Below are positions 1 to 64,000 of a DNA stretch of 64,000 nucleotides, in pieces. Source of the DNA: Balanoglossus misakiensis (lineage: Eukaryota; Animalia; Hemichordata). Made by a program: the position numbers and the translations under genes. The notes beneath the pieces were generated by a model that saw nothing but the letters and a program-made list of their open reading frames with translations, was not told the origin of the DNA and searched no databases. The first letter of the stretch is position 1, and every line of letters begins with the position of its first letter. Location of the stretch: positions 5,969,434 through 6,033,433 of the forward strand of contig CM082593.2 in assembly GCA_040954595.2 (NCBI GenBank). Reading direction: 5' to 3'.

Positions 1-25
1 TCAGATTTTTCAAGATTCTACTTAC

Positions 26-1653
26 GATGTCTTGCCACTTCCTGTCGGCCCCATTATTGCATTGACACCAGGAACAAATATTCCACTGTGACAGAGACAA
101 ATTATCAGGGTTAAATCTTTCTATATTTGATATTAATTATCACATTGCAATGATTCCCAAATTCTTTATATATCATGTTTACTATATTTTTAGCAACCCA
201 CTAACCACTAATAATTGAATATTAATTAAAAGTGGGGGTTTGAAGTGATTGCAAATTGCTTCCATTTGGCTCATCGCTTACATAGCCTGTGGCACACCCA
301 ACAGAAATATATTAACATATAAGAAATATTTTGGGAAAGTTGTATACACTTAGATTAGACCAGTAAAATTTATCCATCTATGTCGATGTCCACTGCAGTA
401 TGATCTGATGTATTCAGTCTTCCATGACTATGGCAGTTATATAGTGTAGCTGATACCCTGCATAGTTTTGCTGGATCTACACTACAGAGATTGTGTGATT
501 ACCACTCCAGTAAACTGATAGCTGGTTGCATCATGTGCAATGAGAAGTCGATACAAATGAACTTGGGTTGACATTGACATGTTGACCTGTATACAGCTAT
601 CAAACAAGTTGACTCTTATAAGTTATATAAGACACATACTTGAGATACTAGCTTTCCTAACTTTTCTTGACTACTGTAGAATACATGTACTTATTTTCAC
701 TAGGAATTTATTTTCACCATTTCAGCTGGATTCATTTTTCTGCTAAAATAAAATCCCTGTGATTTTTTTTTTTATTTCCCATTCTGAACACATATGTTGA
801 CAATGAAATAGTGAAAATAAAATCTCAGTAATACTATATATTTTGTTTTCGGTGAAAAATAAATTCTGGTGAATTGAAAATAAAGTATTCCACATTATTT
901 ACCAATGAATAGCCACAAAGGCTAGTTCAACTTTAACCCTTTCTCCATCATGGTCTAGTCCAGCTCCATTGATTTCAATGGCAATTCTGGACCTCATGAT
1001 TTAGGAAAATGGGGGTGAACAGGTTAAATGTGCAACCCTGGAGAGCACAATAGTTCTGCAGTGAAATTTATAATACATAACCGACTAATTTACATAACAC
1101 TGTAACCAATTGTTATGATAATTAGCGGCTATTGTTTTCCCAAAATAAAGGGTATCAGCTTTAATTCATTGTTCTGGGGAGAACACTGCATAATATGAAT
1201 TACATATGGCAACATTAACATGTACATGTGAAAGTACGTTGTAGCTTTGTTGTTTACGCATCTACTGATAAAATTGGATAAATGTCGATTGTACGTCTAA
1301 TAACGAAAAATGTTACAAAGATATTTGAAAAATACTAGTAGTTACCTGACATCTGCAAGTATGTTTTTCTTTGGTTTTTTCCTTCCGGGTTTCACTGTAT
1401 ACACGATATCATGGAAAGAGACTGTCGCTCCTCGCACTTTCGATACTCCAATTCCAAACCGGCTTTTATGGTTTTCAACATCGTTGTGGATGACACGATG
1501 GTTATCTTCTTTGATTTCACACGGCTCTGAGATGTCGCCATTCCCTTCTTGTACGATCGGGGTCTGTGTTACGAGAGACACGGGGTGGGTAATGTCACTA
1601 TCAATATCATTTCCAGTGTTTTGGGAAAAATCGGCGGTTTGCGTGGATCCCAT
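26..1653 (-). CDS. ABCG2: ABCG2-like ABC half-transporter, first two coding exons (gene runs off the left edge)
   Basis: Exons 1346-1653 and 26-85 (GT-AG, phase 2) splice to MGSTQTADF...VSFHDIVYTVKPG...KNILADVSGIFVPGVNAIMGPTGSGKTS. This contains the ABCG2-type Walker A motif NAIMGPTGSGKTS. Confidence 0.85.
933..1027. mobile_element. ~93-bp TTAA-flanked MITE, diverged copy 1
   Basis: TTAACCCTTTCTCCATCATGGTCTAGTCC...GGGGGTGAACAGGTTAA; same family as the copies at 8133, 9336, 23015, 33436 and 34192. Confidence 0.6.
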
Positions 1654-3888
1654 TATGTAGTATTGCACTAGTTTTGCAAAATGACTTAATCTAATATAAA
1701 AACCGTGAAAGTGGTATAAACCATTGACTACAATCACTGATCGACAGATACACTCTCGTTATGGAGGGACTGTGCTTTATGTCATCAGCGCGTGGTTTTC
1801 ACTGCATACTCAAAAATCATTTAGAAATTTACATATCTTACGTCATGAACAACTTACACGCTCACTCTCATCGGCACAATTCATTGAGAGGCGCCCGATC
1901 CGCGGGCACGGTCCAGCGGTGTTTGGAGAAATCTCGAACTCAAATTCTTCAGTGAATTAACGCACTGAGTCCCAGTATATAGTCACGCGTTGCATGCATG
2001 CTAGTTTGTTGAAGATCGCCAAAGACGACGACCTTTCAAGCAACTTTTAAGTAGGACACGACCGCGACCCAACCTTTCGACTAATGGAACGTGCCACCAG
2101 CAATATATAACATGACCCCTATGTGACGTCAACATCCTGGTACTTGGATAGTTGCACCGTCACTGTACTAGCACTCCACACATTGCCACTTTAAGGCTGC
2201 TTTTACCAAGCCTTTTAAATATTTTTTTTAAAAACGTCTAAAATAAAATTTCAATTTGAACAAATGATCGGACGCCTGGTTTCCTTGAGACCCATGAACT
2301 GCATTTAAAAGCTCCAGGTGAGAACGCATGAAATAACAAAATAGTTGATTTTCAGAATTAATATTCTATTTCATGCTAAATTTATGTTATGGGAAATCTG
2401 TTCACGTAACTGATATTGACCCAGATAACAATATTTGCTGAACTTGTCGACGACGCTAACAGGTGAGTCAAGTTAGATCATTGGCGATTAATTTTGACAA
2501 ATGTCGGAGTTGAAAAAAAAAACATTTAAAATTGAAAGCCGCGTCATTGAAAATGATGCTATTTATTGCTCACACGGTTGCCAAGGACGATAACGTTTGT
2601 CAGTTATGATCTCAGTGATTTAGACCAAAAGCCCGGACCAAAAATTATCGGGTGAGGCTATTTCTAGGCATGAACATTGAAAGGCGGATTCTGGATTGAG
2701 ATTTATACATCGAAAACGCAACTTTTCCCTTGCACGCGGTTGCTTCTGAGCCCATCGCTTCTGCGCCATATGCCTTTGTCAAGTCATAGACCCTAGGGTC
2801 TATGGTCAAGTCTAAGCTTACCTGTCCTTGTTCGAGAGTTTCCATTGGAACGGAGTCGTGGTCACGCACTTTGTTGGAAGTCATTCTTCCAGACTTTCCC
2901 GGCTGACTGCCTTGATGCCCGAACTGCACTGGTGATAAAGAAGTTACACAAATGGTCCGATGGTCACCACTAGACCTACGTGTGTATCTAAGATCATTTT
3001 GAGAAATCATAAACTACCCAACGAGTAGACACGAGTACGCACACGTGGATATTACGCAACAAAGAATTTATGTTTTAATCAGATAATTGAGACAGGACAC
3101 CGCCAGACATAACTGTTTTCCTCGGCCATCGTATTTGCCTTGTAAAGACCACGCCCCTCTCCAGAGAATCCGTACATTTTAAACAGCGCCCCCACGAAAC
3201 AGCAAGGCATTTACTTCTCGTTTTTATGCTTTGCCCCGAGGACCAAGTTTTTAGGATCGAGTACGCCTATAATATTAGTCTAAAGTACACGATACGATAT
3301 TACATTTGATCTTCCCATTCTCAAGAACTAGGCCACAATCAATCAATAAATCGATCGATTGATCAAACAACACAAGCAAATACCAGCGGCTGATACTCAG
3401 TTTAATCTAGACGAACTTTCTTCAGGGTCGAACTTTGATGGTGAGAAGGCCTCAGTCAAATCGATGCTGTACTTTGCCAATCCACACAAGAAGTAAACAG
3501 TTCAAACAATTTCATTGGAAAGGGTGGGGTGCCTCTGGTGTTGCTCTGATCGCCTATATAAACAAATGATAAAAGCTCTGGAAATCTGCAATCATAAAAT
3601 GGCTTGAAATCAATTTATAGTATTGGAAAAAAAAACAATTGTACAATTTAAAAATAGTCAATTTCCTTCTAGATTTTTTGAACTTTCTAAACAAAGAAAG
3701 TGGTGGAATATTACAGCCTATTCCATTAGGACCTTTTCGTAGTAAATATATTGGATTTTTTCGGGGACGGAATTTGAATGGCATCTTGAGAACGCAGTCG
3801 TAAGAAGACAGGACTATATGTTGACGCAGGCGCATAGAGGTTACCGGTAACATGTGACTAAGTCGCCATATTGGAACCTATAGCAAAG

Positions 3889-6787
3889 ATGGCGTCCGAG
3901 CAAGTTACTGATAAAAAGGTAAATGCGAGAATTTCAAGTGTCACGCCGGAGTTATACGGAAAATGTTGTCGTTGTTGTGATTTGATTATACTGCGGAACA
4001 TCTGGTGAAAAGAAGAATCACCCAAAACTGCGTTTGTGGCAGTTATGCAACGAAATATGCTCCGTACTACCGGCATGTGCTTTATGAACCGTATTCTGTA
4101 CACTGTATAATCTGAGTTTCCGTCGAATATTCTTTCTCCGTCGCTGAAATTATAAGCGATTCAAACCACACTGAGAATGTGTACTGATCTCACTTCCATA
4201 AAACCATGATCTCCATATGGTATCAGTTACTCTTAAGAACGAGTACCCCAGAAATATCGAATGGAATGGGTGAACCGTGGTGGGGATACCAAATGGTGTT
4301 GATTGGGTCATTCATTTCACAATTGCGTTCGATAAAATTTTCTTCGAAAATGGTAGCACTACATTAGTCTGATTGTTAGGTGGTCACCCAGATATCCCAA
4401 TACTCTTACGATATGTCGGTAGAATATAGTTTAAGGTCAGTTATGGTCACGTCTAACAAAATGAAGCCATACATCTTCTATAATGTGATGTTGTAAGTCA
4501 AGGGGAATGTATGACTTCAAAATCCCTAACCCTATTTTAATCATTTATCACGCCTTGGGAGAATGCAGTTGAATCACCTTTCTTTATTTGGGTGGAAGTC
4601 AATCTTTCTACATGAATTGAAGATGGGGAAATTCTTGACCCAGTAGGCGTTCATTTTGCCTGTTACAATGTAAACAGTAACAAGATTACAGTGTGCATGT
4701 AGCAGCAGGCACAATGAATGACGAACCACAACTGTCATCTTTGGTTCAATCTCCCACTGTTTGCTGTAAAAAAAAGGGCACCAGCATCTCCAATGCCTAG
4801 TAAGGATGAGAGATGGAAATTCTGTGGACATGACCCAGTGTCTAATGTCAAATATGGCGTTGTTTCTTTTTATGACCTTGGGCAGTCGGGTCGAGTGTCT
4901 ATTTCATTGTGTGGCGCAGCTGTGTTGTGTGGTCAATAACGCAATACTACGCATGCGTTTGCTCTGCACTGAACCATTTCAATGTCAAGTCAGGTCGCGT
5001 GAACTTGACCCGACAGGGTATCCATGCAACATGGCCGCTGTCTGTTCACTGACCAACTTTCGCCCGGTCGTTGTACAACTTGCAGGAATCCCCCACGCAG
5101 GTGGAAAAAAACATAGAAACCGATGAGGAGAAAACAGAAGATACAGAGCTGAAGCAACAAGACGGCTCGGAAAGTCCCACGGATTTGATAACGGGAGCAG
5201 CGCAACTACAAATCAAGGACATTGAGAAGATCAAACATCCTTTACAGAACACATGGGCCTTGTGGTTCTTCAAGAATGACAAATCAAAAACTTGGGCGGC
5301 AAATCTTAGGTTGATTACAAAATTTGACACAGTGGAAGATTTCTGGGCGTAAGTATCTTCCTTGTTTCTTTTCTTGAAGCCTGATGAAAAAAAAAGAACT
5401 TAAATATAAATTTAAATGACCATAGGTGCAAAATTCTTTCATTTGCAAAATCTGTTAATGTCACTCGATATTTATTGCTTTTTTGTTTTGTTTGATAATC
5501 TAGGTTATATAACCACATACAGGCAGCCAGCGGACTTCAGTCTGGGTGTGATTACTCATTATTTAAGGTAATATAATTATAATTTATTATTATATTCAAA
5601 ACGGGAATTTTGTAATCCAACCTCTTGAGAATTTGCAGAAAGTATTATTAACTTGTCAATCATCTGTGCATTTAGGATGGAATTGAACCGATGTGGGAAG
5701 ATGAAAGGAATAAAAATGGTGGACGTTGGTTAGTGAGCCTTAACAAACATCAAAGAGGACGGGATTTAGATAGATGTTGGCTAGAAACGGTATGTATGAA
5801 ACTTTTTTTTTGTACACTGAGCTGTGATAACTTTCTTATCTTTTGTGTTTTTCTCCCCCGAAATTTCTGACCAGAGGGGACCTATTTGGGTAATAGGACA
5901 GTTATGTTACTGAGTTTCTATTTTTTCCGAAAAAAAATGATAAAGGCAGTGGCCAGGACCGTGTAATGTTCTGATAGCAACACTTCCTTAACTTCTGATG
6001 CCTTGCATTAAAATCCAAAACAAACAGAAACTCTACCAGGAAATGAACTTTGGATTGAAAGTCGGTGTCAGTCTGAGAAAGCTGCATGTGCTTATGATAG
6101 CTACAGTATCCTAGGGGTATTTTTAACACCAGTGTTGTCTCTTTGTCCAGTTATTATGTCTTGTAGGCGAAGCATTCGATGATGACAACGACCAAGTTTG
6201 TGGGGCGGTTATAAATATTCGCGGAAAGGGCGACAAAATTGCAATATGGACTGGAAATGCAGCAGAAGCAGACGCCACAATTAGAATAGGGTAAGATAAG
6301 CACTTTTAGTGTATAAATACCAACTTCTGAAAAGAGTGAACTCGCCCTGCCTCGTAGTGCCTGCCTTGTTATTGGTCAAACACTATAGTCATCATCTGAG
6401 ATCATTTGCATAAGAGATATACTGTTAGCGCAAGATTGTGCTTGAACCCTTTCACCCCATAAACACTGATGTCTTTTCCTCTTCACACAGACGTAAATTA
6501 AAAGAAAGACTTCATCTTCCGCCAAAAATGATCATAGGTTTTCAAGTAAGTAGCAGTGTCATTTTGTGTATTGTTCAATATCTCAGAAATCCTGATGAGG
6601 TTGCTATAGAAGAATTTGCTCTTACTGAATTGATATGCTTTCATCATGGTCTGTGAAAAAGATTTACTTGTTAATGTTAAACTTGTATATGTATAATAAT
6701 GGTTTTTATTTATGTCTTATTTTGCAGGCACATTCAGATACTATTAGTAAGACCGGGTCAACTGCAAGGAATCTCTACAGTGCGTGA
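3889..6787 (+). CDS. EIF4E: Eukaryotic translation initiation factor 4E, class I (~241 aa)
   Basis: Exons 3889-3918, 5086-5348, 5504-5567, 5676-5789, 6151-6290, 6491-6545 and 6728-6787 total 726 nt in frame. Motifs: KHPLQNTWALWFF, FDTVEDFWALYNHI, DYSLFKDGIEPMWED, GGRW, KIAIWT. Confidence 0.96.
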
Positions 6788-8132
6788 TAGTCGGTCAAGA
6801 CCACACCATCTCAAGATAATTCTAACTGTACAGTGCTCACTCTCTCTCTCTCTCCCAACCCCTCTCTAAGTTATGCTTTCTGTGTCAGCTGATGACAAAT
6901 ATTCCCACTTTCGTTGCTTCAGTGAATGTTGATGGTCAGTGCGTTCGCCAATCACACGACTGACCCGACTGAGTTCTCATTCATTATCTCCCTAGCCCTG
7001 TGAGTTTGTGTCATTTCTTTTTTGGGGGTGCCACACTTTTCTGTTTTGTGTGAAACACACTGTGAAACTGGTATGCTGGACGAGGGACAGCAAATGGGGG
7101 GGGGGGGATATCATCAGTGGCCTCACAGGTATCCTTCAAACTCCGTTGATGCAAGCTTAGAGTTCGGTGAATATTCACTGTCAGTTTTGATCCAGTCGCG
7201 TATAGTTCCTTACACAAAGAATTGACTGTAAACTTATATACCATCAATGGTGGTCCACCAGAAAAAAAAGGCAAAAAATTTAACCACGAATAATCACACA
7301 CACAAAGTTGTGTAACATTGTATTTTGTGTATTAAATACACTGACAATGTGAAAACGTCGCTTTGAAGGAAAAAAAAACACCAACTAAATTGTAACAATT
7401 ATTTCCACTCCAGCTTTGAAAGAGCGAAACACGAGATGATTTCTGTGTCCCTGGGAATCTGCTCTCAAGTCGCCAGCTGGCACGCAACACCTGGGTGGCC
7501 ACTGTTCCAAACTTGACTAATTATTGACAAACGAAACCGCGTAATCAAGAATTTGACGAAGAGTTATTGTGTTCTGTTCCAACCATTTTGGGATTGTAAT
7601 TATTTTTTAAAGTTTTCTGATTGAAACTGAAACTACACTTTACGTATAGTCCAAGGTACATTTTTGAATCTGAGCAAATTTTGCGTTTATTTTAAATTTA
7701 AATTTTTGCATCAGACACTCAAATCCTGAATCCTCACTCTGCCATCGTTGTCATAACCATTCTATAAATAGTGGTTTTATCCTCTTTTTAAGTCGTAATG
7801 ATATTCATAGTTTTCTTGCCACATTTTATTAGAAATTAACTTGGGTTTGACACCTCAGATGTTCATAAAAGCCCACAGAATGAGCAGTTTGAAGGATCTT
7901 CGTAATCAGTTAGTCAAATATATACAGCCAACAACATTTCCCCCCTCCAAGCTCTAGTTTTCTGACAATTCGTACAATCTGCATGATTGGTCCATATCTG
8001 CATGTCGAGAGAACTTTGAGTGGAGAACTTTGTGTTGAGGGTTTGTGTTTCATATGAGACTGACACATCACTCATCATTACTCTGATCGGAAACCTACTT
8101 TATCAGCACTATTGTGAAGAGTACTTAGTTTA

Positions 8133-8220
8133 TACCCTTTCACCGCCATGGTTTGGTCCAAATGCAGTGTTTTCTATGGTAAAGTTGGACCTTTTCAAAA
8201 AGAAATGGGGGTAAAAGGGA
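8133..8220. mobile_element. MITE copy 2 (probably in the eIF4E 3' UTR)
   Basis: ACCCTTTCACCGCCATGGTTTGGTCCAAAT...AAAGTTGGACC...GGGGGTAAAAGGG. Confidence 0.65.
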
Positions 8221-9335
8221 AGGGAAGTCTGCTGAACTGGTAGTCAAGTGACATTAAAGAAGGCAGGCTTTCTTGAATGCTTTTGGCCTGAAGTCAGTGT
8301 TGTTACTCAAAATGAAAATAATTATAAAAAAACAATTATCAGTTTTGATTTTCACCACAAAAAGTTAGTCACGTTAGTCAAAGACTCTATATAATTATTT
8401 AATCTGGAGTTAAAATAAATTCACATAGAGGCAAAAAAAGGGCTTGTATGAAAAGTTAATGCGTAGTTTGTTTCTATAAAATCATACAGTGAACAAAAAC
8501 TTTGATAAAAGAAAAAATATATAAAATATTTTTATCCTGTGCATTGGATGAAGAAGACTGATTATGTTGCTCTTATTTCAGAGAAGATGTTAATAAGGTT
8601 ATCAAGTAGTGTTAAGATCCAGCTTATCAGATATCATTGTAGATGATTTAGGTGAATTTCATTTAAGTTTGGATGTTATGAAAACCTGTCTGTATTTCTT
8701 AGTCTAGCTGTCAAGCAAAGCAAAGTAACAATAGCGAAATTTAAATTCAGTCACCAGATGTTTTCTGCGTAATATTCTCTTCTCTGTCACTTCCTGTAGA
8801 GACAGGCTAAATCTTGTGTAGATTGGAAAGGGATTGACCCTCCATGATGTCATAGGTCACTGGAGGGGTCAGGGTTCAAAGGTGAAATGTTACATTTCCG
8901 AAGTATGTGGAAAAAATGAAGGGATGGATATGAAGTATGTGGAGCGCAGTTTTTCATTGATTTTCGACATGTTGATTCAACAATTGTCGGCCTCTGTTTT
9001 TCTCTCACTGGTTTTGTCATTCGTATTTGCTGACAAAAAGTTGTCAGTATTGTAACTTTTGAAATGGTAAAGTTGGTTTATGTCGAAGAATAACTGGAGA
9101 ATGACAACTCAGAAAGTGGTCCATTAACTAAGCTTATAATGAAGCGGTGTTGAATTTTGATTATTTTGATTAATAATGGCTTCAGCCATTGCATGGCCTA
9201 CTTTGCTGTAAGTTTTCAAAACACTTGTCTGTGATTGGTTGATTTCTTTGTTAAAACCAGGTGTACTCAGAGTAGTGAATGGAGAGCAAGCTGCCAACTT
9301 TCAGAGTGCTGCACTGCACAGTTAGTACAAAATGA

Positions 9336-9443
9336 TTAACGCTTTCACCACCATGGTTTGGTCCATTTCCATTGTATTCAACAGCAGTGCTGGACCTCTC
9401 TACAGGGAAATGGGGGGGGGGGGGGAGGGGGTGAAAGCGTGAA
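9336..9443. mobile_element. MITE copy 3
   Basis: TTAACGCTTTCACCACCATGGTTTGGTCC...GGGGTGAAAGCGTGAA, with an expanded poly-G tract. Confidence 0.6.
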
Positions 9444-10683
9444 AACTCTTTCGATAAAACGCAGTAAAATAATCCGACACGTTGGGAGAGTTTTCTCAAA
9501 TTACCTGTTCATGAAATAATTTTGGTCGACTGACACGACTTATTGTAGTGTATCAGAAAAAGTCATTTCTTTTTATTGTCACTAGTATCAAAAGAGATTT
9601 AAGAGAAAATGTGCGAAACAAAGGCAGCGTCTGCCTTGTGCAACGTTTGAAGCATAGGGTAGGGTTGCAAGTAAGCAAGCCTGATCTCGTAGTGAAATGA
9701 AACTATGGTTCCCTTAATTGTTATATTTTGTGTACCCTACATTCAGTAATAGTGCATTGTCTGCCAGCCATGCAGATTCTATTATGCCATATGCCAAGCT
9801 ATGTTCATTTTTTTCTCTCTTTATAATGTATTGTATAAAATTGTACGATTGTACATACATATAACCCAGTTTTTTTTCCCTCTGTGTTTGTATTTGATTT
9901 TATGGCACTCCCAGAAATGGTGTTAAAAGAAGAAAAAGGATAATTTACTACATGATGTGGTAAAGTATTTTCTATTTGAAAATAAATACTGTTAGTTATT
10001 AATTGCTGTGTGTGGTACATGTACCTTTATGTTGGTACACGTGTGCCAATTTCTTATTCTAGGACTATAGCGCCTCCTGTGTCCATTCTTATGAAACGAA
10101 TGCTTTTGTTTTCCTTCGGATAAGCATGGATGTAGTAGAGAGACCACTATGGGATAACGTTGGCAATGAAAACAACTTTAACTTGACCAATGGGATTTTT
10201 TATACGAACTATAAAATGTTGCGTGTCGCTCGTGTCTCGTCGCGTGACTTGCGACCTTCGTCTAAGTCTTCTCCTGTTCCGCAAGTAACCGCGCTGCGCC
10301 TAATGACTTCCTGCCTGGTTGATCAAGTAGGTGTTCGCGCAGGCGGCATCGTAGTTGGGCTTCGCGCCTCAGCGCAAACGAAGTGCTCAAGGGGGGGGGG
10401 GGCAGTCGGTATGGTAATGCTCGATTGTGGGCCAGTTTGTTTTTATTACGAGCAAAATTTATACAAATTTCTCCGCGATTGTGACAGAAATGCATCCAAT
10501 AGCCATCATGATGAATTTCACGAATTTGCTAATCACGCGTGGGAATGCTAATCAGTGTGATATTATATTTACTTCATTCAAATTTAATTTCATTATTCAG
10601 AAGCTATTTTGGGAAACATGTACGGTTGGGCGTGGAATTTGACATGTTATGTATATAGTAATTTGACCTTGCGCAAACGAAAA

Positions 10684-11161
10684 GTGACGTAACAATTCGG
10701 GAAATAAGTCTGCAACAGTGAAATACGCATGCGTTGCCTTCACAAACACCCGCGGAATGATACAGTTTTTGACTAGTTACCAGGCTCGTTTACATATACA
10801 CGGCCTTGCTTGTTACGTAACTTTTCTAGGAAACCCAATCATACTTTTCAGCGGACATGCGCGCTGGCTATTCGTCTGTTTAGTCCTGGCGGCGTCATTG
10901 ATCTGATGTATTAGGGCAGGGACGCGACGTTCGCACGGATACAATTGACACACGGAGTGACCTTGGTGAGAGATTTTCCATATACATGTAATAATAATAG
11001 CCGGAAATCGTTTTAAAAGAAAAAAATCCGTTCGCGAAAATAATACAGATCAGCCCAGATCGTTTCTATCAAAAGCTCAACATTTCTCATCAAATAAATG
11101 TATCCATCATATGATGTATCTTGGTGGAGTTTTTGCGCTGGGAGAACATTAATTACGTAAC
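10684..11161. promoter_or_regulatory. D-box/E4BP4-site cluster downstream of NFIL3
   Basis: GTGACGTAAC at 10684-10693, GTTACGTAAC at 10812-10821 and ATTACGTAAC at 11152-11161 all fit the E4BP4/PAR-bZIP consensus RTKAYGTAAY. Confidence 0.5.
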
Positions 11162-12064
11162 GATGATGTTGGCAGATGGCTAATATTGATTGATAAATTA
11201 CATGACAAAGGTTCCCATGCCACTGACGCATGTCATGTTTTCGCTCGCTTTTACTGTGTCAGAGTGCACCAAGTTGGACTCTCCGCTTCAGGGCCTGTTG
11301 CATAACGCTGTTCGGTAACAGTACCGTAGGCGTATATGCTTGCGTCATTCTCTGCTACATGGCACTGCACTGGGCCGGGCCCAGACTTGCTCCAAGTCTG
11401 TGGGCTTCATTATTAATATACATTTCAGAAAATTCAAGGACTCCGACAAGGTAGTTCCCAAGAAAAAAAAGTATTTTAATTCACCAAAACAGATACAGTA
11501 CAGCGCTAGCAAACATAGTTTCAGCTTGTATGGAAAGAGAAAACGTGCGATTTGTAAAATTATCGATAGTCTGTACCATTCCGGATGATACTATAAAATG
11601 CACCCGCAAATTCAACATGGTCACGGCGAATGCAAACACAGACAAATATTTCTGGTTACATACGGGTAACTTGAGAGACAAATCAAATGTAGTCTGCAAA
11701 AAAATACAGCAGGAATAAGGCCTACGTGTTTTGCGCGATGGTTGACACCCGCTTATGATGATCGGACCGATTATTCCAATAAAGTCACAGAGCCGACGGC
11801 CAGGGGTTGACGGCAATGAGGATATGAACACAGTGCAGTAAAGGTGTTCGTAAAATTATGAAAATAATACAAAACAAGTAGTTGTCAATGACACAGTCCC
11901 CGCTGGATCGATATGTTAAGAATGCAATAAGAAAACGGTGCTGGAATTAATGAAATCGGCCATTGTGTGTCTGCAAAATGACATGTAGTACACGTGATGC
12001 CATCTGCATGTACCTAATTTCATCGTGTACAAGGCAATTTAAATTACGCCCCCTGTCAAAAGCC

Positions 12065-13540
12065 TCAACCCAGTTTTGTTTTCACAATATCTTTCAAAGT
12101 CGTGATGTCTGAAGAGAGTGAGCGAAGTGTGTCTCGCAGTTGATTGTTCTCATATTCTAAGTATGACGACCTGAAGTTATCGAATGTCTTTGTCACCTCG
12201 GGGAAGGAACCGAACAACAAGTTATTGGCGCCCGTGTTGACGGCTTGGACGTCCATCATCATCTGGGCGGGCAGGGCAACATTCTGGTGTCTGTCCGTGG
12301 TGGCGTCCAGTTGGAACACGTAGGGCGGCAGTAACGTCACATTTGCTGGCATCTGTACTTTGGGGATACTTTTCGGGGAGGGGTTGGCTGCGAGGGCTGG
12401 AGTCTGAAACAACCCGGCCCTGGAGAGGGCGTCGATCGTGTTTGCGGCTCTGTTGTCGTTGTGGATTTCGTTATGTTTGGCTAAGTTGGCCTCGGTGAGG
12501 AAAGTCTGGTTGGCCTTTTCGAAGTCCCGCTGATTGGCACTGCGGAGCGTTTCCAGTTGACTGGTGGAGCCACCTTGTTTGGCAGTGGCCACTGCAGTTC
12601 GTTTCTCGGCCGTGAGCTGGCGAATGATGTCACTGTCAGATTTGTTTTTCAGTCTCAGCTTGTGTGGCAGTCTGTAGGTGTCGTCGTTCAAGTTTTTCGC
12701 CGAGCTGGTGTTGCTACCCTCGGAATCAGGGCTGCCTGGTCGGGAAGGCATGGCTGGGTAAGATTTCTCCACGCCCATCACCTCCGCGTGCTGATCACCC
12801 ATACTGCGCTGTTTAACTTGAATCAAAGCAGGCATCTTCCTGGAAGGTCTTCTGTCAATGCTTTCATCACTGACACTTTCACTCACAGCCGCCCAATCTG
12901 GTTTTCCCGCGTTCCCCTCGAGGAGTACGCCGCCATTCGTCTCGGTCTGCTGGTCCAAATTGTGATCTCGCTTTCGCTTGGTGGCCACATCAGTCTTCTT
13001 GGCACTGTTGTCCTCCGTCTCATCCGGGACCCCGAACCGCTTCTTCAGGGCGGTTAATTCCGCCTTCAATGTGCAGTTTTCGTCGGTCAACGCGAGCAGT
13101 CGTTGCTCCATCATCATGTCGTTCATCCTCCGCTTCTCCCTCGACCTTTTGGCGGCCTCGTTGTTCTTCCTCCGCTTGTCCCAGTAGCTCCTGTCCTTCC
13201 TCTCGTCCGGGGTGAACTCTCGCCTCTTGCGAGAGGCAATGATCAGGTCATTCTTCTGCAGGGCGGTCATGTTGGACTGCACCGGCGGCGGTGTCATTCC
13301 GTTGACGCTGTTCCCTCCGTGGATGTTCTGAACCGGCAGGAAGCTCCCCTGGAATGGGAAGACTTGCTGCAGCGCCACGGGAACTGGGCGCGAATCAGTC
13401 ATGGAGGTTGTCGTCGTTGCCATGGTTCCCATGACCATGGTCTTCGTGGTCTCGTTGTCCCGCGCTTGCAGTGGTGAGCTGTCTTGCGTCATGATCGATC
13501 TAACCGCTTTCTGAAAATCCGGAGAAGAGTAAACACGCAT
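12065..13540 (-). CDS. NFIL3: NFIL3/E4BP4 (vrille-like) bZIP repressor, single coding exon, 491 aa
   Basis: b[41 protein letters not shown], repression motif LPHKLRLK, and C-terminal [23 protein letters not shown] resembling the vertebrate NFIL3 tail. An acceptor at 13599/13600 and a likely non-coding exon donor near 14621 match the vertebrate gene layout. Confidence 0.92.
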
Positions 13541-14350
13541 AAGGTTTTGTCAGTTTGTTCAGATCATGATGGGTGGGCATATGTTATGGCGTCGCGTCGC
13601 TGCAGCCACGAAAAACAAGAAACACTAAAAATCATATTTTTAAATTTTTGTGGTTTCACGATGTATGAAACGTGTACTTGTTTTGGAAGTAAACTTGACA
13701 CAACACGGCAATAAATTAGACTTATATCTGTAGGTACACTGCACCGCTTGAATTAACCATGTTACCCCATTTTCCGGTGTAAAGACAATAGACTCTAGGG
13801 TCTATGGCAAAGGTCAAGCGTCGGAGTAGGACCAAACTGTGGTGGTGATAGCCCCCCCCCCCCCCGTTATAAAAAATAGCAAAAAGCGATTAGCATTGAA
13901 GGTCACTCTTATCCAACATGTTAATTTGTGTTTATGAAACAAAGAGGAGGTCCCCGGGCGTGGCTTGACCCGTCAAAGTCTGTTAGGTCCTGCTGTGACT
14001 GATGGACATTCAAATATCTCCCCTAATAACAAAGCATGTACAACTAAAACTTGCTTTAAAATCTTAAATTGCATTTTCAAGCTCGGTAAGGTTTAAGACA
14101 GTGACCTCGCGTGTTGCATGCAGCAGTAACATTAATTTATTGATACTCGTAAACCGAGGGAAAATTTGTTTGATGCCGAGGGGTGTTCTTTACTTGCAGT
14201 GGACAAGTGTCGGTCGTATCCCTGGCTGTGGTCAGTCTTGTGTACGTGATACATGCCAAGAAAACTGGCAGTTTGCGCAAGCGCAAGCATTATCGCCACA
14301 CTCTTTGCATCAGTGGATAACCGTACCACGATCAAGGTGACATTGGACAC

Positions 14351-16505
14351 GTTACGTAACGGTGTTTTCCACACTGACTCGTGGTTCGACTCGTTCTGGC
14401 GATTCTCACATTGAACTGAGCACGCCTCAAACGACCAACTTTTCAGTTATCTTCGGTCGATGAGAAAACTCTTGCTTAAAATATTAAATAATCACAAGTT
14501 TTTTCCTTGGTAAATTGTTTTGTAGATCCATGGTTCCATGTTTGTATGCCGAGCCTCATTATGGTTACACAACTGTATTAGACAGCCGTTACATAGGGTT
14601 ATGTAATGCATAGACACTTACGAATATTTACGGCTGCCGCAGTCACGTCCACACAGTTTTTCCTGGAAACGTTACGTTTACCAGCGCGTGGCCGACGTGC
14701 TATGAATATTCACGAGCTACCCCAGACTCGCTCCTCGCCAGCATCCCCACACGCGAAATCATCGAATAATACACCCACGGGGTACCACGGTTCCCGCACC
14801 ATATCTCTTTGCCTCCCTTGTTTGTAATTCTTTCCAAGAAAAGATTTTCGACCAGAATTTCATATCCGCGGCTGTCGGTTTATTTATTGGCGAGACCCAT
14901 TCGCCCATGATATTTCCGTCCCACAGACTATTAGGCCCTATGCTAACTATTTCTCTCTCGAACGGCTACTATACAACCAAGGGACAATATTTCGCGGTTT
15001 GAATTGTGGGATAAACCACGGATACTTGAGGAGGGACCGTGGTCACACTTTAATAATATTATAAGTTATATTCGAAAGAATTTCGGTAACGTGTTGGTTT
15101 CTGCGGCGAAATTGGCTTTAGAGTACACCCTGTGCTAGTAATTCTGTGCATGCTCGTACCTATAGTTTGAGTTACATACTTTTCTCGACAAAAGCACGCC
15201 TGTATGTAGCAACCGTGATCGGCCGGGACCCACTGGAGCCTGGGGGTAGGGTTGGGGTCAGCATCAATGCGTCTGAGTGTAAAATCTGCGCGACCCACGG
15301 TTCGTGGGTCCGCGATGGATCCAGCGCGCAGCGATGACCATTTGCGTTCGAGTGCAAGACATCATAGAACACTTTACATTATTTCATATCATGTCTTTTA
15401 CATTAAAAAAGCACAATATTTAGCGTACATGTATATTCATTAAAAAAAAACATTTTTTTTGCCAAAACGTCGCCTTCGCGATGAAAAGAACGCTTGGCTT
15501 TGCCACCATTTTTTTTACAATTTCGAAAATATGCACACTTGCAAGAATTGACACATCTCGTCACCAGTTCTATATTTTCTATAAGCGCCACTGAACAGTT
15601 CTCTGGATATTGGCACCATATAAATGTTTTTGATTGATTGATTGATTGATTTTCAAACAGACATCGTCCTCTTGAACTTTAAAAAAAAAACTAAACCAGT
15701 TTTGTCACAAAACAAGTAAAACGTCCCTTGAAAACACTCAACGGGCATGAGTATCGAAGAAACTGCGTGTGTGCAACATTTAAATGAGTTAAAATCGATT
15801 TCAAAACATTTAGATAAAACATGCCTACGACTGTTAAATGTTTAAATTCCATTTAACATGACTTTTTTGTTACGAATTGCTTCAAACTAAGTTCGTTATA
15901 AGTGTTTGTTTCTTGTTTTTATAACTTGATCGAAAGGGAAGTGGCGACTTCGAATCTTACTGTTACATGATCTAACTTAGGCAACCGGCGATGATGACAT
16001 CACTCACAACAAAAAAGTGAACAGTTAAACAAGTTCAGTCATTTTGTGATGCTTACCTCATTAAGTTATTCTTCGCCAAATCCGGACAGATCTCGGTGTT
16101 TTCCTCAGTACTGACTGTGACAGCTATAACGAACTCCGCGTGCATCGGTCGGTTTCGATACTACAATAATCGAGATGTTGTAAACTGGTTTTCACAAGGC
16201 ATTACGTAATTATTACGCATGCGTAAGTTAACCAGAAACAAAGATATAGTCCTTGTCGACTTTACGCTTACAGCGGGTATTTTTTCGCTAAATAACCACG
16301 CTTTTTATTGTTTAGAAATTTATGCGAAGTAGAACATGCCTGCGTGTAACGAAATGAACCGTGTACACGTCTGATCTGGGTGATTCTGAGCCTTGTGTTC
16401 ATCCGCCGATAAGAACGCGAAGGTGAAGTCTCCGAGGACCAGTTTATCCGGCGGCAACAGCGGATAACATGTTATGATATCCTGTTTGTCCGGTGCTTAC
16501 GTAAG
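14351..16505. promoter_or_regulatory. D-box/E4BP4-site cluster in the NFIL3 5' intron and upstream region
   Basis: GTTACGTAAC at 14351-14360, GTTATGTAAT at 14598-14607, ATTACGTAAT at 16201-16210, and the near-match CTTACGTAAG at 16496-16505. Confidence 0.5.
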
Positions 16506-17309
16506 CGATTACCATGGCAGTGGGACCGGCGCTCAAAATAGGGCGCTCAATGACGGGGTGACCGTGACGGTCATGGCGTATAAAGAAGTGAGATTGTCTG
16601 CATAGGCGGGTTTCCTGCAACATAATGAAAAATACATAGCATAGCACTACACAGGTTTCTCCTAATAGCGGCGACCTTTTCCATATTTTAATCAATGAAA
16701 TATTCAATTTTCCTCTTATCCTCTGACACTATTTTGACTTCGAGGGGATTTTAATACCCATATGCACACCATGATAGTTATATCATTGACGGTAGCCCAC
16801 TTTCTAACGCTGCTGGCGCTATAGCGCTGGCAAATAAGCTTCAGTACAAATTCCTCCAAGCGACAGAATGTATTCATTGTTTATTCAATTCAAGAAGTCA
16901 AAATATTTCAGGACTGAATCCAATTGCACAAGTCAATGCTCTTTTACTTTTGGGTACTGCAACCCAATTGCAGTACTTTGCGTAAAGTGCAGTTGAAGTT
17001 GACCATAAAAAAGTCCCAACAGTCATGCGAGTAGGGCCTAGAATTGACGACGAAAGAGTAAAACTAGAAAGTTATAAATTGGGAATTTTATTTACTTTGT
17101 TTTGGATAGAGCGTCACAACTGAATTCTTAGTCACTGGTCCTTGAGATTTGTAACAATCAGAAATAATATTGAAAATGTATCGAGCGCATTTCCAATGGC
17201 AAAAATACGTATGTAGAATTTGTCAGAAAACACGCCCAGACGTGCGCCCAGACAGGCATATTTTTTCTTTTTTGAGCCGTTGGCGGCGCCTTCTATCACG
17301 CCACTGTAT

Positions 17310-17421
17310 CCGCCAATCGGCAAATTTCGGCGACCATTCGGCAACCTGCTTAGTAAGCAATCGGAAACTAGGAACGTTATGACGTCACCGGCAAAATACA
17401 AATTGGTGTGGCGGCCATATT
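17310..17421 (+). promoter_or_regulatory. Likely PP2A-C proximal promoter
   Basis: CCAAT box at about 17314, palindromic CRE TGACGTCA at 17380-17387 and YY1-like GCGGCCATATT at about 17411, all 150-260 bp upstream of the ATG. Confidence 0.4.
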
Positions 17422-17575
17422 AGAGTCTAAGAGCGTAATTTTCTGGATTTTTCACCAACTTCCAGCCGTTGTGGAGGTGAACTGCCGCAGTCATTGTCCC
17501 AACGGTACATAACTGTTTTAATTTAAATATTTAATTCAACATTTACCAACGTTTTGACAATAATTGGGGCAAAAG

Positions 17576-21668
<4,093 letters not shown>

Positions 21669-23014
21669 AACACCAAAGTCCGGCCGCCAGACCACAGCTT
21701 GAAGTGATTGGAACTGTGGGTGATGTGTTGCGAGGGCAACATCTCGCCCTTGAAAACTAAAAAAAAAAGAAAGAAAAATAGTCAAATTTGAAATAATCGA
21801 GCCTGTTGGTGTACTACCTGTGTCCCAGTACAATGTATATGTTTTAAGTTGGACTCTTCAGAAAAAAATCAGATGAACATTTTGACAGAAAAACACACTT
21901 TTTTGGTAGACGTAAAATCTCTTGATATGATGAAACAGGGATCTTTAGTTGCGGGGGCAATGCGCAGGCTGTAGTCCAGTGTAAAGAAGGTTGTATCAGC
22001 TCTAATCAGTCTTTTAAACTTACAAAACAATATGTGAATGCATTCAGCATTTTCTATGATTACTGCAAATTGTAACAGTTTGTCAATTTTACAGAGGTGT
22101 GTCACTGATCGCTTTGCTCTCTCTCTCGCAGATGTGTATAAAATGTAGACTGGGTGCAGGCAGCCGATTGCTTTGTTTAGGGGGGGGGGGGGTTTCAGTT
22201 TGTAATTTGGGTAGAAAATAACAATTACTCTGCCTGCCGCATCTCTGTGTTTGTGTAATGAGTTTTTTGAAGTAGCGCATATTGGCTAATGGTACTTAAT
22301 ATGATTTAGGTTATAATGTGGCAGCATGGTTTGTGTGAATTCCAGTGAAATTTTTCATGTAAATTTGAAGGTAGTGTATTGTGACATGCAAAAGACTGGA
22401 CAAGAAGGGTGGGTCTCTAATAATCATCGTTACATTCATTAAGCTTTTTTTTATTAAAAAAAGAAAACAAGTCATTCTTGTACATATCCACCTTTTGCTT
22501 TTAAAATTGTACTGCCATTACAGTGATTTCAGCTCCTTCGAAAGAATTGTTGAAATTTTCCCTCCCCTTTTTGCTGTGTAATTTTAGACTACCCAATAGT
22601 TGGAGGGAAAGGGAGGCGGTCCCATCTATTCTGAGATGTAGGGGGAGGGACAGGGTCATTTGAATGTGAACACTTGGGGAGGGGGAGGGGACAAGACTTT
22701 ATGAAGAGTGGACCCACAACTGTGTACCGTTTTGGCATTGTCTAGAATTACGAGTATCTTGTGTATGTAGAAACAGCTTGGCAGATTAATGTGACTTGTT
22801 TTGTTAGTTTTCCATTGTGGTACTGTCTGTTTTTCTTGTACTGATCTACGCCATTACTTCAGATGGTTAACTCTACATAGATTATAATTCTGTTCACTTT
22901 ATTAAGTCACGCTATGCCATTATTACTTCTAAGGGAGTTAACTGTTCATTTGTCGTGAAAATATGCGTCATCTAGTAGCATAAACGATTCTAGTCCGTTT
23001 CCAAAATCGGTGTT

Positions 23015-23108
23015 TTAACCCTTTCACCCCCACTTCCCTCTATAGAGGTCCAACTTTACCATAGACAAACAATGGATTTGGACCAAACCACGGTGGTGAA
23101 AGGGATAA
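23015..23108. mobile_element. MITE copy 4 (reverse orientation)
   Basis: TTAACCCTTTCACCCCC...GGTCCAACTTTACCATAG...GGACCAAACCACGGTGGTGAAAGGGATAA. Confidence 0.7.
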
Positions 23109-24861
23109 ATAATGGCGTACACTGGTGTTGTACTTACAGAGCAGACGCAGCTGCCCGGCATGTTAAAGAACTTTTATTATTCGGTTGAGGTTTATTGGAC
23201 ATGAAAGCAGGCCTGGTGTGGAATCTGAAGACACAATTGGAGGGGAATTGTTCGTAAGGGTAGATCCACCCACAGATTTCGATATAGTCCTTCAAATTTC
23301 TTCAGTCGTTGCTGGATTTTGGTCGTGTGTCAAATTGACATTGTGGGGCCTACCTTGAAGATGTTGGCATTCACAAAACTGGCCACTGTGATGTCAACAT
23401 TCTCAAAAACGAATTCGCCCTCGCAAGGTGTTTTCTAATCCATGCTTGGTCTGTCGTATAAAACTCCTAGATTTTCATGATTTACTTGTGTTTGTCATAG
23501 AGACAACATGGTGCCCTTTTCTGCTTGGAGTAATAGCCTATTTTATACCATCACTCTTATTATTGGGAAAATAGGTGAGGCAATTACGGTAGTCATTTCA
23601 GCCTTAGTTGTGATGTGTTTATCATGTTTGACGCCCACCACCCCCAGTTCAAGGCAAAATATTCACCTCTCACGGTAGTTCGATAAATGGACTTTAAAAG
23701 TCATTGTTATCATCGCATCTCCTGTGATCCTCTCCAGAACACATTATGCAAAAATCAACAACAACAACAACTCGATACCAACTACTATATTGTACAGTTG
23801 GGCTGAGTTCATTCATGAAATAGACATGCACTGCAGTGTTTGATGCACGGAATAACATGGGAAATTTCACACAACTGTCGCACTCTTCCCTGGTACGTCC
23901 ATGCTCTCCCATGCTTGTCACAAAGCAGATACCATCTGATTTTAATCTGTAATGAATTTCCTGTGATTTTTCTTTTTTCCCCGCCAACTTCGGTGAATAT
24001 TGTTTGTATTCTTTTGAGAAATCCAATTTTTGATGATGATGATGATAATGTCATCCTTTGTAAATTCTCACACAGAAAATAAATAACACCCCTGTATTTG
24101 TTTCAAAATATTTCATGGCAGTCTGTGTATTACTGTGTGTGTGTGTGTGTGTGTGTGCAGAAACCGTTCTATTGTATTACTGTCGGTGAGGTACCAGAGC
24201 CGAAAATATGTGCATGCAAGTTTTATGTGAGTCACTATCTGGACAGTCACCAGGCTTGTCTATCATTTGCAAAAGGTTGAAATGTAGGTGAAATGTGGGC
24301 TTGAAGTTGACATTGACTGAACTTGAAAAAATTGCCAAGAACAATACCCATGTAGCACTCTGTTTCTTTTGATAACAGACGCTTTCATTTAACATTTCCA
24401 ACCCACCAGTTAGGGTTAGGGATTTAGGGGTAAGTGTCCTGTGGGTATATATCCAGGGGCTGCCTGACACATGCATCCCTCAGTTACCCAAACATAGACA
24501 GTTAAGTAAGTAATCAATCAATCAGAAATGAGAGTTGGCACCCCGCCAGAGCTGCAATATTGACTAAAAAGCGTCCAAATCCATGAAAAAACATCAAGTC
24601 ATGATGTCAACATGAAGTTTGCACCATACTGTGTGATGTTTTGTGGGCTCCAGATGGTGATCAGACACTGATGATGACTTGATGACGGTATCCAGATAAT
24701 AAGTTTTTAACTTATTTTTCTGCTTTTGTTGGGGTTTATAAATAGGCATCCAATTTTGGTGTTCATGTGGGCCACCCCGCCCCCCCCCCCCATATAGTAG
24801 GGCGGTATAGTAAAGAGCGCCCCCTTGAGTTCATAGCCCTTGTAACAGTTTCCGCGAAGCG

Positions 24862-24873
24862 TTCTTCCTCTTT
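24862..24873 (+). promoter_or_regulatory. Polypyrimidine (TCT / 5'TOP) initiator of RACK1
   Basis: TTCTTCCTCTTT about 95 nt upstream of the RACK1 ATG, as expected for a ribosomal-protein-class gene. Confidence 0.55.
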
Positions 24874-24932
24874 AGCCGTTCCTCCATTGCGAGCCGGCAT
24901 ACCGTATGGCACAGCCATAAGAATCCAACTAA

Positions 24933-28056
<3,124 letters not shown>

Positions 28057-30864
28057 ACAAAACGACAACCACAGCATAGACAGACTCCCCACTTCCTTTG
28101 CACAGCAGGGCAATTATTTTTACAGTATCTCCACCACCCTGCTGTCCGAAGGGACTGGGTAAAAACATAAACTTGAGAGAGAAAAAAGTAAAATATTTAA
28201 AAAAAAATAGTCTAAGAAGAACTCTAAGTGCTATGCTGAGATGTTGAATAAAATGAAACCCGTCTGAGAACTGTGTTGATGACTGTCTGTGTTAAGATCA
28301 TTGCAGATGCGACTTCTGCAAGCCAAATAAAGTCCACTTTCCCCGAGGGGAAAGATTCGATTGAAAACTTGTGTTTGTGATCTTTTCAGAATCCTTATTT
28401 ACGACGACAGAAATAGCGCTGATGGTGCAGTTTGTATTGGATTGTTTGAAGGTGATGGTGGAGATGTCCATGCCAAATGGCCTCAGACATCCTTTGGCCA
28501 CCATGCTGTTTGCTCGCAGGAATATTGTCATTGAGAAGAAGTCACAAAGCGATCTGCATTTGAAATTGCACATGATATGTAATGCCAATCGGTGCTCTGG
28601 TGTTCATGAATATGGCAGTTCTCGATTTAGTCGAAATTTCTGCACAAATAATTCCTGGTAAATGATGCTCTCGCCAATTTTGACAAAAGTGTGGACACTG
28701 GTCCAGGTTTTGAGTGTGTTAGCGCCCCCTACGGCCAGACCAAAACCTACTTTCAACTGAGGAAACTGGAAGAGATGGCCAGATTTCACATGGAAGAATG
28801 CTGACTGACATGACATAGTGTGTTTGCTTCATTCAAGGGTGCAGTCGGCCGCGAATGGTGCTGCAAGAGTTAGTTTCTGAAACGTACTAAAAAGTCATTT
28901 TCGGTTTTCTCAAATGCGCATGTATCAATAAACCACGGTTAGGACTCTGTCAGGGAACGTAAAGACACGTGATGAACTTGTTTCATAAGTTTGTAAAGTT
29001 TGCATGTGAAAGTGAAACCTAGGTATTGTTCGTGCTTTGTGACCCCCATTGGACGTTGATTAGCTGCTAGGTTGACTGGTGTGTTCGCAGCATAATCATT
29101 GCAGCTAGACGTTGATATGCATGTAAACATCACTTGCAACGCGGCTCGTTCTGTTCCACCATGAGTTTGTGCGGGTCATGTTGCGGCCTTAAAAGATGCC
29201 ACCACTGTCCGATTTTTAAGGCGTGGGCCGCCAAAAGTCAGGCGAGAGACTCTTAGGAAGGAAAGTAGGTCGAGACACCTTCGTTCATAGCTTTGATTGG
29301 ATGACAATTCGTCCACTGCACTGCCATCTGCAGGGCACGCCTTCTCGGTGAGAGGTGGTCGTTTGTGGGAACCATCGCCTCGTTTTGTGTTGTGTAATTT
29401 CACAAAACGTCACCCCGTCGACAGAGATTTTATAACTGTTTTGAATTCAGAGCAGATATATATATTCCCTGTTCGCTCCACACACAGCAAAATCCATGGG
29501 GCAGTGGCGCTGTTAAACAGGTTACCTTGACCGGACAGGGACGTGCGCCCAGGCCTTTACGTGATTGAAGACACAATAGAAAGCAGTGTACACTCATTTG
29601 AGAGGACAACAAGAAAGTAAGTACACATTGCCCAGGATTGCATTGTACAGCTAGCTGATCTCGAATTTAAACCATGGTCTGTGTTTAAATCAAGAGCATA
29701 GGTATCCAATTGGTGCTAGAAATATTTGGAACTTCTTGTATTCGCCTTTACGTTTAAAAACGGGCTAGTCGCCTACTATATGTGGTACATGTACATCAAA
29801 TGATTTTCCTGGAAATATGCATGTAATGGAAAATACACAGTTAATTATACCACAATATTATACAGACGATGGTTATGCGCAGACGATCGATTGAACTGAG
29901 TGCGTAATACCAGTAGCACGCACGCGGTTCAGTTCAGACAGTGTAACCTCAGGGCGTTTAAATATATACAATTCATATGTAAAAATACCTGTATAAATAA
30001 CAAGTATGGCGCGGCTGTGGAAACATGGGAGTGTCGGGATTCTAAAGCCAATATACATTCTCTTAGAGTAGTATTCGACCCAGCCCTACTGAAGCTGCTT
30101 GGGTCGAACAGTCCCGACTGAAAGACTCGCCTGCAAGATATCTTGAAGTTTTGCCCTTCTGCGTCAGCTGCTTCTCGTGAGTGGAAACGCCGTGCCCGTA
30201 TAGCTGCCCATGCAATTGAGGTTGTGGATTCCAATATTGACGGGACACTTGCACTGTTTTCAAGTAGGTGAAAATATTGTTACGTATACGGTGCGCCTGG
30301 TCTCAGGCGCACGACCCATCAAATTTTACAACTCAAACATTGTTTGTTCAACCCAAGAGCGAAATAATTCCAACGGAGTTTTTTAAGTGTGTTCTGGTGA
30401 AATATATGTGGTTTGTTCAACACCTGAGATTTACTCAATGTAGCTCTGTATGGCCATGACAAAATCGCAGCCTCGCTCGTCTCGCCATTGGTCAGAACAA
30501 AAACATTACTGAAGGGATTTTCGAGAGAATGTTTTTAATGTGCGACCTTGATACACGGTCCGATTCGCACGACCTGCCAAGTCGGCCTGGAGATGTTTTG
30601 AGGGTCTCGTCTGGGTGGTGGTGATGTTGATTCTACGGTTCTACTAGTAAATTTGCATACTTGTCCCAGATCTACTTATTATTCTGGCGCTTATCAGTCT
30701 TTTTTCTCCCGTCATGCACGTTTTATAATTACTTTCTTTTTTCTATCAACGCCACTCTATTGTAAGTTAGGCTAGATCACAGCCCCTCGTGAACACAATA
30801 AATGAATGCACATTGCTTTATTAATGTTAAAAACAATGGATTGTTTCACTTTTCAGATTTTGAG

Positions 30865-33800
30865 ATGAAGCCTTTCTTGTTCATCGTCGCCTTGGCAACA
30901 CTATCAAGCCATCGGGTAAGATCCCAGAACTGCAGCGAACCCAAGAAAGGAACCGTCGACGGTGATGTCATCATTGGGGTACTGTTTCCATTCCATTCCA
31001 GCATCGATGGCAGATGTAGTGATCAGATTCCGAACCCGGATTCCATTCAAGTATTGGAAGCGGCAAAGTTCGCAATTTCCAGGAGTAATGAACGCTACCC
31101 GACTTTAACTGTTGGTAGGCGAATACTTTGATTATATCATATCATGCTACCGTCCGCCATTCTGAATGAACGAGAGCTCAATCTGGCGATGCTAACCCCG
31201 CCCGTTTATACTTCATATTTATTTTCTGGCAAACAAACAAACAAACAAACATAAAACTTCGGAATTCGGGGAATCAAAGTCAGAACGGCGCCCCCATGCG
31301 CCCAGTCATCACGGTCAGAGAAACTTCTGCTGTCTGCCAAGTGATGTCGTACATCTCAGTTTTTGCACTTTCCCGTCCGATTCTCTAATGGAAGGAATGA
31401 GCGTAAGTGAGAACAACCATGCAAAGAGTTATATATGCGCAGTTAGTATTCTCCACAAACTCTGTTTCTATACACGCTCCCTGTTTGCATCATCAGAGTT
31501 GGAAATATGGCGCACATGGACACAGACTGCATCGTCGCAAACAAGTGCCTCTTTACGGCCGAGATCTTGAGGTTAAACAGACTATTAGTTGCCTACCGTA
31601 TTTATGGACATCGGGGTTTTTCCTTTACACATAGGTTTGGATGCATGGGACAGTTGTTATTCGGGAGATGTTGCCACTGACCGTTCTCTGCGGTATCTAG
31701 GAGACAAGGTGAAGCTGAGCTACAGCCAGGGTGATGTTTGTCCAAACAGGCGGCTTTACATAGGTGAGTAGTTGGGATGAGAAAATTACAATTTCATTTG
31801 TCTGTAGGCTAAATATGCACAGTCCTCTTGACCAGGTCCTGTGTACAAAACGTGATCGCTGAATGAATTTGTGAATGCATTTCGCCATCACTCTACACCA
31901 TCCTGTTATGAGAGACAAGAATATGCACATTTCTGTTTCAAAAATGCAGGAATGGTTGCAGATGAAACCAGTGTTACATCGAGAGCAGTGGCTTCCTTGT
32001 CAGGCGATGCACACACACCTCAGATATCGTACGGCGGAACCGCGCCAGATTTGAGTGATAAGGAAAAGTATCCCTACTTCTTACGTACTGTACCGGCTGA
32101 TCAGTACCAAGCACAGGTGAGCGATTGTCAATGTCATTTATGGCCACATTTACTTTTTAATATGTAGCTTCACAAACATGAACAAATATCGGCATGGTGT
32201 CAGAGTTGATGAATCCTCAGTGGTGTGTCTTAATTGTTCTCACTGCAGGCTATGGTGGACATCATGAAGCGACTCGGCTGGGTGTATGTCAATGTCATTT
32301 ACACAAAGGAAGATGACCACCAGAGGGCGCTTCAAGCCCTGAAGGACATCGCCGGTGACCATGGGATATGCTTTGCCAGTGAACTTGGCATCAAGCAGGG
32401 GACGACCGTGACCGCAGCGTTTGAGAGCTTCTTGCAGGATTTCAGCTCCAAGCCCAACGCCAAAGCGGTGGTGGCGTTCGTCACCCAGACGCACGCCGAA
32501 CACCTGCTAATGGCTGCCGAGCGAAGCCAACGATCTGATTGGCAGTGGTTGTTCAGCTACGAAGGAATGACCGATCCGAGTGGTCTCGTTCGTCAGGCGC
32601 CCCGTGCAAGCCGCGGCATTCTAGGCATCCTTCCGGCAACTTTCGCGAATCAGGTCGACGCTTACGGCAGCTACTTCCAAAGCCTGACCCCGGAGAATGC
32701 GAGCGTCGCATCAAATCCCTGGTTCTCCGAGTTCTGGCAAGAGAAATACCAATGCAATCTTCCCGGCTCGTCCAGGTTTCCGAGCGCGTGCAACCAGGCG
32801 GCTGTCGACTCACACCAGCAGAATTACTTACAATACCCGTACGTGTCGCCCACTCTGAACGCCGTGGACGCGCTCATGAAGCTCGTACAGGATCTCCACA
32901 GAACAAAATGTGGAATAGACAGTCCCGGTGTCTGCGATGATATGCTGCACACGGATCCAGACGAAATCTCGCAGACGTTGATGCAAGTGACGTTAGCGGC
33001 GGAAAACAATGGCGAAGCTATTAACTTTGATGAGAACGGTGATGTGGAACCAATATACGACATTGCGAATTACAATGGAACATTTTTCTCTCTGGTAGGT
33101 AATGAATCCATGCATGCATGCGATTAGCACATTAATTTACAAGCAAATATCTGTTTTGACAGGATGTAATTTGTTCATGGAAAAATGGTATTACAATTTG
33201 CAGTTGCTGCCACTATTAAAAAAACGCTGTCGTTTTCTTGCAGATCGGGAATTGGACGTCTGGTGTTTTGCACTTGAATGTCGATCAAGTAACAATGTGG
33301 GTAGATGATGTCCCTAAATCTGGGTCAGATCTGCCAGTCTCTGTGTGTGGCACCCCCTGTACTGATTCGAACTGTGGATCACCTGAGGAGAAGAAGGTAT
33401 GACATGAACTCTTCTGTATAAGTCGAACAGGTTAATTAACCCTTTCACCACCATGGTTTGGTCCAAATCCTTTGTTTTCTATAGTAAATTTGAACTTCTT
33501 TCGTGGGAACTAGGGGTGAAAGGGTTAAAGAAGATTTCAGGAGAAATTAATTTAATTGGGTGTTTTATTTTTTGGTCATTCTCAGGTGTATTTGTCTGGT
33601 GACATAATCCTTGGCGGCGTTTTCCCGATTCATGGAAAAGGCAGCGGGGACAGTGAATGCGGCGCGTTGAATCCAGAGGGTGTTCTCCAGCTGGAAGCCA
33701 TGCTGTACGCACTGGAGCGGATCAACCAAGACATCGACGTACTACCGAACGTCCAGCTGGGCATGGAGAGCATCGATTCCTGCCTGAGCAGCGACGTCGC

Positions 33801-36800
33801 CTCGTCCTTGACCTTGAAGTTCCTCAGCACCGCCGACTTCGGCAGCAGCGGCTCCGGCCGGCGGGTCGGCGTGGAGACGGGCGACGCCGAGCACATCTTC
33901 GGGGTCGTCGGGGGCGCCGACGACGACGTCTGCAAGGCGGTCTCCCAGGTCCTCAAGGTGTACATGGTGCCGGAGATCAGCTACGGGGCCAGCATGTCGG
34001 CCCTGAGCAACCCCTGGAACTATCCGAACTTCTTGAGAACCGTGCCCCCGGACACTCGACAGATTGCGGCCATAATCCAAGTGATGGCCCGGATAGGGTG
34101 GACCTACATACAAGCTGTTCACACAGATTCAACTTGTGGATGGGACGGCACCAGTGTGCTCAGGCAACAAGCACCTCCGGTATGTTAAAACTTACCCATT
34201 CCACCCCCAGTTCCCTCTTTAGAGGTCCAACCTTACCATAGAAAACAATTGAGATTTGGACTGAACCATGGTGGTGAAAGGGTTAATTAAAAGTATTCAC
34301 ATTGTCACCACAGCAATGGTTTAACCCTATTATTCTCATTGTTCTGGTAATTGATTCATTTACAGGAAACTGGGTCAAATTTGAGTTCAAATACTAAAAA
34401 CATAAATGTTCATTCTTGTCAGGCTGGTATCTGTTTGACCCAGTACTTGGTTGTTCGAAGCCCAATATCGGACGAGAACATCGACGAGGTGCTTGCCAAG
34501 CTGGCAAAGCGACCCAACGCAAAAGGCGTCGTTGTCATCGGGTCGAGAGATCTCGTAATCGCTCTGCTCCGTGGTATTAAACGCAACAACATGGAAGGAA
34601 AGTTTTATTTGGTGGGATCCGAGGGCTGGGGACAAGAATCTCTTCCTGATGACCTGGCAGAGCTTGCCCTTGGTGAGTTACCCTAATCATGGCAAGAGGC
34701 GTTTTTGCACACTAAAAAATACTGCATTATTTTTCAAGTTTGTGAAAAATGCTAAGTCAGCCATATTGCAGGTTATCTGAAAGTTAAACACTTTGACCCC
34801 CTAGGTGCAGTAACAGTGAGCCAGACTCAGCGCCAACCAGATCGGTTTGTTAGCTCCGTGACGAGCTTGACTCCCCAGACCAACGATAGAAATCCTTGGT
34901 TTGATGACTTCTGGATGGAGAAATTCCAGTGTGTTCTGCATGGTCAGTCAGCAAATTGTCCAGGTAGGTAATTTATTCATACAAGAAAAATATTTACATG
35001 AACAACAAATTTGATTGGAGTTATTTTTACTGTATATTAGGAGACAAAGCCCCTTCTGTGATGGATGACTCGTATCTTTTTACAGATAGTGATCGTTTGA
35101 AAGCCGAAGATATTCCGTTGAACACCGTCGCAAACGTCATAGATGCAGTCAGTGCCTTTGCGTATACTCTGAACGAACTACACGCAGACAACTGCTACCA
35201 GTCTGACAAGGTGTGTGACAGTCTTTCTGACGTCACCGGGGAGAATGTGATTGACACTTTGAAAAGGAAGAGATTTCCGAGCCTGGCTGGTGATGGGAAA
35301 ACGGTGTCGTTCAACTACCAGGGCGACGATAACGGCTACTTTGATATCTTCAACTATGTGCGAGACGGGAATAAGTATGAGTATATCAAGGTATGTCCAA
35401 GAATGAAATGGGAGAAGTGATCCCGGTTTGTTCTTTTGTTATTGATTTTTGAGCAGAAGAAAATGGAGGCCAATTTGCTGTACACACCCCTGAAATTGAA
35501 TGCTATAGACTCACGTCATTGTGTATGTGTAATGATGTGAAATGAACAATATGGAAATGGATAACGTCCATGTGCCTTATTTGGAAATTAACAAAAAGAT
35601 CTGCCAATGAAATTTCAGGTCGGCACCTATGACATGACCGCCCAGCTCCAAATGGCCATTGATATCACCTTTTACAAAACGGATGGAGATGCGATGGCGT
35701 CACCACCAACATCAGATTGTGTTGGTCCGTGTGATGACTGCAAGACTGTTGAAAGGGCAAAGGTCGCGGAAATATCTGGGGGTGACATCTGGATTGGAGG
35801 TATTAAAATTTGATTTCTGCATAACATGTCATTTAATGTTCATACAAATGTGAGTATTGTAGGAAGATTCAATTTCTTTCGTTACATGTTAAAGTTTGTT
35901 TTTGCTCTCTCCCATCTAGGCTTATTTGAAATACGGAAGCCAGGTGAAACATTGATCGATTGTACCGATGACCTGGTCATGTACAACATGCAACTTTTGG
36001 AAGCGTTCTTCTTCGCCGTGGATCAAGTCAATGCGGATAACGCTACCCTTCCAGACGTGAAACTGGGTGCGATTGCGTTTGATACGTGCGGCCTGGTGGA
36101 GCGGGGAGTTCGCGAGACGACAAACTTCGTCACTGGCGGCGTGGAGTACCGCTCGGGCTATCCGCCGGCGCGCGTTCGCGTCAGCGGCGTGATCGGAGGG
36201 AGCACCAGCGACGTGTCGCTCGAGGTCGCCCAGGTGCTGACGTCGTTGCAGGTCAGCCAGATCAGCTACGGCGCCACGTCGGAGACGCTCGGCGACCGCG
36301 ACGACTTCCCGTTCTTCGCGAGGACCGTGCCGTCGGACGGCGATCAGGCCGCGGCCCTGGCGGACGTCATGAGCGCGCTGGTTTGGAGGTACGTCTCGGT
36401 AGTGTACACCAAGAACGAGTACGGCCGGGACATGCTCGAGGAATTCGTCGCCGCGGTGAAAGACAGGGACGTCTGTATCGCGACGAGCCTGTCGCTGGAA
36501 CCTGACGCGTCCGATGAAGAGTTCGGGTCTGTGGTAGATTCGTTGCAGTCTCAGCTGCAAGCGAAAGTAGTCGTACTCTTCACCAGTGACATTCAGACTG
36601 GAAATCTGCTGCTGTCTGCTGAGAGAAAGGGGCTGACGGATGTCCAGTGGTTCGGGACTGAGACGTGGGGAGACCGTCCGGCCGTCGTCGAGAACGCGAC
36701 GTCCACCTCGCGCGGCGCCATCACCTTGCAGTTCAAGAGGAACCCCTCGGACGAATTCAAGGAGTACTTCACCGCCCTGCAGGCGTACAGCAACCCGCGC

Positions 36801-39800
36801 AACCCCTGGTGGTCCCAGTGGTGGATGCACCACTTCCGTTGCAACCTCAACGTCTGGGGCGTGGAGAAACCGTTCGACGTTCCCTGCCCGTGGAACCAGG
36901 GTCTCTCCGAGGGCTTCGTCGAAGAGGCGGACGTCGGGTACGTCACCAACGCCGTCTGGGCATTCGCCAAGGGAATGCACGCCGCCATCCTCGAACTCTG
37001 TCCGAACAAAACCAACCACCTCTGCCCGGAAGTTGTCCAGAACCCGGAGATCCTCAATGCTAGGATCCGGGAGGCAAGGTTCAAAGGTCATGGTGGTGTG
37101 GATTTCAGTTTTGATGATATTGGAAACGGGCCTGCAGAATATGATATTTTGAATCTTCAGGTACTGAATGGTACTACACAATACGTCAAGGTAAATATTT
37201 CAAATTCACATTTCATCATGTTATGTATACATGAAGCCTGAAGATTAAAAATCATGACAGAATTTCATTATTGAGATTATTCTTTATTTTGGTAGGTCGG
37301 GGAATGGAGTTCAAGTGTGATGAACTTGACTGCTGAACAAATCAAAAGCTACGATGCTGACGGCAATGCCGTGCGGTTACCAACGTCTCGGTGCATTGGT
37401 CGATGTCTGGAGTGTCACCGGCTGTCGGCCGAGTCGCCGAAAAGCGCTGAACTTTCCGGGAGACTTCAAATAGCCGGACTCTTCAGCGTTCACGAACGAG
37501 GCGATCATCGCGTCGAGTGCGGCGAAGTCAGGGAGGATGGAATTGCGTACGCGGAAGCGATGATGTACGCCATCGACAGCATCAACGACGATCCCGCCGT
37601 TCTGCCCGGCGTCACGTTGGGCGCCACCGTTTTCGACACGTGCTCGAGCACAACGCGCGCGGTTAGAGAGCTGTCCGGGTTTCTCAGCGGTGCACATTTC
37701 ACCGATGTCAACTCGCCCCCGTCGACTTCCTTGCCCGTCATTGTTGGCGTCGTCGCCGCTGAGAATAACAAAGATGCAGCAACGCTGGTCCAAACAGCAG
37801 ACGAGTACAAATACACCCTGGTGAGTTGATGAAGATAACATTTTTAATCGTTTCTGAATGGTCAGCTTTGCTGCAAAAAATAAAATCATTGTGTGTTGTG
37901 AGTCAGTAGAGACTGTGTGTGTTTTTCGTGAGAATCTGAGATACAGAAATATAATATATTATTACACAGGAATACTTGTGTTGTCTATATGGTTAAAACT
38001 ATTTGTTACGCGTACATGTCTCAAAAATAATTGACCTTTTCTCCTAGGTCAGCTATGGTGCAATGACTTCGCTGCTAAGCAACCAGGACGTTTATCCATT
38101 CTTCCTTCGTACTGTTCCGAGTGACGAGAATCTTGCAGATGTGTTGATTGATGCAATCTCTCATTTTGGATGGTCCTACGTCTCTGTTGTCAGGTCAGAT
38201 GACATGTACAAGAAAGCCGGTGAGTGTGGCTTGTTTTTCATTCACGTGTTGCGTCGCTTTTCTCTTCACAGTGGAGTGAAGAGAAACCAAGCAGTGCATT
38301 CTGGGAGAATCTGTACAGCCTCACAAACTCACACAGGATCATGGGATGCAAAATGAGGGGGCAAATATCAACCAAAATGGACCAATCTTGTTGTTTTTTA
38401 ACTCAAATTCTGCTTGACGTTTTTAGAAAACATACACAGGCATCAGATGATGTGGAGAGTGGAAAAATTTATTTCTGATAGACGTACAATATGGAATCTT
38501 CTTTCTATACACAGAAATGGAATTATTTATGCGTAAAGCCACGGAAAGCCAAATCTGTTTAGCTACAGTTGTTGAAATGGGTCCTATGATTGGTGTCCCC
38601 GCTGCTGTTGAGAAACTTTCTGAGTTTGGTGACACTGGTGTTGTCGTTTTATTCACCCATCCTACCGACACTAGAAACATCGTGCAGCAGTCAGCTTCAG
38701 GTGCCAAGAGACATTTGTGGGTTTTCACGTCTGACGTCACGCAGCCGTCATTCTGGCAGGGTGGAGTACTGCCCCCTAGAGGTGGACTCTCGATTCTTTT
38801 GAGTTCGGCAACCGACCTGCAGCAGTACTTCGGCCGGCTGAAACCCGAGGCGAACGAGCGAAATCCGTGGTTCGCCGAATACTGGCAGGACAAATTCAAC
38901 TGCAGTCTGCCGGGAGAGAATTCACACTCTGAAAATTGCAGCCAGTCGCTGAAGATGTCAACACCGAACTATCCCCTGGTGGGTCATGTCGTATCAGCAG
39001 TGAATGCCGTCGCAAGAGGAGTGCACGATTTACTCACATCGAAGTGCGGTCAACAGGGCATGTGCTCCCAGTTCATTGCCTCCACACCTGAGGAATTCCT
39101 TGAGAGTGTCAAGTCAGTTGCCTTCAGTGGTTCAGACGGTCTGTTCAAATTCACGGACGGACATGGTCCGGCAAAGTATGAAATCTGGAGTATATCAGAC
39201 ACTGTTTCCACCAAGGTATGATGTATATTATGATTTTCAACTTTACCCATTGCATATCCTCAAATGTGTAGGGAGAGTCTCGTATTTCTAGTGATATCTT
39301 TCTGAATACATGTTACTCGGAATGATTTTGTGCCAGATTGCATAAAAATTTGTCTTTGATTTAGGTCGGATCGTGGGGCGAGGGCTCCCTTTCAATACCT
39401 TCCCAGCCAACGGCTCTACCAGCTGTGCCCAGTCTTCCTGACGTGGATTGCAATGCTGTGGATTGTCCTGTGTGCGTGCGCCAGTTGCTGCCGCCGTCAT
39501 CGACAGTGGCCACCATCAACACCCGAGGAAACCCCCAACCACCTGTTACCGGGATGCCGGCAGTCACCACCCGACCGGAACCACAGCCGGGAGCAACAAC
39601 GAAAGCCGGAAACACGAGGAAGCCACCAGCGCCTGTGATTGGTCGGACCTTCAGCCTAGACGGTGAGAACGACGTCTGGGCCATCATTGTTCTGTGTTTG
39701 ACCGTGTTGGGGGTCGTCAGTTCAGTGGGAGTTTTGGTGTTTTTCCTCCTCAAACTCAAGCATCCGGTCGTCCGGGAATCCTCGTCCAGTCTCAACATCG

Positions 39801-41253
39801 TTCTCCTGCTGGGAATCGTCTTCCTTTACTTACTGAGCCTCGCCTTCGTCGCGGAGGAGAGTGCCGTGTCGTGCGGTATTCGCCGGTTCGGTCTCGGGTT
39901 CTTCTACGCGATGTGCTTTGCTGCCTTGTTCGTGAAAATTGTACGCATCTACCGCATCGGGAAGTACGAGAGGCGCATCTCAGGCCCCAAACCGAAGTAC
40001 ATCAGTGCAATGAGCCAGACCATTTTTTACGGGGGTGTCATGCTGAGCGAGCTGCTCCTGGTCGTCGAGTGGTTGATCGTTGATCCGGCAGACGTTGTCG
40101 TCAAGGGAGACAATTTCGTGTGCAGGCAAACCACAGGGGCATTCATTGCATCACTGTTGTATGTCTACCTCCTCATCGCGGTGACAACAGTCATTGCATT
40201 CCTGGCGCGGAGGTGTCATGACATCTTCCACGAAGCCCTCTACATTTTGATTTGCTGTATAGGTATGTCTGCGTCTTTTCTTAATTTAAGTGCTGCCTTT
40301 TTATTCCAAAATATGACGATTCTTATTTGTGGATACGATTTTGTTTTCTGACCACTCTGATATCCTGTGTTTGTCTAACTGTGCAGAGTCTGTGCATATT
40401 GTACTCTTCTGTATTACGCATTTTAATGATTAAAGTGTGTGCTGGCCTAGAAATTGCCTCCCCCAATATCAACGAACAAAAGCTGTATTGTCACATTCTA
40501 TTTCTAGGTTCCATCCTGACGATAGTCACCTGGGCTCTCGTGGCTACTCTCGGACCCGACGGCTATGAGGATCAGGCCATCTGTTTTGGAACCCTGCTCA
40601 ACGCAAGCCTGATTTTGGCGTTGATGTTTGCGCCCAAGATTAAACTCATCGTCACCAAGCACGAGTTTTTCGACAATGCCTCCATGACGTCAGGCATCAC
40701 GGTCCAGGACGGCCAGACAGCCGGGGCCTTTCAAAACCCAACCTACAGCGTCTATGGAGCTGCAGAGAAAGGTGAGTTTATCTTTCAAGTTAAAGTAATA
40801 CACACAAGACAGTGAACAGACAAAAAGAAGAAGACTGCTTGGTGTAAGTGTTGTGTTTTTAACAAAATTCAGCAAACACGGCTCCATGTGTTCTATTTCA
40901 AAAATAGTTAGCAATCCTGCTCCACATTCGACAAAAAAGGGTTATATTTTTTACATATTTACATTCATAAGTATTAAACATACATACACTCATACACACA
41001 GGAAACCTGGCTAAACAAGGAATAATCTTGTTTTCTTAAAAAAATATTGTCTTTTCATGAGCTTTACAGTTTGATTGATAAATGGATTTCAGTCTGTTTG
41101 TTACCAATTTGATGAAAATTCACTATTAATTCTATTGTTACAGAATACTCTGAAGTTCACAAAGAAGAAGCACAAGACTCAATAGACTCATTTACAGCTG
41201 ATCCGGAACACATTGATGCACATGTCACAGAGCATAGTACCACAGCTTTGTAA
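30865..41253 (+). CDS. Class C (mGluR/CaSR-like) GPCR with four tandem Venus-flytrap domains, ~2339 aa
   Basis: 17 exons: 30865-31114, 31635-31763, 31950-32116, 32249-33094, 33244-33396, 33586-34179, 34423-34672, 34805-34963, 35041-35390, 35619-35799, 35920-37190, 37296-37820, 38048-38219, 38515-39215, 39365-40262, 40508-40771, 41144-41253. Total 7020 nt, all GT-AG and phase-compatible. One signal peptide, four copies of the GD-I-G-F / DSC or DTC / SYG / RTVPxD / NPW motif series, one class C 7TM ([28 protein letters not shown]), C-terminus STTAL. Confidence 0.88.
33436..33528. mobile_element. MITE copy 5 (best preserved; GPCR intron 5)
   Basis: TTAA CCCTTTCACC...GGTGAAAGGG TTAA: perfect 10-bp terminal inverted repeats between TTAA duplications. 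Confidence 0.8.
34192..34286. mobile_element. MITE copy 6 (reverse orientation; GPCR intron 6)
   Basis: TTACCCATTCCACCCCC...GGTCCAACCTTACCATAG...AACCATGGTGGTGAAAGGGTTAA. Confidence 0.7.
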
Positions 41254-42493
41254 CTTGTTCATCACTGTACCCTTGAAAAAGAAGTAAGATTTTTCCCTTT
41301 AAGGTAGTACACCCTCAAAAAATCAAAGTCTTAAACTTTGTCTCATATCTTGCTCAATGCGACTTTAGATTATTCTCTGTTAAAATTATGAATACAATTT
41401 GGGGGTCACCGTGCAAAAATTTGAACGAGAGAGCAAATTGTCTCAAATTTGAAATTCAAAATGGCCGCCAATCATTGGAGAAAAATTAAGTATATTTTTT
41501 TTATGAAAACAAGATGGTAAACACTATGCTTTCATCAACATCTTTTTTAATTGTTCACTAGTGGCATGGGTCACTTTACAATATTCACACAGTACATGTA
41601 CTCAGAAATACGGATACCACCTACTTAATCAAGTTGTAATTATTGGAAAGAAATTTGATTTTTATATGGTATGAAAAAAAGTTGTATTTTATTTGAATGT
41701 GTACAACTAAACTTATGGAACAGCAACTAGTCTGGAACCGTGACATTGCAGTTATCACCAGGCTGTAACCATAGTGACAAGCAGTCAGTGTTAAATGCAT
41801 CCATGACAACAAGGGTGCACACATGGGCTCTATTTGATCGCAGCCATGGCAACAGACTTCCCTGCTTCACCATACTCTATCCACAGCATCAAACCTGAGT
41901 GATGTCATAGGTCATCAGGGGGTCAGAGTGCAAAGGGTTGACCTGACTGCAACATTCATGATTTTTTTTTATTTTGTGTATGCATTACTGTATATATTTG
42001 AACAGCAAAAGTATAGCAGAATATACTTATCTTTATTTTTTTTAAAGCATTTGACAATGGACAGTTTTAACGTATATTTCTGAAGTTACTTTAGGTGGAT
42101 ATTTACTGCTGCTTTGCATTTGTTTTCTATGGATATTTCTGTGCTTTATTACATAAAAATGTAATCTAATAAATTTCCATTTTTGTAGAAAAGTACATTT
42201 GCAGTAATCTTCATTTCAATTAGAAACTTAGAATCGCATAATGTCAGGAAAAGTTTATTAATTTAGCCAGATTTATTTGTGTGATATTTCACCATGGATG
42301 ACATGGAAAAGCTGTAAAGTCAAAGGTCATCTGTAGTAAAAAAATTAAAGCAGCTACAAGCTGTCTCCCACCAACTTCAGAGTAGTCCTAGCTTAAGCAC
42401 TTTGAACTATGTTTTCAGCTGAGTCAATGACTTTGGTTGCAACAAGGTCCATGGTTGAATGAAATAAAAGTCAATCCCAGTTTCTTCTAGTTA

Positions 42494-43225
42494 CTAGAGA
42501 GGCTCTGGTTCCAATTTTGCATAGGGTGGTAGTTTAGTCGTTGGTAGTGGTTGACTTGCATGTGTCTTCAGTTTCTGTATTCTCTTCTTCGTCTACGAGA
42601 AATAATATAATCAGTAGGTATGACCATGAAATAGACTCTACCAAGTCAAGTAGAACACCAGTTCAGCGAATGAAACCGTCATTTTCGTCGCTGGAGGCGC
42701 ACTCACCTTGGTAACGGCTTCTCCGGCCAACACCAAAGTCAGCGTGTGGGCACCGTCGAACTTCACGTCCACCTTCTTGAAATATTTCCCCTTCTTGACC
42801 GGCTTCCAGCTGACGCAAACGGCCGTCTCTTCCAGGTTTCCGAGCAGCCAGTATGTCACGGGCATCGAGAAGCCCTCATCGCCGGGGAATTTCGACGAGA
42901 CGACTAAATCACGAGTGAAGTCAGACGGGTTCTGGATGAGGAAACGCCTTTTTCGCCGCCGACCGATCTTCACCCTGCCAAAGTGGATAAGAGTTGGTCT
43001 TTTGTGTTTCGTGTAAGTTAATCTCATCACGGGTATTCCGCGAAGAACGTCGCCGCCATCATTCGGTTGGGTAAGCCACGTCGTCTTTCGTGATTTTAGT
43101 CTTTTGCTTCCATTGGATGTATCGCCTAGGTTACTGTTGTCGCGGTTACCAACCAATTTCTGAGAGAGAGGGAGAAGGAGGAAGAGAGAGAGTCAGACAT
43201 TCACAAACGGATGGATGGATGGATG

Positions 43226-43286
<61 letters not shown>

Positions 43287-43522
43287 TTTCAAGGATATCT
43301 CACCCCAACCTTGTATGCATTTTCCACCTTGACTCTATACGGAGGTTTTCGGCTGCGTCGTAGCTTGCTCAGCAAAATCCGGGAGGAATTCCGACACATC
43401 GATCCCATTTCGACCGAGTCTGCACTGCGCTCCGATGTTCTCACCGTGGGGACGTCATCGTTGACTGGCTGCAACTTGCCACCGTGACCTACGCGTCTCA
43501 GCTTGCCAAAGCACGACCCCAT
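42494..43522 (-). CDS. Small ASH (ASPM-SPD-2-Hydin) domain protein, ~256 aa
   Basis: Exons 43304-43522, 42707-43159 and 42494-42592, all phase 0. IHFGRVKIGRRRKRRFLIQNP...KFPGDEGFS...VCVSWKPVKKG...LVLAGEA aligns by eye to the ASPM N-terminal ASH domain (LCFGDVLLG...LDNP...HFPAADLGFS...ISVNWTPLKEG...ILLGNA). Confidence 0.7.
43209..43286. repeat. (GGAT)n(AGAT)n tetranucleotide microsatellite
   Basis: Directly visible in intron 1 of the ASH-domain gene. Confidence 0.95.
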
Positions 43523-45487
43523 CTGCGTTTTAACGGTTTATTCAGAGAGACAAATTGTTCAAATGATATTTGACATCTTATACACGTACACTCAACTGCG
43601 TTTGTTTTCGGGCAGTTTCGATTGCTTTCACTGGAGGAAGAGATTGGCGGATTCAATTGGCCCCTTGAAAAACAAATGTACAAACTGCACTTACTGTGTG
43701 CGTTGGAAAAATCTTCAAAAGTCAGCAGGCAATTGCAATCCGTGCATGAGAAACAAAGATTGTTGCGTTGAGAATCAGCTTTTGTCAGTTTGTTCCGCGT
43801 TCGGTTTTTGTGTTTCGCGTCTTTTCTGTAACGTTTTTCGCTTTCCTTGCACTCTCCCGATGGAACATCTTGCCAGCGCGTGTTGAACACGATGAATCTC
43901 ATTTCCACACTTGGAGGCGCTCTTTATATCTGAATAAGTTATGGCTAATTAAACTACGCAGAGTGTTTCTTAAAATATATTTTATTTCAAGATTGGATAC
44001 CAGCAAAAACATATCCCTCAGTACAAACGACAGCTACCGATATACTCAATAACAGTGGGGAATTCGGAATTTTTACAAAATCAACAAATCTTGGTAAATA
44101 TGCAAAAAAAAGTACTTGATTGGTTAAAGCGTGTGATTTGATCACAAAAATATGACGTAACTTTTTATTCATTATTTCATTACTCATATAATTAAGTGGG
44201 AATTATTAATATTAGTTTTAATACGGTAAATAGGTATTCAAGTTATGATATAAACCAGTCACAATATATTTGGAATGCTGTGGGTATCATTTATTAATAT
44301 TAGAAATAATTGTAAGTACACGTGATTTCTACATTGCTTTTCATCCGAAAGGCAATGTATTCTGTCGTTGCATTGCATATTCACGGGGAACTTCCTGGAT
44401 GTGTGTATATGATATTTGGTGCGATGGTTTAAATTCGTTGGTACATTGCATCGGATTTCGAACGAACACATTTATCCAGAAAAATTCCCGGTTTCAAGGC
44501 TCGTATACATGAGTGCAGTTATCAATTGTAAGCTGCAGTGCGTGTATTTACAACCGACACAGTAAACGTATGCCGGTTTTATTAATATTAATTATAAAAA
44601 TAGTATTGGAATTGTGCATTGTATAACAGTACAGTAAAATTAGTTTTACCCTTTCCCATATTATTCGAACTTTATAACGTTACCTCTCTCATCCCGGTTA
44701 TTACAAATTCTGTCGAAATTTATTCAAGTGACAAATAGTTAAAATCAAGACACATCTTATGTGGAGATATATTGCGCCTCTTCCCTAATACGTATACAAT
44801 AATATTTTTTATCGTACTGTTTCACTAGTTACGTAAATATAATATAAATTTCTTAAATGGCAGCTACTTCCCACTAGAACTTAAATATATCAGCATATAA
44901 AATACAAAAAATCGCTTTTGCGGATAAAAATGTGGGAAAACAAACTATCCATTAAGGAGACAGTCTTTAATTTTTGACGTTTTTTTGGCATTTCATCTTG
45001 GGAGTTGTTTATGTTGATCTAAATATATTGTATATTGTAAACAACCAAACGTGCACAATATTCATCGGGGAAAAAAGGTTTCTAAGAAAAAAGTAGTGCA
45101 GCATTTTCATAGCCAAAAAAGTCCAAAAAAACAGAAGCCAAAAATAAAGGGCCTACAGAGATTATATATATTGCATAATATATAACGTACTTTCTTGGAT
45201 TGCAAATAAAGACACCCGTCTTTGAAGGCGTGTACTAGTACATTTTGCGTCAAGAAAGAAAATATGCGTAGAAAACAACACAATCTGTAAATTTTCAGAT
45301 ATAATGAACAATTACGATACAGGTTAACTTTGCTTGTAGTTTGGAGAATGTCTTCACACGCGGTGGTGACCAAGATGGCGACGACTCATTAACAGGCATT
45401 GCTTCAAAATTGTCCCCCGCTTATTTGCACAATCTGGGCCTGTTGGCTATTGCATCTCACGTCAAGTCCAAGTGCCGTAGTAGTCAC

Positions 45488-48400
45488 TCACTGCAGCTCA
45501 GGGTACGCTTCCATTCGTTGCTTGAGGCGGTTCTTCAGTGCTTCAGACATGGCGTTGTACTTTTCTGCAGAAAAAATTGAGATATAAAGAATGAACAACT
45601 CTCTCACGACAAACTTTACCAAATCCGTTTAAATCTCTTACCCGATTTCTCCTTCTATCATTCGCTGTCACCGTTAGCTGTAATTTGATAATTTTTGTTG
45701 TTTTATAGTTACTGAATATTTTGATCTTACAGCTACGTCATACACACATATGCATGATGAGTCACGTGATCGACAAATGGCATCCAATCATGGTGTTCTT
45801 TCTTTCACGGGTTCAGTGGGGTAAAAAACAAAAGAAGTCACCTTGGTCATAGCTGACGTAGTGCCTTTCGCCTTCCCCTGCAGTTGTATGAACGCTGTAC
45901 CTGTTCACCAAACCGTTGGATGATGACGGGGATTCTCTGGGCGAGTTGATACCGGAGTCGGTCTGTACGGTTTCCACGTTCTCGAAGCGGTAGAAGCTCG
46001 GCGGGGGCGGGGGCGGCGGTGGTGGTGCCGGCGGCGGCGGAATAAACGGAACGCTGCCGTTCGCAGAGTCAAACTCCACCGTGCTCTCGCGTCCACCAGG
46101 TGCGTTGGGAAGAATGGCTGGCGGTTTGCTCTTCTGCATTTGACCTTTGCTTGGGGTCAAAAATCGCACCTGTTTTTTCGTTTTCTTCAAATGTTTCGGC
46201 CACTCGTCGTGTCTGTAGTACTCCTCATCCTCATCACTCAGTTGTTCCTGGACCGCGTCTCCGAGGCTCCGTCTCGGCATTTCCAGCGGCACAACATCGT
46301 TTGTACCCGTCAACCAGGTCCGACTTACATCGGCGACGTCATGCCTGCTCCTCCTGGAACGAAACTGTGTGTCGTCTTCGACAGTATCGTCGTCAACTGC
46401 GTAGTAATCGCGTTCAAAGTTTGCCATCAGCTGGAGAATGCGGTCATTTACGTTCCCCTTTCGCCTCTCCTGGTGCAACTGTTCAGATTTTGCGGAGGTC
46501 GTGGATGACGGCGGTCGAAATTCAGCGCTCTTTTCAATTCTAAATTCCCTTGAAGATGGTGGCGGACGATTTTCTGCGATTCTGGTGTCACGAGATTTGG
46601 GTTGCTGTTCCTTGCGTACATGACTTTCATTTCTGACATCGTGATGTGTCGTCTGCTGACTTTCTGATCTGGTTTCAACGAAGTAGCCGCGACTTGTGGA
46701 TGCCGTTGGATTTTCCACGAGATGAACAATTCTGACGTCACGAGTCAAGGAAGGAGGTAAGCTTTCCATCTGATTTTCAACTCTGACGTCACCGCTTATA
46801 GGGGTTGGCAAATTTTCGGGGGAATTAATAAATTTGACATTAGCAACCGGGGCTGGCTGGTGACTTTCAGCGTGGTTTTCGGCTTCGACGCCGCGTGTCG
46901 AAGTCGGGGGATGGTCTCCATCTGTCGTTTTGATTCGAATCACCATATTAGTTCTGTAATGACCAGTGGTTGGGTCGTCACTTTTACTTCTGGCTACGGA
47001 CTCTGTTCCTGCTGTTAAGGGGTCCTCCCATGCCTCCGCTTCGCGGGGCGACGGCGCAGAGCGATCCACCTCAGTTATGCCGCGATGCGACGACATGTCA
47101 GACTTTTCGACCGTTTCGCTATTTTGCCGATGAACCATCGCCTCGATGGAAATCATCTTCTGTTCTGACCCTTCGCCGTCCGGAGACGACGGCGGGCTAA
47201 AATCGACGTTCCTGCTCTCGATCGGCGGGCTGGTGACAACCATCAACGGTTCAAAGCTTTGCGCGCCGCCGTTCATCACAGTATCCGTTCCCGCAACGGC
47301 TCTGTCAGTTTGCGCCTGGGCGTCTCCAGTACTGCCACCACTGTTTTGAGACACAGGAACTCTCGTGTCCAGCTTTTTTGCAGAAGTGACCTGCCCCGTC
47401 CTCTCGATGCCCATGGATTCATCGACCCAATTAAAGCTGTCTCCGAGAGTCTCGTTGTCGATGCTGTTGGCTTCGCTGCCGTCAGGCGTCGTTTGAGCAA
47501 ATTCTTTCTTTTTGAGCATCCAGTTTTCACCATGTTCGTCAAAACTGTTTTCAGTAGTACTGGGTCTGTACAACAAAAATGTAAAATGTAGTGTTGTATG
47601 TTCAGCAATCCCAAAACCACAAAACTAAATTAATGCCCCGAACTTTATGTCACTGCGTTTGGTCGCATTTTCCTATTGAAATACACCACGTGGACACTTA
47701 CCCTTGGTCGTATTTTGGCGGGGTGTAGTTGTCCATTTTGACGGCATCACTGAGAAAATGTTGCCTTGATCTGAGTTGCTGTTCGTCGTCCACTTCGGGT
47801 AATGCTATTGTTCCTACGGTGAAAGATATAAACGATATAAGAAACAATGTGGGGACTTTTGCGCTCCTGATCCTGTTTGGGGATAACGTCATGCGTAACT
47901 TTAGATTCATAGAGTGGTTTTGTTTTACATGGGATTTGAATTGAAGGGAACACTTGCCAGGTGGCCAGTGATATTAAGGTTGGTTTTGATTGGCCAAGTC
48001 ACTCTTCAAAGATGTTAACACCAGGTGCACACATACTGTATAAAACAAATGATTTACTGACTTACTATTTGTAGGCGACTGGAAAAGTTGCCTTAGAGGG
48101 GTCGGCGTTGTCTCCGTAGCCGTCGTGCCTTTCGCTCCGTCCTCGGGGGAATTCTTCGACTTCCCGCCGGTCTGTCCCAGGCTGGCGCTCTTCTTCTCGT
48201 CGACTTTAATTTTGCGCCTTTGTTCTCTGGACAGCGATTTGGATTTGGGGAAACGGGACTTCTTTTTGCCTCTGTGTTTGGTTTCCTTGTGATAAAAGTT
48301 AGACAGAAATTCAGACAGCAAGCACAGAATAAACTCCAAAATATCTGGCCCAGACGATAAAATGTTTTACGAAGAGCATCTCAGTGTAATAAAACAATCT

Positions 48401-51400
48401 GGACATCTGTACCAGTTCTACTACTGGTCGCGCTGTGCTACAAGAGATAGAACGCTACGTAATGATGCAAACGAAATCAAAACATAAAACCATAGTCGAT
48501 TATACTAACCCTCTCGTATGCTTTGAAGTTTCTCATAATGTCTTCGTCGATGGCTTTCAGCGAAATAATCTGGCTGACCACTGGCCGAGCCGCGTTCGGC
48601 GTCCGCGCCCCAGCTAGATAAATGATGTCATAAAATATAGACTTTTATTCATAAAAATCTACAAAGATGACGTCACTGACCAGATCCACCCGACAATCGA
48701 ACTATTTCTGTAACTCCACACACATTCAGATTTTCGACAAAAACTAGGAAATGTACCCCAAAGTGCTAGAAGAATCCCCTCCCCCGAATATGTAAGAGAT
48801 CACATACCCTCTTCACCTTCACTCGTCGCCTTGGTAACAGTGACGAACTTGGGATCGATAACTTTGCCACCAGTCAGAGATAGTGCATACATATTACATT
48901 CCTTGTTGCTCCCCTGGATGGCTAGCGTGTATGGAGTATTGCCGTTCTGAAAGAACACATCAAGGAGTATAAATACATAGCTATGGGTGTCAGTCATTCA
49001 GTCAGTGTCTGCCTGTCTTACCTACCTTATCAGTGGAATGTACATCGGCGCCCTCATCGACGAGAAACGACAGGCACTGAACCTTCCCCATCTCAGCAGC
49101 ATAGTAGGCGGGTGTCCGGCCCTGGTTATCCCTCACGTCAATGATGTTGACCTTACGGGCAGTGTGTTGATTTACCATCCATTTCAGACAGTCCACGTGA
49201 CCTCGACCTGGCAAATATGACCAAGAGGTTACGTAAGGAAACATAATATTATGTGTGTCTGGCTTCTGGATATTTGTCGAGACTGACTGGTATGGGATCC
49301 GTGTTGGCCAACCATGGTGACCCTCCCTCGATGATTTCAGAGGGAAGCTGTTGGGAGGGTGGTTGTAAGGGGGGTCGCATACCAGGGTGAGACACTTATC
49401 TGCATTTCGAGCTCTTTTTTGTTAGTTTGGAACCCCCCCCCCCCTAATGGGTATTCTACCGGGGTATTCTAACCCTTTCATGGGCCAGGTGTTTGGGAAA
49501 AAGCACCCCTTTTTCTTGTTTTCATGGACCGTGGTGATGAACAAAACACCACTTTCTCCGTGACTTGGAGAACACGCATGGCTGCCCATTTCCGCCGAGA
49601 GTGCCACCTCTCGTGCGGAGGAAATCTGGACGACATTTCCAGTGATGCGAACCTGAAGTTCGTTGCCATAGAGAATCGATATTTTTGTAATTTACGTATC
49701 TGTCACTATCGCTTGGTAATCCTTTGTCGCCTCATTATTAAGACCAATTAGAGTAATAATTCTTTCTTATAAGATGATTCCCCGAAAATATTTCTCGGTC
49801 CATGGATCGGGGCGGGAATAGTGTGAACACCGTCCATACTAATGTTTCTCATACGAATGGCCCTTTCATGCATAAACTGGCCATAAATTCTCCTCAACGC
49901 GTCACCTAGACCTTCAGAGTGGAATATATTGGTCTGTTTTTGGCATGATTGATAGCTTTGCATTTCCGCCCACAATAGCACAGGTTTGGAACCATTCTTT
50001 GTGCGATGTCCACCAACCGAAGCGACAGCTTCAGAAGCCAGACAAAAAGGTCTGTTTCATATCAAGACGCAAACATTTTCTCTGGGTTAAGGGAGGTCAA
50101 AGGACGTTTGCATACTTCAAAACAGAACCAAAAAATTCCTTTGGTTGAATCCTGGATTTTTTTCGAGTTTGTTTACTGACCGGCCACAATGTGCAACGGT
50201 GTGATGCCGCCGTCCATCTTGTCCAAAATCATCAAGGCGCCCATCTTGGCGAGGACCCATTTTAGAGTTTCAATATGGCCGCCGACGGCTGCCGCGTGCA
50301 GCGGCGTTGCCCGGGTGAAGCTTCTCAGACTCCTGGGATTCAGCTGACCGTGTTCGACCATGTATTTCAGACACTGTAAATTGCCACTTTTGGCTGCGTA
50401 ATGAAGTGGCGTCTGGCCTGAAAATAAAACAGTATGGGAAGAAAGTACAACACAAAGAAATTAACCCATGCAGGTGCGAATATGATGGGAGATATGGAAT
50501 TGATTAATACGCATCGCAACTTTTACATTAATAATTGATGTGTGTCATTTTTCTCACATTGTAAAGAATAGAGTGTACTTTTTTATCGTTCTTACCTTTG
50601 TTGTCTCGCGATGCAATTAGTTTAGGTCCCAATTTCGTCAGCAGTTTGACTATTTCCATCAAACCTGCAACGTGATGATAGAATGGACGATTAATTGACT
50701 TATACAACATCGGAGTCTCAGAATAAAAGGATGAGGAGACTGGAATTATGAGTGTACTTTGAGAAGACGGAGGGTTGCTAAGGGACGTGGAATTGGTACT
50801 TTCATCCTTAACCGAGTTACGCTAACCACGATCCCGCCACACACGGGACGGTGCACTTACCCTTTTCTGCAGCGATGTGCAGTACCGCCATTCCGCTCTT
50901 CGTTCTCATACCAGCGATGGTTCCCTTGTACTCCATCAGTAGCCACATGCAGATGACCACGTGACCGTTGATGGCGGCCAAGTGCAGCGTCGTCAAGCGA
51001 TCGGCGTTGCGGTCGCAGGCGGCGTCGAGGGCGTTCTCTTCCGTCGTGAGCAGCATCTGCAGGCACTTGAGGTTCCCGCTGGCCGCCGCCACGTGGACCG
51101 CCGTGTCCTCTTGCTTGTTCTTGGCCCGTTTCGGTATACACGTGTGCGTCAACAACCACCTGTAGGAGATGAGGCCAATTCATGAAATATGGTACATATT
51201 ATATAGCTCATGTTTACACTGACTGTGTTCGTTTTCAATATCTTGACATCGGAAATGCCTACCGTCTGCGACAAGTCAGGCTGTCCAGAAATCCAACCGT
51301 AGACATGAAATGAAAAGACAGGATACTACAAAGTCGCATAATTAAATTTGATAACAAAATGTAGACCGTTCAAAGATTTTTGTCTTCTAGTTTCTTTTAA

Positions 51401-52644
51401 CTTTTCCCTCCCTGCCGACCCATCTTGTCATCAATTGGCCTGTGCGAGGACAGAGACAATAAAAAAAGGTAACACCAAAGCGAGTTTAAAACGATTCTTC
51501 TCAGTGCGTAAACGGCCCCAGGGGAGTCATCTACAGGGAGTCTGGATTGTTCGGACAAATGCGGATTCACAAAAGATTGACCTTGTCGGTGTGATTGTGT
51601 GTGGTTTATGTCATCCGGGGCCTCAAAGAAAGTGGTCCGCGCGCACACAGATGCGCAGTGACCACGGGCACGCTTGGTTGGCCAGTTCATGAATAATGGA
51701 TTCCAGCCTTGGTTTTCTCGACCCCGAGTCGGTACAATCATTGCGCTGAAAGCATTAACCTTTTGGGTTTCAACCTTCCGGATCGATTACTCGATTGAAA
51801 ATTTCAATCAAGTAAGCCAAGGTACTGGTTTGTTAGTAGGGAGGGACAATTCGGGCACGGAGGGGGAGGGGCTTAATTAAACGAAAGTGGTATTTACATG
51901 GATATACTCGTTGCAAGTTAGCCTATGACTAGATCGATGGCAATAGGCTGGTCAGTTCACAGATTAAATACACCACTCCGGTTGAACTGATGGGTGTTTG
52001 GCATATTCAGCATTTCTCGATGTGAACAAATAGGGGTGACTTCTGACCCCCCTGTCCAGGTGATTTCTCCAAATTGTGAGTCTCACCGGACGGAGGCATT
52101 TCACCTCATGTTAGATCATCAATCCCGACCCTGGATTTTCCAATTAGCTCGTCCTTGATTGATGGCAGCAATTAAGGTCTTGCTTACAAGCTTTAGCCAT
52201 TGGAGAGTGCGTTGAAACAGGCCTACCATGTATTAGAAATAATGGGTGTACTGTACGTGCATTGATTACAATATAATGTACACGACCGCGAAAGATACAG
52301 CATTATTGATATCACGTTATTAATCTTATGTTAAAGTTCTTTGGCCAATTTCTCAAGCTAACATGTTGTGTAAGATTGTACACTTACCTGATGCAGTCGC
52401 CTTTTCCAGTTTTGGCCGCCACATGTAACGGCGTGTTGCCGTTCACATCCAACATGGGAACACCTTCCTTTTCGAAAATGCTCGGGAACGAGTCGACATC
52501 TCCGGTGTAAGCCGCTCTGTGGGCCGGCAGGTTGACGTAGACGAACGCCGTCTGGCCAGCTTCGACGCGAGTGGCGTCGTCGGAGGTGGGTGCTGGTAAC
52601 GGCGTCCTGACGTCCTCGGCGGTCGGGTTGTTGCCGTCCGTCAT
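45488..52644 (-). CDS. Espin/forked-like ankyrin-repeat protein with a long disordered, proline-rich C-terminus, ~1139 aa
   Basis: Exons 52388-52644, 50861-51159, 50596-50664, 50181-50417, 49026-49207, 48808-48946, 48510-48613, 48066-48285, 47702-47813, 45842-47565 and 45488-45564 total 3420 nt in frame. About 9 ankyrin repeats (TPLHVAA, TAVHVAA, TTLHLAA, AVLHIAA, TPLHYAA, TPLHAAA, TPLHIVA, TPAYYAA) in an espin-like series; PPPPAPPPPPPPPP tract. Confidence 0.75.
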
Positions 52645-53813
52645 CGTGGATCCCGGTGTTTGTGGACGGTACCCGAGCGAGTGAAAAGCCTATGACCGTG
52701 GATGACCCGAGAATTCCTGCGAAGAGAATAAAAAGGCGGCCTTAGAATAATATGCGGTGAGACCGCGGGGCCATCATTAAACCCAGTAGCAGCGTGAGCT
52801 GCGTGGTTAATACGACTCAACCCCTCCGCAGAGTCGAAGCGCCTTCTCAACGAGTTTCTTTACAAGTTTTAATAAAAGGCGCATAATACAAAAGTGGGAT
52901 GACCCCGAGAGGTCACAGAAAGACTGTACTGCTGAATGGAATGACCCAAATTACCTCTTCAGCATACCCAAGGTTTTATATTGATGTCCCATTACACCAC
53001 TGCAAAACTAAGAAACTATTTATAGGTAAAACAGACTGAGTGTTGATCAACACAACGTACATGGTTTTCAGTAATTCCTGTTCATGAACTTAAATTTGAG
53101 TCATTTAGGCTAAAATTAAAGGCATTTGAGGACGTGTATTGTATCATCTCACCAAGTTCCCTGTTATATGTGTTATTAAAGTACAATAATGTTCATTTTC
53201 ATTAGATCTCGTGGATGGTATACATAGTTTGAGGTCAGAGTCATGTTCTGTATGGGCATAGCAACAGGTGGGACGCTGAACTCAGTGTCTGAGCCCAAAC
53301 TTTCGGTCATTTTCTGTGGTCTTTTAACATTAACAGTTGACAGAGTTCCCGAGTCGTAAATTTTATGACGTTGTAAAGGTGAAAAAAAAGTGCGGAGGGT
53401 AGAAGTCAAACGACTGAGTGTGGAGCATAAAACTTTTGAAGACAAAAGCAATCGTTGTCGAGTTGGAATTAACGGGTCGTGATACCTGGTTGGTTGTAGT
53501 GGTGGCGGTGAAGTCTTTGCACTCGTAATATCAGAATGGGCGTCTCGGCTTTCTTAAGATGCGTGGGCGAAAGTAAATATCTTACGACAAAGACCCGAGT
53601 TGTTTCAGAGGGTGTTGCTCGCAATTAACGCTGTAACTTGACTAGCACCACCCAAGGCATGCGCACGTAGTTATTAAAAGTAGATCACCCGACAAATTAC
53701 ACCTTATGGAATCTCGAACCTTGTTGGTATATTTGAAACTATTGTTTCGCGGCGTTTGATACCCTCTTCTTGTGTCTCATTTCCTCTGTCAAGTGTTATG
53801 TAGTGTTTGTCAA

Positions 53814-53852
53814 TCTGTCTGTCTGTCTGTCTGTCTGCCTGTCTGTCTGTCT
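53814..53852. repeat. (CTGT)n microsatellite
   Basis: Directly visible. Confidence 0.85.
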
Positions 53853-56800
53853 GCCAACCTGTCTGGTGTTGGGCGTGCCCGAAGTGTTACCAATGTTACA
53901 CTGTCACAATGCAAATAAATCAGTCACACCATCTTCGTAAATACGTGGTTCATTCCTCATAATATTGATGGTTTGAACAGGGATCTTTGACTACGTCGAC
54001 CAACTCAAGAATTTTAAGTACACTTTGGGTGGGAGAGGGCAAATGCATTTGTCTTGAAGAATTGCAACACAGCGCACAGCAACAAATCACTGTAATGCGT
54101 GTGGAAACAATTACAGGACTGTCACATTACATTGTGTTTTAGTCATAAACAACTCTCTCTCTAAAGTTTTCGATTTAACATTGTCCATTGTGGCTGCGTC
54201 TACACTCTCCCTAAGACGTTGAAGCCACCTTGCAATTCACAGTAAAGAAGGTTTCTGTCAACCAAGACCCGAAACAGATTTCGATCGGATCGAGTTCTTT
54301 AACGCTCATTCACGGGTCAGAAGCGTTCAATTCATCGGGAAGAATTGGTTTAGATGGGCGTGTAGAAGTGGCCTATATAAACCTCTTTTTAGAAAATCTG
54401 AACTTCACGTGCTCTGTCAAGCTTGTGCGATGATTGAAAAGTAACTTGGTAGGTGTCAGTATGATTATCCAGGGGAGGGGGGGGGAGAATTTGTAATGTG
54501 CCCTTTATGTCGTCTCCACCAATCAGTCAACGCGGGTCACGGTTCTGTGCAAATGGAGTTTACGTAAAAGTACCACGCGGTACCATGTCTTGTATTGCAA
54601 CATTACAAGTCGTGTCAACACTTCACTCTGCCCAGATTCTACTGTTAATAAGATTTCGTTTGCTGAGACACCGCGTTGTGGCTTAGTGGCCCCAGCACAA
54701 TATACACAGAGAATAGATCATTGTATGTTCGTCCAAACAACCAAACAGAAGGAACACTGTTCAGCTGAGAAGAAAAGATATGCCCTCAACTGTGAACACC
54801 CAACGATTATTTTGTGCGTTAGGCGCGTTATAACTAGCTTACAACCTATGTAAAACTCTTTGAAATTTAGGATTTACCAATTATTCTCGTGCGAATCTGA
54901 AATTACACATCTCGGGGTGGGCTTTTCAATTCTGTGTTTTGTTTGTGCATTGACAAAGAGAAATCATATGTCATCACATAATTTGTCCATGGATCCACTT
55001 AAACCGACGTGTCAATAATTTAATTTCCATGTGAATGGTGACCGAGACAAATATACTTTCTAATGTCAATATGCAAGTTTAGAGGGTGGTCGAAAATTGG
55101 CGTGAGTCACTGACCAACTCCGTGTTTTTAGCTGAACGAGATGATAGTTAAAATTTGTCCATGACCCGATTGATTCATTGTTTTGCGAAGGTCACGTTCT
55201 TTAAACAGCTCGTTTTCTTTTATGTCTTTAAGTAAGGCGTTTAGTTGGAAAAGTACTCCAGTCCACAAAATGGCCGACTTTGATCTTTAAACATCGTCGT
55301 CCAGTGGTCTTGTCATCTGTCATGTGACTTAAATGTTGCACCTATACATAAAGGTACATAACGGTTTCATAATTGAGTTCAGACAATGCGGAAATCGTCT
55401 TACGGTGCTGTATTATGCCAGCTTCGCGGGGTTGCTTTTTTAAACGTCGTACAACACGACATGCCACTCGATGTATGACGTCACTTACGAATTTCAACCC
55501 TGTCGTCGCTATTGTCATTGGAACCATGAGTTGTATGCAAATGACAGCTAAAACTGAAACCGCACTTCTCGTAACTGATTTCGGTGTTGGATATTTCCGG
55601 TTTTAAATTTGTTACTGTTAATTGTCTATTGATTTGCATCGCTTCTAATGAATAAATACACGATAATAACATCCGACCTAAGTGTAATAAAGGTTTGCAT
55701 AATGGTTTTATTTTAATACAAGTGCAACAATTGCAACGAATGTTCATAATAGTTATTGTCTTTTACGGTTTCGTGGAATGAACATGTCTAGTCATTCTTG
55801 CTGGGGGGGGGGGGAGTCACGGCAATACAAGTCGTAGACAGCAAAGTAGTCCATAGTTATAAAAATTATTGCCTTTGTTATGTAGGAACCACCTGTTGCG
55901 TGTAGTTATCTAGCTTTGGAATATGATAACATTACAACGTTGCTATGAGCGTGAAAACATCTAAAAGCATGTTATCGCTGAGAGGTGCTTTACAGAGGGG
56001 CGTATCTTGTGCTTTGCGTTGATGCAGTGAACTCTGCTTTCTCGCCGAGGGGATAACAAACAACAGCGTTGTTTGTTCGTGGTCACCCATGCCCGAAGTC
56101 GAGTACGGGGAATTCATATATCACTTCTCACTTTCACACGCTGTCTCGGACTCTCGTCGGGTTCTCTGCGCCAGTTCGATGAGAAGCGAAGGGCGAGGGT
56201 TTTGAAAACGAAACACATGAATTTTTCAGTTTTCATGGCAGCCGTGTAATATTATTACCTTGTGTTGGGTGGGATTTAGGGATAAACCCCCGTTTTTAAA
56301 ACTTTGATCTCTCTGCTATCGACATATGTAATAACCTTCACTACCGTCCATAACGTTACTGAGCGTCAAAATGGCGCAGTCCCCCGCCAGCGGCCATTTG
56401 TTATTGAACAGAGGAATCACATGTAAACACCAGCGCCGTTGACTAATTCCCAAAGAAGGCAGTTAGAGAGCAGACAACTTTATACTTTTCTCAAAGACCA
56501 TGGATCCATGTCGAAATTCACGACAATGGACTGTTCCGACATAGCCAAACAATCTCGGGTTTATGAGGTAGTCTTTGATTTCCCAACCATCAATGATGCT
56601 GGGGTCAGCGATCGATAGAAACACAGCTTGCGTTGAAGGCCCACAATTCTATTGAATTCCTCAACTAACACAGTCACACAGCGAGAATAAAACAACCACA
56701 TATACGTGACACACCTAGGTTTTCAATGCGTGACAAACTCCACCCAAAGCCGAGAAGAACGGACATGGCCAGATTTGTTTACACAAAATGTCAAGTTGAC

Positions 56801-57303
56801 GCACAGTGGGGGAAATTAAAGGCCTATCGTCCAGTGACACACACTACCAACCTGTCTATCAGCGCATATCCAGCACACCGTGTCAAACCAATCCACTTTT
56901 CCCGCTTTCCAGTTATCTTTCTACAGTTCTGAAATCTCCGTGTAGTAGTCACAGATCGCAGAGGCAGACTAACATCGAGAACAGGGGACTTCAATGCTTC
57001 TGATGCGCAACCGACCCGAACACTGACCTGTCAGTGAATAGAGCCCACTATTGTCCCACGCTCTCTGTGCAGTTTGTCGCGCACTGCTTTCGTCACGCTC
57101 GCCTTAATTCCCCTGTTCAATAGCACTCGTTTGCATGGGTCACAGGTGAACTTGCGTAATCATGAACATTTGATAAGGCAGCAGCAATGAATCAAATTTG
57201 TAGTCTTCGTCTTCTTACTGTAACGATAGAGAGAATGTCGATTTTCGAAATTTTCACTATCATTTTGACAATGTAGTTGAATCACTGTTAGTGTTTGAGA
57301 GAG

Positions 57304-57306
<3 letters not shown>

Positions 57307-57344
<38 letters not shown>

Positions 57345-57352
57345 TGTGTGTG

Positions 57353-57425
<73 letters not shown>
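57307..57425. repeat. (GA)n microsatellite, interrupted
   Basis: Directly visible; source of the ERER and SLSL ORFs. Confidence 0.95.
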
Positions 57426-57428
<3 letters not shown>

Positions 57429-59558
57429 TGCAATGTTTGGCTGTGACGGAAAGGTCATTTCTCAAATTAGTTCGTGGTATGTCTCCTTGTACATTACAAG
57501 AACAGACACTAACAACTATTTTTCTCATTCATCTAGGGTCACTAAGGCAGAGTGGTGGAACGACGTCACAAAAGCAAACCCAACTGAATACAAAGAAGCA
57601 GCGTCCAGCGACGAAAAGGTATTGTTGCCAGGGGTAACACACCCATGAAAGAATCTGACACTATATATTTTGCAGTGACCCGAATGGAACAGATTCTTTC
57701 ATTCACGTCACTATATGCATGTTGACTTTTTTGGTCAAAAATCACTGTGTGTGAGTGCGGATGTGTATGTGTGAGTGTATATGTACACTACATCCCGGTT
57801 GGCCAATAATCTTTGCCATTCGTCGTTGAGGGTGCATATTCTTTCACGGATAACTATGAAAATTCCATTGGTTGCGAGTCATGTGCGTTCACACATTCGT
57901 ACGTGCCGTTATTCGTGTCCCTTCTTTCATAGGACAACAACAACGGGATAAATATCAAATGAAACGATTCAAACGCACAAGTATCGTGTTTTCTTTTGAA
58001 TTTTAATATGTACCCTATACTGTGCATATCCCATAATATCTTACAACATCTGGTGTGATTGTACACAGTGAGACGGGCAAAAATCTGTACAATGAAAATA
58101 AGAAAAAGGTAATTTTAATATTGGGAATGGTTAGATAGAGAAATAGGTGACATAAACTTAGGTAATAAGTTAACAAAAAAGTGATAATGAAAAATTATGA
58201 TATTTAATATATAATTTTTATACACAATGAAAATGAATATCCTGAATGCATACTAATGAAGAGTGGCAGTTATATCCAATGCACTGGAAACATAGAATAA
58301 AGACTCTTTAACCGACTTATATTTGCAGCTTGTATCGGAATTAAAATTTCCATCTCTATAAAGCTGTTGTGATGGCAACGTATTTTAAGTCATGAAATGT
58401 ACACAAGTGCAGCTGCTAAACACTAGTTTCCATGGTAATATATATTTGTTATTTAGGCATAACCCAAACTTTTGTATATGCTTATAGGTATGTACATACT
58501 TGCTAGTAAAAAGGTCTTAACAAGAAAACAAAACATGTAAGAGCTTGAGAGAAAATTAATCTCGTATCTTCAAAATCGATACAGCAAACTTTTCCTCTTT
58601 GTGCTCAGAGAAGAATACATTCCCTTTAAAATGCATTGAACTCAACCCATCATCGTAGTTTTGACTCCCAGATTTCTGAAAACTTCGAATCTCGCATTAT
58701 ACTGGAGATGGAACGTTGTTTATACAACACCTCTCCCTTGACTTCCTGTTTGTTGCAATGCTCGGATGTAATATGGCGGATCGGAGGTCACCCAGGGTCA
58801 CGACAATGTCCAATCACAAGAGAGGTCACGTCACAAAAAGTTCTGCTGGGTGGACTGGTCTTGAGTCGAAATGGACCCCGTTCATGAAGACGAATTGTGC
58901 GTCAACAGAAATACTGGAACGTCGGCAATTTCATCATCAGGTCAAACTGGTGTCCTTTCCCGGAAGAAGCGTGTGTTTGCAAATTTGTGGGGTTCACTGC
59001 CCGAAGTAAGTGTGGAAAACAGCGGGTTATCACCGTCTGGGGACGTGTTTATATCGCTCGCTGCGCCATCATACTTCGGAATAGATTAACATGAAACTCA
59101 TTCATGGAAAAAACGCTACATGGTGACTTTGGGCATACGTCACATTCTACCGGCTGACGCAAGATACGAATTTTATTGAAACCACCCTTGAACTTCAATT
59201 TACTGTCAGATTACAGACATATGAGACAATCAACACAGAACGCACTGGTAAACACTGAACGGATTGCTTACATCATTCATGACAGAACACCGGCCAATCA
59301 AAACTCAGATATCAGACCCTGGGACGACTGAGACCAATCACAAGACACAAATCAAGGCCATGTGACTCTGGGATAATCACATGACAGCGCCCACTGACCA
59401 ATCGGAGATAAAGTCACAGGACTGCCTCAGGCTGCAGTTAAAATACATTAGGTTCAAGACTTGTCAAGCTATGACCAGTTCTTGAGTAATAAATATATAC
59501 AAGTGAATGCATATTTCAGTAAGTGAGGTCTTTGTTAAAATATGTACACAGTTGAACT

Positions 59559-62500
59559 TCACGGCGATGGTGACGATGTTGGCACATCGTTGCATGTCCT
59601 GCAGCACAGTTTACTGTAGCCCGGAAGTGAGCAGTATTCGTTGAGAACTTCCAAACTACAGAATATTGACTTGTCTCCGAGACACTCATTTTCAGCCCCT
59701 GAAAGAAAACAAACACAATGGGTGAGAAATACAAGTTCGACTTTTGGCTGCTAAATTCGTAGCAAGTGTCATAGATGATTGTGTGTTTGGTCGGTTGCCG
59801 GACACGTGGACAGTCCCTGTGATTAGACCAGTTTTGCCAGTGGGCCGACAAATTTAATTTTAAAGACATGATTTGCGGGACGGTGCGGAAAGTACAGCCG
59901 ATGACTTTACCTGCACAAGGCCCGGCATCACATGACCTGGTCTCTTCTGGTCTGGGATAGTCGTCACATTGCCAAGAGACGGCTTTTTTGTTCGGATACC
60001 CACAAACCACCTGTCTTCGTTGTGTTCCAACTCCACACGATGCAGAACACTGTCAAGAGAATAGAAGACATTTTTGTGTCTTTATATGATATTTAGCGAC
60101 GTATATCGATAATTCATACGGCCATACCTGCCTCTACATCAACATGATTGTTTTAGAAGGCAATAGATTCCAAGAAGTACTGACCTTTGACCATTCGCCA
60201 GTTTGCCAGTATGCCGGGCATGCGTGCCTGTTACAGGCTTGCCGATTGGCTGGTTTTCCACCCCTGCAGTGACGCTGGTGGACTGACGTAGTGACGCCAT
60301 TCTCCGTTCGCATACAATTGACATCGCGAATCTGCCATCCTGCGTTTCCACAAGTCTTGGAACAGTACTCCCATTCGCTCGTAATCCAATCGTAACTGTA
60401 AAAGACATCACGATGACCAGGTTAGTACTATGCACGTGTGTCGCCAACGACGGCAATCTACTATCAAAATCAGCTGTAGATATAGCTATTCGTTGTAAGG
60501 CGATGTCTGATTGGTCGCGGTAATCCTGGCCGAAGCCCGCCATCAAAACCTACCTGGCGGTTTCACAAGGTTGCACGTTACAACTTCTTCTCCTGTCCTT
60601 CTGTGGTTGGGTTTTTGCATTGCATAATCTTTTACTGACAGTTTTCTTGTCCGTCTTCCTCTGACAGATCAATTTGAAGTACTGCTCGCCTGAAAACATG
60701 AAATAATAACGCAAAAAATCATCAATCAATCACTGTTCGTGCATAATGAAAAATCCAGTGTCATAATTTTATCTAACACGAACAGAGGTCTGAATTGGGT
60801 CTAACGATATGATAGGGGTGTACACATATAAGGTATAGGTTTGTGATATGTTGTTAAGGGAATTCGCCGCATAAATGGATAAAGATACGTCACATTCAGC
60901 ATCGTAGCATCAAATTTGGCGCCGGCGCCAAATGTAGCAATAAATGCAGCAGACGAGACTACACAGGAGACTTACCCCCATCGCACGGCCTACTGCACTG
61001 CGACCAGCCCATTTCCACCCAATTGAACCTCGAGTTGGCGTTGGGTATCCTGTTGGCTACTCTTATATTGCTGTTGCCATCTTTGACTTGGGATTTTTCC
61101 ACCGTGTATTGGTATGAGACCTTCATTTCGATGTTCTCTTCTTCGTCCGCCATCGTTCGCACCTGTAGATGTAATTAAGAAGTAGGTTAAAGAATTTCTC
61201 GATCCCACGAGTATTCACGTGTTCTCCAGCATAGTTTTCACCATCGTCCGCTCGCCAGGTCGTTGGCTCGACCACAGTCTCCCTAAGAGCAAGACATTGG
61301 CGGGCGAAGATGAGTTTTATTTCTTTCCTTCATCTTTTTCATCTTAACCCCAATTCACTGGAAAGCAGTGGCCACATGAACTCACGGGAAGATAAGTGCG
61401 TGAACTCACAAGAATGACGAGATCTGCCGAGAGTGGCCCCTTGGCCGTCAGTCTCTCTCTGTCGTGTCCCACGGAGAAGTGGAACAGAGTTCCCGCCGCC
61501 ACAAAAGTGGCGCCATCTTCGTCGTTTATCGTCTCTCCCTTGAAAATGTATCGGCCAGTCTCTTTGTCTTTGACAGCTTGAATTGAAAAAAAGAAGTCAA
61601 AATTTTAGGGAGATTTAATACAGTATCAACAATTACACAATTGAAGCCGACTTCGGTAGTTGAACTTTTCGCCATTTTTGTTCGTTTTAACAGCCTTTCC
61701 GTTTCCAAATAGGCAAAATCTAAAATAATCACCAGGATCACACGCTGTTAGGATTTCGTTCGATTGGCCTACTTACCAAAACGATGCTCCGACGGCCGCG
61801 TTTCAAAAATATCAATATTGCGAGTCCCCTTGAATAGCGTTACAATCCGTTGATATGCTGAAAGAACCATGATAAACTTTGAATAATAGGGAAAATATAA
61901 TCATATCTGATATATCTAAATGTGGCATTTAGTCGGTATGTCACACAACATTGGCCACATACGCAACCTATTTTTGAACCCACAGAGTACATGTACTTTT
62001 TTGAATACAACTTCGATACTGGTGTAATCACACGCGTGTAAGGTTCAACCATTGTCTATATTTGTGAAATAATGAGATCGTGCATTTTTCATCTGCACTG
62101 CAGGTTGTCGTTTGGTCAAATTAACAGTGGTATGCATGGAACAAGACATGGAACAAGACAAGCAGACTTTGAAGAAAAGGTACGCGATTCTAGAGATTTT
62201 TGTTGATGCTTACTTTTCCTTGGTATTTTAGCGTAGGTGCCAGTGATAGTTTCACACGACGTATTATCTCCATTGCAGACTCCGCAGTGGTCCTCTCGCG
62301 CTGGGGAGCCTAAAATATTGTCACAGCCAACAGACTGAAATGCAAGAGGTGAGGTAAAATTAGAAGCTATATATCATCGGTTAATTGGTGTGGTTTATAT
62401 TACTCATCGCTGAGGTAGATCCCGTTTAGTTTCCACCAGTCTAGATTACAATCATCACGACTTGCATTGTCTGTGGTCTCTGTCTGTGTGACCCTTTCCA

Positions 62501-63787
62501 ATTAATGACCCACTTCAAAGGCCAGTTTGCTCAGCCGGGGGCAGCACAAGGGCCAAATTTCGCCAAAATTAGAAGCGAGTCGACAGTAAAATTGTATGGA
62601 AATAGAATCCATCTGATGGGTCCTTGACGGGAATTAATCCGCGAATCTGTGATCGAGTCTCCTTCGCGAAACTTTGGTGTGAAAATGGGTGTGTTCAACC
62701 ACCACCCGTACTACTTGCTTCAAGTTGGGTTCATTGGCGAATTTTATAGTCACTGCGGTTATTTTGAGGTGTAACACACTCAAAGTACGGAATGAAGGGG
62801 AGAAATTACTCACTTGACATTGACCTTGTACACATACGTCATCACCTTGGTCATAGGAACACCTGGTTCCGTCTATCACATTATAACTTGACACTATGAC
62901 GTCATCGGTTTCCTGGGAGATACACGTAAGCTTGCACTGCAATGAATCTAGGAGAGAAGAAACGGAGGACGTGCGTTCAAAATTTCGCTTGTTCTTAATT
63001 ATGTAATTTCATTTTTTTAAAGTCAACATTTCCCTAATTATTTTTATTTTGACATCTTACATCGCAGGTTGTCTAAAACGCGCCAAAACTTACCGTTTTT
63101 ATTTTCATGGGGTAGCCATGTATGCTTCCTATTCTTGTACTTCCAGTTTTGGTAATTGTTTTCACACTGCTGAGCTCTGAAGTCCATGTTAGCATCTGGA
63201 CAATCCTGTTCGCAAAAGTCGACAAGGATATTTATTTGTCATTGCAAAAAGAAATGAATATCCAACAATTCTCTTATATATTATATTTGTACTAAAGAGG
63301 GTAAATTATGCCCCATACCTGTGCGTTGCAGAGTCTGAATTCCACATTTTGCCCTTTGCAATCGTCACCAGAAATCGATGGCCTAATATGGGAGAAAAAT
63401 GTAAGAAATGAGTCAATAGTGTGGTCGTATACTGGCAGTGGGTGAGGCTTTAGGTGAACAATCGTCCGCCATCATCAGCAAGATAGACATCAAACATTTT
63501 AAAATTCAAAATGGCCGCGAAATGATAAATTTTGTGGGTATTATTTGAAGTGAAGCAGGGTGGTAACTCTAGAGGGCGCTATCCAACCTGGTGGAATCGT
63601 AAGCCAAAAGTGTACACGAGGCGTGATATTTGTTATTTTTCACTCACCTTGGATTATTGCATTCCCTGGTTCTCATCTGAGCGCCAATTCCACAGGTTCT
63701 CGAACATTCCGTGTACTCACTCCAATCACCCCACGCACCGTGTACAACCTGCACCGTGGATTCTACACATTCGCCGTCCATACAGTA
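59559..63787 (-). CDS. ADAMTS3: ADAMTS2/3/14-type procollagen N-proteinase, 3' exons (gene begins beyond the right edge)
   Basis: Exons 63648-63787, 63319-63382, 63094-63205, 62814-62947, 62214-62334, 61777-61857, 61410-61576, 60976-61162, 60554-60689, 60185-60395, 59911-60049 and 59559-59698. They encode the central TSP1 ([15 protein letters not shown]), Cys-rich region ([16 protein letters not shown]), spacer, three TSP1 repeats and the PLAC domain [31 protein letters not shown] typical of ADAMTS2/3/14. Confidence 0.88.
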
Positions 63788-64000
63788 CTACAAACAACAA
63801 CAAAACAACACAATGTCAAAACCACCGAAATAGTACCTTTGTCGCATTTATCAAAACGTGGTAGTAGTTCTAACGAAGTGGTCGTCAATAATATGAAGGT
63901 TTTCGTCTCGTTCATCTCTAGATTGCGATCTAAGTTACCTTTCTATATACTTTCAACAGTCTACATTTTACTCTAATATTTTCTCGTTTATTTTATTTGT

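Follow-up and report, generated by a model that had tools for sequence, protein, structure and literature searches.

A locus on the forward strand of a 64,000-nucleotide stretch of Balanoglossus misakiensis DNA (the window) raises the question of whether one class C receptor chain can carry four Venus-flytrap (VFT) modules on a single 7TM domain, and of what such a receptor would sense. According to PMC5719802, class C receptors have one VFT per chain, are dimeric and, except for GABA-B, use a rigid cysteine-rich lever, and a recent survey assigns metazoan ectodomains to three stereotyped layouts (PMC12716839). The family described below departs from the one-VFT-per-chain pattern. No account of a class C receptor with several VFTs came up in our literature search; one might be given in the work of Krishnan et al. 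2013 on the GPCRs of Saccoglossus, or in the domain lists in Supplementary file 12 of PMC12716839.

Gene structure

The locus is predicted to encode four VFT modules and one 7TM in one open frame. The gene and an adjoining repeat are laid out as follows.

30865..41253, + strand: whole gene, 17 exons, best model 2324 aa
Exons 1-6, + strand: 30865-31114, 31635-31763, 31950-32116, 32249-33094, 33244-33396, 33586-34179
Exons 7-12, + strand: 34423-34672, 34805-34963, 35086-35390, 35619-35799, 35920-37190, 37296-37820
Exons 13-17, + strand: 38048-38219, 38515-39215, 39365-40262, 40508-40771, 41144-41253
33432-33529 and 34194-34290, no strand: inverted pair of a ~97-bp dispersed repeat, enclosing phase 0-0 exon 6

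AG acceptors and GT donors occur at all 17 exons, and the phases are compatible from the ATG at 30865 to the TAA at 41253. The sole stop in the joined coding frame is the terminal one, against 91 and 96 stops in the other two frames, and GC content is 0.54 in coding sequence (0.63 at third positions) versus 0.36 in introns. The 17 phase-compatible exons of a preliminary description of this DNA are thereby retained, with its length of about 2339 aa revised to 2324 aa; the larger figure fits a model that uses 35041, the acceptor further upstream. For exons 8 and 9, acceptors 34805 and 35086 were chosen from homology alone, being preferred by alignment to three orthologues, and the longer exons starting at 34772 and 35041 were dropped because they insert 11 and ~10 residues relative to those orthologues.

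The VFT2/VFT3 and VFT3/VFT4 junctions lie within exons 10 and 12, as had been noted at the outset. The VFT1/VFT2 junction corresponds to intron 5 (189 bp, phase 0), which contains neither AATAAA nor ATTAAA and no ATG in the frame of exon 6, and the three aligned orthologues run uninterrupted across it. A phase-0 intron at one aligned column is common to all four modules. Within the window, tblastn revealed no locus besides 30865..41253 and Rfam gave no match; no RNA data set was listed as carrying 32249-40262.

Domain architecture of the predicted protein

Pfam was run on the 17 exons one by one, and the joined protein was searched with a VFT profile built here, which set the module boundaries given below.

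30865..30935, + strand: start codon, probable signal peptide (by eye, aa 1 to ~20) and conserved N-terminal cysteine C23
30952..33393, + strand: VFT1 and three-Cys knot, aa 30-514; 3/5 core amino-acid-binding positions; loop cysteine C119
33589..35759, + strand: VFT2 and three-Cys knot, aa 517-998; 2/5 core positions
35772..37433, + strand: VFT3 and three-Cys knot, aa 1003-1481; 5/5 core positions
37449..39490, + strand: VFT4 and three-Cys knot, aa 1487-1943; 2/5 core positions
39476..39676, + strand: stalk of 67 residues, 37% Pro/Ser/Thr, from last cysteine to TM1, no nine-cysteine domain
39668..40653, + strand: class C 7TM, aa 2003-2249
40654..41253, + strand: cytoplasmic tail with NPxY motif and C-terminal T-x-L end

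In the per-exon search, ANF_receptor gave four successive runs along its profile (exons 3-4; 6, 7 and 9; 11; 12-14), 7tm_3 (PF00003) was found in exons 15-16 (E 1e-38 on exon 15), and NCD3G matched none of the 17 exons at E<=0.1, which is the combination that had been predicted. Seven hydrophobic segments score above 1.8, all beyond aa 2000. Per-exon Pfam, the VFT profile and the orthologue alignment agree on one gene with four VFTs and one 7TM, as first proposed. An AlphaFold2 model of exon 11, made without an alignment, was of low confidence (mean pLDDT 36.9, pTM 0.28) and was not used.

The three-Cys pattern recurs at 47 of 49 module junctions. From its last cysteine to the next module there are 8, 10 and 11 residues in this protein; across 25 ambulacrarian junctions the range is 8-14. 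Stalk length runs from 24 to 95 residues in 14 multi-VFT rows, versus 2 and 13 in a pair of controls with one VFT each. A cysteine is present in the loop following helix B in all 16 first modules, in none of 45 second to fourth modules and in 3 of 4 fifth modules. In this protein it is confined to VFT1, where it is the counterpart of a cysteine in mGlu3, and it may bond within the chain to the co-conserved C23 rather than to a second chain. Helix B/C positions are largely hydrophobic in the four modules (0.79, 0.71, 0.71 and 0.60) and, like the VFT1 loop cysteine, may be an indirect sign of dimerisation.

An alignment of the 7TM domain to mGlu2 (E 3e-25) covers the TM3 Lys/Arg as well as the TM6 Glu, positions implicated in G-protein coupling. 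Among the best 60 of 67 matches, mGlu2 is the closest solved relative of TM1-TM6 and no GPRC5 receptor occurs; GABA-B and CaSR match at 9e-9 and 1e-5. An affinity to GPRC5 (RAIG), prompted by a RefSeq name, was ruled out by the 7TM match scores, the Mytilus piece called 'GPRC5C-like' matching mGlu3 at 4e-12 versus GPRC5D at 9e-4. Matches in the ESM Atlas were to generic 7tm_3 and ANF clusters only. The 7TM is 59-65% conserved in hemichordates, and the hemichordate TM3 Lys and TM7 PK motif are altered in most echinoderm rows. In the tail, the NPxY motif is present in all three full-length hemichordate rows. The T-x-L end resembles a PDZ ligand.

Ligand-binding positions of the four modules

Binding positions were mapped via an alignment to mGlu3, with Y/F and D/E scored as matches. 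The five core residues of VFT3 are S1108, T1131, D1151, Y1179 and E1259, and the full motif occurs in VFT3 of all nine ambulacrarian rows; elsewhere in these animals the maximum is three positions in VFT1 (8 rows), three in VFT2 (8 rows) and four in VFT4 (9 rows). At the sites of the glutamate-binding Arg and Lys of mGlu3, VFT3 has Leu and Asp (V/Y, Q/T, L/D and Y/L in modules 1-4), and among ambulacrarians it is without an Arg equivalent in 8/8 rows and without a Lys equivalent in 9/9. Conservation is highest in VFT3, with a mean identity of 0.46 versus 0.32, 0.37 and 0.33 in the other modules. Over the eight mGlu-defined positions compared, the clefts of VFT1, VFT2 and VFT4 differ among ambulacrarian orthologues and that of VFT3 does not. 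VFT3 is the only one of the four modules here with the full set of residues that likely contact an amino acid. The motif-bearing module shifts between phyla, and some spiralian-type relatives have two such modules: all five positions are found in modules 2 and 4 of Mytilus and in modules 1 and 5 of P0008, and two tick-type rows have at most three in any module.

A multi-VFT family across phyla

The combination of four ANF_receptor stretches and one 7tm_3, without NCD3G, occurs in seven proteins, which come from six species of hemichordates and echinoderms; end-to-end alignment to three of these orthologues gives 55, 48 and 33% identity. In per-module trees the copies of a given module fall in a single clade, whether they come from hemichordates or from echinoderms (UFBoot 100; 8, 8, 9 and 9 rows), and the four-module array is therefore older than the split between the two groups. 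Multi-VFT receptors also occur in molluscs, an annelid and chelicerates. In the 7TM tree a single clade (100/100) unites 37 receptors that have 2-5 VFTs, separate from 37 single-VFT receptors, which are mostly unnamed and possess a CRD. P0040, with weak modules and lacking a 7tm_3, was left out of the VFT trees, as was every P0034 module except one; the 7TM tree left out P0137 (short 7TM) and P0076 (two partial 7TMs) and kept P0094 and P0147 as 'other'. No tree included GABA-B, GPRC5 or GPR158. Deep relations among protostome modules are weakly resolved, with a long-branch warning on the tick rows.

The similar unannotated invertebrate models whose existence had been suspected were thus found, with 2-5 VFTs, from hemichordates to chelicerates. 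Most public models of multi-VFT receptors are labelled 'uncharacterized'. Five of the family, all automatic predictions, have 4 or 5 ANF_receptor stretches and a 7tm_3 without NCD3G: XP_077999772.1 (Glandiceps), XP_002735016.2 (Saccoglossus), XP_072050832.1 (Amphiura), XP_052073189.1 (Mytilus) and XP_022240041.1 (Limulus). The public model of the closest relative, from Ptychodera flava, is partial (956 aa), beginning in VFT3 and ending just past TM1. In Logan, related frames of 2802-2848 aa lie on contigs of 8840-9219 nt, which therefore leave almost no space for introns. Drosophila CG32447 may be a candidate insect member; the sources consulted list it only as a class C orphan.

With 2-5 VFTs, three-Cys knots, no NCD3G and 7TMs in one clade, these receptors constitute an old, unnamed multi-VFT class C family to which the present gene belongs; it is not a one-off. 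Since the layout is retained in hemichordates, echinoderms, molluscs, an annelid and chelicerates, we regard it as a subfamily that has gone unnoticed rather than an isolated curiosity.

Possible modes of action

[quoted passage not shown] The linkers of 8-11 residues would stack the modules head to tail as a rod, with two chains side by side and the VFT1 loop cysteine holding the tip. An L-amino-acid-like ligand would close VFT3, VFT2 and VFT4 acting mainly as spacers or relays. Because a flexible stalk stands in for the rigid cysteine-rich domain, we propose that VFT closure would alter the distance between the two 7TMs rather than act by a lever push; one of the two 7TMs would then engage a G protein. 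It is difficult to see how a flexible stalk would fit the rigid-CRD mechanism presented in PMC5719802.

That the chain is an artefact, a gene model fusing tandem receptor genes or relics, is very improbable. Merged models do occur, such as Polypterus P0034 with ten ANF stretches, NCD3G and an internal 7TM, and the Ptychodera model is partial; however, two junctions here are intra-exonic, the single 7TM is terminal, intron 5 offers no in-frame start, the orthologues are colinear module by module and the Logan contigs carry long intron-free frames. Pairing within one chain, raised in the preliminary description, would make VFT1+2 and VFT3+4 mGlu-like cis dimers, so that a monomer could signal. 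The even module number in ambulacrarians and chelicerates and the largely hydrophobic helix B/C positions of all modules agree with it, but five-module relatives are common, the linkers look too short to bring lobe 1 to lobe 1, and a lone ligand-bound monomer would be without the rearrangement between paired 7TMs on which class C receptors depend (PMC5719802). With the loop cysteine also confined to VFT1, we now disfavour such pairing and consider it improbable. A role in adhesion, as a decoy or as a scaffold, in which the VFT rod attaches to proteins or matrix and ligands drive little G-protein signalling, appears only slightly less improbable. It would suit a long, variable stalk rich in Pro/Ser/Thr, the drifted 7TM motifs of echinoderms and two unionid relatives that have two VFTs and a single TM helix in place of a 7TM; it accords poorly with the unchanging VFT3 cleft in 9/9 ambulacrarian rows and with a hemichordate 7TM of the stated conservation and mGlu2 alignment.

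A stronger contender, possible though doubtful, is an integrator: every module would have a small-molecule or ion ligand of its own, and the inputs would be summed or gated by the chain onto a single 7TM. The order and structural cysteines of the four modules have been kept since the hemichordate-echinoderm split, Mytilus and P0008 each have the full motif in two modules, VFT1 here retains three of the five core positions, and bacterial BvgS homologues with up to five VFTs have been proposed as signal integrators (PMC4352136). Were a second ligand conserved, its cleft should be conserved too, and so the variation of VFT1, VFT2 and VFT4 across ambulacrarians, over the eight positions compared, speaks against it. 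In a wider form, to which we give similarly limited credence, the family might be an undescribed class C branch of protostome-deuterostome age whose 2-5 flytraps of differing specificity form one antenna gating several nutrient or neurotransmitter signals, the 7TM being activated across a flexible stalk by a route that differs from the CRD lever in mGlu and CaSR.

The family offers a natural test of how, in the absence of a CRD, a VFT passes its signal on to the 7TM, and also of whether several ligands can be integrated by a single GPCR chain. The contrast between VFT3 as putative sensor and VFT1 as putative cap points to the domain for a first screening. As members occur in ticks, snails and bivalves, deorphanising them bears on the physiology of those animals.

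Comparison with known receptor systems

A 7tm_3 domain with seven hydrophobic helices and ANF-type VFTs N-terminal of it place the protein among class C GPCRs. It falls outside mGluR classes I-III, having four VFTs rather than one, no NCD3G and no glutamate Arg/Lys, and its 7TM belongs to the separate multi-VFT clade. An identity as CaSR, V2R, T1R or GPRC6A was rejected: VFT3 matches CaSR at E 4e-38 versus 3e-64 for mGlu, the 7TM at 1e-5 versus 3e-25, and NCD3G is lacking. The likeness is to mGlu1-8 (PDB 2e4u, mGlu3; 2e4z, mGlu7; 7epa, mGlu2), whose ectodomains are the best match of VFT3 (E ~3e-64); shared with them are the lobe-2 cysteine and the motif that binds the amino-acid backbone. Unlike mGlu receptors, this one has four VFTs, a three-Cys knot for the nine-Cys CRD, a long flexible stalk and no glutamate Arg/Lys. 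XP_002735016 was met once in print: GPCRdb has it among the mGlu receptors, and a classifier consistently placed it elsewhere (PMC5568607).

Class IV mGluRs, invertebrate relatives of mGlu that include insect mXR-type receptors, lack Arg78 and Lys409, keep the backbone-binding residues and are unresponsive to glutamate, and the sections of PMC6307864 that describe them make no mention of a multi-VFT layout. The same residue pattern is found here in VFT3 alone. The 7TM groups with none of the 37 single-VFT receptors with a CRD in a tree without a labelled class IV reference; these include P0002, an insect receptor that has one VFT and an NCD3G, lacks the Arg/Lys pair and groups with the single-VFT receptors. 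GABA-B receptors are class C receptors without a CRD (PMC5719802), as here. Unlike this receptor, GABA-B has one VFT per chain and is a heterodimer, and its 7TM match is 9e-9 versus 3e-25 for mGlu2. The bacterial proteins BvgS and EvgS, whose VFTs belong to another structural class, are histidine kinases and not GPCRs, and offer an analogy only. According to PMC4352136, these systems carry one to five tandem VFTs per signalling chain, and BvgS is an intertwined homodimer.

Exon structure and domain organization of the gene

We built an exon model from the stretch 30001-42000 and its three reading frames. The gene runs on the forward strand from an ATG at 30865 to a TAA at 41253 in 17 exons. 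Acceptors are AG and donors GT in every exon, and, as the preliminary description had it, the exon phases join in one frame. The alternative frames of the joined coding sequence contain 91 and 96 stops, and GC content is 0.54 in exons versus 0.36 in introns. The continuous frame holds. The proposed length of about 2339 aa fits retention of acceptor 35041, but alignment with three orthologues shifts two acceptors, to 34805 and 35086, and favors a protein of 2324 aa. Scanned exon by exon with Pfam, the protein traverses ANF_receptor, the Venus-flytrap (VFT) domain, four times in succession and then 7tm_3, the class C 7TM domain; none of the 17 exons matched NCD3G, the nine-cysteine domain of mGlu/CaSR-type receptors. 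The layout of four VFTs and one 7TM, with no full NCD3G and no transmembrane segment between modules, is upheld; seven long hydrophobic segments all lie past aa 2000 with none elsewhere in the protein. The signal peptide was assigned by eye. The surrounding features of the window are as follows.

1345-1758, minus strand: ABCG-like exon, without a Pfam match
5053-5349, plus strand: eIF4E exon
12068-13549, minus strand: single-exon bZIP gene
about 19681-20560, plus strand: calcineurin-like phosphatase, presumably resembling PP2A
about 26577-27800, plus strand: WD40 gene, which we take to resemble RACK1
42641-43192, minus strand: ASH-domain exon
45816-52700, minus strand: ankyrin-repeat gene that includes a long exon of low complexity, presumably espin-like
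59519-63008, minus strand: ADAMTS-type gene with TSP1 repeats
27697-27811, 43226-43286, 53814-53853 and 57307-57425: simple repeats of TGA, GATA, TCTG and GA units, respectively
33432-33529 and 34194-34290: inverted pair of a dispersed repeat of ~97 bp flanking exon 6, copies 82% identical
23014-23112 and 8125-8219: further copies of that repeat

Folding of the pre-mRNA at 33420-34300 gave a long stem enclosing the phase 0-0 exon 6 (z -10.3 versus 20 shuffles), which could favor in-frame skipping or circularization of the first half of VFT2.

One gene rather than several

The VFT2/VFT3 and VFT3/VFT4 junctions fall within exons 10 and 12, as first described, and the third junction coincides with intron 5, in which we found neither a poly(A) hexamer nor an ATG in frame with exon 6. 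These features argue against several genes merged into one model, an artefact we consider highly improbable even though Ptychodera flava, at 64% identity over 967 aa its closest relative, has as its model only a 956-aa piece reaching from mid-VFT3 to just past TM1. Taken with the trees, this identity points to an enteropneust hemichordate as the likely source of the window. A genuine merged model, P0034 of Polypterus, looks different, with 10 ANF_receptor stretches, NCD3G and a 7TM in its interior. Four ANF_receptor stretches and one 7tm_3 without NCD3G recur in seven proteins of six species (Glandiceps, Saccoglossus, Amphiura with two proteins, Anneissia, Acanthaster and Holothuria), and the protein aligns end to end with those of Glandiceps (55%), Saccoglossus (48%) and Amphiura (33%). 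Junctions, intron 5 and four-VFT orthologues together speak against four adjacent genes; 30865..41253 is a real gene and, in the model, a single one. Logan records contain related frames (2847-2848 aa within contigs of 8840-9219 nt, and 2802 aa within 9030 nt) that read as spliced RNA of relatives.

An old family of multi-VFT receptors

A full HMMER search with VFT3 returned 150 proteins, 144 of them new, including 25 with two to five VFTs and a 7TM that lack the nine-cysteine pattern and 36 single-VFT receptors that have it. Pfam agreed with the VFT count in 15 of 17 proteins checked; two profile-scored two-VFT proteins show a third partial stretch. The unannotated invertebrate models that the preliminary description thought possible do exist: of ten proteins looked up by name, three have none, and the other seven are 'uncharacterized' or 'hypothetical' models of Babylonia, Bulinus, Limulus, Dinothrombium, Centruroides and Ornithodoros. 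No chordate, insect or nematode member occurs among the named matches. Paralogue pairs are present in Amphiura filiformis (four-VFT receptors P0006 and P0029) and Centruroides vittatus (P0066 and P0072).

In a 7TM tree of 77 rows (one sequence each), sampled outside GABA-B, GPRC5 and GPR158, all 37 multi-VFT rows form one clade (UFBoot 100, SH-aLRT 100), and 37 single-VFT rows stand apart. Grouping the ambulacrarian (hemichordate and echinoderm) rows with two mGlu-like rows was rejected by an AU test on a 17-row 7TM tree (p 0.004). The per-VFT phylogeny suggested earlier, here of 69 modules, places ambulacrarian modules 1, 2, 3 and 4 in one clade each (UFBoot 100), and module 1 groups at moderate support (88/98) with the first modules of protostomes. 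Mutual identity among the gene's four modules is only 25-28%, yet all four carry a phase-0 intron at a common alignment column. We infer that a single unit was duplicated internally before the hemichordate-echinoderm split, and the multi-VFT ancestor probably predates the protostome-deuterostome split.

Some relatives have two VFTs but lack 7tm_3 (P0038 and P0039 of unionid mussels, P0080, P0104 and further two-VFT rows). In P0038 and P0039 a single TM helix is followed by a tail of low complexity, and the first module clusters with family first modules; they are possibly a single-pass offshoot. The EukProt protein P0040 (2795 aa), with four ANF_receptor stretches, an ephrin-receptor-like cysteine motif, several TM segments and no 7tm_3, is probably an independent multi-VFT design.

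Ligand sites, cysteines and stalk

Ligand positions were transferred from mGlu3 through its HMMER alignment with exon 11, using residue numbers that we take to be those of the mGlu3 ligand positions; Y/F and D/E counted as matches at the five backbone-binding positions. VFT3, the most conserved module, has all five in 9/9 ambulacrarian rows, where modules 1, 2 and 4 keep at most 3, 3 and 4 (3, 2 and 2 in the window's gene). It lacks the Arg (8/8 rows) and Lys (9/9 rows) for the glutamate distal carboxylate. Its placement differs in other phyla: the complete motif occurs in modules 2 and 4 in Mytilus and in modules 1 and 5 of P0008, a relative, and is absent from both tick-type rows.

The helix-B loop cysteine at the mGlu3 position, presumably the mGlu cysteine that joins two chains, is present in 16/16 first modules, 0/45 second to fourth modules and 3/4 fifth modules. 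The accessible part of PMC5719802 describes mGlu chains as disulfide-linked to each other; the VFT1 cysteine could, alternatively, bond with an N-terminal cysteine that is conserved along with it. At 47/49 junctions the module is followed by a three-cysteine knot, with 8, 10 and 11 residues to the next module in the gene and 8-14 across 25 ambulacrarian junctions. The lobe-2 cysteine occurs in all four modules of the gene, so that, by analogy with mGlu, each knot is probably anchored to the VFT it belongs to. Past the last knot lies a stalk of 67 residues (37% Pro/Ser/Thr); stalks measure 24-95 residues in 14 multi-VFT rows, whereas two controls with a single VFT have 2 and 13.

Possible mechanisms

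Our leading reading, held tentatively and at slightly under even odds, has functional steps that we infer throughout: two chains would form a rod capped by VFT1, VFT3 would sense an amino acid that is not glutamate, VFT2 and VFT4 would be spacers or relays, and the paired 7TMs would respond to altered spacing. An integrator of several ligands is rather unlikely, an adhesion or decoy role distinctly more so, and pairing of VFTs within one chain is marginally less probable still.

Comparison with known receptors

No description of a multi-VFT class C GPCR was found in the searched literature, which covered only a minority of subscription journals. The sole printed trace of a family accession is XP_002735016, tabulated among GPCRdb entries that were misclassified (accessible part of PMC5568607). 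Multi-VFT GPCRs go unmentioned in the accessible portions of PMC12716839, PMC6307864, PMC1192796, PMC6829134, PMC9138782, PMC4352136, PMC3971589, PMC5719802, PMC11584096, PMC7042368, PMC6408891 and PMC4302439; the 12 supplements of PMC6307864 contain neither XP_002735016 nor 209901, their Saccoglossus identifiers being of another kind. The architecture appears to be new among class C GPCRs, and the invertebrate subfamily is apparently undescribed so far, present in databases only as automatic models.

The 7TM best matches mGlu2 (E 3e-25), then GABA-B2 (9e-9) and CaSR (1e-5), among the matches listed, and keeps the mGlu2-like TM3 Lys/Arg and TM6 Glu; several such positions are altered in echinoderm rows. 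Class IV mGluRs, like VFT3, have lost the glutamate-specific Arg and Lys, and their non-response to glutamate has been predicted or shown (PMC6307864, accessible part). Tandem VFTs are already known from bacterial BvgS-type kinases (PMC4352136, accessible part).
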